This document shows, piece by piece, positions 1-64,000 of a stretch of DNA of 64,000 nucleotides. Source of the DNA: Escherichia coli (GTDB taxonomy: Bacteria; Pseudomonadota; Gammaproteobacteria; Enterobacterales; Enterobacteriaceae); the NCBI RefSeq assembly GCF_048403405.1, contig NZ_CP183129.1, one strand, 5' to 3'. Positions within the stretch are counted from its first letter, which is position 1, and each line of letters starts with the position of its first letter. The notes beneath the pieces are model-generated. The model searched no databases, was not told where the DNA came from, and saw nothing but the letters and a program-made list of their open reading frames with translations. Both the position numbers and the translations under genes were made by a program.

Positions 1-2
1 AT

Positions 3-497
<495 letters not shown>

Positions 498-569
498 GGC
501 CTTCAAGTAGCACTGTCTGTGGAGCCTTTGGGCTTCACAGGCATTGTTCGCCTTTGTTTCATTTATTAA

Positions 570-791
<222 letters not shown>

Positions 792-816
792 GCCGTTAAC
801 GTTTTTAACTTTTTAA

Positions 817-1200
<384 letters not shown>

Positions 1201-1210
1201 GCCAGTTGAA

Positions 1211-1238
1211 AGAGGGAGCTAGTCTCCCTCTTTTCGTT
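1211..1238 (+). terminator. Rho-independent terminator after rplT
   Basis: Inverted repeat AGAGGGAG-CTAGT-CTCCCTCT followed by TTTCGTTTC directly after the rplT stop. Confidence 0.6.
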
Positions 1239-1322
1239 TCAACGCCATCAAAACATTGACTTTTATCGCCGTAGCCTTTTCAATAAAGGTCTTTTGAAAA
1301 GTACCAAAAGGTAACGCAAGCA

Positions 1323-1367
1323 ATGAATGCTGCTATTTTCCGCTTCTTTTTTTACTTTAGCACCTGA
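1323..1367 (+). CDS. pheM: pheST operon leader peptide (14 aa, Phe-rich)
   Basis: ATG AAT GCT GCT ATT TTC CGC TTC TTT TTT TAC TTT AGC ACC TGA encodes [14 protein letters not shown], with 5 Phe codons; lies upstream of pheS and is followed by an attenuator hairpin. Confidence 0.85.
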
Positions 1368-1413
1368 CTCCAGGAGGCTAGCGCGTGAGAAGAGAAACGG
1401 AAAACAGCGCCTG

Positions 1414-1439
1414 AAAGCCTCCCAGTGGAGGCTTTTTTT
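1414..1439 (+). terminator. pheST attenuator terminator
   Basis: GCCTCC-CAGTG-GAGGC followed by TTTTTTT, about 50 nt downstream of the leader peptide stop and about 65 nt upstream of the pheS start. Confidence 0.8.
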
Positions 1440-1463
1440 GTATGCGCGTTTTGAAAAAATTAA

Positions 1464-2489
<1,026 letters not shown>

Positions 2490-2500
2490 GGCAGGAATAG

Positions 2501-4891
<2,391 letters not shown>

Positions 4892-4895
4892 ACCT

Positions 4896-5195
4896 ATGGC
4901 GCTTACAAAAGCTGAAATGTCAGAATATCTGTTTGATAAGCTTGGGCTTAGCAAGCGGGATGCCAAAGAACTGGTTGAACTGTTTTTCGAAGAGATCCGT
5001 CGCGCTCTGGAAAACGGCGAACAGGTGAAACTCTCTGGTTTTGGTAACTTCGATCTGCGTGATAAGAATCAACGCCCGGGACGTAACCCGAAAACGGGCG
5101 AGGATATTCCCATTACAGCACGGCGCGTGGTGACCTTCAGACCCGGGCAGAAGTTAAAAAGCCGGGTCGAAAACGCTTCGCCCAAAGACGAGTAA
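4896..5195 (+). CDS. ihfA: Integration host factor alpha subunit
   Basis: 99 aa [99 protein letters not shown]; 4 nt after the pheT stop. Confidence 0.95.
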
Positions 5196-5207
5196 TCTGA
5201 TCTAACT

Positions 5208-5235
5208 AAAAAGGCCGCTCTGCGGCCTTTTTTCT
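5208..5235 (+). terminator. Rho-independent terminator after ihfA
   Basis: AAAAAGGCCGC-TCTG-CGGCCTTTTTTCTTTTC. Confidence 0.75.
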
Positions 5236-5295
5236 TTTCACTGTCGAAGAGTCACCGTAAAATCAACGCCATGACACTTCAGCAGAACGGATACC

Positions 5296-6276
5296 ATGCT
5301 GACACTTGCCCGCCAACAACAGCGACAAAATATTCGCTGGTTATTATGCCTGTCAGTTTTGATGCTGCTGGCGCTTCTCTTAAGCCTTTGCGCCGGCGAA
5401 CAATGGATCTCGCCAGGTGACTGGTTTACTCCTCGTGGCGAACTGTTCGTCTGGCAAATTCGCCTGCCACGTACGCTGGCTGTATTGCTGGTTGGTGCGG
5501 CGCTGGCTATATCCGGCGCTGTAATGCAGGCGTTGTTTGAAAATCCTCTGGCAGAACCTGGACTACTTGGCGTCTCTAACGGCGCAGGCGTAGGGCTTAT
5601 CGCCGCGGTATTGCTTGGGCAAGGGCAACTCCCCAACTGGGCACTAGGGCTGTGTGCGATTGCTGGCGCGCTTATCATCACTTTAATACTCTTACGTTTC
5701 GCCCGTCGTCATCTTTCGACCAGTCGGTTATTGCTGGCTGGCGTTGCATTAGGGATTATCTGTAGCGCACTAATGACGTGGGCTATCTACTTTTCCACCT
5801 CTGTTGATTTACGTCAGCTGATGTACTGGATGATGGGCGGTTTTGGCGGCGTAGACTGGCGGCAAAGCTGGCTGATGCTGGCATTGATCCCCGTGTTGTT
5901 GTGGATCTGTTGTCAGTCCAGACCGATGAATATGTTAGCACTTGGCGAGATCTCGGCGCGGCAACTGGGTTTACCCCTGTGGTTCTGGCGCAATGTGCTG
6001 GTGGCAGCGACCGGCTGGATGGTTGGCGTCAGTGTGGCGCTGGCGGGTGCTATCGGCTTTATTGGTCTGGTGATCCCCCATATTCTCCGGTTATGTGGTT
6101 TAACCGATCATCGCGTATTACTTCCCGGCTGCGCGCTGGCAGGGGCGAGCGCATTGCTGCTGGCTGATGTTGTAGCGCGCCTGGCATTAGCTGCCGCAGA
6201 GCTGCCTATTGGCGTGGTCACCGCAACGTTGGGTGCGCCGGTGTTTATCTGGTTATTGTTAAAAGCAGGACGTTAG
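5296..6276 (+). CDS. btuC: Vitamin B12 ABC transporter permease
   Basis: 326 aa polytopic membrane protein beginning [29 protein letters not shown]; followed by btuE and btuD. Confidence 0.93.
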
Positions 6277-6338
6277 CCGCAAAAAGACGGTCTATGATTA
6301 AAAGCTAAGATTTTTACTGACCACACCCAGGAGAAACG

Positions 6339-6890
6339 ATGCAAGATTCCATTCTGACGACCGTAGTGAAAGATATCGACGGTGAAGTGACCACGCTGGA
6401 GAAGTACGCCGGTAATGTGCTGTTGATTGTCAATGTCGCCTCAAAGTGTGGCTTAACGCCGCAATATGAACAGTTGGAGAATATTCAGAAAGCCTGGGCC
6501 GATCGTGGTTTTGTGGTGCTGGGATTCCCGTGCAACCAGTTTCTGGAGCAAGAACCGGGTAGCGATGAAGAGATTAAAACTTACTGCACCACTACATGGG
6601 GGGTGACGTTCCCGATGTTCAGTAAGATTGAAGTTAATGGCGAAGGACGTCATCCGCTGTATCAAAAATTGATTGCCGCAGCGCCGACTGCAGTCGCGCC
6701 GGAAGAGAGCGGATTCTATGCCCGTATGGTCAGCAAAGGTCGTGCACCGCTGTACCCTGATGATATTTTATGGAATTTTGAGAAATTTTTAGTTGGCAGG
6801 GACGGATTGGTCATCCAGCGTTTTTCCCCGGATATGACGCCGGAAGATCCCATTGTGATGGAAAGCATTAAACTGGCGTTGGCAAAATAA
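6339..6890 (+). CDS. btuE: Glutathione/thioredoxin peroxidase BtuE
   Basis: 183 aa with the glutathione-peroxidase family motif [21 protein letters not shown]...LGFPCNQF. Confidence 0.92.
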
Positions 6891-7639
6891 TGTCTATTGT
6901 GATGCAGTTACAGGATGTTGCGGAATCTACCCGCCTTGGGCCGCTTTCTGGCGAGGTTCGGGCTGGGGAGATCCTGCATCTGGTGGGGCCGAATGGCGCG
7001 GGTAAGAGTACCTTACTGGCGCGAATGGCCGGAATGACCAGCGGTAAGGGAAGCATTCAGTTCGCGGGGCAACCACTGGAAGCATGGTCCGCAACAAAAC
7101 TCGCGCTGCATCGCGCCTATCTTTCACAACAGCAGACGCCGCCGTTTGCAATGCTGGTCTGGCACTACCTGACACTGCATCAGCACGATAAAACGCGTAC
7201 CGAACTACTGAATGATGTCGCAGGGGCGCTGGCTCTTGATGACAAACTCGGACGTAGCACCAATCAACTTTCCGGCGGCGAATGGCAACGCGTACGTCTT
7301 GCTGCGGTGGTGCTGCAAATCACACCACAAGCCAATCCCGCAGGCCAATTGCTGCTTCTTGATGAGCCGATGAACAGTCTTGATGTTGCGCAACAAAGTG
7401 CATTAGACAAAATTCTGAGCGCGCTGTGTCAGCAAGGACTGGCGATTGTGATGAGCAGTCACGATCTCAACCATACATTGCGTCATGCGCATCGGGCGTG
7501 GTTGCTAAAAGGTGGAAAAATGCTGGCCAGTGGACGCAGGGAAGAGGTGCTCACGCCGCCAAATCTGGCGCAGGCCTATGGGATGAATTTTCGCCGTCTG
7601 GATATCGAAGGTCACAGAATGCTGATTTCGACCATCTGA
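6890..7639 (+). CDS. btuD: Vitamin B12 ABC transporter ATP-binding protein
   Basis: 249 aa; Walker [10 protein letters not shown], signature [12 protein letters not shown], Walker B LLLLDEP; its ATG shares one base with the btuE TAA (TAATG). Confidence 0.93.
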
Positions 7640-7716
7640 TTTCATTAGTATCTTGAAAATCGGGTAATTACGACGCTAAATTAATGCAAGAATAAAAAAC
7701 AGAGGAACCGTACGGA

Positions 7717-8181
7717 ATGCGTTTCTGCCTTATTTTGATCACAGCACTGTTTCTGGCCGGGTGTAGCCACCATAAAGCACCGCCGCCAAATGCCAGACTT
7801 TCTGATTCGATTACCGTTATTGCCGGTTTGAACGACCAGCTACAGAGCTGGCATGGCACGCCGTATCGTTATGGTGGCATGACGCGGCGCGGTGTGGACT
7901 GTTCGGGGTTTGTGGTTGTGACGATGCGCGATCGTTTCGATTTGCAGCTGCCCCGAGAAACTAAAGAACAAGCCTCTATCGGCACGCAAATTGATAAAGA
8001 CGAGTTGCTGCCAGGTGACGTGGTCTTTTTCAAAACGGGCTCCGGACAAAATGGTTTGCATGTAGGTATTTACGATACCAACAACCAATTTATCCACGCC
8101 TCTACCAGCAAGGGAGTGATGCGTTCCTCACTTGATAATGTCTATTGGCAGAAAAATTTCTGGCAGGCGAGACGAATCTAG
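7717..8181 (+). CDS. nlpC: NlpC/P60-family lipoprotein (peptidoglycan endopeptidase family)
   Basis: 154 aa; lipoprotein signal with lipobox LAGC; P60 Cys-peptidase motif DCSGFV. Confidence 0.9.
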   Translation: MRFCLILITALFLAGCSHHKAPPPNARLSDSITVIAGLNDQLQSWHGTPYRYGGMTRRGVDCSGFVVVTMRDRFDLQLPRETKEQASIGTQIDKDELLPGDVVFFKTGSGQNGLHVGIYDTNNQFIHASTSKGVMRSSLDNVYWQKNFWQARRI

Positions 8182-8192
8182 TATGTCGAAAA

Positions 8193-8221
8193 ATTGACGG
8201 CGATGATACATCGCCGTCAAT
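8193..8221 (+). terminator. Hairpin after nlpC (probable terminator)
   Basis: Perfect inverted repeat ATTGACGGCGATG-ATA-CATCGCCGTCAAT followed by a short T tract. Confidence 0.5.
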
Positions 8222-8427
8222 TTACTCCAGAATACGGTAGTATTTTGCAGACAAAAATTCCGTAAATGGATTATTCGTTTATAATCAGGATAATCTAAAA
8301 AAAGGACCCCTGAAAAAGTGGTTAACATGGAACAAATGAAAGTTACTCCTTCTGTAATTGTTATGTCTTATGGCCTCATCCCTTTTAGCCGGATACTGAA
8401 AAACATCCTTCGAGAGGGACGGTTACC

Positions 8428-9141
8428 ATGAAGATTTTTTTGGAGAATCTTTATCATTCTGATTGCTATTTCCTGCCGATAAGAGATAACCAGCAAGACC
8501 TTGTCGGCGTTGAGTTAATTACCCATTTCTCCAGTGAAGATGGTACGGTTCGTATCCCGACGAGTCGGGTTATAGCGCAACTTACCGCGGAGCAACATTG
8601 GCAATTATTTTCAGAGCAGTTGGAATTACTAAAATCATGCCAACACTTTTTTATTCAACATAAACTCTTTGCCTGGCTTAATTTAACGCCACAAGTGGCT
8701 ACATTATTATTAGACAGGGATAATTACGCGGGCGAACTATTAAAATATCCGTTTATTGAACTGTTGATTAATGAGAATTACCCGCATCTCGATGAAGGAA
8801 AAGATAATCGCGATCTTTTGTCCTTATCGCAAATGTATCCCCTTGTGTTAGGTAATTTGGGCGCAGGCAATAGCACAATGAAAGCGGTTTTTGATGGTCT
8901 TTTCACCCGCGTCATGCTGGATAAAAGTTTTATTCAGCAACAAATCACGCATCGCTCCTTCGAACCGTTTATTCGTGCGATCCAGGCGCAAATTTCCCCA
9001 TGTTGCAATTGCATCATCGCGGGGGGCATTGATACGCCAGAAATAATGGCACAGATTACCCCCTTTGATTTCCATGCTCTCCAGGGATGCCTGTGGCCTG
9101 CCGTTCCTGTAAATCAGATAACGACGTTGGTTCAGCGATAA
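8428..9141 (+). CDS. ydiV: EAL-like anti-FlhD4C2 factor YdiV
   Basis: 237 aa beginning MKIFLENLYHSDCYFLPIRDNQQDLVGVELITHFSSEDG; AT-rich gene at the position expected between nlpC and selO. Confidence 0.88.
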   Translation: MKIFLENLYHSDCYFLPIRDNQQDLVGVELITHFSSEDGTVRIPTSRVIAQLTAEQHWQLFSEQLELLKSCQHFFIQHKLFAWLNLTPQVATLLLDRDNYAGELLKYPFIELLINENYPHLDEGKDNRDLLSLSQMYPLVLGNLGAGNSTMKAVFDGLFTRVMLDKSFIQQQITHRSFEPFIRAIQAQISPCCNCIIAGGIDTPEIMAQITPFDFHALQGCLWPAVPVNQITTLVQR

Positions 9142-9164
9142 CCCTCCTGTTTGCTGGTGTTTAA

Positions 9165-10640
<1,476 letters not shown>

Positions 10641-10643
10641 AGG

Positions 10644-10835
10644 CTACTTGGTCAACAGCAGCTTGCCAGCCTGAGTTTTACGGAGCAGATATTCTTGCCC
10701 GTCATGATCGATAATCAGTTTGCCATCCGGACCTAACAGTGTCTGGCTGGTAATTCGCCGGATGGGCTGCGGGGAAGCGGTCTTGTGATTGGCATCCGTT
10801 TCAGGCGTGAGTTTTCTGCTATCCGTATAACGCAT
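10644..10835 (-). CDS. ydiE: HemP-like small protein YdiE
   Basis: 63 aa from the internal ATG ([63 protein letters not shown]) of the 10644..10862 track ORF. Confidence 0.8.
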
Positions 10836-10966
10836 AAAAATTAATAATAATTGATATAACAATGATTCTTATTATCAATATTCTGGCGAACCAGAGCAAG
10901 CAGTAATTTGTTGAGAAGACAACAAGTTGCGCAGAAATGCCCATTCCGTCAGGAATGGGCACGCAT

Positions 10967-12013
10967 TCAGAAGCGGGTATCAACCGCAGAGGCGAGTTTT
11001 TCGACCAGGCGTTCGGTATCTTCCCAGCCCAGACACGGGTCGGTAATGGATTGACCGTAAGTGAGCGGCTGACCGCCGACGATTTTTTGCGTTCCTTCGC
11101 GCAGGAAACTTTCCGCCATAATTCCAGCAATCGCCGTAGAGCCATTGCGGATTTGCTGACAAATATCCTCACAAACTTCTAACTGGCGACGGTGCTGCTT
11201 CTGGCAGTTACCGTGGCTGAAATCCACCACCAGATGTTCAGGCAAATCAAATTCGTGCAGCGTATCGCAGGCTGCGGCGATATCATCGGCATGATAATTC
11301 GGTTTTTTGCCGCCACGCATAATAATGTGGCCATACGGGTTGCCACTGGTCTGATAGATGGTCATCTGACCATTTTTGTCTGGCGAGAGGAACATATGGC
11401 TGGCGCGGGCTGCGCGGATAGCATCCACAGCAATCCGCGTGTTGCCATCGGTACCATTTTTAAAACCTACCGGACAGGAGAGTGCCGAAGCCATTTCACG
11501 GTGGATCTGACTTTCGGTAGTACGTGCGCCAATCGCGCCCCAACTGATTAAATCAGCAATAAACTGACCGGTCACCATATCGAGGAACTCAGTCGCGGTA
11601 GGGACGCCCAGCTCATTTACCTGTAAAAGTAATTTGCGCGCCAGCTCCAGACCGTGATTTACCCGATAGCTGCCGTTTAAATCCGGATCGGAGATTAGCC
11701 CTTTCCAGCCGACAACAGTCCGTGGTTTTTCAAAATAGGTGCGCATTACGATTTCCAGCCGTGACTGGTACTGGTTGCGCAGCGACTGCAGACGGGTGGC
11801 GTACTCCATTGCAGCGGTGAGATCGTGGATCGAGCAGGGGCCAATAATGACCAACAGTCGCTTATCTTCACCATTCAGTATTTTTTCAATTCTGCGGCGG
11901 GAGTCGGTGACATGGGTGGCGACGCCAGGCGTTACGGGATACCGTAGCGCGAGTTCGGCGGGCGTTACCAGGCTCTCAATACGCGCAGTACGGAGTTCGT
12001 CAGTTCTGTTCAT
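10967..12013 (-). CDS. aroH: DAHP synthase, Trp-sensitive isozyme
   Basis: 348 aa beginning MNRTDELRTARIESLVTPAELALRYPVTPGVATHVTDSRRRIEKILNGEDKRLLVIIGPCSIHD. Confidence 0.95.
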   Translation of the reverse strand: MNRTDELRTARIESLVTPAELALRYPVTPGVATHVTDSRRRIEKILNGEDKRLLVIIGPCSIHDLTAAMEYATRLQSLRNQYQSRLEIVMRTYFEKPRTVVGWKGLISDPDLNGSYRVNHGLELARKLLLQVNELGVPTATEFLDMVTGQFIADLISWGAIGARTTESQIHREMASALSCPVGFKNGTDGNTRIAVDAIRAARASHMFLSPDKNGQMTIYQTSGNPYGHIIMRGGKKPNYHADDIAAACDTLHEFDLPEHLVVDFSHGNCQKQHRRQLEVCEDICQQIRNGSTAIAGIMAESFLREGTQKIVGGQPLTYGQSITDPCLGWEDTERLVEKLASAVDTRF

Positions 12014-12154
12014 TACAAGTCTCAGAAATTTGTTGCTTCTACGGCAGGACTACCGGGAAGTGATGCGCATCACGATAAACCAATCGCAGCTGATTTCAAG
12101 TGCGAGGTGTGTCACACCTCGCCGGGTGGTTAGCATGATAACAAAAAAATAAGC

Positions 12155-12176
12155 TAATGCACTAGTTCTCTAGTAC
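12155..12176 (-). promoter_or_regulatory. TrpR operator of the aroH promoter
   Basis: The minus strand reads GTACTAGAGAACTAGTGCATTAGC, a near-palindromic CTAG-containing Trp-repressor box, about 140 to 160 bp upstream of the aroH ATG and overlapping the ppsR stop codon. Confidence 0.75.
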
Positions 12177-13003
12177 ATTCGGCGGCTAAGGCCCATGATA
12201 TCGAGGATCTTGGTGGCAATCTCTTCTACCGAATAATTGGTACTGTTAATCCACGGGATCTGATTTTTACGGTACAACGCTTCCACTTCCGCGACTTCCA
12301 TCCTGCACTGACGAAGCGAGGCATAGCGACTGTTCTCCCGACGTTCCTCGCGAATCGCCGCCAGACGTTCCGGGTCGATAGTCAGGCCGAACAATTTATG
12401 CTGAAGCGGTTTGAGCGACGCGGGTAGCACCAGATTATCCATATCGTCGGCAATAAAGGGGTAGTTTGCCGCGCGGATACCAAATTGCATTGCCAGATAC
12501 AGACTGGTGGGGGTTTTACCACAGCGAGAAACACCGAGCAGGATCACCTGAGCCTGATCCAGATTGCGCAACGAAATGCCGTCATCGTGGGCGAGGGTGT
12601 AATCAATCGCCGCAATGCGCGCATCATATTTATTGAGATTATTAGGGTTAAGGCCATGGGTACGATGAGCAATCGGCGTGGGATCCAGTTTCATCTCTTG
12701 TTGTAGCGGGGCAACCAGCGCCTGAACGATATCCTGGCAAAAGCCCTCACTTTGCAAGATGATGGCGCGAATCTCCGGCAACACGATGGAGTAGAAGACC
12801 AGCGGGCGCACACCTGTCTGGTGATAAATTGCGTCAATCTGATCCTTCACTGCCCGTGCACGGCTCTCATTTTCGACAAACGGCAGCGTAATGCTGCTGA
12901 TAGTGACGGGAAATTGTGACATTACTGCGTGTCCTAATACCTCCGCAGTTATTGCCGTACCATCAGAAATATAAAAAACGTGGCGATCAACAGCATTATC
13001 CAT
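12170..13003 (-). CDS. ppsR: PEP synthetase regulatory protein (bifunctional kinase/pyrophosphorylase)
   Basis: 277 aa, [33 protein letters not shown]...; divergent from ppsA. Confidence 0.93.
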
Positions 13004-13334
13004 TTTGTTCTTCCCGTGATGCAGACATAATTCTATGAAAGCATAAATTAAAAACGCACAGAAGCGTAGAACGTTATGTCTGGTTTATAAATGAACCTTC
13101 AATTTTATTTTTTATGAAAACAGCATTTCATTTTTATGGTTTCGTTTATACCGATGGTTTATGTGGAAATTGTCTAAGAGAGCAGATTTGCGCAACGCTG
13201 GGATCAGTCTTAAAAAGTAAAAAAATATATTTGCTTGAACGATTCACCGTTTTTTTCATCCGGTTAAATATGCAAAGATAAATGCGCAGAAATGTGTTTC
13301 TCAAACCGTTCATTTATCACAAAAGGATTGTTCG

Positions 13335-15713
13335 ATGTCCAACAATGGCTCGTCACCGCTGGTGCTTTGGTATAACCAACTCGGCATGAATGATGTAGAC
13401 AGGGTTGGGGGCAAAAATGCCTCCCTGGGTGAAATGATTACTAACCTTTCCGGAATGGGTGTTTCCGTTCCGAATGGTTTCGCCACAACCGCCGACGCGT
13501 TTAACCAGTTTCTGGACCAAAGCGGCGTAAACCAGCGCATTTATGAACTGCTGGATAAAACGGATATTGACGATGTTACCCAGCTTGCGAAAGCGGGCGC
13601 GCAAATCCGCCAGTGGATTATCGACACTCCCTTCCAGCCTGAGCTGGAAAACGCCATCCGCGAAGCCTATGCACAGCTTTCCGCCGATGACGAAAACGCC
13701 TCGTTTGCGGTGCGTTCCTCCGCTACTGCAGAAGATATGCCGGACGCTTCTTTTGCCGGTCAGCAGGAAACTTTCCTCAACGTTCAGGGTTTTGACGCCG
13801 TTCTCGTGGCAGTGAAACATGTATTTGCTTCTCTGTTTAACGATCGCGCCATCTCTTATCGTGTGCACCAGGGTTACGATCACCGTGGCGTGGCGCTCTC
13901 CGCCGGTGTTCAGCGGATGGTGCGCTCCGACCTCGCATCTTCTGGCGTGATGTTCTCCATTGATACCGAATCCGGCTTTGACCAGGTGGTGTTTATCACT
14001 TCCGCATGGGGCCTTGGTGAAATGGTCGTGCAGGGTGCGGTTAACCCGGATGAGTTTTACGTGCACAAACCGACACTGGCGGCGAATCGCCCGGCTATCG
14101 TGCGCCGCACCATGGGGTCGAAAAAAATCCGCATGGTTTACGCGCCGACCCAGGAGCACGGCAAGCAGGTTAAAATCGAAGACGTACCGCAGGAACAGCG
14201 TGACATCTTCTCGCTGACCAACGAAGAAGTGCAGGAACTGGCAAAACAGGCCGTACAAATTGAGAAACACTACGGTCGCCCAATGGATATTGAGTGGGCG
14301 AAAGATGGCCACAGCGGCAAACTGTTCATTGTGCAGGCGCGTCCGGAAACCGTGCGCTCACGCGGTCAGGTCATGGAGCGTTATACGCTGCATTCACAGG
14401 GTAAGATTATCGCCGAAGGCCGTGCTATCGGTCATCGCATCGGCGCGGGTCCGGTGAAAGTCATCCATGACATCAGCGAAATGAACCGCATCGAACCTGG
14501 CGACGTGCTGGTTACTGACATGACTGACCCGGACTGGGAACCGATCATGAAGAAGGCATCTGCCATCGTCACCAATCGTGGCGGTCGTACCTGTCACGCG
14601 GCGATCATCGCTCGTGAACTCGGCATTCCGGCGGTAGTGGGCTGTGGTGATGCAACAGAACGGATGAAAGACGGTGAGAACGTCACTGTTTCTTGTGCCG
14701 AAGGTGATACCGGTTATGTCTATGCGGAGTTGCTGGAATTTAGCGTGAAAAGCTCCAGCGTAGAAACGATGCCTGATCTGCCGTTGAAGGTGATGATGAA
14801 CGTCGGTAACCCGGATCGTGCCTTTGACTTCGCCTGCCTGCCAAATGAAGGCGTAGGTCTGGCGCGCCTGGAATTTATCATCAACCGCATGATTGGCGTC
14901 CACCCACGCGCACTGCTTGAGTTTGACGATCAGGAACCGCAGTTGCAAAACGAAATCCGCGAGATGATGAAAGGTTTTGATTCTCCGCGTGAATTTTACG
15001 TTGGGCGTTTGACTGAAGGGATCGCGACGCTGGGGGCCGCGTTTTATCCGAAGCGCGTCATTGTCCGTCTCTCTGATTTTAAATCGAACGAATATGCCAA
15101 CCTGGTCGGTGGTGAGCGTTACGAACCAGATGAAGAGAACCCGATGCTCGGCTTCCGTGGCGCGGGCCGCTATGTTTCCGACAGCTTCCGCGACTGCTTC
15201 GCGCTGGAGTGTGAAGCAGTGAAACGTGTGCGCAACGACATGGGGCTGACCAATGTTGAGATCATGATCCCGTTCGTGCGTACCGTAGATCAGGCGAAAG
15301 CGGTGGTTGAGGAACTGGCGCGTCAGGGGCTGAAGCGTGGTGAGAACGGGCTGAAAATCATCATGATGTGTGAGATTCCGTCCAACGCCTTGCTGGCAGA
15401 GCAGTTCCTCGAATATTTCGACGGCTTCTCAATTGGCTCAAACGACATGACACAGCTGGCGCTCGGTCTGGACCGTGACTCCGGAGTGGTGTCTGAACTG
15501 TTCGATGAGCGCAACGATGCGGTGAAAGCACTGCTGTCGATGGCGATTCGTGCCGCGAAGAAACAGGGCAAATATGTCGGGATTTGCGGTCAGGGTCCAT
15601 CCGACCACGAAGACTTTGCTGCATGGTTGATGGAAGAGGGGATCGATAGCCTGTCTCTGAACCCGGACACCGTGGTGCAAACCTGGTTAAGCCTGGCTGA
15701 ACTGAAGAAATAA
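13335..15713 (+). CDS. ppsA: Phosphoenolpyruvate synthase
   Basis: 792 aa, [34 protein letters not shown]; PEP-utilising enzyme phosphohistidine motif [13 protein letters not shown]. Confidence 0.96.
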
Positions 15714-15721
15714 AATAAATA

Positions 15722-15747
15722 CCCGGCGGCGTTTTGTCGCCGGGTTT
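15722..15747. terminator. Hairpin between convergent ppsA and fadK
   Basis: CCCGGCGGCG-TTTTGT-CGCCGGG followed by TTTATG; could serve either strand. Confidence 0.55.
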
Positions 15748-15769
15748 ATGTGATCCCCGAAGATGAAAC

Positions 15770-17470
15770 TTATTCAATCTCTTCACAGACATCCTGAGTT
15801 AATCGCCGCATAATATCTTTCCTTAACAAAAACTTTTGTATTTTACCTGAGACAGTGCGCGGTAGTTTTTCGATTACCACGATATGTTCAGGATATTTAT
15901 ATTTCGCGATCCGTTTACGGCTAAAAAAAGCCACCACCTCTTCCAGCGATAATGAATGATGCGGCGCTTTAAGCACGACATAAGCGCATGAGCGTTCACC
16001 TAAACGTTCATCGGGCATCGCAACCACACAGGCATCGTGAATTTTAGGATGCTGCAATAAAATATCTTCTACTTCACGGCTGCTAATATTTTCGCCGCCG
16101 CGGACAATAATATCTTTCTTGCGCCCGGTTATTTTTATATAGCCAGCCTCATCCATGCGGCAGAGATCGCCGCTGTAATACCAGCCTTCTTCATCCAGCG
16201 CACGGGCGGTTAATTCAGGTTCATCAAAATACCCCATAAACACATTGGGGCCACGCGAGGCTTCTTCACCTTCGCAACCTGGCGGTAAGGTCTTGCGTGC
16301 GTCATCGACCACTTTAATCTCAACTCCTGCGACAGCGTAACCATCGGTATGCATAAAGCGCGACAAAGGATCATCGAGATTCACCACTGCGTGCGGCGAA
16401 CTTTCTGTGGAACCATAAACACTTAATAATTTAATGCCGCGCTGCTGGCATTCACGCGCCACTTTTTTGGGGATTGTGGTACCGCCGCAAAGAAAGAAAC
16501 GCAGCGCTGAAAGGTCAGCGGGCTGTTTCTCCAGTAAATTCAAAAGATCATAGACAAACGGCGTTGCGCCGAGCATACAGGTGCAACGCTGCTGCTCAAG
16601 CAGCGCGAGACACGCAGCAGGAGTGAAAATATCTAACAACACGCTGCGAGCACCAATTAAAAATGGTGCCGTTACGCCATGCAGAAAGCCCGTTGCATGA
16701 CCAAGTGGCGCAGGCATCATAAAGACATCCTGCCAGGTCAGATTCAACCGCGCGCAATAAGCCCGCTCACTGGCGAGAATATTGTTATGCGTTAGCATCA
16801 CGCCCTTTGGCAGACCCTCGGTTCCGGAGGTAAACAGCACCGCGGCTAATTCATCGCCGTGGACCGTTATCGCCGTGGTCAGAGGAGTATTGTCGGCGAT
16901 AATCTGACTTAATGAGAGAGCAGAGGTGGCGGGAGCCAGTTTGTCCACGCCGACAATTTGTTGTAGTTGTGGAAGCTGATTTTGCAGCGGCAAGATTAAA
17001 TCTACCGGACGCGTTTGTTTAAACAACGTCGGTGCAAAGAACATTTTTGCCTGACACTTATTGAGCACCCACACCAGTTCTGCTTCTCGCCAGGAAGGCA
17101 ACAGCGGCACGGAAACCGCACCGATTTTCAGGCAGGCAAGATAGATAACGGTAAATTCACACCAGCCAGGCAGTTGAAATGCGATGCGATCGCCTGATTC
17201 AATACCCTTCGCTAACATCCAGTTTGCCAGACAGCTCGCGGCGTGATCGAGCGCGCTATAGGTGTACGATGCACCATGATTATCGACCACGGCAATTTTG
17301 TCTGGCATCGCACGAGCGGTCTGCTGCCAGTAATCGGCCAGCGAAGCATCGCCCCATAGCCCTTGCTGACGATACGCCGCACGACGTTGTTCGTTAAACG
17401 TTAATGTCACTTTCATTTTGGACTCTCGAAACAGAGCATCAGGCCCGAGATGCGGGCCTGTGGGATGCAT
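15770..17470 (-). CDS. fadK: Short-chain acyl-CoA synthetase (anaerobic)
   Basis: 566 aa AMP-binding-family ORF (TSGTEGLPKGV); an alternative start at 17416 (MKVTLTFNEQ) has an upstream GAGAG. Confidence 0.88.
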   Translation of the reverse strand: MHPTGPHLGPDALFRESKMKVTLTFNEQRRAAYRQQGLWGDASLADYWQQTARAMPDKIAVVDNHGASYTYSALDHAASCLANWMLAKGIESGDRIAFQLPGWCEFTVIYLACLKIGAVSVPLLPSWREAELVWVLNKCQAKMFFAPTLFKQTRPVDLILPLQNQLPQLQQIVGVDKLAPATSALSLSQIIADNTPLTTAITVHGDELAAVLFTSGTEGLPKGVMLTHNNILASERAYCARLNLTWQDVFMMPAPLGHATGFLHGVTAPFLIGARSVLLDIFTPAACLALLEQQRCTCMLGATPFVYDLLNLLEKQPADLSALRFFLCGGTTIPKKVARECQQRGIKLLSVYGSTESSPHAVVNLDDPLSRFMHTDGYAVAGVEIKVVDDARKTLPPGCEGEEASRGPNVFMGYFDEPELTARALDEEGWYYSGDLCRMDEAGYIKITGRKKDIIVRGGENISSREVEDILLQHPKIHDACVVAMPDERLGERSCAYVVLKAPHHSLSLEEVVAFFSRKRIAKYKYPEHIVVIEKLPRTVSGKIQKFLLRKDIMRRLTQDVCEEIE

Positions 17471-17472
17471 GA

Positions 17473-17766
17473 TTAGCCGTAGCGAAAATCAATACCGAAG
17501 GTGCCTGCGGGATATTGCCACTGTTCGAGAATAGTGTTACCGCACAGCACCCGACAGGTGCCGCACTCCAGACAACCGGCAGAATCAAAATGAATGTTGC
17601 CGGCATCATCCTGCTTATAAAGTCCGGCAGGGCAGGCTTTCATTAATTTACGGAATTCATTGATATCGGGATTTGCCGCCAAAATGATATGCGGGTGGCC
17701 CTCATCAACATGGAATTTATTGACGCCTAATTTGATGTCGACGTTAACCGTAGCGTTCTGGCTCAT
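17473..17766 (-). CDS. ydiT: FixX-like ferredoxin
   Basis: 97 aa with Cys cluster CPAGLY...CLECGTCRVLC; its start overlaps the ydiS stop (ATGA). Confidence 0.9.
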   Translation of the reverse strand: MSQNATVNVDIKLGVNKFHVDEGHPHIILAANPDINEFRKLMKACPAGLYKQDDAGNIHFDSAGCLECGTCRVLCGNTILEQWQYPAGTFGIDFRYG

Positions 17767-19052
17767 AGCGCGGTTGCTCCCTTAATGCCATCTTTCAGCA
17801 AGTTGATCAGCCCAATTTTCTTCGCGTGTCCCATGATCATTTTGCGTACCGGCTGGTTTGGTTTGCCGTCAATGGTGAACATCTCGTTCATGATGTCGGC
17901 TACCATTCGTGGGTATTGGCTAAACAGGCGCGGGTTTTCCATCAGCGCCGGGATCTTGCGAAAATGCTGCATATCACGCATGACGCAGCTTTGTTCCAGC
18001 TCACGTTTGTATTGCGCAAGACTGCTGGCGGAGAAATCCGCGCGTTCTTTGGCGGCGATCACCGTTGTGGCGGCAGCCTGAGCCGATGCAATGGCTAAAT
18101 CCATGCCGCGGACCGTAAAACCCAAATTCAGGCAGAAGCCTGCGGCGTCACCGACGATCATCACGCCATCGTTAACCAGCTGCGGCACCATTGCCAGACC
18201 GCCCTCCGGCACCATATGCGCGGAGTATTCAAGCAGTTTGCCGCCGCTAATCAGCGGGCGAATGGCGGGGTGTTGTTTAAAATCTTCCAGCATTTGCGGC
18301 ACACTTTTTTGCGCATGGGCGATATCACCCAATCCACAAACCAGCCCCAACGATACGGAATCCTTGTTGGTATAGAGGAATCCGCCACCCATCAGGCCGT
18401 CAGAAGGGGAACCGGCAAACAGCCAGGCGGCACCTTCCTCGCCCGTAATATTAAAGCGATCGTTGATCTGTTCTGGTGTGAGGCCAATAACCTCTTTAAC
18501 ACCAACAGCGTAATGATGCGGATCGGAAGCGGGAACCATTCCCAGCGAGCGGCCAAGCATCGAGTTAACGCCATCAGCCAGAATCACCACATTCGCTTCA
18601 AGAACATCATCCCCGGCCTGAACGCCAGTGACCTTGTTTCCTTCACGAACCAGCGCATCGACACGAACGCCCGGGATAAACTGCGCGCCAGCCTGCTCGG
18701 CTTGTTCCATCAACCACGGGTCCAGACGATTACGCAATACGGTATAAGACGCGTGTTGCGGAACATCTGGTTGCTCGCGGTGAAAGTCGAGGGTAACGGC
18801 GCTTTCTTCGGTTAAGAAGGAGATTTTCTCGCGAGTGACCTTGCGTTCTACCGGCGCTGATGCTGCAAAGCCTGGAATAATCGCTTCAAGTGTGTGGGCA
18901 TAAAGACGCCCGCCGGTCATGTTTTTACATCCGGCACTGTCGCCGCGTTCTATCACCAGGACATCCAGCCCGGCTCGCGCCATGACCAGTGCGGCAACGC
19001 TACCGGCAACGCCCGCACCGACCACAATGGCATCAAATTTGTCATCCGACAT
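17763..19052 (-). CDS. ydiS: FixC-like ETF:quinone oxidoreductase flavoprotein
   Basis: 429 aa with N-terminal FAD-binding GxGxxG (MSDDKFDAIVVGAGVAGSVAA). Confidence 0.9.
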   Translation of the reverse strand: MSDDKFDAIVVGAGVAGSVAALVMARAGLDVLVIERGDSAGCKNMTGGRLYAHTLEAIIPGFAASAPVERKVTREKISFLTEESAVTLDFHREQPDVPQHASYTVLRNRLDPWLMEQAEQAGAQFIPGVRVDALVREGNKVTGVQAGDDVLEANVVILADGVNSMLGRSLGMVPASDPHHYAVGVKEVIGLTPEQINDRFNITGEEGAAWLFAGSPSDGLMGGGFLYTNKDSVSLGLVCGLGDIAHAQKSVPQMLEDFKQHPAIRPLISGGKLLEYSAHMVPEGGLAMVPQLVNDGVMIVGDAAGFCLNLGFTVRGMDLAIASAQAAATTVIAAKERADFSASSLAQYKRELEQSCVMRDMQHFRKIPALMENPRLFSQYPRMVADIMNEMFTIDGKPNQPVRKMIMGHAKKIGLINLLKDGIKGATAL

Positions 19053-19107
19053 GCGTTATGCTCCCTTCCCGCTGCGTTTACAGCGGGAGATGTGGTTGAA
19101 AGGGGAA

Positions 19108-20046
19108 TTAGCGGCTCAACTGGCTAATCAGGGCAGGGACGACTTTGTAGATATCGCCCACCAGACCGTAGTCGGCATAGTTGAAGATTGGCGCATTTTT
19201 ATCTTTATTGATGGCGACAATCACTTTTGCGCCGTTGCCGCCAACCATATGCTGGATCTGCCCGGAAATCCCCAGCGTCAGGTAGAGATCGGATTTCAGC
19301 AACACGCCGGAGACACCGATATAACGTTCACGCTCCATCCAGTTCTCGCCTTCGGCAATTGGACGTGAACAGCCGACTTCAGCATTCAGCACCGCCGCCA
19401 GTTCGTGGACCATTTTCAGGTCATCCTGCGCCGCCAGACCACGACCGACGCCAACCACACGTTTTGCTTTGCTCAGGTCCACGCTGCTTGCGGCTTTCGC
19501 ACGGCGTTCGCGACAGAGAATTTCATGACGCGGAGCAACATAAGGTACCGTTTCTGTCGGGCACTGATGAGCGGTATCACTGGTGCACGGTTCCTGAACA
19601 CCGGGTGCAAGGGTAATGATCGCCAGCGGGCTGTTGATCTTTTCCTGTGCGAACGCTAACCCGCCATACATCCGGTGTTCGGCGCAAATGTGACCATCGA
19701 CAATATCCACCGCAGTGGCATCGTTCACCAGCGCCGCATTCAGTTGCACACTTAACCGTGCTGCCAGAGCTTTACCACGTTTCGTCGCGGCCAGCAGCAA
19801 CATAGAAGGGTGTTTATCTTTCAGCAGGGCAGCAATGCTTTCGGCGTAATTTTCAGTACGTTGCAGCGCATCATTTTGCTCAAGAACATAAATACATTTT
19901 GGACCATAAGGCATAACTGCCTGCGCCTGGTCGGTATTTTGTACAATGGCATACACCTGTTGGCCCCATTGCTGCGCGCCGCCAAACAGTTCAGCATAAC
20001 GTTCAGGATTATCGCTAAAGACCCAGACGCTGTTTAATTGACTCAT
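19108..20046 (-). CDS. ydiR: Electron transfer flavoprotein alpha subunit (FixB-like)
   Basis: 312 aa, ETF-alpha family; downstream of ydiQ in the same operon. Confidence 0.9.
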   Translation of the reverse strand: MSQLNSVWVFSDNPERYAELFGGAQQWGQQVYAIVQNTDQAQAVMPYGPKCIYVLEQNDALQRTENYAESIAALLKDKHPSMLLLAATKRGKALAARLSVQLNAALVNDATAVDIVDGHICAEHRMYGGLAFAQEKINSPLAIITLAPGVQEPCTSDTAHQCPTETVPYVAPRHEILCRERRAKAASSVDLSKAKRVVGVGRGLAAQDDLKMVHELAAVLNAEVGCSRPIAEGENWMERERYIGVSGVLLKSDLYLTLGISGQIQHMVGGNGAKVIVAINKDKNAPIFNYADYGLVGDIYKVVPALISQLSR

Positions 20047-20065
20047 CGTTTCTTCTCCGTAGGCT

Positions 20066-20830
20066 TCAGTTCAGGGCTTTCTTCAGATGTTCCGCCAGCT
20101 CGGCAATGGCCTCCGGCGAATCGTTATCGAGAATGATGTGCTTACGTTCTGTTTGCGGCGGTACGCGAATGCCGGTCAGTTCAGCAAGCGGCGCGCTCTG
20201 GCTCCAGCCAATGTCACTTGCCTGCCACTGATTTACCGGTTTTTTACCCGCGCCGAGAATGGCTTTCATCGAAGGAATGCGTGGCATGTTAATATCGGAG
20301 GTGACGCAGAGCACGGCTGGAACAGAGAGCTCAATAACTTCAACATCATCTTCAAGCGTGCGTTCAATCACCAGTGTATTGCCCTGACGCTGAATAGCAC
20401 TCACTGCATTAATCACCGGAAGTTGCAGAATTTCTCCGACCAGCAAGCCAACCTGCTGGGCATAAAGGTCGCCGGAACCTTCACCAAAGATCAGTAAATC
20501 GAAGCCGATTTTTTCAACTGCTGCCGCCAGCGCCTTTGCGGTATCGAGAGGCAGTGCATGTTCAAGTTGCGCATCCTGCACCAAATACAGGCTATGCGGC
20601 CCGCGGGATAGCACGTCTTTACGCACTTTCGAGTTCTGCAACAATGAGCCGCCAATGGTCAGCGCGGCTATCTCATCGTCATCTGTTGCAATCTGGCTTG
20701 CAGCTTCAATGGCATTGAGATCGAACTGGCTGATTTTGGCGTCGGCATTGTCGAAATTCAGGGTATATTCTGGAGTGACAACAATGTCCTGTTCTTCAGG
20801 CACCAGCTTAAAGCAGGTTATTATTTTCAT
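20066..20830 (-). CDS. ydiQ: Electron transfer flavoprotein beta subunit (FixA-like)
   Basis: 254 aa from the internal ATG (MKIITCFKLVPEEQD) with AGGAGA 7 nt upstream; the 287-aa track ORF is an N-terminal over-extension. Confidence 0.9.
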   Translation of the reverse strand: MKIITCFKLVPEEQDIVVTPEYTLNFDNADAKISQFDLNAIEAASQIATDDDEIAALTIGGSLLQNSKVRKDVLSRGPHSLYLVQDAQLEHALPLDTAKALAAAVEKIGFDLLIFGEGSGDLYAQQVGLLVGEILQLPVINAVSAIQRQGNTLVIERTLEDDVEVIELSVPAVLCVTSDINMPRIPSMKAILGAGKKPVNQWQASDIGWSQSAPLAELTGIRVPPQTERKHIILDNDSPEAIAELAEHLKKALN

Positions 20831-21145
20831 GATTTCTCCTGTGAGTCGCATACGGAACCATCTCCGATGGAAGGTAAAAATGGCCTGAAAATAGTGTGCG
20901 ATAGCAGGGCGGGGTTTTCGACGGAGCAAGCTGTTTTCCTTGCCAACAATCTTGCAAAAAAAATGCGATCGCTAAAACAAAAGTGCAATTTGCGGCAATA
21001 TAGTTATTCCATGACCGTACAATCTTGCATTCAGTGTAAATAATCTTGTTTAGCTCTCGCTAAACGCGGTTGTATAACCGCAATACACGCCGTATTTTAT
21101 CCGGCATATATTGTTTTTGCTTGCTCATGGAATAGGGAGGTTGTC

Positions 21146-22057
21146 ATGTATCAACGCTGTTTTGATAACGCCAGCGAAACGCTGTTTGTTGCCGGTAAAA
21201 CGCCACGGCTTTCACGTTTTGCATTTAGCGATGATCCAAAATGGGAGTCCGGACATCACGTTCATGACAATGAAACCGAGTTGATTTACGTCAAGAAAGG
21301 GGTAGCAAGGTTTACCATCGATTCTTCGTTATATGTCGCGCACGCCGATGACATTGTGGTGATAGAACGTGGCAGGCTGCATGCGGTGGCCTCTGACGTT
21401 AACGATCCGGCAACGACGTGTACCTGTGCGCTGTACGGCTTTCAGTTTCAGGGGGCTGAGGAAAATCAGCTACTGCAACCGCATTCTTGCCCGGTAATTG
21501 CCGCAGGGCCGGGAAAAGAAGTCATTAAAACCTTATTTAATGAGCTAAGTGTGATTTTGCCGCAAAGTAAAAATAGCCAAACATCTTCGTTATGGGACGC
21601 CTTTGCCTATACGTTAGCAATTCTTTACTATGAAAACTTTAAAAATGCTTATCGTTCGGAGCAGGGATATATTAAAAAAGATGTTCTGATAAAAGATATT
21701 CTTTTCTATCTGAATAATAACTATCGCGAAAAAATCACTTTAGAGCAGTTATCGAAAAAGTTTCGTGCCAGCGTCAGTTATATTTGCCATGAATTTACCA
21801 AAGAGTATCGTATTTCCCCTATTAACTATGTTATTCAACGGCGTATGACGGAAGCGAAATGGTCACTCACTAATACTGAATTATCACAGGCAGAGATCTC
21901 CTGGCGTGTGGGTTATGAAAATGTCGATCACTTTGCCAAACTGTTTTTGCGCCATGTCGGCTGTTCGCCCAGCGATTACCGCAGGCAATTTAAAAACTGT
22001 TTTGCGGAACAAGAAATCTTATCTGAATTTCCTCAACCGGTAAGTCTTGCCGGATAA
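21146..22057 (+). CDS. ydiP: AraC-family transcriptional regulator
   Basis: 303 aa; C-terminal AraC-type HTH region; divergent from ydiQ. Confidence 0.88.
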   Translation: MYQRCFDNASETLFVAGKTPRLSRFAFSDDPKWESGHHVHDNETELIYVKKGVARFTIDSSLYVAHADDIVVIERGRLHAVASDVNDPATTCTCALYGFQFQGAEENQLLQPHSCPVIAAGPGKEVIKTLFNELSVILPQSKNSQTSSLWDAFAYTLAILYYENFKNAYRSEQGYIKKDVLIKDILFYLNNNYREKITLEQLSKKFRASVSYICHEFTKEYRISPINYVIQRRMTEAKWSLTNTELSQAEISWRVGYENVDHFAKLFLRHVGCSPSDYRRQFKNCFAEQEILSEFPQPVSLAG

Positions 22058-22099
22058 ATCTGGCGGCGCAGTTTGTTAAGAAGCTGCGCCGCCTGCAGA

Positions 22100-23251
22100 T
22101 TATTTGTTCTGATAATCTTTCAGGATCTGCCGACCCGCTACGTAAATCATAATTTCGTCTGTACCGCCGCCGATACGTTCACAACGGACATCACGCCAGA
22201 AGCGAGAGACGCGCGCCTCATCGGTATAGCCCAGACCGCCCATGATTTGAATCGCATCATCAATAACTTCCATTGCGGTACGTGCGCAGTACAGTTTTGC
22301 CAGCGCCGCGCTGGTGCGCAGTGACTGATGCTGATCGGCTTGCCATGCCACTTTCAACACCATGTTGCGCATGTTGTCGATCTTAATCGCCATCAGCGCC
22401 AGTTTTTCCTGGATCATCTGGTTATGACCAATGGGCTTACCAAAAGCGATACGTTGGTTGGCATAGCGGGCGGCATCTTCAAAGGCACACTCGGCAAAGC
22501 CGGTGCTGCGCGCGGCGTTGATCAGGCGCTCCATCTCAAAGTTGTACATCACATTGAGGAAACCCATTCCTTCTTCGCCCACCATGTCGCTCTCTTCAAC
22601 TTCCACGTTGTCGAGATAGACTTCGCAGGTGCTGAGCATATGCCAGCCGATTTTATGCAGCGGGTTAATCTTAATGCCGGGCTTACTGGAGTCGACCCAC
22701 CACAGGGTGAAGGCTTTTTTGGGATCTTTCGGTTCTGGATCGCGCGCCAGCACCAGCATATACGGGTACTCTTTCGCGCCGGTAATAAAGGTTTTCTGGC
22801 CGTTGATGTAAACCTTGCCGTTTTTACGCGTGTAAGTGGTGGTGGCGCTGTTGTTATCTGAGCCTGCGCCTGGTTCCGTCAATGCCAGGGCATAGGCGGG
22901 ATCACCCGTTTCCAGGGTGCTCTCTGCCGTTTTACGTAGCTGCTCTGCAGAACCGAAACGGCGCATACTGTGAATACATTGACCGTTGGTGATCAAAAAT
23001 GCCGGGGCACCGCATTTTGACACTTCCATCAGCGCCAGCATTTGGGTGACGTAATCCGCAGGGATACCACCAAATTCTTCCGGCACGCCAAGCATGGAAA
23101 TACCGTTATCCGCCAGTGCCCGCATAAATTCACGCGGGTATGTCCCGTTTTGATCGCAGGTGCGGAAATACTCTTCCGGAAAGTTAGTCGTAATCAGTTC
23201 GCGAATACTGGCCAGCAGCAGTTCTTGTTCTTCAGTTAAAGAAAAATCCAT
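22100..23251 (-). CDS. ydiO: Acyl-CoA dehydrogenase family protein
   Basis: 383 aa from the internal ATG (MDFSLTEEQELL) with AGGAG upstream; acyl-CoA dehydrogenase family. Confidence 0.9.
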   Translation of the reverse strand: MDFSLTEEQELLLASIRELITTNFPEEYFRTCDQNGTYPREFMRALADNGISMLGVPEEFGGIPADYVTQMLALMEVSKCGAPAFLITNGQCIHSMRRFGSAEQLRKTAESTLETGDPAYALALTEPGAGSDNNSATTTYTRKNGKVYINGQKTFITGAKEYPYMLVLARDPEPKDPKKAFTLWWVDSSKPGIKINPLHKIGWHMLSTCEVYLDNVEVEESDMVGEEGMGFLNVMYNFEMERLINAARSTGFAECAFEDAARYANQRIAFGKPIGHNQMIQEKLALMAIKIDNMRNMVLKVAWQADQHQSLRTSAALAKLYCARTAMEVIDDAIQIMGGLGYTDEARVSRFWRDVRCERIGGGTDEIMIYVAGRQILKDYQNK

Positions 23252-23264
23252 CGTGATACTCCTG

Positions 23265-24860
23265 TTAATGAGCCGCTTCAGGCAGGACAAAACCCATCGC
23301 CGCATCGATAAATAATCTTTCGTCCATCAGTTTGAGTTCTGGCGAAATCGCTGGGGTGAAATCCATTTTGTCGAGAATATCTTTTTGTAAATCGACGCCA
23401 GGGGCGATTTCGATTAAATGCAGGCCGTCTTCTTTCAGCGTGAATACTGCGCGCTCAGTGATATAACGAACATCCAGCCCTCGCTCGAGAGCGATTTTTC
23501 CGCTGAAAGTAATTTCCGGTAGTTCCCGAATAAATTTCTTCACCCATCCTTCCTGGACGATATTTAATTTGCCGTCGGTAATTTCTGTTTTTAAACTGCC
23601 CGCAGTTAATGTGCCGCAGAAAACGATTTTCTTCGAAGTGGCACTGATATCAATAAATCCACCGGTGCCCATGATTTTACCATTGAATTTATGCACGCCG
23701 ACGTTACCGTGCTGGTCGACTTCAGCAAAACTCAAATAACAAACATCCAGACCGCCACCGTGATAAAAATCAAACTGGGACGTCATATCCAGAATGGCAC
23801 GGGTATTCACGTTCGCGCCAAAGGCGATCCCCTGTGAAGTAATTCCGCCAATCGGACCTGTTTCTACCGTCAGAATAAAGTCATCAGCACAACCTTCTTC
23901 TCGGGCGACCAGGCCAATGCCGTCAGCAATACCGACGCCGACATTCCCCACCGCGCCTTTACGCATTTCGAATAATGCGCGCCGTGCAACTAATTTACGT
24001 TGGTTTAGGGGCAGGCTAAGTTTGGTGCTGTCATCAAGGGTGAAGTCACCAGAAATAAAGCGGTTAACCGGCGCACCGCCATACAGTTGGGTTTGATCCG
24101 GATCGACCACCACAATATCCACCAGATAACCCGGAATACGGACAGATTTAGGATGCAGCGTGGCTTTCTTAACCATTTTCTGCACCTGCATCATCACAAT
24201 ACCGCCGTTATTGTGCACCGCCTGGGCAATAACCAATGCGTCGAGATACATCACCTCATCTTCAAAAGTGGCGTAGCCTTCGCTGTCGCAGGTGGTAGCG
24301 CGAATGAAGGCGATATCTGGCGCAATCGCTTTGTAATAGAGATATTCTTGGTTATCAAACTCGACCAGTTTAATCAGGTCTTCTTTAGTGACTTCATTCA
24401 GTTTGCCGCCTTGCTGGCGTGGATCAACAAATGTCCCGATGCCAATATCACTAATAATACCAGGCTGGTGGGCTGCGGCGGCGCGTAAGGTTTGTGTAAG
24501 TACACCTTGTGGATAGTTATAAGCAATAATTTTATTTTGTTCTGCGAGATCAGAAATACGCGGCGATTGTCCCCAGTGACCGCATAATGCCCATTTCACC
24601 AGACCTTCTTGTGCCAGCGGACTAATACCACGGTCGGCGCGATCGCCAAGCCCTGTTGGACTAATAATCGATAAATTACGTGGTGTTTGAGTCTGTTTAT
24701 ATTTATCAGCAAGAGCAGTAATTAACGTGGTGGCTTCCAGAATACCGCCGCCAGCGCCTAACACACAAAGTGTTGCTTCGTCGGGAATATAATTCACCGC
24801 TTCCTGTGCCGACAGGACCGGCACTCGTCCATTAATACGAGGTGGTTTTACAGGTTTCAT
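23265..24860 (-). CDS. ydiF: Acyl-CoA:acetate CoA-transferase (fused alpha/beta subunits)
   Basis: 531 aa, MKPVKPPRINGRVPVLSAQEAVNYIPDEATLCVLGAGGG. Confidence 0.9.
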   Translation of the reverse strand: MKPVKPPRINGRVPVLSAQEAVNYIPDEATLCVLGAGGGILEATTLITALADKYKQTQTPRNLSIISPTGLGDRADRGISPLAQEGLVKWALCGHWGQSPRISDLAEQNKIIAYNYPQGVLTQTLRAAAAHQPGIISDIGIGTFVDPRQQGGKLNEVTKEDLIKLVEFDNQEYLYYKAIAPDIAFIRATTCDSEGYATFEDEVMYLDALVIAQAVHNNGGIVMMQVQKMVKKATLHPKSVRIPGYLVDIVVVDPDQTQLYGGAPVNRFISGDFTLDDSTKLSLPLNQRKLVARRALFEMRKGAVGNVGVGIADGIGLVAREEGCADDFILTVETGPIGGITSQGIAFGANVNTRAILDMTSQFDFYHGGGLDVCYLSFAEVDQHGNVGVHKFNGKIMGTGGFIDISATSKKIVFCGTLTAGSLKTEITDGKLNIVQEGWVKKFIRELPEITFSGKIALERGLDVRYITERAVFTLKEDGLHLIEIAPGVDLQKDILDKMDFTPAISPELKLMDERLFIDAAMGFVLPEAAH

Positions 24861-25004
24861 TGTTAATTCCTGATTCAGATGTGATTTTCCCTACGCCAGA
24901 TGGAGAATTAGCGCACAGAGACTCACGAAATATTTTTATTAAATACGGTTAAATATATTTTTTTAGTTCGGCGGGGGAGGATGTTCCCGCCGAAATATTA
25001 TTGC

Positions 25005-25763
25005 TTATGCCTGATGTAAAATAGTTAATACTGTGCGCAAATCATTTACCGAGATTTGCCCTGGTGCAGAGGCCTTTTTTACCGCACCAAAAGTTGCCGC
25101 CGAGCCAAATACTTCACCAGCCAGACGAGAAATTACGCCAGTTTTTGCCATTGACATCGTGATGATTGGACGATCGGCATACTGCTCCTGCATCTCCAGG
25201 GTCGCGGCAAGCAACGTCAGCACATCGCTGGTACTTTGCGGCATCAGCGCAATCTTAGGAATATCGGCGTCGAAGGACTGCATTTTGCGCAGACGGGCAA
25301 TGATTTCTTCGGCTTCCGGCGTTTTATGGAAGTCATGGTTGGACATGACAACTTTCACATCATGCGCGTGGGCGTAGGCGACGGTTTCTTTAACCTGATC
25401 ATCGCCGGTAAATAACTCCAGATCGATCATATCAACCAGGCCGCTGTCGATGGCTGCACGATTGAGTGCAATATAAGCCTCGGTGGAAATCGCCTGCTCG
25501 CCGCCTTCTTTGGCACTGCGGAAGGTAAACAGCAGCGGTTTTTCTGGCATGGTTTCACGGAGAATTTTTGCCGCCGCCATGACAGAATCCACATTGGAGA
25601 GGTCGGCATAGTGGTCAACACGCCATTCCAGAATATCAAAGTCCGCTTCACGATAGGCGAGAGCTTCAGATTTCACGCTGGCGATATCTTTCGCCATCAG
25701 CGAGACGATGATTTTAGGTGCGCCCGTACCAATGACGAGATCTTTTACAGTTACGGTTTTCAT
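25005..25763 (-). CDS. aroD: 3-dehydroquinate dehydratase, type I
   Basis: 252 aa, [52 protein letters not shown]. Confidence 0.95.
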
Positions 25764-25793
25764 TTTTTACCCTTTCTGCACGCGGTCAGCCTG

Positions 25794-26660
25794 TCAGGCA
25801 CCGAACCCCATGACCTGTTTAACATATTCCAGAGGGAAATCTTTGCCAGTCCATAACGTGAACTGTTCAGCCCCTTGCCACAACAACATGCCGTATCCAT
25901 CAATCGTTTTGCAACCAGCTTGTTGCGCCTGCTGCAATAACTTCGTCATATGCGGGTTATACACGCATTCAGTGACCAGAAGTCCCGGATGTAACAGACT
26001 GATATCATTAACCAATGATTCATTCTCAAGGGGTTTCATACCCACTTTTGTGCCATTGGTTAAAATGTCGGCGGAAGCCAGGGCTTCAGCAAAGGCTTGC
26101 TGATCGGCGAGATCGGTAACCGTGACGACACAATCGGTGTTTTCGTTAACCCGCTGCGCGAAGGCGAGGGCTTTATCGAAGAACTCATCCCGACGGTTAA
26201 AGAGTTTAATTTCTTTTAAACCTTCAATTGCCCCCTGCGCGCCAATCGCCGTTGAGGCACCTCCGGCCCCTAACAGCACCATCGTTTTGCCTTTGATATC
26301 AAAACCGCTCTCTTTAATGGCGCGAATATGGCCCGTGCCGTCGGTGTTATAGCCACGCAGATAGCCATCATCATTAACGATGGTGTTGATGGCACCCACC
26401 AGTTTGGCCGCTGGCGTTAATTCATCAACATATTCACACGCCAGTTGTTTGTTCGGCATTGATACACCAGTTCCGCGCATTTTGAGGGCTTTTAATCCTT
26501 CAATTGCTCCGGGAAAACTATCGTTATCCACTTCAAAAGCCATATAGGTAAATGGCAATCCCGCTTTTTCTAAGGCTTTATTCTGCATTTCAGGCGATAA
26601 ACTGTGGCGGATGGGATATGCCATCAGCCCAATCAATTCGTATTTTGCGGTAACATCCAT
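25794..26660 (-). CDS. ydiB: Quinate/shikimate dehydrogenase
   Basis: 288 aa, [35 protein letters not shown]; AroE paralogue family. Confidence 0.93.
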
Positions 26661-26671
26661 AATTAACTCCT

Positions 26672-27937
26672 TTAACCTCTATGCTTAATTGTGTTTAACC
26701 GGGTGCTAAATTTACGCTCGCCAAACCGCACATCATTTTCAGGAATAATGAAAACGCGGTAATAGCGGATAAAGACAATAATTGCGGTAATCAGGGCCAG
26801 CAGCGCGAAAGTAAAATCGAGAGCAATGATATATTGCAGGCCGATGTTCGACAGATAACCGGTAATCAGCGGAATAACAAAATTAGCCAGTCCACCCATC
26901 ATCATATATATACTGGTGACTTTGGCTTTGCTTTTTGGGAAAAACTCTGACATGACCGAAACGCCGAGCTGTAAAATGCCGCCAGCTGCTGAGAAACCGA
27001 TAACAAAGGCTCCGGCATTACACACCAATGGAGAAGGGTACAGGTAGATAATGGCAGCTGTTATTGTTGCCAGTGCAGAGTTAAATACATTAGCCCAGAT
27101 GGGCCGGACCATTTTTTTCAGCAGTGCGGCAAAAATAAAGACACAGACCAACGAGCCCATACTGTAATAAGAGATGGTTTTTAATGCCTCAGCTTCTGAC
27201 ATACCAGCAAAAGCCATCGCATATTTGGGCATCCACACCACAATCACATAAAAGGTCGAGAATGCGGCTACACCGAACAGTACTGATGAAACACCTTCCA
27301 GCCAGACTAACGGTTTGCTGTTCATTTGCGGTAATTCATTAGCTACGCTGGCGTCCACCAACTGGCTGGGGAATTTGCTTTTCAACAGCATCAGTGTGAT
27401 CAGTACAAACAGAATACCCGGAATAATCAGCCCATAGCCGTACCAGATGTTATTGAGCAACATATAGCTCACCAGCATTGGGTAGAACATTTGCCCGAAT
27501 GACACCATCGCTTTAACCAGTATGACCGCCGAACCAGAGGCTTTCGGAAAGCATTCCATGAGCGCGGGGTAGCCACCCGTATCCAGCGCTGAGTTAGCGA
27601 TACCTACGCACACTGCCAGACAGTAGGCGAGAGTTAAATTCGGGCAAGCGGGAATACCAAAGAAGAATAGCAGATACATTATTACTGCCATTAATATCAC
27701 CGCCCGACGACCAAACTTATCGGAGATCACACCGAAGAATAAAATACTGATCAATCGCCCCAAACCGATACCGGAAATTAAATAGGCAATGCCCGCGTTG
27801 TCAGTGGAAAACTTTTCTGCCAGAGATGACATATTTTGGGCAAGCGTAATAACACTAATGCCGTGCAGGAAATAGCTGAAGTAAATACAAAGAACAGCCA
27901 GGATAAATGGCGTGCTGAAAGCCTTATTTTGAGACAT
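26672..27937 (-). CDS. ydiN: MFS transporter
   Basis: 421 aa from the ATG at 27937 ([11 protein letters not shown]), with AGGAG 8 nt upstream; the track ORF begins two codons earlier at a GTG. Confidence 0.88.
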
Positions 27938-28163
27938 TTTCACAGCTCCTTGCTGAAAGATAATTTCGTTACCGTACGTATTGTTCTCCGACGGTTCACA
28001 TAATTACTATACTGAAGATGATTTTCCCTGGGTACATGGCATAAAGTTTATGTTTCCAGGAATATTGCATGTCATAGTTTGTTTTTTATCGCGATTTTCG
28101 TTAGTTGGCGCAGAAAGAGTTATTTATCCGTAAGATCTTGCATGACCTGAAAAGAATATTGCA

Positions 28164-29378
28164 TTACCCACCCGGAGCGACATTTTCCTTTAGCGAGTGA
28201 TGCCGCGTTTCTTTGCGGCTGCGTAAGCCGATAAACAGTGCCAGTAAAAAGCCGATGGCAGCGATGGCGGTATCGAACCACATAATATCGGCAATACTTC
28301 TTTGGGACAGATGAGCCGTAATCAACGGAATAGTAAAGGTCGCAATACTGCCCGCACTGTAATAGATCCCTGTAGCTTTACCTTTAGCGTAGGGGAAACG
28401 TTCAGCCATTAATGTCAGGCCAATTTGCACAACACCTCCAGCAGAGGTAAAACCAATGACAAAAGCAAATATTATCACCACATAAAATGTGGGATGCAGG
28501 CAGACGGTAAACAGAGCAGTAAATGAGATAAAGGTGTACAGCATGAGTAATGTTGTTGCTCGAACGGTATTACGAATGAGTGGAGCGGTAATAAATACAC
28601 AAAGCAGCGAACCCACGGTGTAGATACTGAGTAGTTTGATCGACATAGTGTATGACATGCCTGCAACAAATTGTCCGTACTGTGCCAGCCACTGGCTAAC
28701 CAGATAAAACGTTGCCATTGAGATATAGCCATATAAGGTATAACTGGCTAAATCGATTATTGAGCAGCGATGTTCCGTAGAGCTGGTGGTTTTCTTTATG
28801 ACAGGTAAGCGACGACCCGGATGGGGTGGGAACGTACAACGGTATAAAAACAGAGCGTTAATAAACATAATGCCTGCGGCAATCATAAAGGACCAACCGA
28901 ACCACAGTTCAGCCCACACTAACAGGCTAATGATTAGCGGTAATAAAAATTGCCCGCTGGAAACAAATGCTTTAATTAAAATATTGGCTGTACCCGGTGA
29001 GCGTGGAAAAGCTTCCATCAAACTGGGATAGGTGCCTGCATCGAGAAAACTGTTTGCCATTCCCGCCAGAAAGCCAAAAACATAAGCGATAATGATGTTA
29101 TTGGTGTGCAGGATGCCAAAAAAGAAGGCCATATAGCAACACATCCCGAGCATGATAAAAGGGCGGCGACCAAAGCGATCGGATAATAATCCTGCAAAAA
29201 GCAAGACACTTAATCGACCAATACCCAGCGATGAGATAACTATTGAGACGCCTGCGGCATTAGTCTGCCAAAGCGTCTCCAGCGAGGCCATATTCAGGCT
29301 CATCAAAATGACGCCCATACCATGCACCAGGTAATTAAAATACAACCCCAGTGCGGTAGGGAAATAGGGATTTTTCAT
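28164..29378 (-). CDS. ydiM: MFS transporter
   Basis: 404 aa polytopic membrane protein, MKNPYFPTALGLYFNYLVHGMGVILMSLNM. Confidence 0.88.
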   Translation of the reverse strand: MKNPYFPTALGLYFNYLVHGMGVILMSLNMASLETLWQTNAAGVSIVISSLGIGRLSVLLFAGLLSDRFGRRPFIMLGMCCYMAFFFGILHTNNIIIAYVFGFLAGMANSFLDAGTYPSLMEAFPRSPGTANILIKAFVSSGQFLLPLIISLLVWAELWFGWSFMIAAGIMFINALFLYRCTFPPHPGRRLPVIKKTTSSTEHRCSIIDLASYTLYGYISMATFYLVSQWLAQYGQFVAGMSYTMSIKLLSIYTVGSLLCVFITAPLIRNTVRATTLLMLYTFISFTALFTVCLHPTFYVVIIFAFVIGFTSAGGVVQIGLTLMAERFPYAKGKATGIYYSAGSIATFTIPLITAHLSQRSIADIMWFDTAIAAIGFLLALFIGLRSRKETRHHSLKENVAPGG

Positions 29379-29476
29379 AGGTTCTACTTAGCAAAGGTGC
29401 TTTAAAAAGTGAAGCGATGTTGTGTCAGCATCCGTTCATTATTGTTGTAACAACGACAATTCCTTTCTTTGGAAAA

Positions 29477-29832
29477 TTAACAAAGGCGCTCCAGATCGTG
29501 TGCATATAATTCAGCGGCTACCGATTGATAGATCTTCCAGTCAATAAAATTGCCATCAGGGTAGACTTGTTGAAACGCGGTTAAGTCGGGGAAAAAACGC
29601 ATGGTGTTGTTGCCGATGCGGTTATTTATTTTCTCTATGATGGCATGAAGATGTTTTTTCTTTGCTGACGCATAGCCAACAGTTGCTCGACTACACGATC
29701 AGGAATGGCGTATTTGCCATTTTCCCACTGACGCCAGCTTTCACTGTCACCGGTCTGGGCAATCCAGGTCGCGCATTCATCAATAGTCATGGCAAAAATA
29801 TGGCGGAGTGCCTGGAGTTCATAAGCGTTCAT
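29477..29832 (-). pseudogene. ydiL: ydiL (DUF1870-family protein), apparently frameshifted in this sequence
   Basis: Translation from the ATG at 29832 (MNAYELQALRHIFAMTIDEC...) hits a stop after 74 codons; restoring one base in the T6 run at 29653..29658 gives an uninterrupted 118-aa ORF ending at 29477, the length I recall for K-12 YdiL. Confidence 0.65.
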
Positions 29833-29971
29833 CGTGTAATGGCTGCATGAAATAAACAATAAAATATAAATAACATTATCAGCCTGCTGACGGCTTGAAG
29901 AGAGTCACAGTATCTTGTGCAACATTATTGGAAAGCGTGAGGGGCGAGGTAGCGAAGCGGAAAAATGTTAA

Positions 29972-30075
29972 AAAAAAGCCCATCGTGGGAGATGGGCAAA
30001 GACTACACACAGCAATTCGTTGTTTCACTCAGGGGATTTCCATGCTTATAAATCAATATGTTGATTTATAACCGT
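29972..30075 (-). ncRNA. rprA: RprA small regulatory RNA (rpoS translational activator)
   Basis: The minus strand reads ACGGTTATAAATCAACATATTGATTTATAAGCATGGAAATCCCCTGAGTGAAACAACGAATTGCTGTGTGTAGTCTTTGCCCATCTCCCACGATGGGCTTTTTTT, matching the RprA sequence I recall, with an intrinsic terminator at its 3' end. Confidence 0.85.
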
Positions 30076-30260
30076 GAGCTAATAGTAGGCATACGGACTT
30101 TTTGCGTCGATCAGATTCGTCTCATTAGTTTAAAAACTGTAAAGAATTTGCGACAGGTACTACCAGCTGAATGGCGGTAAGCAGGAAAATATGGGGAAGA
30201 GCAAGCAAATATCAATTAGCAGGGGTTAACAATCAGGCGGCAGAGCCGCCTGATGAGAAA

Positions 30261-31373
30261 TTACTTATTCGGTTTCTCGATTTCGCCAAGTTCTTCGAGA
30301 ACTTCTTCCGGTTGGTCAGTCGGCGGTGGGACTTCTTCCACCCACGCGGCAAAAAGACGCCAGGAAACGGCTAACAGAACCGGACCAATAAACAGGCCGA
30401 TCATCCCGAAAGCAATCAAACCACCAATAACGCCAGAGAGAATCAGGATCAGCGGTAAATCGGCACCCATGCGAATTAACATTGGGCGGATGACGTTATC
30501 CAGCGTGCCAACCACACCGCTCCACACTAACAATACCGTTCCCCAGGTGGTATCGCCAGTCCAGTAGAGCCAGATAATCGCCGGAATCAGTACCGGCAAC
30601 GGTCCAAGCTGGACAAGGCAGGAGAGGATCATTAACACCGTGAGCAAAGTTGCATAAGGTACGCCGGATACGGCGAGGCCGATACCGCCAAGCACTGCCT
30701 GTACTAACGCTGTCACCACAACACCCAGCGCCACCGCGCGGATAGCTTGTGCCGCCAGCAGCACGGCGGCATCTCCACGAACGCCTGCCAGACGGGTTGC
30801 AAAATGGCGAATGCCTTGCGCCACTTGTTCACCGCGCCAGTACAGCAGGGCGCTGAAGAGAAGCATCAGCGCACAATGCACCATAAAGCGCCCGATATGC
30901 GCCGCCTGCCCAACGAACCAGGTGGTGGTGGTGCCAATATAAGGACGGACTTTTGCCATGATCGCCGTCCCCCCCATATCCAGCAAGTTGTGCCAGCCTG
31001 CATACAGCTTCGCGCCAATCACCGGAATGGTATTAAGCCACGCCAGATCGGGTAACGTCATGTCACCGCTGGAAATGGCTTTAATTAGCGGGCCGCTGCC
31101 GTCGACGATACTGTTAACCAGCAAGGCAATAGGGATGATAAACACCATCACTAATAACAGCGTCATCACCAGAACGGCGAGAGACCGGCGACCAAACATG
31201 ATCTTTTGCAAACGTAACAATACCGGCCAGGTGGCGATAACCACCGTACCAGCCCATGCAAAGCCGAGAATAAAGGGTTGTACAATCCACAGACATGCCA
31301 CAATCATGATGGCTAAAAAGAGCACCGAAAGCAGAATTTGTGCGACATTCCTGGGCTGACGAACATTTACCAT
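30261..31373 (-). CDS. ydiK: AI-2E/PerM-family inner membrane transporter
   Basis: 370 aa polytopic membrane protein beginning MVNVRQPRNVAQILLSVLFLAIMIVACLWIVQPF. Confidence 0.88.
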   Translation of the reverse strand: MVNVRQPRNVAQILLSVLFLAIMIVACLWIVQPFILGFAWAGTVVIATWPVLLRLQKIMFGRRSLAVLVMTLLLVMVFIIPIALLVNSIVDGSGPLIKAISSGDMTLPDLAWLNTIPVIGAKLYAGWHNLLDMGGTAIMAKVRPYIGTTTTWFVGQAAHIGRFMVHCALMLLFSALLYWRGEQVAQGIRHFATRLAGVRGDAAVLLAAQAIRAVALGVVVTALVQAVLGGIGLAVSGVPYATLLTVLMILSCLVQLGPLPVLIPAIIWLYWTGDTTWGTVLLVWSGVVGTLDNVIRPMLIRMGADLPLILILSGVIGGLIAFGMIGLFIGPVLLAVSWRLFAAWVEEVPPPTDQPEEVLEELGEIEKPNK

Positions 31374-31524
31374 AACTACTTTTCACCTTTTTTGTGCGTC
31401 AAATCGTCGACGCGACGTGAACACGCGAAACTCACCTGCATAATGATGAGCAATTTCAGCGGTTTTTAACAGGCCGATTCTGCCCTTAATTCTGATGGGC
31501 GTGTTAGAAAAAAATGTGGTACAA

Positions 31525-31655
31525 CAACTCAGGCAACACGCAAACGATTTACTCGTCGTATTTCAAGTTGCATGTGCTGCGGCTACGTTCGTTCACCCCA
31601 GTCACTTACTATTGTAAGCTCCTGGAGTTCACTCGCTTGCCGCCTTCCTGCAACT
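31525..31655. repeat. ERIC (intergenic repeat unit) element
   Basis: ACTCGTCGTATTTCAAGTTGCATGTGCTGCGGCTACGTTCGTTCACCCCAGTCACTTACTATTGTAAGCTCCTGGAGTTCAC is the reverse complement of the ERIC consensus core (AAGTAAGTGACTGGGGTGA...); boundaries approximate. Confidence 0.7.
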
Positions 31656-31761
31656 CGAAATCCATAGAGTAAATAAACATCACCTTTCAGTGCGCTATTG
31701 CAGCCGCCTGAAAGAATAGTGTATCGACCTACATCACAGACCGCAGGAAAGGGTCAATATA

Positions 31762-34700
31762 ATGATTCCACAGATTTCCCAGGCACCCGGCGTCGTTCAA
31801 CTGGTGCTTAATTTTTTGCAAGAGCTGGAGCAACAGGGGTTTACCGGAGATACGGCGACAAGTTATGCCGTTCGTCTGACAATGTCGACCGACAACAGTA
31901 TTTACCAACTTCTCCCCGATGCGGTGGTATTTCCGCGTTCAACCGCAGATGTGGCGCTGATCGCCCGTCTTGCGGCGCAGGAACGCTATTCATCGCTGAT
32001 CTTTACCCCCCGCGGCGGCGGCACCGGCACTAACGGTCAGGCGCTCAACCAGGGGATTATTGTTGATATGTCCCGCCATATGAACCGCATCATCGAAATT
32101 AACCCTGAAGAGGGCTGGGTGCGCGTTGAGGCCGGGGTGATAAAAGATCAACTCAATCAGTACCTGAAACCGTTCGGCTACTTTTTTGCGCCGGAACTTT
32201 CGACCAGCAACCGGGCAACGCTCGGTGGGATGATCAATACCGATGCATCCGGTCAGGGATCGCTGGTCTATGGCAAAACGTCAGATCACGTACTTGGCGT
32301 ACGCGCGGTGTTGTTGGGGGGCGATATTCTCGATACGCAACCTTTACCCGTCGAACTGGCAGAAACGCTGGGTAAAACCAATACCGCAATCGGGCGAATT
32401 TATAACACGGTTTATCAACGTTGCCGTCAGCAACGCCAGTTAATCATCGACAACTTCCCCAAACTTAACCGCTTTCTTACCGGTTACGATCTGCGTCATG
32501 TCTTTAACGATGAGATGACCGAGTTCGACCTGACGCGCATTCTGACGGGTTCAGAAGGGACGCTGGCCTTTATTACCGAAGCGCGGCTGGATATTACGCC
32601 CTTGCCTAAAGTGCGCCGTCTGGTGAACGTCAAATATGACTCTTTTGACTCCGCGCTGCGTAACGCGTCGTTTATGGTTGAGGCGCGGGCGCTTTCGGTA
32701 GAGACGGTAGACTCAAAAGTGCTGAATCTGGCGCGGGAAGATATTGTCTGGCATTCCGTCAGCGAGTTGATTACCGATGTGCCTGACAAAGAAATGCTCG
32801 GGCTGAACATTGTGGAATTTGCTGGTGATGATGAGGCGCTGATTGACGAGCGAGTAAATGCACTCTGTGCGCGGCTGGATGAACTTATCGCCAGTCAGCA
32901 AGCAGGTGTGATCGGCTGGCAGGTATGCAGTGAGCTGGCAGGTGTTGAGCGTATTTATGCGATGCGCAAAAAAGCTGTCGGCCTGCTCGGTAATGCCAAA
33001 GGAGCAGCCAAGCCAATTCCGTTTGCTGAGGATACCTGCGTACCGCCGGAACATCTGGCCGATTATATTGCTGAATTTCGCGCGCTGCTCGACAGCCACG
33101 GCTTAAGCTACGGTATGTTCGGTCACGTCGACGCAGGTGTCTTGCACGTCCGTCCTGCGCTGGATATGTGCGATCCGCAACGAGATTTTGATGAAGCAAA
33201 TCTCTGATGATGTAGTGGCGCTTACCGCGAAATACGGTGGTTTGTTGTGGGGCGAACACGGCAAAGGTTTTCGCGCCGAATACAGCCCGGCGTTTTTTGG
33301 TGAGGAACTTTTTGCAGAACTGCGTAAAGTGAAAGCGGCATTTGACCCGCATAACCGACTCAACCCTGGGAAGATTTGCCCGCCAGAAGGTCTTGATGCG
33401 CCGATGATGAAAGTGGACGCGGTGAAGCGCGGTACATTCGATCGACAGATCCCCATTGCGGTACGCCAGCAGTGGCGTGGTGCAATGGAGTGTAACGGCA
33501 ACGGTTTATGCTTCAACTTTGATGCTCGTAGTCCGATGTGTCCGTCGATGAAGATCACCCAGAACCGGATTCATTCACCGAAAGGGCGCGCTACGCTGGT
33601 ACGTGAATGGCTGCGTTTGTTGGCGGATCGCGGCGTTGACCCACTCAAACTGGAACAAGAACTGCCTGAATCCGGCGTCAGTTTGCGGACGTTAATTGCC
33701 CGCACGCGCAATAGCTGGCATGCGAATAAAGGCGAATATGACTTCTCACACGAAGTCAAAGAGTCGATGTCGGGCTGTCTGGCCTGTAAAGCGTGTTCGA
33801 CTCAGTGCCCCATCAAAATTGATGTGCCGGAGTTTCGCTCTCGTTTCCTGCAACTCTATCACACCCGTTATTTACGCCCGCTGCGCGACCACCTCGTCGC
33901 TACGGTTGAGAGTTACGCACCGCTGATGGCACGCGCGCCGAAAACCTTTAACTTCTTCATTAACCAGCCGCTGGTGCGCAAACTCTCGGAAAAACATATC
34001 GGCATGGTTGATTTGCCGCTGCTGTCGGTCCCCTCGCTACAACAACAAATGGTGGGGCATCGCTCGGCAAACATGACGCTGGAACAGCTTGAAGCTCTCA
34101 ATGCAGAGCAGAAAGCGCGCACGGTGCTGGTGGTGCAGGACCCCTTTACCAGCTATTACGATGCGCAAGTTGTGGCGGATTTTGTCCGTCTGGTCGAAAA
34201 ATTAGGTTTCCAGCCTGTGTTACTGCCATTTTCGCCAAATGGCAAAGCCCAGCATATCAAAGGCTTTCTTAATCGTTTTGCGAAGACGGCGAAAAAGACG
34301 GCGGATTTCCTCAACCGTATGGCGAAGCTGGGGATGCCAATGGTGGGCGTCGATCCGGCGCTGGTACTTTGTTATCGCGATGAATATAAACTGGCACTGG
34401 GCGAAGAACGTGGCGAGTTTAACGTCTTACTGGCGAATGAATGGCTGGCAAGCGCACTTGAGTCACAGCCAGTGGCTACAGTCAGCGGTGAATCATGGTA
34501 TTTATTTGGTCACTGTACCGAAGTTACCGCCTTGCCGGGCGCGCCAGCACAATGGGCCGCGATATTTGCCCGTTTTGGCGCGAAACTGGAAAATGTCAGC
34601 GTGGGTTGCTGCGGCATGGCAGGGACTTACGGACATGAAGCGAAAAACCATAAAAATTCGCTCGGGATCTATGAGTTATCCTGGCATCAGGCGATGCAGC

Positions 34701-34816
34701 GACTGCCGCGTAATCGCTGTCTGGCGACCGGATATTCCTGCCGTAGCCAGGTAAAACGAGTTGAAGGCACGGGGGTACGCCATCCTGTGCAGGCTTTACT
34801 GGAGATTATTAAATGA
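31762..34816 (+). pseudogene. ydiJ: ydiJ (FAD-linked oxidoreductase with C-terminal Cys-rich domain), reading frame interrupted
   Basis: The gene is split into ORF 31762..33207 (481 aa, FAD-binding PCMH-type domain, ending ...GHVDAGVLHVRPALDMCDPQRDFDEANL) and ORF 33137..34816 (559 aa, in the +1 frame, continuing ...EILMKQISDDVVALTAKYGGLLWGEHGKG); together they make the roughly 1018-aa protein I recall for K-12 YdiJ. Confidence 0.7.
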
Positions 34817-35223
34817 TATGGAAACGAAAAATCACCCTGGAAGCACTGAATGCCATGGGTGAAGGAAACATGGTGGGGTTGCTGGATATTCGCTTTGAAC
34901 ATATTGGTGATGACACCCTTGAAGCGACAATGCCAGTAGACTCGCGGACAAAGCAGCCTTTCGGGTTGCTGCATGGAGGGGCATCCGTGGTACTGGCCGA
35001 AAGTATCGGTTCCGTTGCCGGTTATTTATGTACTGAAGGTGAGCAAAAAGTGGTTGGCCTGGAAATCAATGCTAACCACGTCCGCTCGGCACGAGAAGGG
35101 CGGGTGCGCGGCGTATGTAAACCGTTGCATCTCGGTTCGCGTCACCAGGTCTGGCAGATTGAAATCTTCGATGAGAAAGGGCGTTTGTGCTGTTCGTCAC
35201 GATTGACGACCGCCATTTTGTGA
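34813..35223 (+). CDS. menI: 1,4-dihydroxy-2-naphthoyl-CoA hydrolase (hotdog-fold thioesterase)
   Basis: 136 aa, MIWKRKITLEALNAMGEGNMVGLLDIRFEHIGDD...; its ATG overlaps the ydiJ stop (ATGA). Confidence 0.9.
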   Translation: MIWKRKITLEALNAMGEGNMVGLLDIRFEHIGDDTLEATMPVDSRTKQPFGLLHGGASVVLAESIGSVAGYLCTEGEQKVVGLEINANHVRSAREGRVRGVCKPLHLGSRHQVWQIEIFDEKGRLCCSSRLTTAIL

Positions 35224-35322
35224 CGTTGTCACCAGAAAAGTGTGACGCATATTGCTTTTGGTCATTATCTGCACAGTAAACGGTGGTATACTGTGCAGGT
35301 CTTGTCTAAAAGCGAGGATGCT

Positions 35323-35511
35323 ATGTCTACTCAACTTGATCCCACCCAGCTGGCCATTGAATTTTTACGCCGTGACCAGAGCAATCTTTCACCTGCCCAA
35401 TATCTCAAACGTCTGAAACAACTAGAACTTGAATTTGCTGACCTGCTTACTCTCTCTTCTGCTGAATTAAAAGAAGAAATCTACTTTGCCTGGCGTCTGG
35501 GCGTGCATTGA
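35323..35511 (+). CDS. ydiH: Small uncharacterized protein YdiH
   Basis: 62 aa from the internal ATG (MSTQLDPTQLAIEFLRRDQSNLSPAQYLKRLKQLELEFADLLTLSSAELKEEIYFAWRLGVH) with GAGGA upstream; the track ORF is an over-extension. Confidence 0.8.
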   Translation: MSTQLDPTQLAIEFLRRDQSNLSPAQYLKRLKQLELEFADLLTLSSAELKEEIYFAWRLGVH

Positions 35512-35703
35512 TTCTGACTTAATGCCGCAATTTCGCCAAATCGACCTGGATTAACCTCCGTCCAGGTTCGATAACCTTCTTAATACTGCTTATCTACCCG
35601 CCTGATATTGTTCAAAAATAATACTAATCGCAGTTTGTGTTAAAACGGCGGGTTAGCTTTATGAGATTATTCTTATCGCCCCTTCAAGAGCTAAGCCACT
35701 GAG

Positions 35704-35772
35704 AGTGCCGGAGATAAGCGCCGGATGGGGTAGAAACCCTTAAGCCTGTGTCGCACAGACTTAAGGGTTTTC
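35704..35772 (+). ncRNA. rydB: Probable small RNA RydB (boundaries approximate)
   Basis: A strong intrinsic terminator on the plus strand (CCCTTAAGCCTGTG-TCG-CACAGACTTAAGGG followed by TTTTCTTATTT) sits about 230 nt after ydiH, too far to be the ydiH terminator, at the place where K-12 has rydB between ydiH and sufA; the 5' end is a guess from the known ~68 nt length. Confidence 0.4.
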
Positions 35773-35864
35773 TTATTTCTGAACGCTGCACTTTTTTACC
35801 TATCTCTTAAATAGTCATTTTCAATACAACTTTTTCTTTTTCATCACGGCCTTAATGCTCCTTA

Positions 35865-35880
35865 GATAATAATCATTATC
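35865..35880. promoter_or_regulatory. Fur-box-like sequence, distal, upstream of the suf operon
   Basis: GATAATAATCATTATC is a near-perfect match to the Fur consensus GATAATGATAATCATTATC; about 195 bp upstream of the sufA ATG. Confidence 0.5.
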
Positions 35881-35997
35881 TAACAATGAGATACCTAATT
35901 CTTAGCGTGCCTGTTAACCCACACATCAGGGTCTATGCTTATTAAAAGCAGGAAAAAAGCATGTTTTACGGTAAAGCCCCTGCGTTTGCTGGGTTGA

Positions 35998-36016
35998 ACT
36001 GATAATCATTATCACT
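35998..36016 (+). promoter_or_regulatory. Fur box at the sufA promoter
   Basis: CTGATAATCATTATCACTA lies just upstream of a TGTTATACG -10-like element, about 45 to 60 bp before the sufA ATG; the suf operon is known to be Fur-repressed. Confidence 0.65.
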
Positions 36017-36059
36017 AACATGCTGTTATACGCTGAAAGCGATGAAGTGAGGTAAATCG

Positions 36060-36428
36060 ATGGACATGCATTCAGGAACCTTTAATCCACAGGATTTCGC
36101 CTGGCAGGGCTTAACGCTGACACCCGCAGCCGCTGTCCACATCCGCGAGCTGGTGGCAAAGCAGCCGGGTATGGTCGGCGTGCGCTTAGGCGTGAAGCAA
36201 ACGGGCTGCGCGGGCTTTGGCTATGTGCTCGACAGTGTTAGCGAGCCGGACAAAGACGATCTGCTGTTTGAACACGACGGCGCGAAGCTGTTTGTCCCGC
36301 TGCAAGCGATGCCGTTTATTGATGGCACGGAAGTCGATTTCGTTCGTGAAGGACTTAATCAGATATTCAAATTTCACAACCCTAAAGCCCAGAATGAATG
36401 TGGCTGTGGCGAAAGCTTTGGGGTATAG
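36060..36428 (+). CDS. sufA: Fe-S cluster A-type carrier protein
   Basis: 122 aa, [37 protein letters not shown]..., with the C-terminal CGCGESF motif. Confidence 0.95.
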
Positions 36429-36436
36429 GCGGTACT

Positions 36437-37924
36437 ATGTCTCGTAATACTGAAGCAACTGACGATGTCAAAACCTGGACCGGCGGACCGCTGAATTATA
36501 AAGAAGGATTCTTCACCCAGTTAGCCACCGATGAGCTGGCAAAGGGGATAAACGAAGAGGTGGTGCGCGCAATTTCGGCGAAGCGTAATGAGCCGGAGTG
36601 GATGCTGGAGTTTCGTCTCAACGCCTATCGCGCATGGCTGGAGATGGAAGAACCGCACTGGTTGAAAGCGCACTACGACAAGCTGAATTATCAGGATTAC
36701 AGCTACTACTCAGCACCATCGTGCGGTAATTGTGACGACAACTGCGCGTCTGAACCCGGCGCGGTGCAGCAAACTGGCGCGAACGCCTTTTTAAGTAAAG
36801 AGGTGGAGGCGGCGTTTGAGCAGTTGGGCGTTCCCGTGCGGGAAGGCAAAGAGGTGGCGGTGGATGCCATTTTCGACTCCGTTTCGGTTGCCACCACTTA
36901 TCGCGAAAAACTGGCGGAGCAGGGAATTATTTTCTGTTCCTTTGGCGAGGCGATCCACGATCACCCGGAACTGGTGCGTAAATATCTCGGCACCGTGGTG
37001 CCGGGGAATGACAACTTCTTTGCCGCACTTAATGCGGCGGTAGCCTCTGACGGTACGTTTATTTATGTGCCTAAAGGCGTGCGCTGCCCGATGGAACTTT
37101 CCACCTATTTTCGTATTAACGCGGAAAAAACCGGGCAGTTTGAGCGCACCATTCTGGTGGCCGACGAAGACAGCTACGTCAGCTACATTGAAGGCTGTTC
37201 CGCTCCGGTGCGTGACAGCTATCAGTTACACGCGGCGGTGGTGGAAGTCATCATCCATAAAAACGCCGAGGTGAAATATTCCACGGTACAAAACTGGTTC
37301 CCTGGCGATAACAACACCGGCGGTATTCTCAACTTCGTCACCAAGCGTGCTTTGTGCGAAGGCGAAAACAGCAAAATGTCATGGACGCAATCAGAAACCG
37401 GGTCAGCGATTACGTGGAAATATCCCAGCTGCATTTTGCGCGGCGATAACTCCATTGGTGAGTTTTACTCAGTGGCACTGACCAGCGGTCATCAGCAAGC
37501 GGATACCGGCACCAAGATGATCCACATCGGTAAAAACACCAAATCGACCATTATCTCGAAAGGGATCTCTGCCGGACATAGTCAGAACAGTTATCGCGGC
37601 TTAGTGAAAATCATGCCGACGGCAACCAATGCGCGCAATTTCACTCAGTGCGACTCAATGCTGATTGGCGCTAATTGTGGGGCGCATACCTTCCCGTATG
37701 TCGAATGTCGCAATAACAGCGCACAACTGGAGCACGAGGCAACGACATCACGTATTGGTGAAGATCAACTGTTTTACTGCCTGCAACGCGGGATCAGCGA
37801 AGAAGACGCCATCTCGATGATTGTTAACGGTTTCTGCAAAGACGTGTTCTCAGAACTGCCGCTGGAATTTGCCGTTGAAGCACAAAAACTCCTCGCCATC
37901 AGTCTTGAACACAGCGTCGGATAA
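36437..37924 (+). CDS. sufB: Fe-S cluster assembly scaffold protein SufB
   Basis: 495 aa from the internal ATG ([26 protein letters not shown]); the track ORF is an over-extension. Confidence 0.95.
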
Positions 37925-37933
37925 GGAATAAAC

Positions 37934-38680
37934 ATGTTAAGTATTAAAGATTTACACGTCAGCGTGGAAGATAAAGCTATCCTGCGTGGATTAAGCCTCG
38001 ACGTTCGTCCCGGCGAAGTTCACGCCATTATGGGGCCAAACGGTTCGGGCAAAAGTACCTTATCGGCAACGCTTGCCGGGCGAGAAGATTATGAAGTGAC
38101 GGGCGGCGCGGTTGAGTTCAAAGGCAAAGATTTGCTTGCGCTGTCGCCGGAAGATCGTGCAGGTGAAGGCATCTTTATGGCCTTCCAGTATCCGGTGGAA
38201 ATTCCCGGCGTCAGTAACCAGTTTTTCCTGCAAACGGCACTTAATGCGGTGCGCAGCTATCGCGGCCAGGAAACGCTCGACCGCTTTGATTTTCAGGATT
38301 TGATGGAAGAGAAAATCGCTCTCCTGAAGATGCCGGAAGATTTATTAACCCGTTCGGTAAACGTTGGTTTTTCCGGCGGCGAGAAAAAGCGCAACGATAT
38401 TTTGCAAATGGCGGTGCTGGAACCGGAGTTATGTATTCTTGATGAGTCGGACTCCGGGCTGGATATTGACGCATTAAAAGTGGTTGCCGATGGCGTGAAC
38501 TCGCTGCGTGACGGCAAGCGTTCATTCATCATTGTTACGCACTACCAACGCATTCTCGACTACATCAAGCCTGATTACGTCCATGTGCTGTATCAGGGAC
38601 GAATTGTGAAATCCGGCGATTTCACGTTGGTCAAACAACTGGAGGAGCAGGGTTATGGCTGGCTTACCGAACAGCAGTAA
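37934..38680 (+). CDS. sufC: Fe-S cluster assembly ATPase SufC
   Basis: 248 aa; Walker A GPNGSGKST and ABC-type signature FSGGEKKRNDIL. Confidence 0.95.
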   Translation: MLSIKDLHVSVEDKAILRGLSLDVRPGEVHAIMGPNGSGKSTLSATLAGREDYEVTGGAVEFKGKDLLALSPEDRAGEGIFMAFQYPVEIPGVSNQFFLQTALNAVRSYRGQETLDRFDFQDLMEEKIALLKMPEDLLTRSVNVGFSGGEKKRNDILQMAVLEPELCILDESDSGLDIDALKVVADGVNSLRDGKRSFIIVTHYQRILDYIKPDYVHVLYQGRIVKSGDFTLVKQLEEQGYGWLTEQQ

Positions 38681-39926
38681 CGCGCTGCAACAGTGGCATC
38701 ACTTGTTTGAAGCCGAGGGTGCAAAACGCTCCCCGCAAGCACAGCAGCATTTACAACAATTGCTGCGTACCGGACTGCCGACACGGAAACATGAAAACTG
38801 GAAATATACGCCGCTGGAAGGGCTGACCAATAGCCAGTTTGTCTGCATTGCGGGAGAGATATCCCCACAGCAGCGAGATGCCTTAGCGTTAACGTTAGAC
38901 GCTGTGCGGCTGGTATTTGTCGATGGACGTTACGTGTCAGCACTGAGCGATGCAACTGAAGGCAGCGGATATGAAGTGAGCATTAACGACGACCGTCAGG
39001 GGTTACCCGACGCTATTCAGGCGGAAGTGTTTCTGCATTTGACGGAAAGCCTGGCGCATAGCGTGACGCATATCGCCGTGAAGCGCGGTCAACGGCCGGT
39101 AAAGCCATTGCTGTTAATGCATATCACCCAGGGCGTGGCAGGTGAAGAGGTCAACACTGCCCATTACCGACATCATCTGGATCTGGCGGAAGGTGCCGAA
39201 GCAACGGTGATCGAACATTTTGTCAGCCTTAATGATGCTCGTCACTTCACCGGCGCACGGTTCACTATCAACGTCGCAGCGAACGCCCACTTGCAGCATA
39301 TCAAGCTGGCGTTTGAAAACCCGGTCAGTCACCACTTTGCCCATAACGATTTGTTGCTGGCTGACGATGCCACCGCATTTAGCCACAGTTTCCTGCTGGG
39401 TGGCGCAGTGTTACGACACAACACCAGTACGCAACTCAATGGCGAAAACAGCACGCTGCGGATCAATAGCCTGGCGATGCCGGTGAAAAACGAGGTGTGT
39501 GATACCCGTACCTGGCTGGAACACAATAAAGGTTTTTGTAACAGTCGACAGTTGCATAAAACTATCGTCAGCGACAAAGGCCGCGCGGTATTTAACGGTT
39601 TGATCAACGTCGCGCAGCACGCCATCAAAACGGATGGTCAGATGACCAACAATAATCTGCTGATGGGCAAACTGGCGGAAGTGGATACGAAACCGCAGCT
39701 GGAAATCTATGCAGATGATGTGAAATGCAGCCACGGCGCGACGGTGGGACGTATTGATGACGAACAGATGTTTTATCTGCGCTCGCGCGGGATCAATCAG
39801 CAGGATGCCCAGCAGATGATCATCTACGCCTTTGCTGCTGAACTGACGGAAGCACTGCGTGATGAGGGGCTTAAACAGCAGGTGCTGGCCCGAATCGGTC
39901 AACGACTGCCAGGAGGTGCAAGATGA
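38655..39926 (+). CDS. sufD: Fe-S cluster assembly protein SufD
   Basis: 423 aa, [37 protein letters not shown]; overlaps the sufC 3' end by 26 nt. Confidence 0.93.
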
Positions 39927-41143
39927 CTTTTTCCGTCGACAAAGTGCGGGCCGACTTTCCGGTGCTTTCTCGTGAGGTAAACGGTTTGCCGCTGGCTTAT
40001 CTCGACAGTGCCGCCAGTGCGCAGAAACCAAGCCAGGTGATTGACGCCGAGGCTGAGTTTTATCGTCACGGCTACGCGGCGGTGCATCGCGGTATTCATA
40101 CCTTAAGCGCCCAGGCGACCGAGAAAATGGAGAACGTGCGCAAGCGGGCATCGCTGTTTATTAATGCCCGTTCGGCGGAAGAGCTGGTGTTCGTCCGCGG
40201 CACGACGGAAGGGATCAATCTGGTCACCAATAGCTGGGGCAACAGCAATGTGCGGGCGGGCGATAACATCATCATCAGTCAGATGGAGCACCACGCTAAC
40301 ATTGTCCCCTGGCAGATGCTTTGTGCACGCGTTGGCGCAGAGCTGCGTGTGATCCCGCTCAACCCCGACGGTACGCTGCAACTGGAGACGCTGCCTACGC
40401 TGTTTGATGAGAAAACTCGTCTGCTGGCAATTACCCATGTCTCCAACGTGCTTGGGACAGAAAATCCGCTGGTGGAGATGATCACGCTTGCGCACCAGCA
40501 TGGCGCAAAAGTACTGGTGGATGGCGCTCAGGCGGTGATGCATCATCCGGTGGACGTTCAGGCGCTGGATTGCGATTTTTACGTGTTCTCCGGGCATAAA
40601 CTGTATGGCCCTACTGGGATTGGCATTCTTTATGTCAAAGAAGCCTTGCTACAGGAGATGCCGCCGTGGGAAGGGGGCGGTTCTATGATCGCCACCGTCA
40701 GCCTGAGTGAAGGCACTACCTGGACCAAAGCACCGTGGCGGTTTGAAGCCGGTACACCCAATACCGGGGGCATCATTGGTCTTGGCGCGGCGCTGGAGTA
40801 TGTTTCGGCGCTGGGGCTTAATAACATAGCCGAGTATGAACAGAATCTGATGCACTACGCGCTATCACAGCTGGAATCTGTACCGGATCTCACTCTCTAT
40901 GGCCCGCAGAACAGGCTTGGCGTTATTGCTTTTAATCTCGGTAAACACCACGCCTATGATGTTGGCAGTTTTCTCGATAACTACGGCATTGCTGTGCGTA
41001 CCGGACATCACTGCGCAATGCCATTGATGGCCTATTACAACGTTCCTGCTATGTGTCGGGCGTCGCTGGCCATGTATAACACCCATGAAGAAGTGGATCG
41101 TCTGGTGACCGGCCTGCAACGTATTCACCGTTTGCTGGGATAA
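39923..41143 (+). CDS. sufS: Cysteine desulfurase SufS (PLP-dependent)
   Basis: 406 aa, [36 protein letters not shown]; PLP-lysine region [15 protein letters not shown]; ATGA overlap with the sufD stop. Confidence 0.95.
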
Positions 41144-41155
41144 CAGGGAGGCACT

Positions 41156-41572
41156 ATGGCTTTATTGCCGGATAAAGAAAAATTGCTGCGTAATTTTTTA
41201 CGCTGCGCCAACTGGGAAGAGAAATATCTCTACATTATTGAGCTGGGCCAGCGTCTGCCAGAATTACGCGACGAAGACCGAAGCCCACAAAATAGCATTC
41301 AGGGCTGCCAGAGTCAGGTGTGGATTGTCATGCGCCAGAATGCGCAGGGAATTATTGAATTGCAGGGTGACAGCGATGCGGCGATTGTGAAAGGGCTTAT
41401 TGCGGTCGTCTTTATTCTCTACGATCAGATGACGCCGCAGGATATTGTCAATTTCGATGTGCGTCCGTGGTTTGAAAAAATGGCGCTGACCCAACATCTC
41501 ACCCCATCTCGTTCACAAGGTCTGGAAGCGATGATTCGCGCAATTCGCGCCAAAGCCGCTGCACTTAGCTAA
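41156..41572 (+). CDS. sufE: Cysteine desulfuration (sulfur acceptor) protein SufE
   Basis: 138 aa, [35 protein letters not shown]...GCQSQVWI. Confidence 0.95.
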
Positions 41573-41720
41573 ACTAAAGGGACAGCTTTCATCCGGTTGG
41601 CTCACATTGCCGGATGGTCAATGTTTACACTGACCTGCACAGGAGTGTTTTGGTTTCAGGTGAACATAAGTACCATCCGACGTTTCAGCGTGAGTCTCCG
41701 GCAAATACAGGAGGTTTACA

Positions 41721-42725
41721 ATGAAACGCGCGTCTTTGCTTACACTCACGCTTATCGGCGCTTTTAGCGCCATCCAGGCTGCCTGGGCGGTTGATTATCC
41801 GCTACCTCCAACCGGAAGCCGACTGGTTGGGCAAAATCAAACGTATACGGTGCAAGAAGGGGATAAAAACCTTCAGGCTATTGCCCGTCGTTTTGATACT
41901 GCGGCAATGTTGATCCTTGAAGCCAATAACACTATCGCCCCGGTGCCAAAACCTGGTACGACGATAACTATTCCTTCGCAACTGTTATTACCTGATGCGC
42001 CGCGTCAGGGGATTATCGTTAACCTGGCAGAGCTGCGCCTTTATTATTATCCGCCGGGAGAAAATATCGTGCAGGTCTATCCGATAGGTATTGGTTTGCA
42101 GGGGCTGGAAACGCCAGTGATGGAAACGCGTGTGGGGCAGAAAATCCCTAACCCAACCTGGACGCCTACGGCGGGCATTCGTCAGCGTTCGCTGGAGCGT
42201 GGCATTAAATTACCGCCAGTCGTTCCTGCCGGGCCAAATAACCCACTAGGACGTTACGCACTGCGCCTCGCGCATGGTAATGGCGAATACCTCATTCATG
42301 GCACCAGTGCGCCGGACAGCGTCGGTTTGCGCGTCAGTTCGGGCTGTATTCGCATGAATGCGCCGGATATTAAAGCCTTATTCTCCAGCGTGCGGACGGG
42401 AACGCCGGTGAAAGTGATCAACGAACCGGTGAAATATTCCGTGGAACCGAACGGGACGCGTTATGTTGAAGTACATCGACCACTATCGGCAGAAGAACAG
42501 CAGAACGTTCAGACAATGCCATACACACTGCCAGCAGGCTTTACGCAATTTAAAGACAATAAGGGTGTAGATCAGAAATTAGTCGATAAAGCGTTGTATC
42601 GTCGGGCAGGGTATCCGGTTGCGGTGAGCAGTGGAGCAACTCCCGCAGCCAGCAATGCGCCTTCAGTAGAGTCAGCGCAGAATGGTGAACCAGAGCAAGG
42701 GAATATGTTACGCGCGACGCAGTAG
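41721..42725 (+). CDS. ldtE: L,D-transpeptidase with LysM domain (YnhG)
   Basis: 334 aa; signal peptide; YkuD catalytic motif [20 protein letters not shown]. Confidence 0.9.
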
Positions 42726-42740
42726 CGGTAAATGGCAGGC

Positions 42741-42774
42741 AAAAAAAATGGCGCACAATGTGCGCCATTTTTCA
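42741..42774. terminator. Bidirectional terminator shared by convergent ldtE and lpp
   Basis: AAAAAAAATGGCGCACA-ATG-TGCGCCATTTTTCAC: a perfect hairpin flanked by an A tract on one side and a T tract on the other. Confidence 0.8.
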
Positions 42775-42788
42775 CTTCACAGGTACTA

Positions 42789-43037
<249 letters not shown>

Positions 43038-43279
43038 CTAGATTGAGTTAATCTCCATGTAGCGTTACAAGTATTACACAAAGTTTTTTATGTTGAGAAT
43101 ATTTTTTTGATGGGAAGGCACTTATTTTTGATCGTTCGCTCAAAGAAGCATCGAACGCTGGGTTTTAGATAAAAAAATTGAGAGAAAACAGGATGCTTCC
43201 ATCGGATTCATCTTAGATAAAGTGAGATTATATAGTGAAATCCGATTTGATTTTTTATTGCTTCTGGTTATCGATTAAA

Positions 43280-43308
43280 TAAAAAAAGCGCCCATAAGGG
43301 CGCTTCGA
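43280..43308 (-). terminator. Rho-independent terminator after pykF
   Basis: On the minus strand, AAGCGCCC-TTAT-GGGCGCTT followed by TTTTTTTAT, just after the pykF stop. Confidence 0.75.
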
Positions 43309-43335
43309 TATACAAATTAATTCACAAAAGCAATA

Positions 43336-44748
43336 TTACAGGACGTGAACAGATGCGGTGTTAGTAGTGCCGCTCGGTACCAGTGCACCAGAAACCATAA
43401 CTACGACGTCACCTTTGTGTGCCAGACCGCTCTGCAGAGCCAGTTCTTTACCCAGACGGTAGAAATCATCAGTAGAAGTGATCTCTTTAACCAGCTGCGG
43501 CACAACGCCTTTGCTCAGTACCAACTGATGAGCCGTTTTTTCGTTGGTGGTCAGTGCCAGGATGGTGGCATCCGGGAAGTATTTACGTACTGCGCGAGCA
43601 GATTTACCGCCCTGGGTAGCAACCACGATCAGCGGGGCATCCAGTTTTTCAGCAGTTTCAACGGCACCACGGCATACCGCTTCGGTAATGCGCAGTTTAC
43701 GGTTGTCATTGTTGAACTCGAGACGGCTGTTCATCACGCGGTCGGTACGTTCGCAGATGGTCGCCATGATAGAAACCGCTTCCAGCGGGTATTTACCTTT
43801 TGCGGATTCACCAGACAGCATCACTGCGTCAGTACCGTCGAGGATGGCGTTTGCAACGTCACCGGCTTCTGCGCGAGTCGGGCGTGGGTTTTTGATCATG
43901 GAATCCAGCATCTGGGTCGCAGTGATAACGACTTTACGTGCACGGATACATTTTTCGATCATCATCTTCTGGGCGAAGATAACTTCTTCTACCGGGATTT
44001 CTACACCCAGGTCGCCACGCGCAACCATGATGCCGTCAGAGGCTTCGAGGATTTCGTCGAAGTTGTTGAGGCCTTCCTGGTTTTCGATTTTGGAGATGAT
44101 GTGGATGTTTTCGCCGCCGTGCGCTTTCAGGTGCTCACGGATTTCGATAACGTCAGAACGCTTACGAATAAAGGAAGCAGCGACAAAGTCTACGCCTTGT
44201 TCGCAACCAAAGATCAGGTCCTGTTTGTCTTTTTCAGCCAGTGCTGGCAGGGCAATGGAAACGCCAGGCAGGTTCACACCTTTGTTTTCACCCAGGTCGC
44301 CGTTGTTCAGCACTTTACAGATAACTTTGTTACCTTCAATGGCAGTAACTTCCATACCGATCAGACCATCGTCAACCAGTACGGTGTTGCCAACAGACAG
44401 GTCAGTAGTGAAACCTTCATACGTTACCGCAACCATTTCGCTGTTGCCGATAACAGATTTATCAGTGGTGAAAGTAAAGGTCTGACCCGCTTTCAGAGAA
44501 ACGTCGTTACCGCCTTCCAGTTTCATGGTGCGGATTTCCGGACCTTTGGTATCAAGCAGGATAGCGGCGGTTTTACCAGTTTTGCTCATCACGTTGCGCA
44601 GATTCTGAATGCGCTGACCGTGTTCTGCATAGTCACCATGAGAGAAGTTCAGACGCATAACGTTCATGCCAGCGTCCAGCATTTTAGCTAACATCTCTTC
44701 AGATTCGGTTTTCGGTCCGATGGTGCAAACAATTTTGGTCTTTTTCAT
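43336..44748 (-). CDS. pykF: Pyruvate kinase I (fructose-1,6-bisphosphate activated)
   Basis: 470 aa from the internal ATG ([40 protein letters not shown]); the 542-aa track ORF is an upstream over-extension. Confidence 0.96.
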
Positions 44749-45304
44749 GACAGTCTTAGTCTTTAAGTTGAGAAGGATGGGAGAAACTTGCTTTCTGGGC
44801 GCACTGCCGGAAAGCGAATCCGGTATTACGAAAGTGGTGGTGCCTCGCTCTAAGGATAGGTGACATCGAAAAAGCGTGCAGAGGAATGTGTGCTTGTGTC
44901 TCAGCCCAACGTGAGTGCCTGTTTTTGAGTCGTTGAGTTCTACAGTCCAAAGTGCTGAAACCATTCAAGAGTCAATTGGCGCGCATTATACGCTGAAATT
45001 AATCCAAAAGGAAAACAAAAACAGCGTTTCAAAAAATATACAACTTGTAAGACAATAAATTGTTATCAAAGATTTAACGTTCCAGGGAAAAGGTTACGCA
45101 AAAACTTCGCTGTTTGCGCAACGTCTGGTGCCGGGGTTGTCACTGTGAAGATAAGTGAAAGTTCATCCGGTGTATAAATACATCATCGCTCAATTGCTAC
45201 AGTTAAAATAATTTATCGCGTTATTTGTCTGATTTTGTTTGATTTTTGTCTAATTGGTTAGATTGATATATGCTGATAGTTGGCATGATAAATAGGTATA
45301 AAGA

Positions 45305-45514
45305 ATGGGAAATCGGACAAAAGAGGATGAACTGTACCGAGAAATGTGCAGAGTTGTCGGTAAAGTTGTGCTGGAAATGCGCGATCTGGGGCAGGAACCA
45401 AAGCATATTGTTATCGCAGGCGTATTACGTACAGCATTAGCCAATAAACGCATTCAGCGCAGTGAGCTGGAAAAGCAGGCGATGGAAACCGTCATTAACG
45501 CACTGGTAAAATGA
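45305..45514 (+). CDS. ydhZ: Small protein YdhZ (reported as fumarase D)
   Basis: 69 aa, MGNRTKEDELYREMCRVVGKVVLEMRDLGQEPKHIVIAGVLRTALANKRIQRSELEKQAMETVINALVK; followed by a hairpin CAGGATGAGGCGATAAGCTTCATCCTGA. Confidence 0.8.
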   Translation: MGNRTKEDELYREMCRVVGKVVLEMRDLGQEPKHIVIAGVLRTALANKRIQRSELEKQAMETVINALVK

Positions 45515-45754
45515 CCATTCAGGATGAGGCGATAAGCTTCATCCTGATATTCTTGCTTCAGTTGCGGTCCAGTTAATCATTCTAAATAACAACTGCTGAA
45601 ATTATACGAATTTCGGTATGTATTTTAATTTATAGCGATAATGTTATTTTTATTTTCTGCAATGAACGTCACAAATAATTGTCGCTTAAGTTAAATTTAT
45701 TTCAAATGATAATAAATATCAGTTCACTTATAATTTCTTGCTTTGTAATTTTAA

Positions 45755-45768
45755 TTGATAACGATCAA
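45755..45768. promoter_or_regulatory. Consensus FNR site upstream of ydhY
   Basis: TTGATAACGATCAA is a perfect TTGAT-N4-ATCAA FNR box in the AT-rich region about 200 bp upstream of the ydhY ATG; the ydhYVWXUT operon is known to be FNR-activated. Confidence 0.7.
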
Positions 45769-45969
45769 TGTTAAGGGCTCAGAATAATCACATTATTTTT
45801 TCTCCTAACCATAAAGGATTAGTTTATCGGCGTTAAATCTTTTCTCATACACTATCGGGTTAGGGAAAATATCTGGTGTTGGGGACAGAGTCAGCAGCGT
45901 ATTAGTTGAATGCTTAATATCAGGCTGCTGAATTGTCAGCACTGTGTTTGCGAAGAGGATGCGAAATAA

Positions 45970-48719
<2,750 letters not shown>

Positions 48720-48722
48720 GGA

Positions 48723-49370
48723 ATGGGTGAGATGAACCATCAGGATGAATTGCCGTTAGCGGAAGTCAGCGAAATTGACGAGGCGAAGCGGCAATGGTTG
48801 CAGGGGATGCGTCACCCCGTTGATACGGTAACCGAACCAGAACCTGCTGAAATCCTGGCAGAGTTCATTCGTCAGCATTCTGCGGCTGGGCAGCTGGTGG
48901 CGCGCGCCGTGTTTCTCTCGCCACCCTATTCGGTTGCCGAAGAGGAACTGTCAGTTTTGCTGGAAAGTATTAAGCAGAACGGAGACCACGCGGATATCGC
49001 TTGTTTGACGGGAAGCCAGGATGATTACTATTACTCAACTCAGGCCATGAGTGAAAACTACGCGGCGATGTCTTTGCAAGTTGTGGAGCAGGACATTTGT
49101 CGCGCCATTGCACACGCCGTTCGTTTTGAGTGCCAGACGTATCCTCGTCCTTACAAAGTCGCCATGCTGATGCAAGCGCCATATTACTTCCAGGAAGCGC
49201 AGATCGAATCCGCGATCGCCGCGATGGATATTGCACCTGAATATGCTGATATACGGCAGGTGGAGTCATCGACGGCGGTGTTGTACTTGTTTAGCGAGCG
49301 ATTTATGACCTATGGCAAGGCGTATGGTTTATGCGAATGGTTCGAGGTAGAGCAGTTTCAGAACCCCTGA
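48723..49370 (+). CDS. ydhW: Uncharacterized protein YdhW
   Basis: 215 aa ORF directly downstream of ydhV; no recognisable motif. Confidence 0.8.
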   Translation: MGEMNHQDELPLAEVSEIDEAKRQWLQGMRHPVDTVTEPEPAEILAEFIRQHSAAGQLVARAVFLSPPYSVAEEELSVLLESIKQNGDHADIACLTGSQDDYYYSTQAMSENYAAMSLQVVEQDICRAIAHAVRFECQTYPRPYKVAMLMQAPYYFQEAQIESAIAAMDIAPEYADIRQVESSTAVLYLFSERFMTYGKAYGLCEWFEVEQFQNP

Positions 49371-49433
49371 AATTTCAGGGAGATGTCATGGATAGGGTGG
49401 ACAGTTGCAGCCACTGCATTAGGGGATAATCAG

Positions 49434-50102
49434 ATGTCCTTCACTCGACGCAAATTTGTTCTGGGGATGGGAACAGTAATCTTTTTTACTGGTTCTGCGT
49501 CTTCTCTGTTAGCGAACACGAGGCAAGAAAAGGAAGTTCGGTATGCCATGATTCATGACGAGTCACGGTGCAATGGCTGTAATATTTGCGCCCGCGCATG
49601 CCGTAAAACTAACCACGTCCCCGCTCAGGGAAGCCGTTTATCGATAGCACACATTCCAGTCACCGATAACGACAACGAAACGCAGTATCACTATTTTCGC
49701 CAGTCATGCCAGCACTGTGAAGATGCTCCTTGCATCGACGTATGCCCGACAGGGGCGTCGTGGCGTGATGAGCAGGGGATCGTGCGGGTAGAAAAATCGC
49801 AGTGCATCGGCTGCAGTTATTGCATTGGCGCTTGTCCTTACCAGGTTCGCTACCTTAACCCTGTCACTAAAGTGGCAGATAAATGTGATTTCTGCGCTGA
49901 GTCCCGACTGGCAAAAGGCTTTCCGCCCATTTGCGTCAGCGCCTGTCCGGAACACGCATTGATCTTTGGTCGCGAAGATAGCCCAGAAATTCAAGCGTGG
50001 TTGCAAGAAAATAAATATTATCAATATCAGCTACCTGGTGCCGGGAAACCGCATCTGTATCGCCGATTCGGTCAACATTTGATTAAAAAGGAAAATGTAT
50101 GA
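49434..50102 (+). CDS. ydhX: Tat-signal 4Fe-4S ferredoxin-like protein
   Basis: 222 aa from the internal ATG; twin-arginine leader MSFTRRKFVLGMGTVIFFTGSASSLLA; several CxxCxxCxxxCP motifs. Confidence 0.88.
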   Translation: MSFTRRKFVLGMGTVIFFTGSASSLLANTRQEKEVRYAMIHDESRCNGCNICARACRKTNHVPAQGSRLSIAHIPVTDNDNETQYHYFRQSCQHCEDAPCIDVCPTGASWRDEQGIVRVEKSQCIGCSYCIGACPYQVRYLNPVTKVADKCDFCAESRLAKGFPPICVSACPEHALIFGREDSPEIQAWLQENKYYQYQLPGAGKPHLYRRFGQHLIKKENV

Positions 50103-50884
50103 ACCCGTCGCAACATGCTGAACAGTTTCAGAGCCAGTTGGCGAACTATGTGCCACAATTCACTCCCGAATTTTGGCCGGTGTGGTTGATCATTGCCGGA
50201 CTATTGCTGGTTGGGATGTGGTTGGTGCTGGGGCTGCATGCCTTGCTTCGTGCTCGTGGCGTGAAGAAATCAGCCACCGATCATGGTGAGAAGATTTATC
50301 TTTACAGCAAAGCGGTCAGATTATGGCACTGGTCGAATGCGTTACTCTTTGTATTGTTGTTGGCAAGTGGGCTGATAAATCACTTTGCGCTGGTGGGCGC
50401 AACTGCGGTTAAAAGTCTGGTTGCGTTGCATGAAGTTTGCGGATTTTTGTTACTGGCATGCTGGCTCGGCTTTGTTCTGATCAATGCCGTTGGGGGTAAT
50501 GGTCACCACTATCGCATTCGTCGTCAGGGTTGGCTGGAGCGAGCGGCAAAACAAACGCGATTTTATTTGTTTGGCATTATGCAGGGGGAAGAACATCCTT
50601 TCCCGGCAACAACCCAGTCTAAATTTAATCCCTTACAGCAGGTCGCCTATGTTGGTGTCATGTATGGATTGCTGCCGTTGTTACTATTGACGGGGCTGCT
50701 GTGTCTCTATCCGCAAGCCGTGGGAGATGTGTTTCCTGGCGTAAGATACTGGTTATTGCAGGCGCATTTTGCTCTGGCATTTATAAGCCTCTTTTTTATC
50801 TTCGGTCATCTTTATCTTTGCACCACGGGGCGTACGCCACACGAAACCTTTAAAAGCATGGTCGATGGCTATCACCGGCACTAA
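50099..50884 (+). CDS. ydhU: PhsC-like cytochrome b membrane anchor
   Basis: 261 aa, several hydrophobic helices with conserved His; ATGA overlap with the ydhX stop. Confidence 0.85.
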   Translation: MNPSQHAEQFQSQLANYVPQFTPEFWPVWLIIAGLLLVGMWLVLGLHALLRARGVKKSATDHGEKIYLYSKAVRLWHWSNALLFVLLLASGLINHFALVGATAVKSLVALHEVCGFLLLACWLGFVLINAVGGNGHHYRIRRQGWLERAAKQTRFYLFGIMQGEEHPFPATTQSKFNPLQQVAYVGVMYGLLPLLLLTGLLCLYPQAVGDVFPGVRYWLLQAHFALAFISLFFIFGHLYLCTTGRTPHETFKSMVDGYHRH

Positions 50885-50887
50885 CGA

Positions 50888-51700
50888 ATGATCATTACAC
50901 GAGCAGACCTGCGAGAATGGCGTATCGGAGCGGTGATGTATCGCTGGTTCCTGCGCCATTTCCCACGCGGCGGTAGTTATGCCGATATTCATCATGCACT
51001 GATTGAGGAAGGATATACGGACTGGGCGGAGAGTCTGGTTGAGTATGCGTGGAAAAAATGGCTGGCGGATGAAAACTTCGCGCATCAGGAAGTTTCTTCT
51101 ATGCAAAAACTGGCCACAGATCCCGGAGAGAGAGCATTTTGCAGTCAGTTTGCCCGTAGCGACGATCATGCTCGCATCGGCTGTTGTGAGGATAATGCCA
51201 GAATCGCAACCGCTGGGTATGCCGCGCAAATTGCCAGTATGGGTTATAGCGTGCGGATTGGAAGTGTCGGCTTTAACAGTCACATTGGCAGCTCCGGTGA
51301 ACGCGCACGGGTTGCTGTAACCGGTAATTCTTCGCGGATAAGCAGCGCTGGAGATAGTAGTCGGATTGCGAATACCGGAATGCGAGTACGCGTTTGTACA
51401 TTGGGTGAACGGTGTCATGTCGCCAGTAATGGTGACCTGGTGCAAATCGCCAGCTTTGGCGCAAACGCCAGAATTGCCAACAGCGGCGACAATGTACACA
51501 TCATTGCCAGCGGTGAAAATTCAACGGTAGTGAGCACGGGCGTGGTCGACTCAATTATTCTCGGGCCAGGAGGAAGCGCCGCACTGGCATATCATGACGG
51601 CGAAAGAGTTCGCTTCGCCGTCGCCATTGAAGGTGAAAACAATATTCGAGCCGGAGTCCGCTATCGTCTTAATGAACAGCATCAGTTTGTTGAGTGCTGA
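50888..51700 (+). CDS. ydhT: Uncharacterized protein YdhT (internally repetitive)
   Basis: 270 aa; the central region carries tandem ~10-11-residue repeats of the type RI(A/G)S.G.N. Confidence 0.8.
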   Translation: MIITRADLREWRIGAVMYRWFLRHFPRGGSYADIHHALIEEGYTDWAESLVEYAWKKWLADENFAHQEVSSMQKLATDPGERAFCSQFARSDDHARIGCCEDNARIATAGYAAQIASMGYSVRIGSVGFNSHIGSSGERARVAVTGNSSRISSAGDSSRIANTGMRVRVCTLGERCHVASNGDLVQIASFGANARIANSGDNVHIIASGENSTVVSTGVVDSIILGPGGSAALAYHDGERVRFAVAIEGENNIRAGVRYRLNEQHQFVEC

Positions 51701-51711
51701 TAGCTTTACCT

Positions 51712-53316
51712 TTAATCAAACGAAAGACGCCTACGTGCACGGGAGGCAGGTTTTACGACAGCCCGAGCCATCGCCTCACCAATTTCTGCACATGCCGTAA
51801 GTCCCTGAACGAAAGGCTGGTCGTGCATTAACCAGGGCAACGCGCCGAACGCTACGCGCCCACGAATATCTTCGGGTTGCTGTAACGTATAATCTTCGCC
51901 AACATCAGGGATTTCATCCCCTGTTTTCTGTAATTGTTCGCGTAGTCCAGGGAAAGGAATATCTTTCACTTTAAGCGGACGCTGCCCACGGGCATCAATA
52001 AAAACGTCAAACGAGTAGCTGTTGTCTTCCGTTTTCAGGACGGTGCGCGACTCATTAATTTCCATTTCGTAGTCTTCACCGAGGGCGAGTATATGAATGA
52101 TTCCCGCTTCACGTAAGGCCAGCAGCCGACGAATAGACTCTGAAGGGATTGCCGCATAATTATCTATGAAAACTCGGGCAAGGCCTTTACTGAACCGTTT
52201 ATGGTCGTGTTCATTCAGATGTGGAACAATTTCCTGTACTGCTTCATGCAGGCGCAGAATGACATAACGCCAGGGAACAGTATGTTTTTCTCGTTTATTG
52301 CGTTCGACTTCCTGGAGATTTTTTTCTGCCCAGTCGAATGGGTCGCGTTGTTTGCGCTCGGCAAACCAGGCTTGAGCAAAGGAATCGACATTCAGGCTCT
52401 CTAAGGCTATGCGTTGGCTCCAGCCTGGATCAGCAAACTTGATTTCCTCTACTATCAATCTAAATACCCGATCCAAAAGACCATATTCGCCTTTTTGAAT
52501 CTCAGCATTTAATGCCTGATCAGTGACGATGTGTAAGGGCTCGTAGGGAATAGGGCAATAGAAATCGGCTTCGGGTAAAATACCTGTGCGCGACATTAAC
52601 GTAATATTTAGCTTTTCACTTGCGTTATCGCGGTGAAAAATGACGTGTTGTTTATCATCTTCAATGAACGAACCATGCTGAATAGCCACTGCCATTGCCG
52701 CATCCAGTCCGCTCAAGGATGTTCCCATAATACCCACGTTACACGCATCGACCTTTGCTTCCATCAGGCCTGACCACGGGCTGGGAAAGTACGTTCTGGT
52801 TACTTTTTCTTCATCAGGCCAGACGTGACCCGTGGCGATCACTGCTAAATCAAACGTCTCGCTGGGTAAATCCTGATTTGTAGCGAGCATGACGCCAGCA
52901 TTTGTAATTTGCAGATCGGTAACCTGGCATGATTCATAAACAGCCACCGCAAATTTTTGCTGTCGTGCCTGGTCTACTAATCGTAAAAATTGATCGCGGA
53001 AATATTCGCCCAGCAGAATTCGCGGTAAAAACTGACGATCGTGCAAGGTTTCTTTTTTGACGCCATAACGCTGGAGATGGCTGGCTTCTTGCTTTTGTAG
53101 CCATTCGAGATACGTACAATAAATCGGCGGTATTTCAATACTGGCAATATTTGCCAGCATCAGTTTTGAGTTTTCCTCATCACTGTATGGCATCCCGACA
53201 CCGGCTTCATCAGCCTGCTCGAAGATAGAAATAGAAAGTGGAGTTTGTTGCTGTAGAAGCGAGAATAAGGTGTAGATCCCCGTAGGCCCGGCACCCACAA
53301 TAGCAATTTTTTTCAT
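51712..53316 (-). CDS. ydhS: FAD/NAD(P)-binding protein YdhS
   Basis: 534 aa with N-terminal Rossmann motif MKKIAIVGAGPTGIYT. Confidence 0.85.
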   Translation of the reverse strand: MKKIAIVGAGPTGIYTLFSLLQQQTPLSISIFEQADEAGVGMPYSDEENSKLMLANIASIEIPPIYCTYLEWLQKQEASHLQRYGVKKETLHDRQFLPRILLGEYFRDQFLRLVDQARQQKFAVAVYESCQVTDLQITNAGVMLATNQDLPSETFDLAVIATGHVWPDEEKVTRTYFPSPWSGLMEAKVDACNVGIMGTSLSGLDAAMAVAIQHGSFIEDDKQHVIFHRDNASEKLNITLMSRTGILPEADFYCPIPYEPLHIVTDQALNAEIQKGEYGLLDRVFRLIVEEIKFADPGWSQRIALESLNVDSFAQAWFAERKQRDPFDWAEKNLQEVERNKREKHTVPWRYVILRLHEAVQEIVPHLNEHDHKRFSKGLARVFIDNYAAIPSESIRRLLALREAGIIHILALGEDYEMEINESRTVLKTEDNSYSFDVFIDARGQRPLKVKDIPFPGLREQLQKTGDEIPDVGEDYTLQQPEDIRGRVAFGALPWLMHDQPFVQGLTACAEIGEAMARAVVKPASRARRRLSFD

Positions 53317-53441
53317 TGTTACTTACCTGTACGCATTCTTTCGAATTTAGTGTTATCAGATAAGTTTGGTTGAGATTTTTAGAATTTGAGAAATTTCAGA
53401 CAGGGATGAAAAGGGCGCTAACCGCCCTTGATTAAATTCTG

Positions 53442-53747
53442 TCAGGCGAGTTTTGCCTGATTGATTTGACTAAGTGGCTCATTGACATCGAAAACTTTGG
53501 CGACAACTTCCTCAACGCCGAGATTTTTCAGTCGGGCAGTATGTTTTTCCAGATAGGCAAGGGCGCTTTTTTCATCAGTAAAAAGGTAGATCCCACCGGC
53601 TTCGTGGTTCTTTTCACTTTCTGTCCATACCTTCCACAGAAAACCAGGTTCCTGATTAATCGACTCAGCAAGCGGTTTAAGCTGCTCAGCCATTGCGTCG
53701 CCAAATGGGCCATTGAAAGAAAAATGAAGTTGTAACAAAGTTGCCAT
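53442..53747 (-). CDS. ydhR: Putative monooxygenase YdhR (Dabb-like)
   Basis: 101 aa, [56 protein letters not shown]. Confidence 0.85.
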
Positions 53748-53855
53748 AGCGATTCTCCTTCTGATAACGCATACGAAGACAGTGTAAATCTTTTAACGTA
53801 TTGGATACAGAGAAGAAACAGAGGGAAAAAAGGAGAAGACCAGATTAAGAAAATC

Positions 53856-53932
53856 TGGTGCGTCCGAGTGGACTCGAACCACCGACCCCCACCATGTCAA
53901 GGTGGTGCTCTAACCAACTGAGCTACGGACGC
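53856..53932 (-). tRNA. valW: tRNA-Val (anticodon GAC)
   Basis: The minus strand reads GCGTCCGTAGCTCAGTTGGTTAGAGCACCACCTTGACATGGTGGGGGTCGGTGGTTCGAGTCCACTCGGACGCACCA: a cloverleaf with a GAC anticodon and encoded CCA. Which copy is valV and which is valW is inferred from K-12 order. Confidence 0.9.
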
Positions 53933-53936
53933 AGGA

Positions 53937-54013
53937 TGGTGCGTTCAATTGGACTCGAACCAACGACCCCCACCATGTCAAGGTGGTGCTCTAACCAACT
54001 GAGCTATGAACGC
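53937..54013 (-). tRNA. valV: tRNA-Val (anticodon GAC)
   Basis: The minus strand reads GCGTTCATAGCTCAGTTGGTTAGAGCACCACCTTGACATGGTGGGGGTCGTTGGTTCGAGTCCAATTGAACGCACCA: same anticodon arm as the neighbour, different acceptor and T stems, 4 nt spacer. Confidence 0.9.
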
Positions 54014-54321
54014 AACGTTGTAGGTGACAACGGGGACGAATATTAGCGGCAGAGTGGGAAGGTGGCAAGAGGCAAAACGTAATTTTCTGCGCTATTTCGA
54101 CCGTTTGCAGAGCTTTTAAGCAAATTGGCTATATTTTGTTGATTTGCAAGGGCGATTTTTATTCAGGATCGCATTTACATCTGACACAACCCAATAATCT
54201 GTGTATCAGAGTTTAAACAGAGTTGTTTGCCACCATCTCAAAATCTGTCGTGGATAAATCCTCCGTAGCCTTTACACTTAGGTAGCAATAAAGGCACACA
54301 GATGCAGCAAAGGAATAAATC

Positions 54322-55578
54322 ATGGGATCTGATGCGAAAAACTTGATGAGCGACGGGAACGTGCAAATTGTTAAGACCGGCGAGGTCATTGGCGTGACGC
54401 AACTTACTGCAGGTGAGTTAATTGTTGAAGCTGGCGGAAGAGCCGAAAATACCGTGGTCACGGGGGCTGGCTGGTTGAAAGTGGCAACCGGTGGGATCGC
54501 CAAATGCACACAGTACGGCAACAATGGCACGCTATCGGTCAGCGACGGTGCCATTGCCACAGATATTGTTCAGTCCGAGGGAGGCGCAATTAGTCTCTCT
54601 ACGCTCGCTACGGTTAATGGCCGCCATCCCGAAGGTGAATTCAGCGTTGATAAAGGTTATGCCTGCGGTTTGTTGCTGGAAAATGGCGGTAACCTGCGTG
54701 TACTGGAAGGCCATCGCGCGGAAAAAATTATTCTCGATCAAGAGGGTGGCCTGTTGGTCAATGGGACAACCTCAGCGGTCGTGGTAGATGAAGGTGGTGA
54801 ATTGTTGGTGTATCCAGGTGGGGAAGCCAGCAATTGTGAGATTAATCAGGGCGGCGTTTTTATGCTGGCGGGGAAAGCCAGTGATACGTTGCTTGCTGGT
54901 GGCACCATGAATAATCTCGGTGGTGAAGACTCTGACACTATTGTTGAGAATGGAGGCATCTATCGTCTGGGTACGGATGGTCTTCAGCTCTACAGTTCCG
55001 GTAAGACGCAAAACCTGTCCGTTAATGTGGGGGGGCGGGCTGAAGTGCATGCCGGTACGCTGGAAAATGCGGTAATACAAGGTGGGACAGTCATCCTGTT
55101 GTCACCCACCAGCGCGGACGAAAATTTTGTCGTAGAGGAAGATCGCGCACCGGTTGAACTGACCGGTAGTGTTGCATTACTGGACGGCGCTTCAATGATT
55201 ATTGGCTATGGCGCAGATCTGCAACAATCAACGATTACTGTACAGCAGGGCGGTGTATTGATTCTCGACGGCAGTACGGTAAAAGGTGACAGTGTCACTT
55301 TCAGTGTTGGTAACATCAATCTCAATGGCGGAAAACTGTGGCTAATCACTGGTGCGGCAACGCATGTGCAACTGAAAGTGAAACGCCTGCGCGGAGAGGG
55401 AGCGATTTGCCTGCAAACCAGTGCGAAAGAAATTTCACCTGACTTCATCAATGTGAAAGGGGAAGTTACTGGTGATATACACGTTGAGATAACAGATGCC
55501 AGTCGGCAAACTCTGTGTAACGCACTGAAACTACAGCCAGACGAAGACGGGATTGGCGCAACGCTCCAGCCTGCGTAA
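54322..55578 (+). CDS. ydhQ: Autotransporter-passenger-like repeat protein YdhQ (no signal peptide, no beta-barrel)
   Basis: 418 aa, Gly/Thr/Asn-rich with ~19-residue beta-helix-type repeats (e.g. GGxxxNTVVxxGG, EINQGGVFML, VIQGGTVILL). Confidence 0.85.
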   Translation: MGSDAKNLMSDGNVQIVKTGEVIGVTQLTAGELIVEAGGRAENTVVTGAGWLKVATGGIAKCTQYGNNGTLSVSDGAIATDIVQSEGGAISLSTLATVNGRHPEGEFSVDKGYACGLLLENGGNLRVLEGHRAEKIILDQEGGLLVNGTTSAVVVDEGGELLVYPGGEASNCEINQGGVFMLAGKASDTLLAGGTMNNLGGEDSDTIVENGGIYRLGTDGLQLYSSGKTQNLSVNVGGRAEVHAGTLENAVIQGGTVILLSPTSADENFVVEEDRAPVELTGSVALLDGASMIIGYGADLQQSTITVQQGGVLILDGSTVKGDSVTFSVGNINLNGGKLWLITGAATHVQLKVKRLRGEGAICLQTSAKEISPDFINVKGEVTGDIHVEITDASRQTLCNALKLQPDEDGIGATLQPA

Positions 55579-55586
55579 AAACACAG

Positions 55587-55618
55587 GCGCAACCCGTGAA
55601 GGTTGCGCCTTGTCTTTA
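55587..55618 (+). terminator. Terminator after ydhQ, between convergent ydhQ and mdtK
   Basis: GGCGCAACC-CGTGAA-GGTTGCGCC followed by TTGTCTTT. Confidence 0.7.
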
Positions 55619-57013
<1,395 letters not shown>

Positions 57014-57206
57014 TTATATGAGAGACTAAAAAGCCGCCTGAATGGGCAGCAAAAAGAAGAAGCAGGGGAAATTCAGTCTATTGTAGCGAGGATTTATTAA
57101 TTCTCCAGTGAAAAAATAGTCATTCTTACCCCTTCACTGGTAAGGGCGTTTGCCACCTGCTATTGTGCTGAACAGAATGTCTTAACTGATTTCAGGAGTT
57201 GTAAGT

Positions 57207-57848
57207 ATGTTTACGGGGATTGTACAGGGCACCGCAAAACTGGTGTCGATTGACGAGAAACCAAATTTTCGTACGCATGTGGTGGAGTTACCCGACCACA
57301 TGCTGGACGGCCTGGAAACAGGTGCTTCCGTGGCGCATAACGGTTGCTGCCTGACCGTGACGGAAATTAACGGCAACCATGTCAGTTTTGACCTGATGAA
57401 AGAAACGTTACGCATTACCAATCTTGGCGATTTAAAAGTGGGGGATTGGGTAAACGTTGAGCGTGCGGCGAAATTCAGTGATGAAATTGGCGGACACTTA
57501 ATGTCAGGTCATATTATGACCACCGCTGAAGTGGCGAAAATATTAACCTCGGAAAATAATCGCCAGATCTGGTTTAAAGTCCAGGATAGTCAGTTGATGA
57601 AATATATCCTGTACAAAGGATTTATTGGCATCGACGGTATTAGCCTGACCGTCGGCGAAGTCACGCCAACGCGTTTTTGCGTCCATTTAATTCCGGAAAC
57701 TCTGGAACGCACGACTCTTGGGAAGAAAAAACTCGGCGCACGCGTCAACATTGAAATTGATCCACAAACTCAGGCAGTGGTAGATACGGTAGAACGTGTG
57801 CTGGCGGCACGAGAAAATGCCATGAATCAACCAGGTACAGAAGCCTGA
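57207..57848 (+). CDS. ribC: Riboflavin synthase (alpha chain)
   Basis: 213 aa, [57 protein letters not shown]. Confidence 0.95.
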
Positions 57849-57854
57849 TCTGAA

Positions 57855-57880
57855 ATCGCCCCCGGAGAGGGGGCGATAGA
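57855..57880. terminator. Bidirectional terminator between convergent ribC and cfa
   Basis: ATCGCCCCC-GGAGA-GGGGGCGAT, a perfect hairpin within the 39-bp gap between the two stop codons. Confidence 0.75.
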
Positions 57881-57887
57881 ATAGCCT

Positions 57888-59036
57888 TTAGCGAGCGACT
57901 CGAAGGCCGTTTTCAACACCGCGTGAGAACACGACCTGCCAGAGCTGAATATCACGGGCGCGGAAAGCACCTGCACAGGCATTCAGATAATAGGTAAACA
58001 TTCGTTTAAAGCGTTCACTGTAGTTATCCGCAATTTCTGGCCATGCGGCGAGGAATCGTTCATACCACGCCATCAACGTAGTATCGTAATCAGCACCGAA
58101 GTTATGCCAGTCTTCCATCACGAAGTGGGGTTCGCTGGATTGAGCAATCTGGCGTACAGAGGGCAGGCAACCGTTCGGAAAAATATATTTATTAATCCAG
58201 GGATCAACATTCAGATCGGTTTTTTTCGAACCGATAGTATGGAGCAGGAATATACCTTCCGGTTTCAAATTACGATCCACCACCGCAAAATAGGTATCGT
58301 AATTTTTCGGTCCGACGTGCTCGAACATCCCCACAGAAACAATACGATCAAACTGGTCGTTCAGGTCACGATAATCTTGCAGCAAAATGGTGACATCCAG
58401 GCCTTCACAGCGTTCCTGAGCCATTTTTTGCTGTTCGGCAGAAATGGTGACGCCGACCACGCTTACGTCATAGTTAGATGCCATGTAGTGCGCCAGTCCG
58501 CCCCAGCCGCAGCCAATATCCAGTACGCGCATCCCTGGTTTTAACTGCAATTTTTCACAAATCATTTTGAGCTTCGCCTGCTGGGCAGATTCCAGATTAT
58601 CGGCATCTTTCCAGTAAGCGCAGGAATATTGCATGAAGGGATCAAGCATGCGGCTGAACAAGTCATTACCCAAATCGTAATGCTCCTTGCCGACTATCCA
58701 GGCACGTTTTTTACTCTGCAGATTGAAGAGACGAGCGCTGGCAATACGCAGCGTGTCTTTGAAATGATGGGGGAGTTGGTTCTCGAGACCTGCGCGTAAG
58801 ACTTTGCTAAAAAACATATCCAGTCGGTCACATTCCCACCAGCCATCCATATAACTTTCGCCTAACCCCAAAGAGCCTTCTTGCAGAACGCGTTTAAAAA
58901 AATCGGGGTTTTTCACACGAATATCCGCCGGGGCAGAACCGTTAATGGCTATACCGGCACGGCTAAGTAATTCGTTGGCGATACGGTACCAGTTGTCATC
59001 CGGTACACTGACTTCTTCTATACACGATGAACTCAT
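57888..59036 (-). CDS. cfa: Cyclopropane-fatty-acyl-phospholipid synthase
   Basis: 382 aa; SAM-methyltransferase motif VLDIGCGWGGLA. Confidence 0.95.
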   Translation of the reverse strand: MSSSCIEEVSVPDDNWYRIANELLSRAGIAINGSAPADIRVKNPDFFKRVLQEGSLGLGESYMDGWWECDRLDMFFSKVLRAGLENQLPHHFKDTLRIASARLFNLQSKKRAWIVGKEHYDLGNDLFSRMLDPFMQYSCAYWKDADNLESAQQAKLKMICEKLQLKPGMRVLDIGCGWGGLAHYMASNYDVSVVGVTISAEQQKMAQERCEGLDVTILLQDYRDLNDQFDRIVSVGMFEHVGPKNYDTYFAVVDRNLKPEGIFLLHTIGSKKTDLNVDPWINKYIFPNGCLPSVRQIAQSSEPHFVMEDWHNFGADYDTTLMAWYERFLAAWPEIADNYSERFKRMFTYYLNACAGAFRARDIQLWQVVFSRGVENGLRVAR

Positions 59037-59326
59037 AGTTTCTCCATCACTGGTCGGTGATCAGAACCTTAAAACAGCGTAGACGCTTTTTGGGCTTTGT
59101 GAGAAATCTCGCAGAAAAAACCGCGAGTCTATAATCCGACGTAGAACAGAGGGAAAGGAGGAACCTTTGCCGAAATGACCATCCATAGTGAGTCGGGAAC
59201 GATCCTGTCCCCGTAAAAACATAATATTTATCGTAGCTTTAACAACTCGAAATTAGTATAGGCCGCTAATTTCAATCATACAACAAAATTTTGTTAGCAG
59301 CCTAAGTATAAGTATATCGATATAGA

Positions 59327-60538
59327 TCAGTGTGATTCGCTATGAGCGACTTCGGCATTGCCATGATTCTGGCAGCCAACTTCTTCACAACGTTGCATCA
59401 TGTAACCCAGCGCGACCAGCACTACTGTTGATAACATCACGCTGGTGGTGGTGAGCAATGGCGTGCTGATACTGATCAGCCAGGAAACTACCAGACTTGC
59501 GAGGAAGCACAGACCCAGTTGCAGAGTGTTCTGCAACGCTGCGGCGCGACCGGTTGCATGTGGGAAGGGACGCAGCGCCTGGGCGACAACAATAGGGTAG
59601 ATCGCGCCATTGGCAATCGCCATCACACAGAATGGGATCAGGATTTCGACCAGCGACACATGGCTAATGAAGCCCGCAGCCCAGGTCGCAATGACGCTGA
59701 CAGCAAACAGCACCAGCAACCACGGTAATAACTGCTTGCCTTGCCATTTCTGCAGTGCGGCGCGACAGCCATAACCACCAATCAGAAACGCGATAGTTTG
59801 CGGGACATAACTTAAACCAATAACTGCCGGGCTGTAGCCCATTTCACTAAGGATGAACGGTGAACCGGTCAGCCATGCAAAAAAACTGGCTGAACAGGCT
59901 GCATATATCAGCACGTTGCCGCGATAGGTTTTAGAACGTAGCAGGTCGGTAAAGGTCAGACCATCCTGACTATTGTTACGGGCTTTCGTCGTGGGTTTGA
60001 GCCAGAAAATAGGCAGAATCAGCACCACGGTAATGGCAAACAGGGTGGCGAAAATCGCCTGCCAGGAAAAATGGACCAGCAGCCAGCTTCCTAACAGGGG
60101 AGCCAGTGCCGGAGACAGACCCACCAGCGGCATGATGGTCGCAAAAATACGGTTGACTTTCTGTGAAGGATAATAATCTGTCACTAATGCTTGCCAGATA
60201 ACCGCCGCGGCGCAGACCCCCACAGCCTGTACAAAACGCAATACCAGCAGCGTAGCGGCGTTTTCTACCCACAGCATCCCCAGACTACCTAACGCAAAAA
60301 TTGTCAGGCCGATTAATAACACCGGTTTACGACCATAACGGTCGGAGAGTGGCCCCCACAGAAGCTGGGCTGCGGCAAAACCGGCAAGGAACAGACTAAG
60401 GCTGGCACTGACAGCAGACGCAGGCGTTTGCAGGTCGGCCTGTATGGCGGCGAAAGCAGGCAGATACATATCGGTTGCCAGAAAACCGAGTACGCTCAAA
60501 CCCGCCAGCCAGACTAAAAATCTTTTCCCAGGTTGCAT
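59327..60538 (-). CDS. ydhC: MFS transporter YdhC (reported purine nucleoside transporter PunC)
   Basis: 403 aa, 12-TM-like, [36 protein letters not shown]; divergent from ydhB. Confidence 0.88.
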
Positions 60539-60650
60539 GTATATTCTCTAAATCTCTCAATTAAACACCGCCGCAAAGTGTAGGGAGTGAAATTAGTGTT
60601 GTGAAACGGTAATATTTGATGACTGGTTTCAAAAATTTTGCAGGCAGACT

Positions 60651-61583
60651 ATGTGGTCAGAATATTCACTCGAAGTTGTTGATGCGGTAGCGCGTAATGG
60701 TAGTTTTAGCGCTGCGGCACAGGAGCTGCATCGCGTTCCTTCTGCGGTCAGCTATACCGTGCGTCAGCTGGAAGAGTGGCTGGCGGTACCGCTCTTTGAA
60801 CGACGGCACCGTGATGTGGAGCTGACCGCTGCTGGAGCGTGGTTTCTCAAAGAAGGGCGCTCTGTTGTCAAAAAAATGCAGATCACCCGCCAGCAATGTC
60901 AGCAGATAGCGAACGGCTGGCGCGGTCAGTTAGCTATCGCAGTGGATAATATTGTCAGGCCAGAACGTACACGGCAGATGATCGTTGATTTTTATCGCCA
61001 TTTTGACGACGTCGAACTTCTGGTCTTTCAGGAAGTGTTTAACGGTGTCTGGGATGCGCTTTCCGATGGGCGCGTGGAACTGGCGATTGGCGCAACACGC
61101 GCGATTCCGGTAGGCGGTCGTTATGCCTTCCGGGATATGGGGATGCTAAGCTGGAGTTGCGTTGTTGCCAGCCACCACCCGCTGGCGTTGATGGATGGCC
61201 CGTTCAGCGATGATACGTTGCGCAACTGGCCGTCGTTGGTGCGCGAAGACACCTCGCGAACGCTACCTAAACGTATTACCTGGTTGCTGGATAACCAAAA
61301 AAGAGTTGTCGTGCCTGACTGGGAATCATCGGCAACCTGTATCTCGGCAGGATTATGCATAGGGATGGTGCCAACACATTTCGCCAAACCGTGGCTTAAT
61401 GAGGGGAAGTGGGTGGCATTAGAACTGGAAAACCCCTTTCCGGATTCGGCATGTTGTCTGACATGGCAGCAAAATGATATGTCGCCTGCGTTAACCTGGC
61501 TGCTTGAGTATCTCGGCGATAGTGAGACGCTGAATAAGGAGTGGCTGCGGGAGCCGGAAGAGACTCCCGCAACGGGTGATTAA
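60651..61583 (+). CDS. ydhB: LysR-family transcriptional regulator YdhB (PunR)
   Basis: 310 aa with N-terminal LysR-type HTH ([44 protein letters not shown]); its 3' end overlaps the purR stop by 4 nt (convergent). Confidence 0.88.
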
Positions 61584-62605
61584 CGACGATAGTCGCGGAA
61601 CGGGCCGTCAGCCACGGAGCGGCGTTCAATCAAGCGCGGATGCACTTCAATGGACTGCGGTTCTTCACGTTTGTTGACGATACGATCCAACAGCATGTTG
61701 AACGCTGTTTCACCCAGCGAATCTTTTGGCTGGTGGATCGTGGTCAGCGCCGGCGTAAAATAGCGGGCGTTGCGCACGTTATCATAACCGATCAGCGAAA
61801 CATCCTGCGGGACGCGCAGACCCATTTCATCAGCAGCACAAAGTGCGCCCATTGCCATGATATCGCCACCACAGAAGACGGCAGTAGGGCGATGCGGCTG
61901 CGACAGTATTTGCTGCATGGCGCGATAACCAGATTCGGGTTCAAAGTCACCCTGAACAATCCAGCTTTCCGGCACCTTGATCATCGCTTCTTCCATCGCC
62001 TTCATAAAACCGGCAAGGCGGCCTGCGCCGGTGTTACGTTCCAGCGGGCCGGGGATGACGCCGATTTCGCGGTGACCGCGTTCAATCAGATAACGCCCGG
62101 CCATGTAGCCGCCTTCGAACGCGTTATCAATGACCGCATCGGTGAAGTCAGCTTTTGCTTCACCCCAGTCCATCACCACCATTGGGATATGGCGATACTC
62201 TTCCAGCATCGCCAGCAACGGCTCTGGGTACTCAGAACACATCACCAGCAGACCATCGACGCGTTTTTGCGCCATCATCGACAGATAAGCCCGCTGTTTC
62301 TCAAGATTGTTCCACGCATTACCCAGAATCAGGGTGTAACCTTTCTGGAAGCAATTTTTTTCAACCGCTTCAATGATCTCGGCAAAATAGGCCGCTTCGC
62401 TGCTGGTCGCCAGCAAACCGATAGACTTGGTGTGGTTAACCTTCAGGCTACGCGCCACCGCGCTAGGGGAGTAGTGTAATTCTTTAATCGCTGCCCACAC
62501 GGCGTTGCGCGTTTCTTCAGCGACGAAACGTGTTTTGTTGATTACGTGTGACACAGTTGTAGTGGAAACGTTTGCTCGTTTCGCTACATCTTTTATTGTT
62601 GCCAT
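61580..62605 (-). CDS. purR: Purine repressor (LacI family)
   Basis: 341 aa, [57 protein letters not shown]. Confidence 0.96.
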
Positions 62606-62649
62606 TCCATTTCACTCCAGACCCTAACTTCAGCTCCTGCAAAATCGCA

Positions 62650-62665
62650 AGGTAAACGTTTGCCT
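62650..62665 (-). promoter_or_regulatory. PUR box (PurR autoregulatory operator) in the purR leader
   Basis: The minus strand reads AGGCAAACGTTTACCT, a 16-bp near-palindrome with the CAAACGTTT core, about 45 bp upstream of the purR ATG. Confidence 0.65.
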
Positions 62666-62904
62666 TTACACACCTTACGCACAACAAAAGTGTTGCGGTA
62701 CGCCGGAAAAACGACACGGAGCGTCAGGAAGGGGTCAATGGCCAGTACGCAAATAGTGTAAGCGTGGAATTTTGGCCGATCTTGACGAAAAGGGGAAGTG
62801 GTAAAAACACTTATCATTATAAATGACGGGAGATTTTTTCATCACAGTGTGTAAAAATGCGTAATATCACTTTTTGTGTGGTAATAAAAAAGGAGAAAAC
62901 TTGA

Positions 62905-62994
62905 TGAGCACCGACCTTAAATTTTCACTGGTAACAACGATTATCGTCCTCGGTTTGATCGTAGCCGTGGGTTTGACTGCCGCGCTGCACTGAT
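62905..62994 (+). CDS. ynhF: Small membrane protein YnhF (29 aa)
   Basis: ATG AGC ACC GAC ... CTG CAC TGA encodes MSTDLKFSLVTTIIVLGLIVAVGLTAALH, a single hydrophobic helix, with AAGGAGA 8 nt upstream. Confidence 0.8.
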
Positions 62995-63158
62995 TTCCTC
63001 TCGAGGGAGCGCGTTCTCCCTCGCATCTCCTTCCTGTTTGTTAGCAAAATGGCAAAAGTGTTTTCTCTTTTTGTTATTTTCATTTTTTTGTGATTGCTGT
63101 CATGCTTTCGCCACTTTAATGAATATCGCGTAATGACGCGAAGAGGTGGAGATAAGGC

Positions 63159-64000
63159 ATGAAAATTAACTATCCGTTGCTGGCGCTGGCGATTGGCGCG
63201 TTTGGTATCGGGACAACGGAGTTCTCGCCAATGGGCTTGTTGCCCGTCATTGCGCGCGGTGTGGATGTCTCGATTCCCGCTGCCGGAATGTTAATCAGTG
63301 CCTATGCAGTTGGCGTAATGGTTGGCGCGCCGCTGATGACGCTTCTACTTTCTCATCGTGCCCGCCGCAGTGCGTTGATTTTCCTGATGGCAATTTTCAC
63401 GCTCGGCAACGTACTTTCCGCCATCGCGCCGGATTATATGACCCTGATGCTTTCACGCATTTTGACCAGCCTGAATCACGGAGCATTTTTTGGTTTGGGT
63501 TCAGTCGTGGCCGCAAGCGTGGTGCCAAAACATAAACAGGCCAGCGCAGTTGCCACTATGTTTATGGGGTTAACCCTGGCAAATATCGGTGGCGTGCCGG
63601 CGGCGACCTGGTTGGGTGAAACCATCGGCTGGCGGATGTCATTTCTGGCAACGGCGGGGCTGGGAGTGATTTCAATGGTAAGTCTGTTCTTCTCATTACC
63701 TAAAGGTGGTGCAGGGGCACGACCTGAAGTGAAAAAAGAGCTGGCGGTATTAATGCGTCCGCAGGTGCTGTCTGCATTGCTGACGACGGTACTGGGAGCT
63801 GGTGCAATGTTTACTCTCTACACCTATATCTCTCCGGTACTACAAAGTATTACCCACGCAACACCAGTGTTCGTCACGGCAATGCTGGTGCTGATTGGTG
63901 TCGGATTCTCTATCGGTAACTATCTCGGCGGCAAACTGGCAGATCGTTCAGTTAACGGCACGTTGAAAGGCTTTTTGTTGTTGTTGATGGTGATTATGCT
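63159..64000 (+). CDS. ydhP: MFS transporter YdhP, 3'-truncated by the window edge
   Basis: ATG at 63159 preceded by GAGGTGGAG; translates MKINYPLLALAIGAFGIGTTEFSPMGLLPVIARGVDVSIPAAGMLISAYAVGVMVGAPLMTLL... and stays open to the window end. Confidence 0.88.
   Translation, partial: MKINYPLLALAIGAFGIGTTEFSPMGLLPVIARGVDVSIPAAGMLISAYAVGVMVGAPLMTLLLSHRARRSALIFLMAIFTLGNVLSAIAPDYMTLMLSRILTSLNHGAFFGLGSVVAASVVPKHKQASAVATMFMGLTLANIGGVPAATWLGETIGWRMSFLATAGLGVISMVSLFFSLPKGGAGARPEVKKELAVLMRPQVLSALLTTVLGAGAMFTLYTYISPVLQSITHATPVFVTAMLVLIGVGFSIGNYLGGKLADRSVNGTLKGFLLLLMVIM

Follow-up and report, generated by a model that had tools for sequence, protein, structure and literature searches.

In the window, i.e. 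the whole stretch of 64,000 nucleotides of Escherichia coli DNA that was analysed, btuD (6890-7639), nlpC (7717-8181), ydiV/rflP (8428-9141) and selO/ydiU (9204-10640) follow each other on the plus strand. ydiV is annotated in RefSeq; its product, an anti-FlhD4C2 factor, is 99% identical to P0001, and it is the gene that is putatively controlled by the element described here. Upstream of ydiV lies a 34-codon open reading frame (uORF), MEQMKVTPSVIVMSYGLIPFSRILKNILREGRLP, that is opened by ATG 8327-8329 and closed by TGA 8429-8431. The stop codon overlaps the start codon of ydiV (8428-8430) as ATGA (8428-8431) within CCATGAAG. Reading frame and overlap are found in the sequence exactly as claimed in the original prediction, which was also correct in calling the Shine-Dalgarno sequence upstream of 8327 weak (duplex energy −3.0 kcal/mol). 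Two alternative starts are present in the same frame, GTG 8318 (37 aa) and ATG 8336 (31 aa). The latter opens the conserved leader ORF, MKVTPSVIVMSYGLIPFSRILKNILREGRLP, that consists of 31 codons plus TGA (8336-8431).

K-12 is identical to the window over 8241-8486. In MG1655 the uORF extends from 1792112 to 1792017 on the minus strand, with the 5' end up to 1792121 when counted from ATG 8327, and the RefSeq annotation of MG1655 has no feature between rflP and nlpC. The E. coli peptide has on occasion been called by gene finders, as a hypothetical protein without a name. Among 5417 complete E. coli genomes, 5397 share at least 99% identity over the 131-nt uORF region. When the 246-nt spacer between nlpC and ydiV was shuffled 5000 times with preservation of dinucleotides, 3.2% of the shuffles contained an ORF that starts with ATG, has at least 31 codons and closes in an ATGA overlap. 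The occurrence of the uORF in a single genome is only mildly unusual, and alone it is unremarkable across a genome.

Comparison between genomes gives a different picture. 19 diverse YdiV proteins were aligned, and with this alignment 62 ydiV loci were retrieved, one genome per species. Over the 30 codons upstream of the ydiV ATG the uORF frame is free of stop codons in 54 of the 62 loci, whereas the other two frames are open over the same 30 codons in only 9 and 10 loci; the expectation from shuffles of the same composition is 0.17. Thirteen representative lineages all retain the uORF at a pairwise nucleotide identity of only 27-64% over the 92 nt. Thus, conservation of the frame across Enterobacteriaceae, which the original prediction had named as a way to check it, is strong, and its caution that the ORF may be fortuitous has to be abandoned. 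The stop codon at the ydiV start, taken by itself, is not informative: the second codon of ydiV codes for Lys, Ile or Asn, so that an A at +4 is nearly always present, and a TGA over the ydiV start is therefore common. It is present in 60 of the 62 loci, in several of them as a tandem TAA-TGA or TGA-TGA.

In about 50 loci the uORF indeed stops in an ATGA overlap or in TAATG/TGATG; the others end between −16 and +17 relative to the ydiV start. An ATG ORF of exactly 31 codons that ends in ATGA is found in Escherichia, Citrobacter, Intestinirhabdus, Enterobacter, Kosakonia, Trabulsiella, Pseudenterobacter and others. In Salmonella, the C. amalonaticus group and C. sedlakii the uORF has 30-31 codons and ends in TAATG or TGATG; here, the frame is the same and the stop is one codon earlier, so that most of them have two stops in tandem. 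In Buttiauxella and Dryocola the ORF comprises 33 codons when counted from an upstream ATG and 31 when counted from TTG/GTG. Most of the apparent exceptions are frameshifted versions that retain the start at −91/−92 and end at −16 (E. albertii), −7, −6, +14 or +17. In six loci the uORF is absent though ydiV is present (L027, L030, L045, L048, L058, L060). Three held-out loci that were fetched later conform to the pattern: E. fergusonii has 31 codons with ATG at −92, Yokenella has 34 codons starting at −101, and L069 has 31 codons behind a Shine-Dalgarno sequence of −6.4 kcal/mol.

The position of the start codon is conserved as well. A block of AAGGA (or AAGGG/AGGGA), 5-6 nt and ATGAAA recurs in the alignment (A3), and the start is exactly 92 nt before the ydiV ATG. 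In 51 of 63 loci a start codon stands exactly at −92 and opens a stretch of 29 or more codons without a stop, and an AAGGA/AGGGA-type Shine-Dalgarno sequence precedes it in most loci. The codon is ATG except in Buttiauxella, where TTG or GTG stands at −92 behind AGGGA; the type of codon differs, the position is the same. The Shine-Dalgarno sequence of the conserved start in the window (8327-8332) reads ATGGAA, includes a GGA motif (8329-8331) and corresponds to an ancestral AAGGA. In alignment A3, AAGGA takes the place of the E. coli ATGGA in most genera as well as in E. albertii and in E. coli E69 (L005). This single A-to-T change creates ATG 8327 and weakens the Shine-Dalgarno duplex for start 8336 from about −5.4 to −3.3 kcal/mol, compared to −4.7 to −9.7 kcal/mol in most genera. 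The same variant is seen again in E. fergusonii and in a few further lineages, and the three extra in-frame codons MEQ that it adds (8327-8335) are lineage-specific, being found in E. coli, the cryptic clades and E. fergusonii. Because ATG 8327 arises from a change inside the ancestral Shine-Dalgarno sequence, the conserved start in the window is ATG 8336. Of the original prediction, therefore, ORF and frame hold, and the start has to be moved to ATG 8336 (31 codons, −92). The weak Shine-Dalgarno sequence is a derived feature of E. coli.

Is the uORF part of the ydiV mRNA? In S. Typhimurium the transcription start of rflP was mapped by 5'-RACE to −230, and read-through transcripts from nlpC were also reported (bioRxiv 10.1101/2020.05.29.124750). 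With the start at −230, the Salmonella uORF at −92 (L066 1409-1501, MMTLQLVSEVTSVSVRSDWVANSALTMGLA) is located in the 5' untranslated region. For E. coli, the older bioinformatic predictions mentioned in the same preprint would put the start within the uORF, some 70-80 nt upstream. A conserved TATAAT/GATAAT at 8280-8294 would, as a candidate −10 region, put the E. coli transcription start upstream of the uORF. It is part of a conserved motif, TATAATCAGGATAATCT (8280-8296), that may be a −10 region or a protein-binding site. Escherichia, Citrobacter, Salmonella and Intestinirhabdus all retain TATAAT at about −148 together with CAGGATAAGCT, and Enterobacter and Buttiauxella have CCAGGATAA too; TATAATCAGGATAAGCT, an upstream motif, is kept from Escherichia through to Salmonella and partly in Buttiauxella. 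A simple sigma-70 consensus scan called no promoter on the plus strand, the 8280-8296 motif included.

Published data on the expression of ydiV are in line with control after transcription. In Salmonella, YdiV is high in poor medium, partly by post-transcriptional effects, and its translation is regulated by CsrA; the ydiV gene of E. coli yields transcript but little protein in E. coli, yet the same gene is translated well in Salmonella (PMC4173784). CsrA was reported to bind rflP mRNA and to repress rflP partly thereby (bioRxiv 10.64898/2026.07.10.737737). In E. coli, ydiV mRNA rises 23-fold upon treatment with dipyridyl. In ST131, mutants of prmC (hemK) and of EF-P modification are hypermotile. 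Term-seq of E. coli K-12 revealed a Rho-dependent 3' end at MG1655 1791935, 85 nt into ydiV (PMC7815308), and a Rho region at 1791758, further inside ydiV, is given in the supplements of that study. The position that corresponds to this 3' end follows a hairpin inside ydiV (hairpin 8474-8509, feature 8474-8513; fold z = −2.83), and a Rho-dependent 3' end inside ydiV fits sparse translation of the gene. The ydiV row of an INRI-seq supplement has high in-vitro counts at the annotated start and a zero in the column that we took as in-vivo Ribo-RET. The uORF is absent, by gene name, coordinate and peptide, from the novel E. coli small ORFs of Stringer et al. 2021, in which ydiV was barely expressed, and a Salmonella small-ORF supplement contained no match for the peptide. 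Among the papers that were searchable, none links ydiV/rflP to a uORF; Wada 2011a, 2011b or 2012 may mention one.

What is the function of the uORF? The conservation of the frame makes a cis-regulatory, coupled uORF appear the best reading at present, and the frame is probably that of an unannotated leader ORF that controls YdiV synthesis. With somewhat more than even confidence, we consider it a genuine, selected leader ORF of the ydiV/rflP mRNA that is coupled to ydiV by termination-reinitiation and whose ribosome-binding site is the point of regulation. According to this model, ribosomes would load at the uORF Shine-Dalgarno sequence and ATG 8336, in E. coli possibly also at ATG 8327, translate 31 codons whose sequence is hardly important, and terminate at the UGA that overlaps the ydiV AUG. 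Termination would deliver the ribosomes to the ydiV start, and YdiV synthesis would therefore follow the rate of initiation at the uORF. The ribosome-binding site of the uORF with its conserved GGA, and a second GGA about 25 nt upstream, would be the likely target of CsrA or another factor. We infer that ribosomes translate the uORF in vivo, that its coupling to ydiV has a positive sign, and that the uORF Shine-Dalgarno sequence is where CsrA acts.

ydiV has a Shine-Dalgarno sequence of its own, GAGAGGGA (8412-8419; duplex energy −8.3 kcal/mol), that is located inside codons 26-28 of the uORF. Since, in addition, the annotated start is used in vitro, the coupling may not be obligatory. In the predicted E. 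coli fold this region pairs with UCCCUUUU at 8379-8386. The pairing of the ydiV initiation region is 0.76 compared to 0.63 in shuffled sequences, and its predicted opening energy drops from 15.1 to 10.1 kcal/mol when the body of the uORF is held unfolded. In Escherichia, translation of the uORF may thus additionally unfold the ydiV initiation region. Only there is the pairing above that of shuffles (0.76-0.87 compared to about 0.6); for occlusion outside Escherichia there was no signal, the mean over 28 lineages being 0.61 compared to 0.59 in shuffles. A helix drawn by hand over the ydiV Shine-Dalgarno sequence (ATGCCGG with CTGGC, CCC with GGG) was 72% paired compared to 68% in shuffles, and could not be told apart from them.

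Coupling of overlapping gene pairs by termination-reinitiation was reportedly demonstrated by Huber and coworkers in 2019 in Nat Commun. As in such pairs, the ydiV overlap is 4 nt of ATGA (or TAATG/TGATG) and the downstream Shine-Dalgarno sequence lies inside the upstream ORF. Unlike these pairs, which are two protein-coding genes of an operon, the upstream partner is an ORF of 31 codons with an almost neutral peptide, and would therefore only be a device for ribosome delivery or sensing. Closest to the ydiV uORF is uof-fur of E. coli, in which translation of the ORF upstream of fur is repressed by RyhB, thereby controlling fur, according to Vecerek et al. 2007 as cited in PMC6191717. In both cases a short, unremarkable ORF is found in the leader of a regulator gene. 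In uof-fur, synthesis of the regulator depends on translation of the uORF and a trans factor acts at the ribosome-binding site of the uORF; the same is proposed here, by analogy, for ydiV. Unlike in uof-fur, regulator and coupling of the ydiV uORF are putative; its 92-nt, ATGA-overlap geometry is conserved across at least 13 divergent lineages. It would thus be a regulatory leader ORF of the uof-fur type that is apparently undescribed.

The main rival to positive coupling is a uORF that represses or senses. Ribosomes terminating over the ydiV AUG would block independent initiation at ydiV, or the speed or stalling of ribosomes on the uORF would report nutrition and set ydiV translation and Rho termination, like an attenuator. 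This we consider possible, at a probability well below one half. It would make sense of the good Shine-Dalgarno sequence that ydiV owns and of its start being used in vitro. The poor translation of the transcribed E. coli gene and the partly post-transcriptional response of YdiV to nutrients (PMC4173784) as well as the Rho-dependent 3' end 85 nt into ydiV (PMC7815308) would also be expected. The conserved length of 31 codons, moreover, approximates that of the ribosome exit tunnel; this fixed length (92 nt) is not accounted for by simple coupling. P21 of the peptide is retained with four different codons, and the E. coli uORF ends in Pro-UGA, which may slow termination in E. coli; Hayes, Bose and Sauer in 2002 are said to have identified Pro-UGA as a slow-termination context. 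However, a Pro-stop ending is found in only 8 of 49 distinct uORF sequences, and P21 is missing in E. coli and Salmonella. The peptides contain no conserved arrest-like motif (M20, P21 and G28-L29-A30 are absent in E. coli and Salmonella), their pN/pS is 0.64, and no alternative conserved RNA structures were found in the leader. Positive coupling is also the usual case for stop/start overlaps.

Sensor leader peptides that gate the downstream gene and Rho termination are known from tnaC-tnaA, speFL-speF and mgtL-mgtA. For toiL-topAI, a sensor leader peptide of the same kind is presented in PMC12121999. The ydiV uORF resembles them in being a short uORF, probably in a long 5' untranslated region; the gene behind it is under tight control and Rho-dependent termination takes place further downstream, and SpeFL, with 34 aa, is of similar length. 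It differs from them in having neither a conserved arrest motif nor alternative RNA structures, and the overlap of its stop with the main start is atypical of sensor leader peptides.

Progressively less likely are a peptide acting in trans, an RNA platform that is not translated, and chance. The ORF could code for a small protein (about 31 aa) that works in trans, with YdiV, FlhD4C2 or the membrane as possible targets, and the overlap would then merely co-express it with YdiV. The pooled pN/pS of the uORF is, as mentioned, 0.64, and it is below 1 in all seven clades (0.43-0.79), compared to 1.02 and 0.80 when this DNA is read in the two remaining frames, and to 0.28 for ydiV. S8, P21 and A30 are kept with synonymous variation, and the occasional calls as hypothetical protein would be in accord with a product. 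On the other hand, the variable sites are distributed nearly flat over the three codon positions (7:8:12, 13:15:19 and 13:7:13), whereas ydiV has 7:6:28 and similar. The best-kept codons of the uORF are M1, K2, S8, M20, P21, G28, L29 and A30; of these, G28-A30 overlie the ydiV Shine-Dalgarno sequence and spacer, and M20-P21 overlie GGA motifs, so that the best conservation coincides with nucleotide signals. The peptides of different genera are nearly unalignable, frameshifts that change the C terminus are tolerated, searches of Pfam and NCBIfam with five of the peptides gave no family match, and a conserved hydrophobic segment was not found in the peptides. We therefore hold a function of the peptide in trans for improbable. 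Taken together, this is the signature of a uORF that is selected for being translated in a fixed geometry, with a peptide product that is nearly neutral. As judged from the alignments, selection maintains the ORF, its Shine-Dalgarno sequence, the 92-nt spacing and the stop/start overlap.

Alternatively, the conserved element could be the RNA leader itself, protein-binding or structured, such as a platform for CsrA, and the open frame an untranslated by-product. GGA motifs are indeed found at five conserved positions. Among 66 loci, GGA is present at −100..−96, in the Shine-Dalgarno sequence of the uORF, in 55, at −125..−116 in 52, at about −140 in 39, at −40..−36 in 29 and at −30..−26 in 28. 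The motif at 8302-8306 (AAGGA/GGA), about 25 nt upstream of the uORF Shine-Dalgarno sequence, is the second positionally conserved one and a candidate CsrA site. In the uORF body a GGA is found at 8391-8393 (CCGGAU), and the −40..−36 and −30..−26 clusters overlap codons M20-P21. These motifs may be assigned to CsrA, whose binding to rflP mRNA is on record (bioRxiv 10.64898/2026.07.10.737737). Synonymous divergence is lower in the uORF than in ydiV, which argues for constraint at the level of nucleotides. Nevertheless, an RNA element that is not translated leaves too much aside. Stop codons are missing in one frame only (54 compared to 9-10 of 62 loci), the start codon varies in type and is fixed in position, and neither a Shine-Dalgarno sequence at the correct spacing nor the closure of the frame at the ydiV AUG is explained. 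RNAalifold returned a consensus structure of 0 pairs for the leader, the whole E. coli leader folds no better than shuffles (z = −0.59), and a search of Rfam gave no family, only two chance matches far under the gathering score. An untranslated leader is thus quite unlikely. A chance ORF in an A+T-rich spacer, for which the 3.2% probability in a single sequence and the A at +4 that nearly all ydiV genes owe to their second codon could be put forward, is refuted by the conservation of the frame across lineages of near-random nucleotide identity and is very improbable indeed.

The GGA motifs can be accommodated by a coupled uORF as well. The leaders of glgC, pgaA and cstA are repressed by CsrA and contain several GGA sites, one of them over the Shine-Dalgarno sequence. 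The ydiV leader likewise has at least two GGA motifs with one overlapping a Shine-Dalgarno sequence, as expected of a CsrA-regulated leader; several of them are positionally conserved, and CsrA is reported to bind and repress rflP. Unlike in glgC, pgaA and cstA, the Shine-Dalgarno sequence that bears the GGA is that of the uORF and not that of ydiV, and the sites are candidates. CsrA would therefore act through the coupling.

Whether or not flagella are built in enteric bacteria is decided by YdiV/RflP. The protein has also been connected with iron uptake, virulence and antibiotic tolerance, and its level is set partly after transcription. A coupled leader ORF that ends on the ydiV start would be a concrete cis element for this post-transcriptional control. 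It has a practical consequence: a regulatory cistron may or may not be part of the ydiV reporter fusions and promoter maps in the literature. In more general terms, the uORF would be a clean example of an ORF that is selected for translation and not for its product, and it was found by conservation of the frame alone. One may go further and speculate, although we give this only a small chance, that the flagellar brake has its missing post-transcriptional switch in the leader ORF. The nutritional or translational state, sensed via CsrA or ribosome speed as initiation at the uORF or passage of ribosomes through it, would then set YdiV synthesis and Rho termination inside ydiV, and the change from AAGGA to ATGGA, possibly together with Pro-UGA, would add to the poor translation of ydiV in E. 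coli and thereby to the opposite motility response of E. coli and Salmonella to nutrients.

A programmed frameshift that joins the uORF to ydiV was also considered and dropped; the only fusions of the two are found in rare, individual E. coli assemblies, in which they result from a 1-nt insertion.

The junction between the 31-codon leader ORF (uORF; ATG at 8336, TGA at 8429-8431) and ydiV, whose start codon it overlaps as ATGA, is altered at some loci. An E. coli locus (GCA_903972355.1; L070, 283-430) carries a 1-nt insertion, a T after GAAAAA at window position about 8408, by which the uORF loses its stop and is joined in frame to ydiV; the called protein has 274 aa (P0002) and its cluster holds 14 member sequences. 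P0009 is another frameshifted uORF-ydiV fusion. E. albertii (L006, 2371-2520) retains the strongest Shine-Dalgarno of the uORF, about -10 kcal/mol, and there a 1-nt deletion places the uORF end at -16 relative to the ydiV ATG, within a degenerated ydiV Shine-Dalgarno (AAAAAGG). YdiV itself is a fast-evolving protein: among the YdiV proteins compared (P0010-P0076), those of the cryptic Escherichia clades are 75-82% identical to E. coli YdiV, that of Salmonella about 53% and that of E. fergusonii only 49%.

Transposon insertions that fall in the nlpC-side spacer upstream of ydiV make E. coli ST131 hypermotile, as do ydiV knock-outs; the same phenotype is seen in mutants of hemK (prmC), which encodes a release-factor methylase, and of yjeA and yjeK, two genes for EF-P modification (PMC5425062). 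It is no more than an idea that these phenotypes are perhaps tied to a uORF whose Pro-UGA ending lies on the ydiV start. According to a 2026 preprint, YdiV is a de-UMPylase that opposes YdiU/SelO (bioRxiv 10.64898/2026.02.09.704795), the gene of which is found immediately 3' of ydiV (9204-10640). If this report is true, any control of ydiV translation would have broader consequences.

Upstream of the uORF, Escherichia, Citrobacter, Salmonella and Intestinirhabdus share the conserved motif TATAATCAGGATAATCT (8280-8296); Enterobacter and Buttiauxella, too, have CCAGGATAA, and AAAACTGG-TAT is located ~24 nt upstream of CCAGGATAA. The 8280-8296 motif may be a ydiV promoter or a transcription-factor site; a consensus promoter scan made no call there. 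Across 66 loci from different genera, GGA occurs at five constant distances from the ydiV ATG (-140, -120, -98, -38 and -28), with equivalents in the window at 8304-8306, 8329-8331 and 8391-8393. This spacing resembles that of multi-site CsrA leaders.

Within ydiV, in the stretch 8474-8513, a hairpin with a 10-bp stem (8474-8509, z = -2.83) lies directly 5' of the window position equivalent to a published Term-seq RNA 3' end, which is marked Rho-dependent and maps 85 nt into ydiV (MG1655 about 1791935); a second Rho termination region is listed for MG1655 at 1791758 (PMC7815308). Together, this suggests that transcription in K-12 ends prematurely inside ydiV. A strong hairpin is also present downstream of nlpC (8191-8223; 15-bp stem, -22.7 kcal/mol, z = -6.66), followed by only a short T run. 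Here, window and K-12 differ at two positions, 8195 (T/G) and 8219 (A/C), which form a compensatory pair, T:A versus G:C, so that the stem is preserved.

What the first reader, a model, noticed from the sequence alone, without database searches (positions are those of the whole stretch)
12155..12176. aroH Trp-repressor operator embedded in the 3' end of ppsR
The TrpR box overlaps the ppsR stop codon (12170..12172), so aroH promoter elements lie within or immediately at the end of the upstream co-directional gene. Read-through from ppsR and TrpR occupancy could interfere with each other.
Basis: partly seen in the sequence, partly recalled or inferred. Interest (0 to 1): 0.2.

Follow-up and report, generated by a model that had tools for sequence, protein, structure and literature searches.

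The report
Known aroH Trp-repressor operator at ppsR stop
This is the long-known Trp-repressor binding site in front of the E. coli aroH gene; it does overlap the stop codon of the neighbouring ppsR gene, which is ordinary, though the main mapped aroH start lies about 100 bases further downstream.

Summary
Observation confirmed. The window is E. coli. On the minus strand, ppsR (13003..12170) is followed by aroH (12013..10967). The 18-bp box GTACTAGAGAACTAGTGC (12176..12159) matches the TrpR consensus at 15 of 18 positions. It is the only such match in 64 kb, and it holds 2 of the window's 11 CTAG tetramers. Its left half is the last base of the ppsR Met codon, the Tyr codon TAC and the stop TAG.

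The box sits at this exact offset in 77 of 81 Enterobacteriaceae loci. It is absent in Serratia, Yersinia, Dickeya, Erwinia and Pantoea, which keep the same gene order.

An extended -10 (TG-n-TATCAT, 12143..12135) lies 18 nt downstream, so the box covers the -35 position of the classical aroH promoter (P1). However, the only aroH start site in two genome-wide data sets from cells in minimal medium is at 12064. That start comes from a second, more widely conserved promoter (P2), about 103 bp from the box centre.

In E. coli the palindrome plus a U-run also resembles a ppsR terminator.

Verdict: a known operator in a slightly crowded but unremarkable arrangement. The proposed interference with ppsR read-through is untested. 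Low interest.

The parts
12159..12176 (-). TrpR box GTACTAGAGAACTAGTGC (the aroH operator). Its left half-site is the G of the Met276 codon, the Tyr277 codon TAC and the stop TAG of ppsR.
   Evidence: 15 of 18 matches to the consensus and unique in the window, with 0.01 expected. Found at the same offset in 77 of 81 Enterobacteriaceae loci.
12156..12179 (-). Extended palindrome AATGTACTAGAGAACTAGTGCATT. As RNA it forms a 10-bp hairpin (12 pairs when the outer G-C pairs 12183/12153 and 12182/12154 are included).
   Evidence: The terminator-like scan finds it. The RNA fold is -13.7 kcal/mol, z = -4.1.
12170..12172 (-). ppsR stop codon TAG, which supplies the AG of the left CTAG core.
   Evidence: Among 80 related loci the stop is TAA in 64, TAG in 15 and CAA in 1.
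12143..12152 (-). T-rich tract TTATTTTTTT. It is the spacer of promoter P1 and, in RNA, a U-tract directly after the extended operator hairpin.
   Evidence: A T-rich stretch is present in only 38 of 77 loci that carry the box.
12135..12143 (-). Extended -10 of promoter P1 (TG-n-TATCAT; the hexamer is 12140..12135). The classical start is near 12126, from my own knowledge of promoter compilations and not verified here.
   Evidence: Read directly from the sequence. A TAnnnT hexamer lies 15-21 nt after the box in 74 of 77 loci.
12102..12122 (-). GC-rich hairpin GCGAGGTGTGACACACCTCGC between P1 and P2.
   Evidence: -15.6 kcal/mol, z = -3.8. The stem is kept with different sequences in other genera.
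12072..12099 (-). Promoter P2: -35 TTGAAA (12099..12094), a 16-nt spacer, and -10 TATCGT (12077..12072).
   Evidence: Found by the promoter scan, 9 of 12 matches. TTGAA and TA..GT are invariant or nearly so in 44 Enterobacterales sequences.
12064..12064 (-). Mapped aroH transcription start (MG1655 U00096.2 coordinate 1786408), giving a 51-nt 5' UTR.
   Evidence: Kim 2012 Table S1, 414 reads. Cho 2014, 497 reads, sigma-70, three conditions.
10967..12013 (-). aroH, Trp-sensitive DAHP synthase; the regulated gene.
   Evidence: NCBIfam PRK12756, E 1e-211.
12170..13003 (-). ppsR, the PEP synthetase regulatory kinase/phosphorylase; the upstream gene whose last codons form half of the box.
   Evidence: NCBIfam NF049928, E 2e-129.

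Best explanation
The box is the classical Trp-repressor operator of aroH. With tryptophan bound, TrpR dimers occupy GTACTAGAGAACTAGTGC and the overlapping site shifted by 8 bp. This covers the -35 position of the weak, extended -10 promoter P1 (TG-n-TATCAT), so RNA polymerase cannot bind there (steric exclusion).

The overlap with ppsR arises because the operator-P1 module was built directly onto the 3' end of ppsR in the ancestor of the Enterobacteriaceae. It reuses the conserved C-terminal Met-Tyr codons and the stop codon as the left half-site.

An older promoter, P2, lies 62 nt downstream and carries no TrpR box. It supplies the aroH transcripts mapped in minimal medium. TrpR would therefore modulate only the upstream component of aroH transcription.

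Shown here: the box, its uniqueness, its fixed position, P2 and its mapped start. Taken from the literature: TrpR binding and repression of aroH. Inferred: the division of labour between P1 and P2, and the order in which they evolved.
For: The box is unique and CTAG-rich. The downstream gene is the Trp-sensitive DAHP synthase.

In 77 of 81 Enterobacteriaceae loci the box starts 4 nt before the ppsR stop. Positions 1-6 and 12-15 are invariant, and 74 of 77 have a TAnnnT hexamer 15-21 nt downstream.

The terminal Tyr codon is TAC in 78 of 80 loci. The two TAT cases are the loci where the box is displaced (L033) or decayed (L036). Of the other ten Tyr codons, nine vary freely between TAC and TAT and one (Tyr11) is equally skewed.

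The PpsR C-terminus R(R/S)M(Y/F) is conserved across Enterobacterales, so the protein end predates the box. Serratia, Yersinia, Dickeya, Erwinia and Pantoea keep the ppsA / ppsR-aroH gene order but have no box (best score 10 of 18). Four of the five keep the P2 block.

The start at 12064 was recorded with 414 and 497 reads, and none was listed at P1. TrpR repression of aroH is stated in PMC5343134. The binding studies of Kumamoto 1987 and Klig 1988 are cited by title.
Against: No start at P1 appears in the two start-site tables I could read. Both come from one laboratory and used minimal medium without a trpR mutant. In vivo use of P1 therefore rests on classical work that I could not open, and the P1 start position (about 12126) is from my memory of promoter compilations. 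Most Enterobacteriaceae have TAA rather than TAG at the stop, which removes one CTAG core, so binding strength there is unknown. No binding experiment can be done with these tools.
Confidence: 0.78

Rival explanations
1. P1 is the only aroH promoter, and the 5' end at 12064 is a processed end of the P1 transcript. TrpR would then control all aroH transcription.
For: This is the classical single-promoter view (my own knowledge). Start-site methods based on exonuclease treatment give some false primary ends. Both data sets that show 12064 come from one laboratory.
Against: A well-spaced TTGAAA-16-TATCGT promoter with an A start 7 nt after the -10 sits exactly upstream of 12064. Its key positions are invariant in 44 sequences, including taxa with no box and no P1. 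No 5' end at P1 was recorded at all.
Confidence: 0.15
2. The main role of the overlap is interplay between ppsR read-through and TrpR. Bound TrpR would block polymerases coming from ppsR, or those polymerases would displace TrpR and occlude P1. In E. coli the operator palindrome plus the U-tract would act as the ppsR terminator.
For: There is no room for a separate terminator between the ppsR stop and P1. The palindrome folds at -13.7 kcal/mol and is followed by UUAUUUUUUU, and the terminator scan picks it up. The ppsR start site has read counts similar to aroH in Cho 2014 (438 against 497), so polymerases do arrive there.
Against: The stem is A/U-rich, with only 3 to 5 G-C pairs. The T-tract is present in only 38 of 77 loci that carry the box, and the scan reports no terminator-like site in Enterobacter. 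No sense-strand 3' end at ppsR or aroH is listed in the Adams 2021 tables that are held. No data bear on TrpR acting as a roadblock.
Confidence: 0.2
3. The palindrome is a chance or purely coding feature of the ppsR 3' end and has no regulatory role.
For: The left half is constrained by the conserved Met-Tyr-stop end of PpsR.
Against: The right half lies outside the gene and its CTAG is invariant. The match is unique in 64 kb. Where insertions separate the box from the stop (L033, L070), a complete box is still kept in front of aroH. The box is absent in outgroups that have the same protein end.
Confidence: 0.01

Closest known systems
E. coli aroH operator (Zurawski et al. 1981; Kumamoto, Miller and Gunsalus 1987; Klig, Carey and Yanofsky 1988)
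   Same: It is this element: the same gene, the same 18-bp sequence, in front of the same -10. No base differs between this window and MG1655 within the box.
   Different: Nothing in the element itself.
trpEDCBA operator (trpO)
   Same: The same TrpR consensus with two CTAG cores, and the same mode of repression by excluding RNA polymerase.
   Different: From my own knowledge, trpO overlaps the -10 of its promoter and gives strong repression. The aroH box overlaps the -35 position of a weak promoter and shares bases with an upstream coding region.
TrpR sites at trpR, mtr and aroL
   Same: They belong to the same regulon.
   Different: Their positions relative to the promoter differ. According to PMC5343134, the aroH and aroL sites are conserved in only a few close relatives of E. 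coli. The 81 loci examined here extend the aroH site to 77 of 81 loci sampled across many genera of Enterobacteriaceae.
Promoters or operators that overlap the 3' end of an upstream co-directional gene (a generic arrangement in compact bacterial genomes)
   Same: Regulatory DNA shares bases with the last codons and the stop codon of the neighbouring gene.
   Different: In this case a specific repressor half-site is spelled by Met-Tyr-stop, so the choice of stop codon (TAG or TAA) changes how well the operator matches the consensus.

Membership tests
TrpR operator | An imperfect palindrome of about 18 bp matching GTACTAGTTAACTAGTAC, with two CTAG cores | tested here: met
   15 of 18 matches, both CTAG cores present, unique in 64 kb, 0.01 expected by chance.
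TrpR operator | Overlaps core elements of a sigma-70 promoter, so that bound repressor excludes RNA polymerase | tested here: inconclusive
   The box ends 18 nt upstream of TG-n-TATCAT and so covers the -35 position. The only mapped start is at P2, about 103 bp from the box centre. Use of P1 in vivo was not verified here.
TrpR operator | Controls a gene of tryptophan or aromatic amino acid metabolism | tested here: met
   The downstream gene is the Trp-sensitive DAHP synthase AroH. TrpR repression of aroH is stated in PMC5343134.
TrpR operator | Physical binding by the TrpR-tryptophan complex | not testable with these tools
   Only citations to Kumamoto 1987 and Klig 1988 were seen. The papers themselves are not held.
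TrpR operator | Conserved at orthologous loci | tested here: met
   Present in 77 of 81 Enterobacteriaceae loci at an identical offset. Absent in five other Enterobacterales genera.
Intrinsic terminator (of ppsR) | A stable G+C-rich stem-loop directly followed by a U-tract | tested here: inconclusive
   -13.7 kcal/mol, followed by UUAUUUUUUU, but only 3 to 5 G-C pairs.
Intrinsic terminator (of ppsR) | Mapped RNA 3' ends at the U-tract | tested here: not met
   No sense-strand 3' end for ppsR or aroH appears in the held Adams 2021 tables. The other 3'-end data sets are not held as text. This is weak negative evidence only.
Intrinsic terminator (of ppsR) | Conserved among relatives | tested here: not met
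   The T-rich tract is present in 38 of 77 loci, and the scan finds nothing in Enterobacter.
Sigma-70 promoter (aroH P2) | -35 and -10 hexamers with 16-18 nt spacing, and a mapped start 5-9 nt after the -10 | tested here: met
   TTGAAA-16-TATCGT with the start A at 12064, 7 nt after the -10. The hexamer key positions are invariant in 44 sequences. A sigma-70 and RNA polymerase ChIP peak spans the region.

The most novel reading that the evidence does not exclude
The TrpR box and P1 form an Enterobacteriaceae-specific module grafted onto the last two codons and the stop of ppsR. It lies upstream of an older, TrpR-independent promoter (P2) that makes most aroH mRNA. In Escherichia the same palindrome, followed by a U-tract, would also end ppsR transcripts. 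One 24-bp sequence would then serve as coding end, stop codon, repressor site and terminator. On this reading TrpR tunes only a minor upstream and read-through share of aroH expression, which would explain the modest repression of this gene.
Probability: 0.3. Interest if true: 0.4.

Novelty: already known. Interest (0 to 1): 0.18.

Why it matters
The operator itself is textbook material, so confirming it adds little. Two points have modest value.

First, the start of aroH transcripts mapped genome-wide is not at the promoter that TrpR occludes. Anyone modelling or engineering TrpR control of aroH, for example in tryptophan production strains, should know this.

Second, the locus is a clean natural example of regulatory DNA written into the last codons of a gene. 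The choice of stop codon (TAG or TAA) changes the operator's match to the consensus. In the two lineages where the box at the stop was displaced or decayed, the terminal Tyr codon is TAT rather than TAC.

Tried and rejected
RNA families: an Rfam scan of 11800..12500 at E up to 10 found nothing.

Start-site and 3'-end tables: there was no entry for aroH, ppsR or their coordinates in the held supplements of SMRT-Cappable-seq, Cappable-seq or Mendoza-Vargas 2009. No supplements are held for Conway 2014 or Dar and Sorek 2018. Thomason 2015 is not held.

Classical papers (Grove and Gunsalus 1987, Gunsalus and Yanofsky 1980, Kumamoto 1987) are not held. The phrase searches 'aroH operator' and 'aroH promoter' returned nothing. 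The cap on the number of papers was then reached.

A second TrpR-like box near P2: none; the best score in the leader is 11 of 18, and that is the 8-bp-shifted overlap of the main box.

Reading the palindrome at the P2 start as a CRP site: the match (2 mismatches) is no rarer than chance in this window, with 2.4 expected. I leave it as an unexplained conserved palindrome.

The operator hairpin as a conserved terminator: rejected outside the Escherichia, Citrobacter and Salmonella group.

Full report
WHAT IS THERE

The window is Escherichia coli. The 501 bases around the finding are 100% identical to strain 2012C-4221 and are present at 95% identity or more in 5422 of 5426 complete E. coli genomes, annotated there as ppsR and aroH. 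Both genes are on the minus strand of the window. ppsR runs 13003..12170 and aroH runs 12013..10967, with ppsA divergent at 13335..15713. The minus strand reads ...CGC CGA ATG TAC TAG AGAACTAGTGCATTAGCTTATTTTTTTGTTATCATG.... The 18-bp box GTACTAGAGAACTAGTGC is 12176..12159. Its left half-site is the last base of the Met276 codon, the Tyr277 codon TAC and the stop TAG.

IS IT MORE THAN CHANCE?

Yes.
- The box has 3 mismatches to the TrpR consensus GTACTAGTTAACTAGTAC and is the only such match in 64 kb, where 0.01 are expected.
- The next-best 18-mers score 12 of 18.
- CTAG occurs only 11 times in the window against about 250 expected from base composition, and two of the eleven lie in this box.

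WHAT IT IS

It is the known aroH operator. TrpR repression of aroH is stated in PMC5343134. The binding studies of Kumamoto 1987 and Klig 1988 are cited by papers I could open, but the originals are not held.

Eighteen nucleotides downstream of the box lies an extended -10, TG-n-TATCAT (12143..12135), so the box covers the -35 position of this promoter, which I call P1. From my own knowledge of the classical promoter compilations, the P1 start is near 12126, which places the box at about -50 to -33. I could not verify that number with the tools.

COMPARATIVE EVIDENCE

I fetched 80 species-level ppsR loci from Enterobacteriaceae, plus Klebsiella, Serratia, Yersinia, Dickeya, Erwinia and Pantoea.

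- In 77 of 81 Enterobacteriaceae loci the box starts exactly 4 nt before the ppsR stop. Positions 1-6 (GTACTA) and 12-15 (CTAG) are invariant.
- In 74 of those 77 a TAnnnT hexamer follows 15-21 nt after the box, so the operator-P1 pair is conserved as a unit.
- The stop codon is TAA in 64 loci. It is TAG in 15, comprising Escherichia, the Citrobacter freundii group, Franconibacter and the MAG locus L033. Only the TAG lineages that carry the box (14 loci) have the full left CTAG core.
- All 14 box-bearing TAG loci have an imperfect right end of the box, whereas 54 of 63 TAA loci have a perfect GTAC there. The TAG loci fall in only about three clades, so I treat this as an observation and not as a test.
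- The terminal Tyr codon is TAC in 78 of 80 loci. The two TAT cases are L033, where a 200-bp insertion has moved an intact box 205 nt downstream, and L036, where the box has decayed and the stop is lost. Of the other ten Tyr codons of ppsR, nine vary freely between TAC and TAT; only Tyr11 is comparably skewed.
- In L070 a 24-bp insertion separates the stop from a newly complete box, GAACTAGTAAGCTAGTAC.

Together these points say that the box is selected as an operator in front of aroH. The overlap with the stop codon is the usual arrangement but not an obligatory one.

The protein end R(R/S)M(Y/F) is conserved throughout Enterobacterales, so it predates the box. Serratia, Yersinia, Dickeya, Erwinia and Pantoea keep the ppsA / ppsR-aroH gene order but have no TrpR-like box in the spacer (best score 10 of 18). 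This agrees with the remark in PMC5343134 that the TrpR-aroH link is confined to close relatives of E. coli.

A COMPLICATION: THE MAPPED START IS ELSEWHERE

The promoter scan also found TTGAAA-16-TATCGT at 12099..12072. Table S1 of Kim 2012 lists a single aroH start at U00096.2 coordinate 1786408, with 414 reads and a 51-nt 5' UTR. The printed upstream sequence matches this promoter. Using the ppsR end as the anchor (1786302 corresponds to 12170), this start is window position 12064. The cells were in glucose M9 medium at mid-log phase.

Cho 2014, from the same laboratory and with four conditions, lists the same start with 497 reads in three conditions, assigned to sigma-70. It lists nothing near P1. 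It gives ppsR its own start (1785439, 438 reads), lists ppsR and aroH as separate transcription units, and shows array log2 signals of about 8.3 for ppsR and 6.2 for aroH.

This second promoter, P2, is the best-conserved part of the spacer. TTGAA and TA..GT are invariant or nearly so in 44 sequences. The block is kept in Serratia, Yersinia, Erwinia and Pantoea, which lack the box. The box centre is about 103 bp upstream of the P2 start, and no second TrpR-like site lies near P2.

HOW IT MOST LIKELY WORKS

TrpR with tryptophan bound occupies the box and keeps RNA polymerase off P1. This step comes from the literature and fits the geometry seen here. P2, which by its distribution looks like the ancestral aroH promoter, fires independently and gives a basal level. 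This step is inferred from the mapped start and from conservation. The operator-P1 module was added in the Enterobacteriaceae by using the end of ppsR as the left half-site; this is inferred from the taxonomic distribution. The main rival reading is that 12064 is a processing site and P1 is the only promoter. I give that about 0.15, because a conserved, correctly spaced promoter sits at 12064 even in taxa that have no P1.

READ-THROUGH AND INTERFERENCE

There is no space for a separate terminator between the ppsR stop and P1. In E. coli the palindrome, extended by two outer G-C pairs, folds at -13.7 kcal/mol (z = -4.1) and is directly followed by UUAUUUUUUU. This resembles a weak intrinsic terminator. 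However, the stem is A/U-rich, the T-tract is present in only 38 of 77 loci, and the scan finds nothing in Enterobacter.

A second hairpin, GC-rich, lies between P1 and P2 at 12122..12102 (-15.6 kcal/mol). It keeps its stem with different sequences in other genera. It lies in a similar position, between the ppsR stop and the P2 -35, to a GC hairpin in Erwinia (read from the junction sequence; the terminator scan did not flag it). Serratia has a scan-flagged terminator-like hairpin right after its ppsR stop.

The held tables of Adams 2021 list no sense-strand 3' end here. The separate transcription units and the lower aroH signal suggest that most ppsR transcription ends before aroH. Where it ends, and whether TrpR affects it, remains untested.

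VERDICT

The element is the already-known aroH operator. The overlap with the ppsR stop codon is real, conserved and explainable, but not surprising. The proposed interference is possible but unsupported. The one point a specialist might not expect is that the mapped aroH start is at a separate downstream promoter outside the reach of the box.

Noticed in passing
window 12060..12073 (minus strand): The palindrome GTGATGCGCATCAC straddles the mapped P2 start (12064) and overlaps the end of its -10. GTGAT-N4-ATCAC is nearly invariant across 44 Enterobacterales sequences. The core resembles a CRP/FNR-type site, but a match with 2 mismatches is not rare in this window (2.4 expected). I know of no regulator for it.
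   Followed up: partly
window 12102..12122 (minus strand): A GC-rich hairpin (-15.6 kcal/mol) lies between the two aroH promoters. The stem is kept with different sequences in Enterobacter, Leclercia, Pseudenterobacter and Kluyvera. It has no U-tract. It might be a remnant ppsR terminator or a structure at the 5' end of the P1 transcript.
   Followed up: partly
window 12036..12060 (minus strand): A stem-loop in the 51-nt aroH 5' UTR (CUUC-CGGUA...UGCCG-GAAG). RNAalifold predicts its inner stem, and three of the four inner-stem pairs show compensatory changes in a few species. The fold of the E. coli sequence alone is no better than shuffled controls.
   Followed up: partly
L007, L008, L010-L013, L016 (Citrobacter freundii group), about 3400..3440: A deletion of about 30 bp removes the GC hairpin and the TTGAAA -35 of P2 but keeps the box, P1 and the P2 -10 block. 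In this clade aroH may depend more on the TrpR-controlled promoter.
   Followed up: no
L033 3332..3535 and L040 3332..4945: Two Kosakonia-like loci share an inserted element directly after the ppsR stop (…TTGCAGTTTAATGG…AGCAGAAGCGGAGA.AGGCAAAGGA.CCCTACGCC…). In L040 it separates ppsR from aroH by 1.6 kb.
   Followed up: no
window, whole 64 kb: CTAG occurs only 11 times against about 250 expected from base composition. This is the known avoidance of CTAG in E. coli, and it makes a pair of CTAGs a strong marker of TrpR-type boxes.
   Followed up: yes
window about 12800 (plus strand), 12375 and 12324 (minus strand): Published tables list an antisense RNA 3' end inside ppsR (MG1655 1787648, minus strand; Adams 2021). 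They also list two weak stationary-phase starts inside ppsR (U00096.2 coordinates 1786097 and 1786148, with 8 and 13 reads; Cho 2014).
   Followed up: no
hit H10, E. coli NMBU-W10C18 (NZ_CP044403.1, 2800799..2800863): One of the few complete E. coli genomes in which the ppsR-aroH junction matches only 16% of the query. Its ppsR is annotated with a different product name, which suggests a replaced or divergent segment.
   Followed up: no
window 12052, 12088, 12185: There are three single-base differences from MG1655 in the 271 bases around the box, and none lies in the box. One (12088, T here and A in MG1655) is in the P2 spacer and one (12052) is in the 5' UTR loop.
   Followed up: yes

Follow-up and report, generated by a model that had tools for sequence, protein, structure and literature searches.

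The window analysed here is a 64,000-nucleotide stretch of Escherichia coli DNA. Positions 15770–24860 hold the chromosomal genes fadK-ydiTSRQ / ydiP / ydiO-ydiF, a cluster that is already known and poorly understood. Several E. coli chromosomes carry the segment with 100% identity; among 5426 complete E. coli genomes, 5348 have it at a coverage of at least 80%. Each protein was assigned with Pfam and NCBIfam, with very small E-values, and these assignments uphold the original prediction of the cluster's identity: all eight genes lie where they had been placed, and each domain call stands. The view that the native substrate is not well established agrees with the y-ome paper, in which functional information on ydiO is described as limited (PMC6412132). 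The features of the locus and its flank are:

15770..17416, minus strand: fadK (ydiD), AMP-forming acyl-CoA ligase
17473..17766, minus strand: ydiT, FixX-like ferredoxin with a single 4Fe-4S motif
17763..19052, minus strand: ydiS, FixC-like FAD protein with an ETF-QO quinone-binding domain
19108..20046, minus strand: ydiR, ETF alpha (large) subunit
20066..20830, minus strand: ydiQ, ETF beta (small) subunit of the FixA/YdiQ class
20925..20965, minus strand: block B, TTTTTTTGCAAGATTGTTGGCAAGGAAAACAG, in the ydiP-ydiQ intergenic region; candidate activator site of the ydiQ promoter
21022..21048, minus strand: block A, paired motif CAAGAT-N15-CAAGAT in the ydiP-ydiQ spacer; candidate operator for the AraC-type YdiP
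21146..22057, plus strand: ydiP, AraC-family regulator with a cupin ligand-binding domain
22100..23251, minus strand: ydiO, FAD-containing acyl-CoA dehydrogenase-family enzyme of the CaiA clade
23265..24860, minus strand: ydiF, fused family-I CoA-transferase
24967..24994, no strand assigned: GC-rich hairpin between aroD and ydiF
25005..25763, minus strand: aroD, type I 3-dehydroquinate dehydratase (RefSeq annotation), beyond the segment and within the conserved unit
25794..26660, minus strand: ydiB, NAD(P)-dependent quinate/shikimate dehydrogenase (RefSeq annotation)
26672..27937, minus strand: ydiN, MFS transporter (RefSeq annotation), first gene of the ydiN-ydiB-aroD block
28135..28161, minus strand: second paired motif, CAATAT-N15-CAAGAT, 224 bp upstream of ydiN

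The ydiS and ydiT genes overlap by 4 bp. The hairpin between aroD and ydiF is at best a weak terminator, since what follows it on the gene strand is A-rich and not a T run. The ydiP gene, predicted to be divergent, diverges from ydiQ and converges with ydiO; its product has AraC_binding/Cupin_2 and HTH_18 domains.

FadK is an AMP-binding protein (Pfam) that scores 1088 bits with the NCBIfam equivalog NF004758 (‘medium-chain fatty-acid--CoA ligase’) and 424 bits with the runner-up model, cyclohexanecarboxylate-CoA ligase. YdiF matches PF01144 (CoA_trans), and solved structures have been deposited as ‘putative enzyme ydiF’ (2AHU, 2AHV, 2AHW). YdiO has three acyl-CoA dehydrogenase (ACAD) domains and is 92–93% identical to its counterparts in Yersinia and 80–84% to those in Sutterella. 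Its best NCBIfam model is PRK12341 (787 bits), followed at 452 bits by CaiA, which is annotated as crotonobetainyl-CoA reductase. Since the cutoff of the CaiA model is 540 bits, YdiO is a paralogue and not CaiA itself. At the position of Glu376 in MCAD, YdiO has a Gly; a Glu is present in NFEMERL. YdiO is proposed to be a putative enoyl-CoA reductase.

The boundary originally drawn at 15770–24860 encloses the right genes and is too tight. Comparative genomics places ydiN, ydiB and aroD in the same conserved unit, and this extension, read from gene order, is the main new lead. Five distinct gene orders keep aroD and/or ydiB together with ydiF-ydiO and the ETF genes. The first is that of the Enterobacterales and the second that of Sutterella (ydiTSRQ / ydiN-ydiB-aroD-ydiF-ydiO, with gaps of 26–80 bp); the others are those of L052 (MFS-CoAT-ACAD-ETFba-SDH-DHQase-FixCX), L053 and L056. 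All five retain the dehydroquinase, and four the shikimate dehydrogenase; fixCX genes adjoin the cluster in every order but that of L056, where none was found near it. The position of aroD varies. In Sutterella and every Enterobacterales locus it adjoins ydiF; in L052 and L053 it stands between the genes for ETF-alpha and FixC; in L056 it comes after those for the ETF and shikimate dehydrogenase. In metagenomic operons the shikimate genes stand between the ETF and fixCX genes. Taken by itself, the adjacency of aroD in the Enterobacterales could be historical, because aroD is also the biosynthetic dehydroquinase of E. coli. Each of the Sutterella, L052 and L056 clusters has a ydiB orthologue with 75–77% identity, and orthologues of ydiN with 64–69% identity stand at the head of the Sutterella and L052 operons. 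The fadK gene is accessory to the unit, being missing from the versions in Sutterella, L052 and L056. The ydiP gene is missing in Sutterella and L056; in L052 an orthologue with 45% identity is divergent from the single operon. Relatives at 63–68% identity with CaiB-type transferases lack the shikimate genes. Co-occurrence of ydiO with ydiQRST holds for ydiF-ydiO and the ETF genes across the five gene orders; it fails for fixCX in L056 and on a related contig, L057, where no ETF gene was found near the ACAD gene.

The intergenic sequences also join ydiN to the cluster. The 64-kb window contains two matches to CAAKAT-N15-CAAGAT, against 0.04 expected by chance: one upstream of ydiN, the other in the spacer between ydiP and ydiQ. 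About 30 Enterobacterales loci conserve block A, the copy in the spacer, which is also found beside the AraC gene of L052 and is a candidate YdiP operator; the copy upstream of ydiN is kept in Escherichia, Citrobacter and Intestinirhabdus. In the intergenic alignment block B is near-invariant from Escherichia to Yersinia and Dickeya, with its 11-mer ACAATCTTGCA at the same place in 27 loci, and may be an activator site for the ydiQ promoter. Taken together, the conserved neighbourhood and the shared cis-motif indicate that the cluster probably works with the adjacent ydiN-ydiB-aroD on quinate- or shikimate-derived acids.

With respect to electron transfer, YdiS is an FAD oxidoreductase (Pfam) with PDB matches to FixC (7KOE_C, 5e-71) and pig ETF-QO (2GMH, 2e-24), and contains the quinone-binding domain PF21162 (ETFQO_UQ-bd) at 38 bits against a cutoff of 27.7. 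YdiT scores 144 bits with the NCBIfam FixX model and matches PF05187 (Fer4_ETF_QO) weakly; its five cysteines, C45 and C65xxC68xxC71xxxC75, form a single Fe-S motif, whereas bifurcating FixX has two. YdiS, with FAD and a quinone site, and YdiT, with one 4Fe-4S cluster, would thus make up a split ETF:quinone oxidoreductase. A relative of the ETF adjoins genes for UbiA, UbiE and a polyprenyl synthase.

YdiQ has an ETF domain and YdiR has ETF and ETF_alpha domains (Pfam). The original prediction likened the cluster to bifurcating modules, and the gene content is indeed that of CarABCDE or Bcd/EtfAB, with a CoA-transferase, a ligase, an ACAD, ETF beta and alpha and a ferredoxin-like protein; the implied mechanism does not survive the features of YdiQ, YdiR, YdiT and YdiS. 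Judged by published sequence criteria (PMC8958531, PMC6764259, PMC12630350), YdiQ carries GEGSGDLYAQQVG where bifurcating ETFs carry GRQAIDGDTAQVG. In the core of this motif DGDTAQ has become DLYAQQ, so that Leu, Tyr and Ala replace the flavin-accommodating Gly, the Asp and the invariant Thr; among 216 bifurcating ETFs the residues are D (100%), G (95%), D (85%) and T (100%), followed by A and Q. LPLDTAK takes the place of the bifurcating ADTWATS, with Leu-Pro at Asp93-Thr94. The bifurcating motif is absent in 95 of 96 YdiQ-family representatives, most of which have G(E/D)GSxDxYxQQ(V/T)G or a close variant. The beta-site motif of YdiQ fits neither the bifurcating consensus nor the canonical DDDxNQ. 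YdiR lacks the N-terminal ferredoxin domain of CarE, its alignment to CarE starting only at residue 69. YdiQR is probably an ETF in the same class as E. coli FixAB, and the flavoprotein chain appears to be non-bifurcating and quinone-linked. Enoyl-CoA lies near −10 mV and menaquinone near −70 mV (values quoted in PMC5861303); therefore, reduction driven by menaquinol needs no bifurcation. The proposed direction of electron flow is reductive.

The best reading of the cluster, to which we give about an even chance, has shikimate and quinate reduced in a CoA-dependent, non-bifurcating way with electrons from quinol. The conserved neighbours point to plant-derived shikimate or quinate, and not fatty acids, as its substrates. 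Quinate or shikimate would be imported by YdiN, and quinate, 3-dehydroquinate, 3-dehydroshikimate and shikimate would be interconverted by YdiB and AroD. After priming by FadK, CoA recycling by YdiF would give shikimoyl-CoA, which is an enoyl-CoA, since shikimate is a 1-cyclohexene-1-carboxylate. YdiO would reduce the double bond with electrons passing from menaquinol to YdiS/YdiT, YdiQR and YdiO, and YdiF would release hydroshikimate (3,4,5-trihydroxycyclohexanecarboxylate). YdiP would be the dedicated AraC-type regulator. Sutterella wadsworthensis, which carries the ydi cluster, grows through the reduction of shikimate to hydroshikimate (bioRxiv 10.1101/2022.12.26.521950). In a shikimate-accumulating E. 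coli culture ydiQRST were among the most strongly changed transcripts, and in another producer ydiB, aroD and ydiN were up, both without a non-producing control (PMC4015609, PMC4585142). The searchable literature yielded no experiment tying E. coli YdiF, YdiO or YdiQRST to shikimate. Against this reading, the enzyme that reduces shikimate in Eggerthella lenta belongs to the periplasmic-type flavin reductases and is not an ACAD; Sutterella has many such reductases, one of which, instead of the ydi cluster, could reduce shikimate. The L057 contig, with MFS-CoAT-ACAD and neither dehydroquinase nor shikimate dehydrogenase genes found nearby, also counts against it.

The main rival, which we hold to be possible and clearly less probable, is anaerobic beta-oxidation of short- and medium-chain fatty acids. 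FadK would activate the acid, YdiO would convert acyl-CoA to enoyl-CoA, and FadIJ, encoded elsewhere, would complete the cycle, with electrons passing from YdiQR through YdiST and quinone to nitrate, tetrathionate or another acceptor, while YdiF exchanged CoA with acetate or butyrate. The equivalog match of FadK fits this scheme, and ACAD to ETF to ETF-QO is the classical oxidative chain. Published genetics, as cited in reviews and comparative papers from Campbell et al. (2003) and Bronner et al. (2018), place fadK and Salmonella ydiQRSTD in anaerobic fatty-acid or butyrate oxidation, along a pathway of ydiFO, ydiQRST and fadHIJK (PMC3967523, PMC13170390), which counts against a role in shikimate reduction; a preprint has ydiO important for fatty-acid use in a fadE mutant. 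However, genes for a hydratase, a 3-hydroxyacyl-CoA dehydrogenase and a thiolase are all missing from the cluster, and fadK is absent in Sutterella, L052 and L056, where the shikimate genes are kept. The motif shared by ydiN and ydiQ is left unexplained, and oxidation of acyl-CoA (−10 mV) by menaquinone (−70 mV) is uphill.

That hydroaromatic acids are salvaged oxidatively is unlikely. Hydroshikimate or another cyclohexanecarboxylate from other gut microbes would be imported, activated with CoA and dehydrogenated by YdiO to shikimoyl-CoA; electrons would enter the quinone pool, and shikimate, together with quinate via YdiB/AroD, would feed aromatic amino-acid synthesis. It draws on the same neighbourhood evidence as shikimate reduction, on the usual oxidative direction of ACAD/ETF/ETF-QO chains, on shikimate measured in faeces and on the direct tie of aroD and ydiB to the biosynthetic pathway. 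Sutterella, however, has been seen running the reaction reductively, with growth stimulated, CaiA and FixABCX, the closest characterised paralogues, are annotated as a reductase system, and oxidation against menaquinone is again unfavourable.

A bifurcating enoyl-CoA reductase modelled on Bcd-EtfAB, CarCDE or diazotroph FixABCX, in which NADH would pass hydride to a second, bifurcating FAD of YdiQR, one electron going to YdiO/enoyl-CoA or via YdiS to quinone and the other via YdiT to a low-potential ferredoxin or flavodoxin, is already disfavoured and highly improbable: beside the gene content, it is favoured by the top-scoring PDB matches of YdiQ (bifurcating CarD, LctB and C. difficile EtfB), by an ADTxxTA-like first motif kept in many more distant YdiQ-family members and by metabolic-engineering models of YdiO and YdiQRST with reduced ferredoxin, yet the YdiQ, YdiR and YdiT features above oppose it, as does the minimal change in butyrate on deletion or overexpression of YdiO in reversed beta-oxidation strains, as a 2026 review states (PMC13126070).

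Compared with known systems, the ydi cluster shares with CarABCDE and Bcd-EtfAB (bifurcating ETF group 2) its gene content, the proposed use of an alpha,beta-unsaturated acyl-CoA as electron sink, and the top-scoring solved matches of YdiQ and YdiR; it differs in the missing bifurcating-FAD motif and ferredoxin domain and in its quinone-linked FixC/FixX pair. The four-gene architecture is that of bifurcating FixABCX of Azotobacter and Rhodopseudomonas and EtfABCX of Thermotoga (PDB 7KOE), from which it departs in the YdiQ motifs, the single Fe-S motif of YdiT and the absence of a link to nitrogen fixation. The electron path follows the logic of the mitochondrial-type chain from ACAD through ETF to ETF-QO, with FAD, a quinone site and one 4Fe-4S cluster in YdiS and YdiT; here, in contrast, ETF-QO is split into two proteins, YdiQ lacks DDDxNQ and the proposed direction is reductive. 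With the flavin-type shikimate reductase of the gut bacterium E. lenta (Little et al.) it would share the net conversion of shikimate to hydroshikimate as a respiratory electron sink. That enzyme is an unrelated fumarate/urocanate-reductase-like flavoprotein acting on the free acid, whereas the ydi route would run in the cytoplasm and depend on CoA.

Of the paralogue sets, the closest is the quinone-linked reductive system of E. coli CaiA and FixABCX, FixABCX being also the next-best NCBIfam models for YdiQRST. The ydi cluster differs from cai in its family-I CoA-transferase (CaiB is family III), its MFS transporter, which is not of the CaiT type, its AraC-type regulator YdiP in place of CaiF, and the dehydratase AroD, which would act on the free acid and not on a CoA ester. 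YdiO is 48% identical to CaiA and both have Gly at the MCAD Glu376 position; GxGSxDLYAQQVG is found in both FixA and YdiQ, and FixX is likewise a single-motif ferredoxin. Like caiTABCDE with fixABCX, the cluster combines a transporter, a CoA-recycling CoA-transferase, a cycle-priming AMP-forming ligase, an enoate-creating dehydratase and a CaiA-clade ACAD-family reductase with a divergently encoded set of ETF, FixC and FixX, and the proposed scheme would parallel the carnitine system step for step.

This E. coli cluster is already known and annotated, and its genes are in themselves no discovery. Eight genes in three transcription blocks (fadK-ydiT-ydiS-ydiR-ydiQ, ydiP, and ydiO-ydiF) occupy positions 15770-24860, and Pfam and NCBIfam confirmed each of the gene assignments in the original prediction.

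Genes of the ydi cluster, assigned with Pfam and NCBIfam
15770-17416, minus strand: fadK, AMP-forming ligase
17473-17766, minus strand: ydiT, FixX-like ferredoxin
17763-19052, minus strand: ydiS, FixC-like FAD protein
19108-20046, minus strand: ydiR, electron-transfer flavoprotein (ETF) alpha, 312 aa
20066-20830, minus strand: ydiQ, ETF beta
21146-22057, plus strand: ydiP, AraC/cupin regulator
22100-23251, minus strand: ydiO, acyl-CoA dehydrogenase (ACAD)
23265-24860, minus strand: ydiF, family-I CoA-transferase (PF01144)

Several E. coli chromosomes match the cluster DNA at 100% identity. With 80% or more of its length present in 5348 of the 5426 complete E. coli genomes, the cluster is essentially part of the core genome. 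Structures of YdiF have been solved (2AHU, 2AHV, 2AHW) and deposited as "putative enzyme ydiF". Mechanical ORFs start upstream of the RefSeq starts of fadK (15770-17470, 18 codons), ydiQ (20066-20929, 33 codons) and ydiO (22100-23305, 18 codons), and a 287-aa version of YdiQ is present in NCBI (P0001). In E. coli E69 ydiF is still beside ppsA, and ydiO through fadK have been lost. Enterobacter sp. EA-1 yielded only fragmentary matches, with ydiT split and ydiS missing, which suggests that its cluster is decaying into pseudogenes.

Forty-five loci were fetched from species-representative genomes by means of YdiO, and the window proteins were mapped onto them. Among these loci, ydiN-ydiB-aroD-ydiF-ydiO is contiguous in all Enterobacterales that have the cluster, including Escherichia, Citrobacter, Kosakonia, Serratia, Dickeya, Brenneria and Yersinia; the ppsA side is variable. 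Judged by these conserved neighbourhoods, the cluster had been described accurately but drawn too small, as the unit also takes in ydiN-ydiB-aroD. Contiguity within Enterobacterales could by itself reflect inheritance. Between E. coli and Yersinia or Dickeya, YdiO is 92-93% and YdiF 88-89% identical, an unusually high conservation that equals that of PpsA between E. coli and Citrobacter; YdiQ, YdiR, FadK and YdiP in the same loci (L002, L004, L009-L047) reach only 65-77%.

The same genes are found together in other orders. In two species of Sutterella, gut Betaproteobacteria, ydiT-ydiS-ydiR-ydiQ is divergent from ydiN-ydiB-aroD-ydiF-ydiO, with gaps of 26-80 bp and 60-84% amino-acid identity to the window proteins; these clusters contain neither ydiP nor fadK. 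This arrangement recurs in about 20 human-gut metagenome contigs, whenever the contig is long enough. Most contigs recovered in a metagenome scan with a YdiO alignment came from E. coli or Sutterella, and none showed a new gene order. Three contigs of 42-44% GC, with YdiO homologues 77-83% identical to that of the window, carry rearranged clusters.

Gene order in the three rearranged clusters
L052: AraC (divergent), then MFS, CoA-transferase, ACAD, ETF beta, ETF alpha, shikimate dehydrogenase, type I dehydroquinase, FixC, FixX
L053: order as in L052; a dehydroquinase separates ETF alpha from FixC, and a ligase follows FixX
L056: AraC, MFS, MFS, CoA-transferase, ACAD, ETF beta/alpha, shikimate dehydrogenase, dehydroquinase

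The shikimate dehydrogenases of these contigs are YdiB orthologues (76-77% identity) and are not AroE-like. Both aroD and ydiB are present in Sutterella, L052 and L056, from all of which fadK is absent. All five arrangements keep a dehydroquinase, usually with YdiB, beside YdiF, YdiO and the ETF genes, which is the pattern expected for a single pathway; FixCX is adjacent in four of the five. As controls, more distant YdiO relatives (63-68% identity), from a JGI contig (L055) and from Desulfovibrio desulfuricans (L058), are accompanied by a CaiB-type transferase, ETF and FixCX, and no shikimate genes occur in these two clusters. This sister cluster (L055 1181-15913; L058 7271-19772) also includes an MFS protein, a metallo-beta-lactamase-fold protein, an AMP-ligase and a dCache chemoreceptor. 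A counter-example is contig L057, in which MFS, CoA-transferase and ACAD stand alone next to bipA.

A regulatory signal also extends to ydiN. The ydiP-ydiQ spacer contains two blocks, A and B, that are nearly invariant from Escherichia to Yersinia. Block A comprises two CAAGAT half-sites 21 bp apart from start to start, a spacing typical of AraC-family geometry. The 64-kb window contains exactly two matches to CAAKAT-N15-CAAGAT, where chance predicts 0.04.

Copies of the paired motif in the window
21022-21048: ydiP-ydiQ spacer (block A)
28135-28161: 224 bp upstream of ydiN

Escherichia, Citrobacter and Intestinirhabdus share the copy near ydiN, and in L052 the paired motif likewise lies between the AraC gene and the operon. 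From its sequence and placement, the motif is a candidate YdiP operator that would join ydiN-ydiB-aroD and ydiQRST in one regulon. A third TGCAATAT element is found at 28062-28069, about 130 bp upstream of ydiN (aTGCAATATTCCTGGAAACATAAAC). This stretch resembles block B of the ydiQ promoter region (20925-20965, TGCAAGATTGTTGGCAAGGAAAAC), and the two promoter regions may share a two-block architecture. Yersinia and Dickeya encode a LysR-type regulator upstream of ydiN (L002 556-1458; L004 195-1097), and the 450 bp adjoining ydiN contain no CAAGAT pair; ydiN-ydiB-aroD may therefore be controlled differently in different genera. When the 1.3-kb spacers between ydiQ and ydiN in the two Sutterella species were aligned, neither a conserved element nor a hidden regulator ORF emerged.

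A search of the ydiP-ydiQ spacer for FNR boxes gave no convincing site, the only near matches falling within ydiP or at its start. A perfect FNR consensus, TTGATAACGATCAA, occurs at 45755-45768, some 200 bp upstream of ydhY, which opens the ferredoxin-like/aldehyde ferredoxin oxidoreductase operon ydhYV..., and is consistent with the known anaerobic control of that operon. In a scan of 15500-25300 for promoter and terminator consensus sequences, counts were at chance level. Between aroD and ydiF there is a GC-rich hairpin with an 11-bp stem (24967-24994), which is followed on the gene strand by an A-rich stretch and no T run. Such a hairpin probably terminates only weakly or acts as a stabiliser, and read-through from aroD into ydiF is possible.

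The gene order kept across rearrangements, the shared motif and the phenotype of Sutterella speak for quinate or shikimate as the class of substrate. Shikimate is a 1-cyclohexene-1-carboxylate, and its CoA ester is thus an enoyl-CoA. S. wadsworthensis and E. lenta grow with formate while reducing the enoate of shikimate to 3,4,5-trihydroxycyclohexanecarboxylate, or hydroshikimate (Little et al., bioRxiv 10.1101/2022.12.26.521950). In that study faecal shikimate trended lower after antibiotic treatment, RNA-seq covered E. lenta and H. filiformis only, and the E. lenta shikimate reductase is a flavin reductase of a family other than ACAD (bioRxiv 10.1101/2022.12.26.521950). In a shikimate-overproducing E. 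coli, ydiQ, ydiR, ydiS and ydiT were among about 50 genes that were up between stationary-phase samples (PMC4015609), and in a second producer ydiB, aroD and ydiN were up under carbon limitation (PMC4585142). These two transcriptomes lend circumstantial support to the shikimate link. The literature search found no paper tying ydiF, ydiO or ydiQRST to shikimate or quinate. The name "3-hydroshikimate", given for a compound in an E. coli Nissle supernatant, probably mislabels a pathway intermediate, and the report of it was excluded as evidence.

With crotonyl-CoA/butyryl-CoA at about -10 mV and menaquinone at about -70 mV (PMC5861303), reduction of an enoyl-CoA driven by menaquinol is mildly exergonic without bifurcation. 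Homology, energetics and the Sutterella phenotype together suggest that the net reaction would be the reduction of an enoyl-CoA by electrons of the respiratory chain. YdiN would import quinate or shikimate, and YdiB and AroD would equilibrate quinate, dehydroquinate, dehydroshikimate and shikimate. The first CoA thioester may come from FadK, after which YdiF would shuttle CoA from product to fresh substrate, by analogy with CaiC and CaiB. Shikimoyl-CoA, or a closely related enoyl-CoA, would then be reduced by YdiO, with electrons passing from menaquinol to YdiS/YdiT and through YdiQR. Hydroshikimate would exit the cell, and the substrate would be sensed by YdiP.

The chances are about even that the unit, ydiN-ydiB-aroD included, reduces shikimate or quinate in a CoA-dependent, quinone-fed manner resembling the cai/fix system. 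It is proposed tentatively, at a little under even chances, that E. coli, most of the Enterobacterales examined and gut Sutterella possess a hitherto unrecognised cytoplasmic, CoA-dependent "shikimate/quinate respiration" made up of ydiN-ydiB-aroD-ydiF-ydiO and ydiQRST, in which fadK would be the primer and YdiP the sensor. That this respiration would take dietary plant quinate and shikimate by way of shikimoyl-CoA to hydroshikimate, using menaquinol-derived electrons, is likewise possible, though the balance tips slightly against it. The native substrate of the cluster has been at issue for two decades, and a candidate substrate class can now be named. If the proposal is true, one pathway gives functions to eight or more y-genes, the retention of a YdiB paralogue in E. 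coli is explained, and an enzyme is supplied for the shikimate respiration of S. wadsworthensis. Its confirmation would add a new respiratory electron acceptor to the physiology of E. coli and give a genetic basis to the long-known reduction by gut microbes of quinate and shikimate (coffee, fruit, chlorogenic acid).

The role given in the literature is anaerobic fatty-acid beta-oxidation by FadK, FadIJ and YdiO; reviews cite Campbell 2003 and Bronner 2018 on fadK and Salmonella ydiQRSTD in the use of fatty acids and butyrate. The cluster does contain a fatty-acid CoA ligase, FadK, and the name of the model that it matches (NF004758, 1088 bits) agrees with such a role. However, no hydratase, 3-hydroxyacyl-CoA dehydrogenase or thiolase occurs in the window cluster or in the related loci examined. 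The ligase is not co-inherited with the ACAD/ETF core, being missing from Sutterella, L052 and L056, where the dehydroquinase is kept, and the motif shared by ydiN and ydiQ is left unexplained. Beta-oxidation is accordingly an unlikely, though by no means negligible, role. Beta-oxidation and shikimate reduction may each hold in part, should more than one dehydrogenase draw on the ETF chain. The same genes working in the opposite direction, in an oxidative salvage of hydroaromatic acids, make a distinctly improbable third reading; at the potentials cited for the two couples, the oxidation of an acyl-CoA against menaquinone is uphill.

The original prediction had suggested an electron-bifurcating mechanism. 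Bifurcating ETFs (group 2: Bcd-EtfAB, CarDE, LctBC and diazotroph FixAB), which couple NADH oxidation to the reduction of ferredoxin or flavodoxin, differ from canonical ETFs in having a second FAD, whose site lies between domain I and the small subunit. The motif of the small subunit, over 216 bifurcating ETFs, is DGDTAQ (D 100%, G 95%, D 85%, T 100%, A 86%, Q 93%), and 449 canonical ETFs have DDDxNQ at the corresponding position (PMC8958531). The Gly is needed to prevent a flavin clash, as a small residue leaves room for the second flavin (PMC12630350). Asp93, Thr94 and Thr97 of EtfB (R. palustris numbering) contact the bifurcating FAD, which is lost in a T94A/T97A mutant (PMC6764259). YdiQ was aligned pairwise by HMMER with the bifurcating CarD, LctB and C. 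difficile EtfB and with the canonical Paracoccus and human ETFs. At the DGDTAQ columns it has D-L-Y-A-Q-Q, both in these alignments and in a 102-sequence MAFFT alignment. In the HMMER alignments it reads GEGSGDLYAQQVG, with Leu for the Gly, Tyr for the Asp and Ala for the Thr, and it has LPLDTAK in place of the bifurcating ADTWATS. At Asp93/Thr94/Thr97 it has Leu/Pro/Thr, so that Thr97 alone is retained. The motif fits neither the bifurcating nor the canonical class.

A search with YdiQ of a 90%-clustered database returned close orthologues only, and a 50%-cluster library was therefore used; 96 full-length representatives of the nearest 50%-identity clusters were aligned together with PDB fragments. 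Most of the family has G(E/D)GSxDxY(A/S)QQ(V/T)G or a close variant, as do E. coli FixA, the Sutterella protein and Desulfovibrio relatives, and the true bifurcating motif occurs in only one of the 96 representatives.

The partner proteins give a similar picture. YdiR retains Arg165 (GKALAARLS), an EtfA residue near the beta-site nucleotide, which is not diagnostic of bifurcation because 447 of 449 canonical ETFs share it. It aligns to CarE residues 69-392 only and has no Fer4 domain in Pfam, so the N-terminal ferredoxin extension of the CarE type is absent. The FixX of bifurcating systems has two [4Fe-4S] binding motifs (PMC6085437, PMC5861303). YdiT has five Cys, forming one CxxCxxCxxxC motif and a distal Cys-Pro, and the second cluster motif is absent. 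YdiT also gives a weak match to the Fe-S domain of ETF-QO. YdiS contains the ETF-QO quinone-binding domain PF21162 and matches Thermotoga FixC (7KOE_C) at 5e-71 and pig ETF-QO at 2e-24. Judging from these matches, YdiS and YdiT look like a split ETF:quinone oxidoreductase.

Since the defining sequence features are absent from YdiQ, YdiR and YdiT, it is very improbable that YdiQR is a true electron-bifurcating ETF; a review adds that deletion or overexpression of YdiO barely altered butyrate formation in reversed beta-oxidation strains (PMC13126070). Metabolic-engineering models have used the ydi cluster as an assumed ferredoxin-linked enoyl-CoA reductase, an assumption against which the departure from the published sequence criteria for bifurcating ETFs argues.

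The predicted likeness to Bcd and Car modules is real at the level of gene content. All the components of CarABCDE, namely CoA-transferase, ligase, ACAD-type reductase, EtfB and EtfA, are represented in the ydi cluster (Pfam, NCBIfam), but CarE has an N-terminal ferredoxin-like extension that YdiR lacks. As in FixABCX/EtfABCX systems, the ETF beta and alpha genes adjoin a FixC with a quinone site and a FixX ferredoxin; in contrast to the two [4Fe-4S] motifs of the bifurcating FixX, YdiT has one. A YdiQ-family ETF (49% identity) is also found with ACAD, FixC and FixX on contig L051 (468-11930), whose neighbouring genes encode sigma-54 and its activator, UbiA, UbiE and a polyprenyl synthase; this is a direct genomic link of a YdiQ-class ETF to quinone synthesis.

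The closest likeness is to the carnitine system of E. coli, in which caiTABCDE and fixABCX are divergent neighbours in K-12 and CaiA is annotated as crotonobetainyl-CoA reductase. CaiA is the second-best NCBIfam model for YdiO, at 452 bits, and this falls below the model cutoff of 540 bits, making YdiO a paralogue and not an orthologue. YdiO is 48% identical to K-12 CaiA and has the RxGGGxDE and FxxER motifs in common with it. Throughout the YdiO/CaiA clade (YdiO residues ~238-243 and ~359-368) a Gly in RIGGGTDEIM occupies the position of the catalytic Glu376 of MCAD, and a conserved Glu in NFEMERL the site of the base in isovaleryl-CoA dehydrogenase (IVD), which makes the catalytic geometry IVD- or LCAD-like. 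Residues specific to the shikimate-associated YdiO group were found at two positions only, and they say nothing on substrate. FixA, FixB, FixC and FixX are the second-best NCBIfam models of YdiQRST (324, 321, 642 and 144 bits), and K-12 FixA (GDGSSDLYAQQVG) and YdiQ (GEGSGDLYAQQVG) are ETF beta subunits of the same E. coli FixA class. A difference lies in the CoA-transferase, since CaiB belongs to family III (PF02515) and YdiF to family I. The cluster is a system of the CaiA/FixABCX type, and with these as its nearest models it is paralogous to one that feeds electrons into enoyl-CoA, not only out of acyl-CoA.

Follow-up and report, generated by a model that had tools for sequence, protein, structure and literature searches.

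Identity and conservation of the aroD–ydiM block

In Escherichia coli, the aroD gene lies co-directionally with a quinate/shikimate dehydrogenase gene and two transporter genes, which raises the question of what this four-gene block does. We analyzed it within the window, a 64-kb stretch of E. coli DNA. The ORFs and the annotation agreed in placing all four genes on the minus strand where the first-pass annotation had put them (Table 1), and matching E. coli chromosomes annotate them as aroD, ydiB, ydiN, and ydiM. The intergenic gaps are 226 nt (ydiM–ydiN), 11 nt (ydiN–ydiB), 30 nt (ydiB–aroD), and 144 nt (aroD–ydiF). The ydiN gene starts with an ATG at 27937, preceded by the Shine–Dalgarno sequence AAGGAG 8 nt upstream; the mechanical ORF extends to a GTG at 27943. 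The stretch 24000–30500 is present in 5,425 of 5,426 complete E. coli genomes, and its sole length difference is 1 nt in a T6 run of ydiL (29654–29659), outside the four genes. This deletion, found in no complete E. coli genome compared, shifts the ydiL frame, which ends after 65 residues.

Table 1. Positions of genes and sequence elements in the window.
Feature	Position	Strand	Evidence
ydiQ, ydiR (ETF beta, alpha), ydiS, ydiT (FixC/FixX-like), fadK (AMP-forming acyl-CoA ligase)	15770–20830	minus	annotation
Second element copy TGCAAGATTGTTGGCAAGGAAAAC, upstream of ydiQ	20933–20956	minus	exact match
Conserved box ACAAGATT-N12-TGCAAGAT near ydiP	21022–21049		same spacer region as ydiQ copy
ydiP, AraC-family regulator, divergent from ydiQ	21146–22057	plus	annotation; AraC and cupin domains
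ydiO, acyl-CoA dehydrogenase-family enzyme	22100–23251	minus	NF008997, 787 bits
ydiF, family I CoA-transferase, alpha and beta parts fused	23265–24860	minus	annotation; PDB 2AHU match
GC-rich hairpin just past aroD stop	24967–24994	minus	fold −18.2 kcal/mol, z-score −2.9
aroD, type I 3-dehydroquinate dehydratase	25005–25763	minus	252 aa; ORF, DHquinase_I/TIGR01093
ydiB, NAD(P)-dependent quinate/shikimate dehydrogenase	25794–26660	minus	288 aa; NF009390, PDB 1NPD/1O9B
ydiN, YdiM/YdiN-family MFS transporter, candidate hydroaromatic importer	26672–27937	minus	421 aa; MFS_1
Operator-like element TGCAATATTCCTGGAAACATAAAC, upstream of ydiN	28046–28069	minus	exact match, conserved across genera
Two more conserved TGCAAnAT boxes, 21 nt apart, directly 3' of ydiM stop	28135–28163	minus	phylogenetic footprint
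ydiM, MFS transporter, ydiN paralogue	28164–29378	minus	404 aa; MFS_1
ydiL, small helix-turn-helix protein, Aca2/YdiL family	29477–29832	minus	profile match

Profile and structure matches bore out the earlier family assignments. AroD, whose protein accession is that of the standard E. coli AroD, matched PF01487 (DHquinase_I) with 260 bits and TIGR01093 over its full length with 292 bits (cut-off 139). YdiB matched the equivalog NF009390 with 670 bits (cut-off 349) and PDB 1NPD/1O9B with 646 bits over residues 1–288. For YdiN and YdiM, MFS_1 was the sole profile matched (114 and 120 bits, gathering cut-off 33.4), and in the NCBIfam search YdiN had no family above cut-off. The two are paralogues (36% identity, E-value 1e-84). 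TCDB places them in the aromatic acid:H+ symporter family, TC 2.A.1.15 (PMC10588857); they did not reach the cut-off of 418 for TIGR00895 (2A0115), scoring 43 and 38 bits, and the YdiM/YdiN family profile gave weak MdfA and NorA matches alone among solved structures. Their substrates, which the first-pass annotation called unassigned, are still so in the available papers on YdiM/YdiN (PMC10588857).

The aroD gene had been counted as part of the module, and it does close the ydiN–ydiB–aroD run, but it is not solely a module gene, as it is expressed alone too. In aerobic glucose M9 medium, mean RNA-seq values are 365 for aroD, 12 for ydiB, and 3 for ydiN (PMC8464067 supplement), so aroD exceeds the other two about 30- to 100-fold. 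It therefore has its own promoter and retains its biosynthetic role. The hairpin past the aroD stop is followed on the transcribed strand by a run of A rather than U, and is therefore either a weak terminator or a stabilizer of the mRNA 3' end.

A promoter element shared by ydiN and ydiQ

A 24-nt element (TGCAAnATnnnTGGnAAnnnAAAC / TGCAANATNNNTGGNAANNNAAAC) has exactly two exact matches in the window, ahead of ydiN and of ydiQ, and the ydiN copy ends about 35 nt upstream of a conserved −10 box, TATAGT (28006–28011). We searched 45 related loci (905 kb) allowing up to 2 mismatches, and found that 74 of the 75 matches lay upstream of ydiN or ydiQ on the strand of the gene, Sutterella included, while the 75th lay upstream of ydiM; no match in these loci fell beyond the cluster promoters. 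Of the 15 genomes with a ydiM–ydiN spacer, most have three copies of the core TGCAAnA[TA] there, and the ydiP–ydiQ spacer contains one to four copies in 17 of 17 genomes examined, against a chance expectation of about 0.06 per spacer. We consider it very likely that the ydiN and ydiQ operons are co-regulated. The boxes of the element are direct repeats 21 nt apart, and YdiP is a candidate for the protein that binds them; AraC-type genes also accompany two operons described below (L005 and L007).

Linkage of the transporters to shikimate enzymes and reductases

To place the block in a wider context, we examined 79 loci across bacteria that encode a YdiM/YdiN relative. A YdiB-like dehydrogenase lay within 10 kb in 69 of them and a dehydroquinase in 64; one of three reductase systems was found within the same distance in 63 loci, representing 27 of 31 genus-level labels. 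Orthologues of ydiN adjoin ydiB and aroD in all Enterobacterales loci, Sutterella, and Burkholderiales, and synteny between ydiL and the transporters extends over Enterobacterales and Orbaceae. A more distant case that also fits hydroaromatic uptake and interconversion is a YdiN relative in Telmatospirillum, encoded within a quinate cluster (described below).

In several bacteria the ydi genes on both sides of aroD are merged into one operon. In locus L091 the order is YdiN-like (46%)–YdiF (70%)–YdiO (77%)–YdiQ–YdiR–AroD (64%)–YdiS–YdiT–FadK (49%); the gaps range from −4 to 117 nt, and AroD starts 2 nt past the ETF alpha gene. Locus L005 has the order MFS–YdiF–YdiO–ETF beta–ETF alpha–YdiB (77%) with gaps of 13–28 nt, and L007, which belongs to a member of the Burkholderiales resembling Saezia (DnaB 91% identical), has the same gene set plus AroD. 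YdiF orthologues (70–83% identity) share an operon with a YdiN-like transporter in L003, L005, L007, and L091. Sutterella wadsworthensis encodes the entire set at 63–83% identity in divergent operons, and a preprint reports that it grows better with shikimate as electron acceptor and forms hydroshikimate (bioRxiv 10.1101/2022.12.26.521950). YdiO orthologues of at least 77% identity were linked to a dehydroquinase in every neighbourhood examined, usually with YdiB-like and YdiN-like genes too. More distant YdiO paralogues (62–68%) lie in similar transporter/CoA-transferase/ETF/ligase modules without shikimate genes, so the accompanying genes seem to define the substrate.

Synteny that is merely inherited could explain the linkage within Enterobacterales, which counts against reading it as a sign of ring reduction; the linkage is also conserved through rearrangement, and unrelated reductases replace the YdiO type in other phyla. 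A LysR gene–FadH/BaiCD-type Fe-S flavoenzyme–YdiB-like–YdiM-like–AroD-like cluster occurs in Clostridium, Paenibacillus, Megasphaera, Sporolactobacillus, Fonticella, and Carnobacterium; Turicibacter and Cellulosilyticum have the flavoenzyme and transporter without a labelled YdiB-like or AroD-like gene. The reductase of Lactobacillaceae and Streptococcus is instead of the FMN_bind + FAD_binding_2 type. It lies inside the cluster or no more than about 5 kb away, in several cases directly after AroD, and the Ligilactobacillus pobuzihii enzyme forms a fusion with the dehydroquinase. The Firmicute transporters are 45–58% identical to YdiM, and those between YdiB-like and AroD-like genes are nearer YdiM than YdiN.

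Two reports concern ydiN itself: its deletion raised the shikimate titre 1.3-fold, which the authors read as lost re-uptake (PMC8788726), and ydiN, ydiB, and aroD expression rose together in a carbon-limited shikimate-accumulating strain (PMC4585142). We regard hydroaromatic carboxylates as the likely cargo of YdiM/YdiN. It is reasonable to view the block as a module for hydroaromatic uptake and conversion rather than plain biosynthesis. The catabolic or salvage role suggested in the first-pass annotation is borne out in part: uptake and interconversion are supported, whereas use as a carbon source by E. coli is not. Others had reached this view before, Johansson & Lidén through transcriptomics (as cited in PMC4585142 and PMC8788726), and further work through gene-context prediction and mutant phenotypes (PMC2672614) and through phylogenomics (PMC10588857), the publications being Johansson & Lidén 2006, Hu 2009, and a 2023 PLoS One paper.

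A possible route for anaerobic reduction of quinate and shikimate

The limits first drawn around the block proved too narrow, as its ties reach ydiL upstream and ydiF–ydiO–ydiP–ydiQRST–fadK downstream. The ydiF, ydiO, ydiQ, ydiR, ydiS, ydiT, and fadK genes are all intact in the window. YdiQ/R/S/T are paralogues of FixA/B/C/X (NCBIfam); the nearest characterized family of YdiO, second to NF008997, is the crotonobetainyl-CoA reductase CaiA (452 bits), and the second-best NCBIfam family of FadK is cyclohexanecarboxylate-CoA ligase. A CoA-transferase, a reductase, ETF alpha/beta, a FixCX-like pair, and a ligase, that is, a CoA-dependent enoate-reduction module of the cai/fix or Car type, are thus encoded together, and the shared element, the L005, L007, and L091 operons, and the full Sutterella set couple this module genetically to the four-gene block.

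What the present analysis adds is the tentative proposal that the published four-gene block is the substrate-handling half of a larger unit from ydiL to fadK (about 14 kb, 13 genes) that may serve the use of plant hydroaromatic acids without oxygen, with reduction of the ring C=C bond as a possible end point in E. coli. The ydiF–fadK genes may thereby use quinate and shikimate as an electron sink. YdiN, YdiM, or both would import quinate or shikimate. YdiB would oxidize quinate to 3-dehydroquinate, AroD would dehydrate this to 3-dehydroshikimate, and YdiB would reduce the latter to shikimate, thus turning quinate into an alpha,beta-unsaturated carboxylate ring at no net redox cost. YdiF would load CoA onto the acid, the first CoA ester coming from FadK, and YdiO would reduce the ring double bond with electrons delivered via YdiQR and YdiST. 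YdiF would then hand the CoA to the next substrate molecule and free the reduced acid, either dihydroshikimate or some further product, for which the second transporter may be an exporter. Imported shikimate could also feed aromatic biosynthesis directly, which aroD serves in addition from its own promoter. We infer this route, with its substrates, transport direction, CoA chemistry, reductive direction, and regulator, from the shared cis element, the merged operons, the Sutterella set, the replacement of the reductase, the CaiA/Fix paralogy, and the ydiN phenotypes.

Several points count against ring reduction. The element search found no copy at the ydiF–ydiO pair, which the hairpin parts from aroD. 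YdiP ChIP-exo in aerobic glucose medium gave no peak at the locus, and another study assigned YdiP to cold shock. The acyl-CoA dehydrogenase and ETF could work oxidatively instead. The by-products of shikimate-producing E. coli are quinate, dehydroshikimate, and gallate, in aerobic cultures (PMC4585142, PMC8788726).

Alternative functions of the locus

A function in salvage only strikes us as rather unlikely. In that case quinate, dehydroquinate, dehydroshikimate, or shikimate would enter the cell through YdiN and/or YdiM, YdiB and AroD would yield shikimate, and AroK/AroL would pass it to chorismate synthesis, saving PEP and erythrose-4-phosphate, while ydiF–fadK would be unrelated fatty-acid genes. 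Indeed, ydiFO, ydiQRST, and fadK are at present ascribed to anaerobic fatty-acid beta-oxidation (PMC3967523), which also counts against ring reduction. Brenneria, Serratia, Symbiopectobacterium, and Prodigiosinella have a gene for shikimate kinase (AroL model, 224 bits, cut-off 161) between ydiL and ydiM, and in Orbaceae and locus L006 such a gene adjoins the transporters; the commonest neighbours were reported as ydiB, then aroD, then aroK (PMC10588857). The clusters of the Bacillus pumilus group, Gilliamella, and L006, with transporters, a dehydrogenase, and at times shikimate kinase, have no reductase, which suits plain salvage and again counts against ring reduction. Deletions of ydiN and ydiB were reported to be aromatic auxotrophs (PMC2672614), where a polar effect on aroD is suspected. 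Salvage leaves unexplained the element common to the ydiN and ydiQ promoters, the presence of AroD or YdiB inside acyl-CoA reductase operons, and the repeated adjacency and fusion of unrelated C=C reductases.

It is improbable that YdiN, perhaps with YdiM, instead expels by-products or intermediates of a backed-up shikimate pathway, with YdiB and AroD running in reverse to quinate. Johansson & Lidén proposed YdiN as an aromatic by-product exporter (as cited in PMC4585142), quinate is formed as a by-product due to YdiB (PMC4585142), and a ydiM deletion increased isoprenol susceptibility, YdiM being listed as a putative exporter (PMC10588857). The effect of the ydiN deletion on shikimate titre, read as lost re-uptake, points the other way. 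None of the partner enzymes in the Firmicute clusters has a signal sequence, and one forms a fusion with cytosolic AroD; their substrate must therefore be imported. The LysR- or AraC-controlled reductase clusters resemble substrate-induced utilization units.

We give equally little credence to YdiM as a copper importer for the assembly of cytochrome bo3 oxidase, with the adjacency to shikimate genes incidental or indirect. In cells without either bd oxidase, ydiM deletion abolished bo3 activity and slowed 64Cu uptake, and the authors drew attention to methionine motifs in the first and third transmembrane helices (PMC10588857); this phenotype counts against ring reduction. In our alignment, however, even the YdiM orthologue of Brenneria departs from the proposed motifs, with Ile at M26, Tyr at M76, and Leu at M83. 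The YdiM/YdiN family is tied to YdiB and AroD across phyla, the same authors reported 75–86% adjacency to shikimate genes (PMC10588857), and the phenotype could be indirect, via chorismate-derived quinones or siderophores.

Finally, growth on quinate or shikimate as carbon source via protocatechuate is very improbable. In its favour, the block's dehydrogenase, dehydroquinase, and transporter correspond to the first three functions that qui, qsu, and qut clusters provide, and a Telmatospirillum YdiN relative (52% identical) is encoded within a quinate cluster of the classical kind, together with a dehydroquinase of type II and a dehydroshikimate dehydratase resembling QuiC. The dehydroquinase here, however, is type I, and this function is unsupported because dehydroshikimate dehydratase was absent among the genes scanned and the annotation of the corresponding region in strain 746 includes neither it nor protocatechuate genes.

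Comparison with known systems

The caiTABCDE–fixABCX system of E. coli handles carnitine/crotonobetaine as an anaerobic electron sink. Like the ydi genes, it joins a transporter of its own to a CoA-transferase, a CoA ligase for priming, an enoyl-CoA reductase of the acyl-CoA dehydrogenase family, and FixABCX-type electron input, and the logic proposed for ydi is that of cai/fix. In contrast, YdiF is a family I CoA-transferase and CaiB a family III enzyme, the transporters are of the MFS and BCCT families, respectively, and the accessory enzymes are YdiB and AroD in place of the dehydratase CaiD. CarABCDE in caffeate respiration of Acetobacterium woodii likewise uses an unsaturated plant acid as electron acceptor and reduces its double bond, by means of a CoA-transferase loop with a priming ligase, a reductase of the acyl-CoA dehydrogenase type, and ETF; it belongs to another organism and substrate class and is not known to involve a transporter, dehydrogenase, or dehydratase front end. 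The qui (Acinetobacter), qsu (Corynebacterium), and qut (Aspergillus) clusters comprise a quinate/shikimate dehydrogenase, a dehydroquinase, an MFS permease, and a dedicated regulator, but go on to dehydroshikimate dehydratase and protocatechuate cleavage, neither of which was found here.

ShiA, the characterized shikimate/dehydroshikimate importer of E. coli, was deleted alongside ydiN in production strains (PMC8788726). It is an MFS transporter for the compound class that YdiN/YdiM may carry, but it belongs to another MFS subfamily and shiA is not linked to shikimate enzymes. A flavin 'shikimate reductase' activity is described for Eggerthella lenta and Sutterella wadsworthensis in the preprint (bioRxiv 10.1101/2022.12.26.521950). 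It reduces the enoate group of shikimate and supports anaerobic growth, the reaction being that proposed for ydi, and the FMN_bind + FAD_binding_2 enzymes beside YdiM–YdiB–AroD in lactobacilli are of its class; the E. coli cluster has no such reductase, and there the CoA-dependent route would apply.

Identity and published background of the four genes

The first-pass annotation had described aroD, ydiB, ydiN and ydiM as a co-directional block, and we found all four intact on the minus strand at 25005-29378, as annotated in E. coli. The stretch 24000-30500 was found in 5,425 of 5,426 complete E. coli genomes, and annotated E. coli chromosomes match it save for a 1-nt length difference in ydiL. 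Here ydiL carries a 1-nt homopolymer deletion (T6, versus T7 in other strains), which leaves 65 of the 118 residues of YdiL. The deletion stretch had no exact match in any of the 5,426 complete E. coli genomes, the 99.2% of the best match representing the gap; the deletion is thus private to this strain or else an error in sequencing the homopolymer. E. coli SCU-109 (L093) carries an IS5 between rprA and ydiK, an insertion absent from the window.

Features of the window and of compared loci from other genomes
Feature	Locus	Position	Strand	Description
aroD	window	25005-25763	minus	intact ORF
ydiB	window	25794-26660	minus	intact ORF
ydiN	window	26672-27937	minus	intact ORF
ydiM	window	28164-29378	minus	intact ORF
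ydiL	window	29477-29832	minus	YdiL family
ydiL deletion	window	29654-29659		T6
ydiF	window			CoA-transferase
ydiO	window			acyl-CoA dehydrogenase family
ydiP	window			AraC family
ydiQR	window			ETF
ydiST	window			FixCX-like
fadK	window			ligase
aroH, ppsR, ppsA	window	~10966-15713		directly beyond fadK
aroD hairpin	window	24967-24994		after aroD stop codon
24-nt element, ydiN	window	28046-28069		exact match
24-nt element, ydiQ	window	20933-20956		exact match
24-nt element copy	window	29918-29941	plus	3 mismatches
YdiL family	L002	3422-3778		
YdiL family	L074	7304-7663		
ApbA/MaoC genes	L007	19618-21127		Saezia-like Burkholderiales
ApbA/MaoC genes	L065	13821-16938		Megasphaera paucivorans
Fused reductase-dehydroquinase	L060	5259-7736	minus	Ligilactobacillus pobuzihii
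Old Yellow Enzyme fusion	L069	11948-14857		Streptococcus sp. DD13
IS5	L093	6731-7711		E. coli SCU-109

Profile matches identified AroD as a type I dehydroquinase, and YdiB scored as a quinate/shikimate dehydrogenase equivalog, being the same protein as PDB 1NPD/1O9B. YdiN and YdiM are paralogues (36% identical), and the general MFS profile was the only family match for both. Against the aromatic-acid symporter model they reached 43 and 38 bits, far under the cut-off of 418, and no close relative of either was found among solved structures. The literature still holds no measured substrate for either transporter, in agreement with the first-pass annotation.

According to reviews (PMC4585142, PMC8788726), Johansson and Lidén (2006) reported that ydiN, ydiB and aroD increased together in a carbon-limited, shikimate-accumulating strain, and suggested that YdiN imports shikimate or exports by-products. 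Deletion of ydiN raised the shikimate titre 1.3-fold (PMC8788726), and the gene is now routinely deleted along with shiA. Hu et al. 2009 predicted a joint function of YdiL, YdiM and YdiN with the aro genes and listed ydiN and ydiB deletions as aromatic auxotrophs (PMC2672614); we suspect a polar effect on aroD behind this auxotrophy. In a 2023 study, 75-86% of YdiM/YdiN relatives adjoined shikimate-pathway genes, chiefly ydiB, aroD and aroK, and both the bo3 oxidase and normal uptake of copper depended on ydiM (PMC10588857). The Brenneria orthologue of YdiM does not conserve the methionines proposed to bind copper. The first-pass annotation is correct as written and already known: its reading of the four genes as a module for hydroaromatic compounds is a published hypothesis, which matters mainly for shikimate bioproduction. 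Classical quinate/shikimate catabolism is improbable, since the block has no linked dehydroshikimate dehydratase gene; one is linked beside a Telmatospirillum relative.

Linkage of the block to ydiF-fadK

Around YdiN relatives in other genomes, the genes that lie downstream of aroD in E. coli were seen to travel with the four genes. About 40 Enterobacterales loci share the order ydiL-(aroL-like)-ydiM-(LysR)-ydiN-ydiB-aroD-ydiF-ydiO-ydiP-ydiQRST, and the betaproteobacterium Sutterella wadsworthensis has the full set at 63-83% identity in another arrangement. A metagenomic contig (L005) holds a single operon, MFS-YdiF-YdiO-ETFb-ETFa-YdiB, with gaps of 13-28 nt, and the same operon extends to AroD in a Saezia-like Burkholderiales locus (L007). 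In a further locus (L091), orthologues of ydiN, ydiF, ydiO, ydiQ, ydiR, aroD, ydiS, ydiT and fadK form one run, with 2 nt between the ETF alpha gene and the aroD start. A Sporolactobacillus locus links ETF, YdiS/T (59-60% identical), acyl-CoA dehydrogenases and FadK (53% identical) with YdiB, AroD and two transporters of the YdiM/YdiN family. The cluster of Enterobacter sp. EA-1 (L087) appears degraded, with a YdiN match over 1.8 kb and with ydiB, ydiF and ydiQ labelled as fragments only.

YdiO paralogues at 62-68% identity lie in analogous modules without shikimate genes in Desulfovibrio desulfuricans (L088) and Escherichia albertii (L090), and therefore the accompanying genes appear to set the substrate. 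Both modules contain a family III CoA-transferase, an MFS transporter, a second acyl-CoA dehydrogenase and ETF, with FixCX and a ligase in addition in D. desulfuricans, and they resemble additional examples of this kind of acid-reduction system. An ApbA-family reductase and a MaoC-type dehydratase lie beside a YdiF-like CoA-transferase in L007 and in Megasphaera paucivorans, which hints at more CoA-ester chemistry (dehydration) after a first reduction. Beyond fadK in the window, aroH encodes the tryptophan-sensitive DAHP synthase and ppsA the PEP synthase, so that the first shikimate-pathway enzyme and a PEP-supplying enzyme border the cluster; this position may be a coincidence.

Transcription and a shared promoter element

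The gaps of only 11 nt (ydiN-ydiB) and 30 nt (ydiB-aroD) fit a ydiN-ydiB-aroD operon, and 226 nt separate ydiM from ydiN. Published RNA-seq means in aerobic glucose medium were 3 for ydiN, 12 for ydiB and 365 for aroD (supplement of PMC8464067), indicating that aroD also has its own strong promoter; ydiN and ydiB are nearly silent without an inducing condition. The hairpin after the aroD stop codon is stable (-18.2 kcal/mol, z-score -2.9) and is followed on the transcribed strand by an A-run, not a U-run, so read-through into ydiF is possible. An Rfam search of 15000-31000 returned no RNA element but RprA. A consensus promoter/terminator scan was uninformative: 10.6 promoter-like sites were expected and 7 found, none of which preceded ydiN. 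Phylogenetic footprinting was used instead.

In Escherichia, Citrobacter, Kosakonia and Intestinirhabdus, footprinting of the ydiM-ydiN spacer brought out TGCAAnAT boxes that are conserved and, in addition, an element of ~37 nt that precedes a conserved -10 box by ~20 nt. The element recurs upstream of ydiQ, and its 24-nt pattern has exactly two exact matches in the window. Across 45 loci (905 kb), 74 of the 75 matches with at most two mismatches fell at a ydiN or ydiQ promoter on the strand of the gene, those of Sutterella included; the other lay upstream of ydiM in Prodigiosinella, and none was found beyond the promoters of the cluster. From these results we concluded that the ydiN and ydiQ operons very probably have a common dedicated regulator. 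Searches with a looser 10-mer, ATGCAATATT, gave chance-level results (66 matches, 87 expected), and the 24-nt pattern was used in its place. Upstream of ydiL, in the interval after the rprA terminator, the strand opposite to that of ydiL carries a copy of the element with three mismatches, TGCAACATTATTGGAAAGCGTGAG, a mismatch level at which chance matches are expected. By-eye comparison with the consensus sequences gave no fit of the element to CRP, FNR, TyrR, FadR, ArcA or Fur sites.

YdiP is a candidate regulator of both operons because the boxes are directly repeated at a spacing of 21 nt and because L005 and L007 also have AraC-type genes. Published ChIP-exo of YdiP in aerobic glucose listed five weak sites, none at the ydi locus, and two of them (cspA/yiaG region, yihQ) are also listed for several unrelated regulators. 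The data speak neither for nor against YdiP; another study ties YdiP to cold shock. In Sutterella, no regulator gene was found in the 1.4-kb ydiQ-ydiN gap, which has no ORF >77 aa. YdiL belongs to the Pfam Aca2/YdiL family of helix-turn-helix regulators known from anti-CRISPR operons. In Enterobacterales and bee-gut Orbaceae its gene is conserved next to those for the transporters, and an aroL-like kinase gene often comes after it; YdiL may thus regulate the module as well. At L028-L030, L033-L037, L039 and L056, a divergent LysR-family gene lies between ydiM and ydiN in Yersinia, Serratia, Brenneria, Dickeya, Symbiopectobacterium and Prodigiosinella, and an aroL-like shikimate kinase gene follows ydiL in the same genera except Yersinia and Dickeya. 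Escherichia, Citrobacter and Kosakonia lack both genes and have the conserved promoter element.

Other reductases in the Firmicute clusters

In Clostridium, Paenibacillus, Megasphaera, Sporolactobacillus, Fonticella and Carnobacterium, a divergent LysR gene is followed by genes for an Fe-S flavoenzyme (670-690 aa, FadH/BaiCD/enoate-reductase family) and for YdiB-like, YdiM-like and AroD-like proteins. Turicibacter and Cellulosilyticum have the flavoenzyme and the transporter, with no YdiB-like or AroD-like gene labelled. Lactobacillaceae and a Streptococcus carry, in the cluster or within ~5 kb, an FMN_bind + FAD_binding_2 reductase, the enzyme class of urocanate, hydroxycinnamate and reported shikimate reductases. 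Its gene lies directly 3' of AroD in several genomes, and in Ligilactobacillus pobuzihii both domains are joined to a type I dehydroquinase in one 825-aa protein. In Streptococcus sp. DD13, a 969-aa Old Yellow Enzyme + FMN_bind + FAD_binding_2 protein directly follows AroD.

In total, 63 of 79 loci and 27 of 31 genus-level labels had within 10 kb one of three reductase systems: YdiO with YdiQRST, the Fe-S flavoenzyme, or the FMN_bind + FAD_binding_2 reductase. That three unrelated C=C reductases recur beside the same trio of transporter, YdiB and AroD, and that one of them is fused to AroD, points to the ring double bond of shikimate or dehydroshikimate as the bond reduced. Eggerthella and Sutterella have been documented to reduce shikimate, which serves them as an electron sink under anaerobic conditions, and faeces contain shikimate (bioRxiv 10.1101/2022.12.26.521950).

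A possible reductive pathway

These linkages are consistent with a pathway in which the transporters would import quinate or shikimate, YdiB and AroD would convert quinate to shikimate at no net redox cost, YdiF and FadK would activate the acid with CoA, YdiO with YdiQRST would reduce it, and the product would be released last. We infer the reductive direction, the CoA ester and the substrates, and give this model of uptake, CoA activation and ring double-bond reduction through the ydiF-fadK genes a little under an even chance. It would account for the grouping of a dehydroquinase and an NAD-using dehydrogenase of dual substrate range with transporters, and the recurrence of two transporters could reflect uptake and product export. 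A strong rival is plain salvage into aromatic biosynthesis, to which the linked aroL-like kinase genes and the clusters without a reductase point, and which may coexist with reduction. Our literature search for a ydiO/ydiF-shikimate link, shikimoyl-CoA, dihydroshikimate or quinate reduction returned nothing relevant, weak evidence of absence as most subscription journals lay outside it.

Returning to the reductive model, a broader and more doubtful proposal, which we advance tentatively, is that the whole of ydiL-fadK forms one hydroaromatic regulon that imports dietary quinate and shikimate and reduces the ring double bond via shikimoyl-CoA or dehydroshikimoyl-CoA in E. coli, other Enterobacterales, Sutterella and some Burkholderiales. 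This re-reading of the neighbouring ydiF-fadK genes matters more than that of the four genes. If it is true, fatty-acid beta-oxidation is not the main role of ydiF, ydiO, ydiQRST and fadK, a physiological role can be given to about ten E. coli genes that are so far poorly understood (ydiL, M, N, B, F, O, P, Q, R, S, T), and there is a reason for an NAD-linked, dual-substrate YdiB alongside AroE in E. coli. Two unrelated reductases would serve this pathway in Firmicutes, giving three interchangeable reductase solutions to one pathway across phyla. Fruit, coffee and vegetables are rich in quinate and shikimate, and both compounds would join the electron sinks of enteric bacteria in the gut. Quinate reduction by lactobacilli is an old observation, as is the conversion of quinate and shikimate by gut microbes to alicyclic acids and to benzoate, and thence hippurate; the proposed pathway could be the missing genetic basis of both. 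Among known systems, the ydi system resembles cai/fix, a resemblance that the reductive model would also explain.

Follow-up and report, generated by a model that had tools for sequence, protein, structure and literature searches.

A one-base contraction in the ydiL gene of an Escherichia coli genome: a probable consensus error at a recurrently shortened homopolymer

Background

YdiL and the Aca2 repressors share an architecture in which a long helix, alpha4, lies between an N-terminal HTH domain and a C-terminal domain, and in which the C-terminal helix alpha6 packs on helix alpha1 of the partner and accounts for the larger part of the contact between protomers in the dimer (Usher et al. 2021, PMC8434428). 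According to the same study, the function of ydiL is not known, and the gene is silent in 22 Salmonella conditions and non-essential. The nearest solved structures are those of YdiL from Salmonella (PDB: 1S4K) and of several Aca2 anti-CRISPR-associated repressors. The Aca2 repressor of phage ZF40 (PDB: 7B5J, 7VJO, 8W35) belongs to the same Pfam family, PF08965, and is matched over both domains (phmmer E about 3e-14). In contrast to Aca2, ydiL is a stand-alone core-genome gene with no adjacent acr gene, no prophage and no known target, and in the genome described here its reading frame is also truncated.

Broken copies of ydiL are found elsewhere in public data, e.g. the 171-nt ydiL fragment listed for APEC O1 in Table S3 of Touchon et al. 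2009. The question that such copies raise is whether a given frameshift belongs to the organism or to its assembly. In Enterobacteriaceae, the errors that remain in Oxford Nanopore (ONT) consensus sequences fall chiefly in Dcm motifs, followed by wrong homopolymer lengths (Wick, Judd & Holt 2019, PMC6591954). Here we describe a ydiL frame of this kind, compare it with its closest relatives and with several thousand complete genomes, and weigh the explanations for its disruption.

Results

Disruption of the ydiL reading frame

The sequence analysed, henceforth the window, is a stretch of 64,000 nucleotides from contig NZ_CP183129.1 of the E. coli assembly GCF_048403405.1. Its ydiL gene occupies the same locus as the intact E. 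coli YdiL (WP_001308680.1, 118 aa; K-12 ydiL) and the Salmonella YdiL of known structure, and the gene order ydiK - rprA - ydiL - ydiM is that of strains MS 69-1, 7/2 and K-12. The features of the disrupted gene are as follows:

29477-29832, minus strand: disrupted ydiL (Aca2/YdiL family), 356 nt here versus 357 nt in intact relatives, assigned by synteny and Pfam PF08965
29654-29659: run of six T (coding strand A6) versus seven in relatives; the frame breaks here, past codon 59 (AAA)
29635-29832, minus strand: truncated ydiL frame, 59 native residues plus NIFMPS and then TAG; the HTH half only, PF08965 positions 1-60 of 118
29477-29653, minus strand: out-of-frame remainder of ydiL, codons 61-118 plus TAA, identical to the intact MS 69-1 gene

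The start codon is the ATG at 29832-29830 on the minus strand, and across the break the gene reads ...CGT CAG CAA AGA AAA AAC ATC TTC ATG CCA TCA TAG, with the premature TAG (29637-29635) six codons past the break. Translation from the ATG yields 65 codons, namely 59 native YdiL residues followed by NIFMPS. The original prediction, that ydiL is cut by a frameshift in a T6 homopolymer, agrees with the comparison to relatives, in which the run is one base longer; it had placed the run at 29653-29658 and counted 74 codons from the ATG at 29832, and both figures need correction, as position 29653 is the G/C base next to the run, while the 74-aa translation belongs to a mechanical ORF that begins at an upstream TTG (29859). 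The anticipated effect of a single added base is reproduced exactly: one T inserted into the run generates a 357-nt ORF of 118 codons with a TAA at 29479-29477, ending as foreseen at 29477, and the protein it encodes is the same as WP_001308680.1, the YdiL found in the nearest genomes. The sequence has the make-up expected of a homopolymer-slippage pseudogene, i.e. an A7 to A6 contraction relative to intact orthologs and an early stop. In MS 69-1 the ydiL DNA is identical bar this one base; residues 1-59 are the same, and the rest is present in the window out of frame.

The restored protein matches the PF08965 profile (Aca2_YdiL) from position 1 to 118 with 202.8 bits, and the truncated 65-aa product matches positions 1-60 only, with 94.4 bits (gathering cut-off 23.8 bits). 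The two-domain protomer, comprising the HTH and the C-terminal dimerisation domain, is not encoded in one frame in the window, since the break follows residue 59; compared with intact YdiL, the 65-aa product is devoid of the C-terminal half. According to the alignment, the frameshift would fall inside the region of helix alpha4, and the lost part would correspond to the second half of this helix and the C-terminal dimerisation domain (domain roles from Usher et al. 2021, PMC8434428). Judged from its sequence, a real 65-aa product would retain the HTH, lose the dimerisation half and probably be inactive as a dimeric DNA-binding protein.

On the same strand, 135 nt upstream of the ydiL start, lies the gene for the small RNA RprA (29968-30075, minus strand; Rfam RF00034, 118.5 bits). 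It is identical to its counterpart in MS 69-1, and its terminator takes in an 8-nt run (29970-29977).

Length of the tract in other genomes

A 461-nt ydiL query found matches in 5,416 of 5,426 complete E. coli genomes, the best of which carry one extra A and are otherwise identical, so that the A7 to A6 change is the sole difference between the window and intact ydiL in 461 bp. With an 81-nt probe centred on the run, a perfect match was obtained in a single genome out of 5,409, that of ETEC strain B7A; about 5,400 other complete genomes, including K-12 MG1655, show one difference from the probe, and in every genome inspected at base level this difference is the extra base, although the probe does not separate genomes that have A6 together with a flanking SNP. 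The comparison with MG1655 proposed at the outset thus gives seven bases in the run, versus six in the window. The A7 tract is found in E. albertii too. In Salmonella YdiL the residues at this position are RRQRR, and the tract is not conserved beyond Escherichia.

Within the clone to which the window belongs, six near-identical complete genomes are each 3 bases longer than the window over 24.9 kb, and the four of them that we aligned over 50 kb all have T7.

The contracted allele is, on the other hand, already present in public databases. In all, 211 contigs are on record with exactly the 65-aa product, and 14 with the product of a +1 change (A8). Ten sampled A6 loci represent at least eight haplotypes; five of these loci (L006, L007, L008, L011 and L012) come from clean assemblies with intact neighbouring genes, and some of the contigs occur in several samples. 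The ydiL gene of B7A (NZ_CP035812.1), annotated by NCBI as "frameshifted", exhibits the same A7 to A6 contraction in the same tract, but it has a different ydiL allele upstream of the run. The entries EHN85047.1, EHP65543.1 (from TA124) and VED35507.1 (annotated as "YdiL protein") result from the same contraction and have the same 65-aa product. The haplotypes of B7A and of these three entries are unrelated to the window, and the cases are either independent events or independent miscalls. It had been suggested that a reference YdiL truly ending in ...RKNIFMPS would speak against a frameshift; the 65-aa entries that end in this way are themselves products of the same frameshift.

One of the clean A6 loci, L007, differs from the window by 1 SNP across the 6.6 kb from ydiK to aroD, and diverges in ydiJ. 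This divergence, together with the A7 tract of the clone-mate MS 69-1, does not indicate that the window and L007 share A6 by descent. In B7A (locus L002, segments 1-937 and 1366-1721) the neighbouring ydiK, about 430 bp upstream of ydiL, is also annotated as frameshifted.

Private differences between the window and its clone

The window belongs to a tight clone that includes strains MS 69-1, TUM14771, 4621, TUM1226, OX030728 and GN02461, which are about 100% identical to it over 24.9 kb. Over the complete 64 kb it differs from MS 69-1 at four sequence sites and by one IS200C insertion, which is carried by MS 69-1. In addition to the contraction in ydiL, the sequence differences are:

8020, plus strand: C to G in a CCTGG Dcm motif, where it replaces the inner methylated C and gives NlpC L102V; private, in 0 of 5,410 genomes
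31349, plus strand: C to T directly 5' of a CCTGG Dcm motif, giving YdiK D9N; in 0 of 5,423 complete genomes and in two Logan contigs of another lineage
33181-33182, plus strand: junction of a 2-bp deletion (AA of CAACAAGAG) in ydiJ; private, in 0 of 5,212 genomes

The counts were obtained with 81-nt probes for the window alleles in complete genomes, by which the ydiL allele was found in 1 of 5,409. Aligned over 50 kb with four sister genomes, the window is alone in having each of the four changes. The sisters differ from each other at 4 SNP sites and by no indel in these 50 kb, and each has 0-1 private SNP. The two indels occur in the window alone, and each of its four changes affects a protein, none being silent. 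Both of the frameshifts that were mentioned in the original prediction are present, the second being the 2-bp deletion between 33181 and 33182; as regards their recurrence in close relatives, neither was found in the aligned sister genomes. The deletion splits ydiJ (31762-34816, plus strand; D-2-hydroxyglutarate dehydrogenase, 1018 aa) after residue 473. Neither NlpC L102V nor the 481-aa YdiJ fragment has an exact protein match on record.

The substitution in ydiK was also seen outside the clone, in two Logan contigs from an unrelated lineage (nearest strain 118UI). In one of them (L016, Logan ERR13116100) position 6025 corresponds to window position 31349; ydiL and ydiJ are intact in this contig, which is free of indels when compared with the complete genome closest to it. 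The recurrence of D9N could be due to a real polymorphism or mutational hotspot, or to a recurring systematic miscall.

Several other features of this region were recorded in passing. A GATC Dam site lies 7 nt upstream of the ydiJ deletion. The IS200C copy of MS 69-1 (about 0.7 kb, with tnpA), located between rplT and pheM at the equivalent of window position about 1238 and missing from the window, is the only structural difference between the two in 64 kb. In strain 4621 (L018, NZ_CP103479.1) the segment 33959-35230 is a sufD pseudogene, with an internal stop resulting from one private SNP (window-equivalent 38997).

Distribution of the differences relative to error-prone sites

The differences that distinguish the window from near-identical genomes are concentrated in homopolymers and in motifs subject to methylation. 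The two substitutions (2 of 2) each affect a Dcm CCWGG motif of the reference or the base beside it; 1.7% of positions qualify, and the probability of this arrangement by chance is about 3e-4. One of the two indels, that in ydiL, falls in a 7-nt run. A single stretch of 3.5 kb within the 64 kb holds three of the four differences (P about 0.03). The window thus shares with the error classes described for nanopore consensus sequences (Wick et al. 2019) the CCWGG substitutions and one homopolymer deletion. It departs from the nanopore profile in that the density of differences is very low (4 in 64 kb) and long runs are otherwise correct: among the 29 further runs of 7 or more bases, three of which have 8 nt, none differs from MS 69-1, so any error process must be rare, with no general homopolymer problem.

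We considered 5-methylcytosine deamination as the cause of the substitutions at Dcm sites and rejected it, since neither is the C-to-T change at the methylated inner C that would be expected from real deamination. A mismatch-repair mutator, as the source of a real long branch, was likewise set aside: a C-to-G, a C-to-T, a -1 change in a run and a -2 change outside a run do not compose a clean MMR spectrum, and such numbers are too small to test.

The same ydiL contraction also occurs in error-ridden long-read assemblies. Compared with the near-identical strain 7/2, the A6 assemblies L010 and L014 differ almost only by 1-nt homopolymer deletions, among them the A7 to A6 change in ydiL. The assembly L009 has deletions of this kind as well when compared with L012, a clean relative that also carries A6. 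In all three of these independent assemblies (L009, L010 and L014) the same homopolymers are each one base shorter, among them the G6 in ccgccgccgcGGGGGG, the G7 in tgctggatatGGGGGGG and the T8 in cacgatgggcTTTTTTTT; together they mark several places in the ydiJ-ydiF region at which long-read assemblies are recurrently under-called.

Discussion

Error or mutation

We regard a consensus or assembly error as the probable cause of the ydiL frameshift, and put the probability of this reading at roughly two in three. It is favoured by the substitutions at Dcm motifs, the clustering of the differences, the occurrence of the same change in error-ridden long-read assemblies, and the private nature of the changes. 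A genuine A7 tract would have been read as A6 in an assembly in which nanopore-type errors persist at a low rate, and the strain would carry an intact 118-aa ydiL like the rest of the clone; we infer both the platform and the presence of seven bases in the reads. The clustering of three differences would fit a locally poorly supported stretch. Several observations nevertheless count against an error. The 2-bp deletion in ydiJ lies outside any long run and is no classic platform error, YdiK D9N is found in a Logan contig of another lineage that is free of indel errors, and A6 occurs in clean assemblies on several unrelated haplotypes with intact neighbours. From the latter it follows that natural strains do acquire the mutation and tolerate it.

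The contraction may instead be a very recent private mutation, in which replication slippage turned A7 into A6 and made ydiL a pseudogene with a 65-aa product, most likely an inactive regulator. We consider this the less likely reading, though a plausible one. The tract is a natural slippage site, contracted and expanded products are both on record, and the spread of A6 over at least eight haplotypes includes clean assemblies and contigs from several samples. The gene is dispensable (Usher et al. 2021, PMC8434428), pseudogenes do arise in the clone, as exemplified by sufD of strain 4621, and every other long run in the window is correct. A recent event would leave the out-of-frame 3' part unchanged from the intact gene, which is what is seen, but an undamaged downstream frame is just as compatible with an artefact. 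The main difficulty for a genuine mutation is the company it keeps: two private frameshifting indels and two private substitutions at Dcm motifs in 64 kb set the window apart from the sister genomes, and their clustering, along with the lack of any silent change, has an unselected look. The original prediction had named homopolymer length changes both as a classic sequencing or assembly error and as a real route to gene inactivation, and both halves of that statement hold for this tract.

Recoding or phase variation

The programmed -1 frameshift site of dnaX is the heptamer A_AAA_AAG. In the A6 form of ydiL, the zero frame AG A_AAA_AAC likewise contains a canonical X_XXY_YYZ slippery heptamer, and, as in programmed sites of the dnaX type, the downstream frame encodes the remainder of the protein. 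A -1 slip, ribosomal or transcriptional, at this site would restore a near-full-length YdiL (K60N) with the native C-terminus, and the tract could then act as a leaky or reversible switch of an Aca2-like regulator. The retention of A7 in E. coli and E. albertii and the presence of both contracted and expanded alleles in public data are in line with such a role, but we find it hardly credible. The two-frame layout was seen in no relative: about 5,400 complete genomes are one difference away from the probe, those inspected have a single ORF, and the tract is not conserved beyond Escherichia (RRQRR in Salmonella). The predicted fold has no compact stem-loop 5-9 nt downstream; the run itself forms only weak pairs with a U6 some way off (z = -2.0), and the sequence has no SD-like stimulator upstream. 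For contingency loci, or for transcriptional slippage to be efficient, seven bases are a short run. Phase variation would call for ON and OFF lengths that are both common in lineages; A6 was found in 1 of 5,409 complete genomes, and the examined clone-mates are all A7. Unlike dnaX-type sites, ydiL thus has neither a conserved two-ORF layout nor a convincing stimulatory element and is no member of that class. We accordingly rejected programmed frameshifting at ydiL, for which the heptamer is present while stimulator and conservation are both missing.

A related and more speculative scenario, to which we assign only a very small chance, is that the contraction is real and that the Escherichia-specific A7 tract repeatedly serves, through mutation, to switch off an Aca2-like HTH regulator encoded on the chromosome. 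The regulator would have been lost independently in many lineages, with the heptamer allowing a trickle of -1 frameshifted, near-full-length protein.

Implications

The biological weight of the finding is small, as the case is that of an ordinary homopolymer frameshift either way. Long-read E. coli assemblies recurrently under-call the A7 tract of ydiL. If the frameshift in the window is an artefact, the lesson is one of quality control: positions 8020, 29654-29659, 31349 and 33181/2 would be suspect, and the ydiL and ydiJ "pseudogenes", as well as NlpC L102V and YdiK D9N, should not be interpreted before the reads are checked. If it is real, it would add one more pseudogene of a dispensable gene, leaving this strain with a regulator of unknown function that is devoid of its dimerisation domain.

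Follow-up and report, generated by a model that had tools for sequence, protein, structure and literature searches.

ERIC, a palindromic repeat of 127 bp well known from enteric bacteria, has been in the literature since 1990-91; textbooks cover the family, the hairpin that it forms and its occurrence in transcribed spacers. Strain K-12 of Escherichia coli carries 19-21 ERIC copies (PMC2267715). In Yersinia, elements of the same family are co-transcribed, form an RNA hairpin and behave in a way for which orientation matters (De Gregorio et al. 2005, as summarized in PMC2229807 and PMC3184786). According to these summaries, Yersinia ERICs destabilize the upstream cistron through the ribosome-dependent unmasking of an RNase E site, in an orientation-dependent manner. 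The Correia/NEMIS elements of Neisseria and other MITEs resemble ERIC in being small, in having terminal inverted repeats and TA ends, in inserting at TA, in lying beside or inside transcription units and in yielding long RNA hairpins (PMC2229807, PMC3184786). Correia elements differ from ERIC in that their sequence is unrelated and that they may carry promoters and IHF sites, none of which was found in the ERIC copy studied here.

This copy lies in the window, by which we mean the whole 64-kb stretch of E. coli DNA that was analyzed, between the genes ydiK and ydiJ. Compared with the ERIC family as described (1991; Wilson and Sharp 2006), it agrees in length (126 vs 127 bp), in sequence from end to end and in the core recognized by the ERIC1R and ERIC2 primers. 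It also shares the terminal inverted repeats, the single long imperfect hairpin, the extragenic but transcribed site and the many dispersed copies of the family. It departs from the family in its minor-variant arms, its TTTA/TAAA ends and a 1-nt deletion in the core. On these sequence comparisons, the feature is an ordinary copy of the known ERIC family, a non-autonomous MITE-type element of enteric bacteria, and it has every testable defining feature of ERIC/IRU/RU-1, leaving aside the TA target duplication, which is unreadable at this copy. It is not a REP/BIME unit.

Identity, edges and dispersal of the element

Two references served to identify the element, a consensus built from paralogues and the RU-1 sequence printed by Delihas (PMC2759123, Table 1a), while the ERIC-PCR primer sequences were used as printed in the literature. 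Against the published 127-nt RU-1 (PMC2759123 Table 1a), 103 of 127 positions were identical end to end with one 1-nt gap, and the local alignment score was 78, as compared with 11.2 +/- 1.7 when the spacer was shuffled 300 times (maximum 19). The ERIC2 primer site was located at 31590-31610 on the - strand, with 20/21 identical positions over the aligned stretch, and the ERIC1R site at 31613-31632 on the + strand, where 19 of the 21 primer bases matched with one mismatch and one 1-nt gap. An earlier note, made from the letters of this DNA alone, had proposed an ERIC/IRU repeat in the spacer and had named beforehand a poor alignment to the full-length consensus as the result that should count against it. 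That alignment was good, and the proposal is borne out by the end-to-end match to RU-1, by the family consensus and by both primer sites.

Alignment with eight paralogous copies placed the family-wide edges at 31548 and 31673, beyond which the flanks were unrelated among copies. The window copy is 126 bp long, with a 1-nt core deletion relative to the 127-bp consensus. Its outer arms form a 26-nt inverted repeat that is 81% complementary, and the terminal TATAC...GTATA of the family has become TTTAC...GTAAA, a change that is symmetric on both sides. The copy represents a minor sequence variant, with the left arm ...CGTCGTATTTCAAG and the right arm ...CGAAATCCATAGAG, as does the copy between ilvY and ilvC in Klebsiella. 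The interval first proposed for the repeat, 31525-31655, was in part correct: it overlaps ERIC positions 3-109 but takes in 23 nt of non-ERIC sequence at the left and leaves out 18 nt at the other end, where the right terminal repeat is located. The coordinates of all features are collected in Table 1.

Table 1. Features of the ydiK-ydiJ region, in window coordinates.
Feature	Position	Strand	Remarks
ydiK	30261-31373	-	AI-2E family transporter, left neighbor; from the ORF list and the E2865 RefSeq annotation
ydiK transcription start sites	31471, 31436	-	Left of ERIC and directed away from it; PMC6131387, mapped to the window
Candidate ydiJ promoter, extended -10 TGgTACAAC	31517-31525	+	Suggested by start site position and conservation
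ydiJ-menI-ydiH 5' leader	31532-31761	+	230 nt; K-12 start site mapped to the window
ERIC (IRU / RU-1) element	31548-31673	+	126 bp; the + strand is the published RU-1 orientation and the strand transcribed into ydiJ mRNA
Left outer palindrome arm	31547-31572		Includes terminal repeat TTTACTC (family consensus TATACTC)
Conserved central core with both ERIC-PCR primer sites	31590-31632		Alignment to primers
Right outer palindrome arm	31649-31674		Includes terminal repeat GAGTAAA (consensus GAGTATA)
Escherichia-specific single-copy segment	31674-31734	+	Adjoins ERIC; absent from the short allele
ydiJ	31762-34816	+	D-2-hydroxyglutarate dehydrogenase, right neighbor; ORFs 31762-33207 and 33137-34816, E2865 annotation

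The spacer between the two divergent genes extends from 31374 to 31761 and, measured from the gene ends, is 388 bp long rather than the 389 bp given initially. ERIC fills positions 175-300 of these 388, so that its placement in the middle of the spacer holds, and the flanking of the repeat by divergent ydiK and ydiJ agrees with both the ORFs and the E2865 annotation. The flanking genes were named after the RefSeq annotation of strain E2865, whose spacer is identical to that of the window. Indeed, the window spacer was 100% identical to that of many E. coli chromosomes, E2865 being one example, and only 3 nt separate it from the K-12 MG1655 spacer, none of them in the promoter region. Past ydiK lies rprA, and past ydiJ lie menI and ydiH. 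Elsewhere in the window, Rfam matches above gathering score were obtained for RprA, rydB, the Phe leader, STnc540, STnc550 and two tRNAs, with coordinates 29968-30075 (-), 35678-35738 (+), 1317-1441 (+), 5137-5295 (+), 62606-62996 (+) and 53859-54013 (-). A match to HPnc0260 at 53731-53894 on the + strand overlaps one tRNA in part.

The divergent arrangement of ydiK and ydiJ is kept across the Enterobacteriaceae (80 loci from a YdiK scan with one genome per species). Blocks of spacer sequence conserved across genera were found within 31374-31547 and 31735-31761, namely GACGCGACGTGAAC, TAATGATGAGCAATTTCAGCGGTTTTTAACAGG, AGAAAAAAATGTGATACAAC, ACGCAAACGAT and CACAGACCGCAGGAAAGGGTCA. These blocks presumably hold the back-to-back promoters of ydiK and ydiJ together with regulator sites; we know of no regulator acting on this spacer.

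In 5425 of the 5426 complete E. coli genomes, the window copy as query detected ERIC at 2-18 places, the median being 12. The paralogous copies were 85-88% identical to the window ERIC over its whole length, and more copies were present in records of Salmonella, Klebsiella and Citrobacter, including plasmid records, and of others. All sampled copies were extragenic: between ybhI and ybhJ, downstream of ilvN, between yajO and dxs, near yehI, between shdA and ratB in Salmonella, and between ilvY and ilvC in Klebsiella. A second copy was not found elsewhere in the 64-kb window.

Transcription and predicted folding of the element

Start sites were taken from the K-12 SMRT-Cappable-seq operon table on NC_000913.3 (Yan et al. 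2018, PMC6131387 Suppl. Data 2). For the operon of b1687 and b1686 (ydiJ-menI) and that of b1687, b1686 and b1685 (ydiJ-menI-ydiH), this table lists reverse-strand starts at 1768914 and 1768915; for b1688 (ydiK), it lists forward-strand starts at 1768976 and 1769011 (PMC6131387). By coordinate mapping, the ydiJ starts 1768915/1768914 correspond to 31532/31533 on the + strand of the window. The mapped positions place the ydiK and ydiJ promoters back to back within 31436-31533, with ERIC wholly on the ydiJ side. The element begins 15-16 nt past the ydiJ start and makes up nt 17-142 of the leader. Which promoter, if any, transcribes through the repeat had been left as a check in the earlier note, and the published K-12 starts give the answer: the ydiJ promoter does (31532/31533) and the ydiK promoters do not. 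We infer that the same start sites serve the window strain.

A consensus promoter scan of the spacer returned no sigma-70-like site and no canonical -35/-10 pair. The ydiJ promoter was instead placed by means of the published starts, shortly ahead of which TGgTACAAC has the form of an extended -10. In an alignment of 16 spacer sequences, Citrobacter, Salmonella and Pseudescherichia share this region as TGTGATACAAC, and TGgTACAAC is a candidate ydiJ promoter element.

A long stable hairpin this close to a transcription start could be read as a terminator or attenuator, acting either on ydiJ or on read-through from the ydiK side, and we give this reading next to no credence. The operons listed for K-12 were defined from transcripts that fully cover their genes, which indicates that the ERIC hairpin does not stop transcription; both ydiJ-menI and ydiJ-menI-ydiH are spanned completely by transcripts that begin at 31532/31533. 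There is also no U-run after the hairpin on either strand: it is followed by AAAUAAACAUCACC in the + direction and by AAUCGUUUGCGUG in the - direction. Given this lack of a U-run and the full-coverage transcripts from a start just upstream, the hairpin is not a terminator. A scan for intrinsic terminators likewise found no site at ERIC, which has no T-run at either end, and the transcription of ydiK is directed away from the element. Term-seq (PMC7815308) gave no 3' end in the spacer and only one inside ydiK. As for other published sources, ydiJ was absent from the mBio RNase III supplements, and the ydiJ enzyme paper did not mention native ydiJ regulation.

In the orientation of the ydiJ mRNA (+ strand), the element had a predicted folding energy of -43.3 kcal/mol (z = -6.4), and on the - strand one of -60.3 kcal/mol (z = -9.8). 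None of 200 shuffles was as stable as the ERIC fold. The description of the repeat as an imperfect palindrome able to form a stable RNA structure is thus in line with the energy predicted for the transcribed strand. When 22 copies were aligned, they gave a consensus fold of one long stem-loop, with 96.6% of the cells paired. Compensatory changes were observed in 9 of the 27 pairs, including pairs between positions 2-7 and 122-127, vs 3.1 +/- 1.1 in shuffles (0/500) and 1-4 when the partners were slid. Judged from this alignment, the long hairpin of the family is preserved by compensatory changes, of which the two-sided change at the ends of the window copy is itself an example.

The - strand was also predicted to fold more stably than the + strand in 21 of the 22 copies, and it is over the hairpin on this strand that three Rfam models align: V_AS5 (Vibrio), Ysr49 (Yersinia) and STnc70 (Salmonella), with 42.7 bits (full model), 29.5 and 18.6, respectively. 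Both observations would suit a small RNA antisense to the ydiJ leader, encoded by or including ERIC. However, the scores fall far below the gathering scores of 96, 95 and 40, for which reason the window ERIC was rejected as a member of these sRNA families, and the strand has no known transcription here. The only two - strand starts of the spacer in the SMRT-Cappable-seq table, 31471 and 31436, both lie downstream of ERIC, and scanning revealed no promoter-like or terminator-like site on the - strand beside it. We consider such an antisense RNA highly improbable. The three Rfam families were evidently built on ERIC-containing transcripts, to go by where their models align; Rfam holds no ERIC family of its own.

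Long and short alleles of the spacer

The 388-bp spacer, hereafter the long allele, was found in 4255 of 5426 complete E. coli genomes (78%) and a short allele in 1168 (21.5%). Together they account for 5423 of the 5426 genomes, among which no intermediate with ERIC alone or with the extra segment alone was found. The short E. coli spacer measures 213 bp, the same as in Citrobacter. Across genera, spacers that lack ERIC usually measure ~196-213 bp (213 in Citrobacter, ~199 in Enterobacter), and that of Salmonella is ~263 bp. Besides E. coli, the 388-bp form occurs in E. albertii, E. whittamii and Escherichia sp. E1V33, and the 213-bp form in Escherichia sp. MOD1-EC7003. The short-allele strains include Nissle 1917, ATCC 11775 (the type strain), NU14 and APEC O1, which we take to be phylogroup B2 strains. 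Among the matches listed with the window copy as query, short-allele genomes had fewer ERIC places (3-9) than long-allele genomes (8-17), which may reflect a real phylogroup difference or the loss of the best-matching copy together with its nearest relatives.

In E. coli, the two alleles have 176 identical bp at the left and 27 at the right. What separates these flanks is, in the long allele, 185 bp (31550-31734) made up of ERIC and a segment of ~61 bp and, in the short allele, the decamer AATCTCTCAT. Since this junction is homologous to Citrobacter AAATTCACAA at the same place, the short allele is ancestral and the long one derived; for the same reason, an origin of the short allele by deletion was ruled out. 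A TA stands at the matching position of the empty allele (ACGAT-TA-ATC). At the window copy, where a TA target duplication would be sought, both terminal TATA motifs are changed and the right flank has diverged. On our account, ERIC entered the ydiK-ydiJ spacer in an ancestor or an early lineage of Escherichia, 17-18 nt beyond the ydiJ start and through a putative TA mechanism, the point of entry being the TA of ...ACGATTAA... or a position adjoining it. Along with the unrelated segment of ~51-61 bp, it lengthens the ydiJ leader from ~55 nt to 230 nt.

The companion segment was present, as a single copy, in exactly the 4255 long-allele genomes. It contains a hairpin, CTTTCAG-N17-CTGAAAG, at 31684-31714 with a 7-bp stem, and a direct repeat ACATCAC lies on its flanks. 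We found no other copy in E. coli and none in 92 loci from other genera. The possibility that the segment is a decayed second ERIC was rejected, as it had no significant similarity to the element in either orientation.

The stretch that received the insertion is bounded by ACGCAAACGAT(T/A) on one side and by the ribosome-binding block CACAGACCGCAGGAAAGGGTCA, which is conserved, on the other. We compared it in other genera at loci L051, L057, L058, L032, L037 and L090, as well as L027, L030, L019 and L074 (upstream of ydiK, at positions ~1100-1500 of each). Independent ERICs were observed there in Enterobacter sp. JUb54, in Enterobacter genomosp. O, where the orientation is opposite, and in isolate 18061. 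The latter carries a second ERIC nearer to ydiK, which shows a clean TA duplication against an ERIC-less relative (L058 vs the empty L066). Citrobacter amalonaticus S646 has an interrupted ERIC beside the -10 region, Raoultella and Yersinia similis have degenerate or partial copies in the ydiK-ydiJ spacer, and Salmonella and two Citrobacter species carry unrelated inserts in the leader stretch. On this comparison of sequences, the ydiJ-leader stretch seems to be either a hot spot for insertions or a site that tolerates them. The presence/absence polymorphism and the independent insertions in other genera, in both orientations, are indirect evidence that the element may be mobilized in trans by a transposase.

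A separate observation concerns the coding sequence of ydiJ in the window. Alignment to intact ydiJ located a break at 33181/33182, where a 2-bp deletion (CAACAAGAG -> CAACGAG) causes a frameshift (window 33181-33207) and a stop after 481 of 1018 codons. The deletion was present in 0 of 5420 complete E. coli genomes, and an exact look-up of the truncated 481-aa YdiJ gave no recorded protein; the window may derive from Shigella or from an unusual isolate, or the deletion may be a sequencing error. Despite the identical spacer, 84 sites distinguish the window ydiJ (31762-34816) from that of E2865 (L002), a dense group of them lying at 32856-33009, and the segment around the frameshift is nearest to that of strains with the short allele, for example SK1144 and SA186. 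The window ydiJ looks like a mosaic produced by recombination.

Divergence of the insert and possible roles of the leader

Comparison of 30264-32873 with E. albertii (L016) and E. whittamii (L017) revealed a valley of low divergence centered on the spacer. Against E. albertii, the spacer had 3-6 differences per 100 nt and the coding sequences of ydiK and ydiJ had 10-19 per 100 nt; at third codon positions beyond the first 150 nt of the genes, 26-38% differed. Within the insert, ERIC differed at 6 of 126 positions and the companion segment at 5 of 61. The dip extends 100-200 nt into both ydiK and ydiJ. Such low divergence could result from purifying selection on the inserted leader or, equally, from recombinational spread of the long allele, which would also account for a presence/absence pattern that cuts across species. 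A neutral passenger would not be expected to show this conservation unless the long allele spread recently by recombination. The one unexplained point of the locus is how unusually little the insert has diverged among Escherichia species.

These data bear on whether the leader has been selected for a regulatory role, through processing by RNase E or RNase III, through protection of the 5' end, or through pairing of CCUUCCUGC with the ydiJ Shine-Dalgarno sequence, the allele being kept or spread for that reason. In favor of such a role, the spacer, with ERIC and its companion segment, shows 2-3 times less divergence from E. albertii or E. whittamii than does the coding DNA next to it; the long allele is common to E. 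coli, E. albertii, E. whittamii and E1V33, with the short one persisting in 1168 E. coli genomes and in MOD1-EC7003; and Yersinia ERICs reportedly affect how stable a co-transcribed mRNA is, depending on their orientation (De Gregorio 2005, summarized in PMC2229807). The right arm of ERIC also contains, at 31637-31651, the tract CCUUCCUGC, which is 80% complementary to the ribosome-binding region at 31743-31757. However, in the predicted fold this anti-SD-like tract sits inside the ERIC stem. When a 269-nt RNA comprising the leader and the first 39 nt of ydiJ was folded, ERIC formed a closed domain that paired only with itself, followed by the small hairpin of the companion segment, and the predicted fold around the ribosome-binding site and start codon was the same in long and short alleles.

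Further points weigh against a selected regulatory leader. The element is missing from 21.5% of E. coli genomes and from every other genus examined, and a valley that reaches 100-200 nt into the genes fits a recombination tract equally well. In addition, the mechanism described in Yersinia acts on upstream genes and cannot apply as described to the ydiJ leader, because no gene lies upstream of the element in the transcript. Hence, we regard a selected regulatory leader as unlikely. A broader version, in which ERIC and the companion segment form a cis-acting RNA module of ydiJ-menI-ydiH that was selected and then maintained or recombined across Escherichia, appears about as unlikely. It would fit an insert conserved beyond the neighboring synonymous sites, the polymorphism shared across species and the repeated capture of ERICs in other genera.

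The reading that we prefer, and hold to be very probable, is that this ERIC copy is a tolerated passenger of the ydiJ leader. The only activity that we find plausible for it would be exerted as RNA, by a bulky leader hairpin that could modestly alter the processing or half-life of the message. The insert would disturb neither promoter, as both lie outside it. It would be transcribed only from the ydiJ promoter, in the orientation that is less stable as RNA, and is predicted to fold alone into one long imperfect hairpin, with the local fold of the ribosome-binding site unchanged. A bulky structure near the 5' end might then alter the access of RNases to the ydiJ message. By default, any effect of the hairpin on mRNA stability would most likely be modest at best. 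In the window genome, any effect would fall on a broken ydiJ, together with menI and ydiH, because ydiJ is frameshifted there.

The finding as such is already known, and as K-12 carries this ERIC copy, it has probably been catalogued before. What is added here are the corrected edges of the element, its assignment to a promoter, the derived status of the insert, the allele frequencies and the unexplained conservation. Moreover, E. coli provides a natural pair of alleles, with a 230-nt ERIC leader in 78% of genomes and the ancestral leader of ~55 nt in 21.5%, which constitutes a ready-made test of the effect of an ERIC in a 5' leader.
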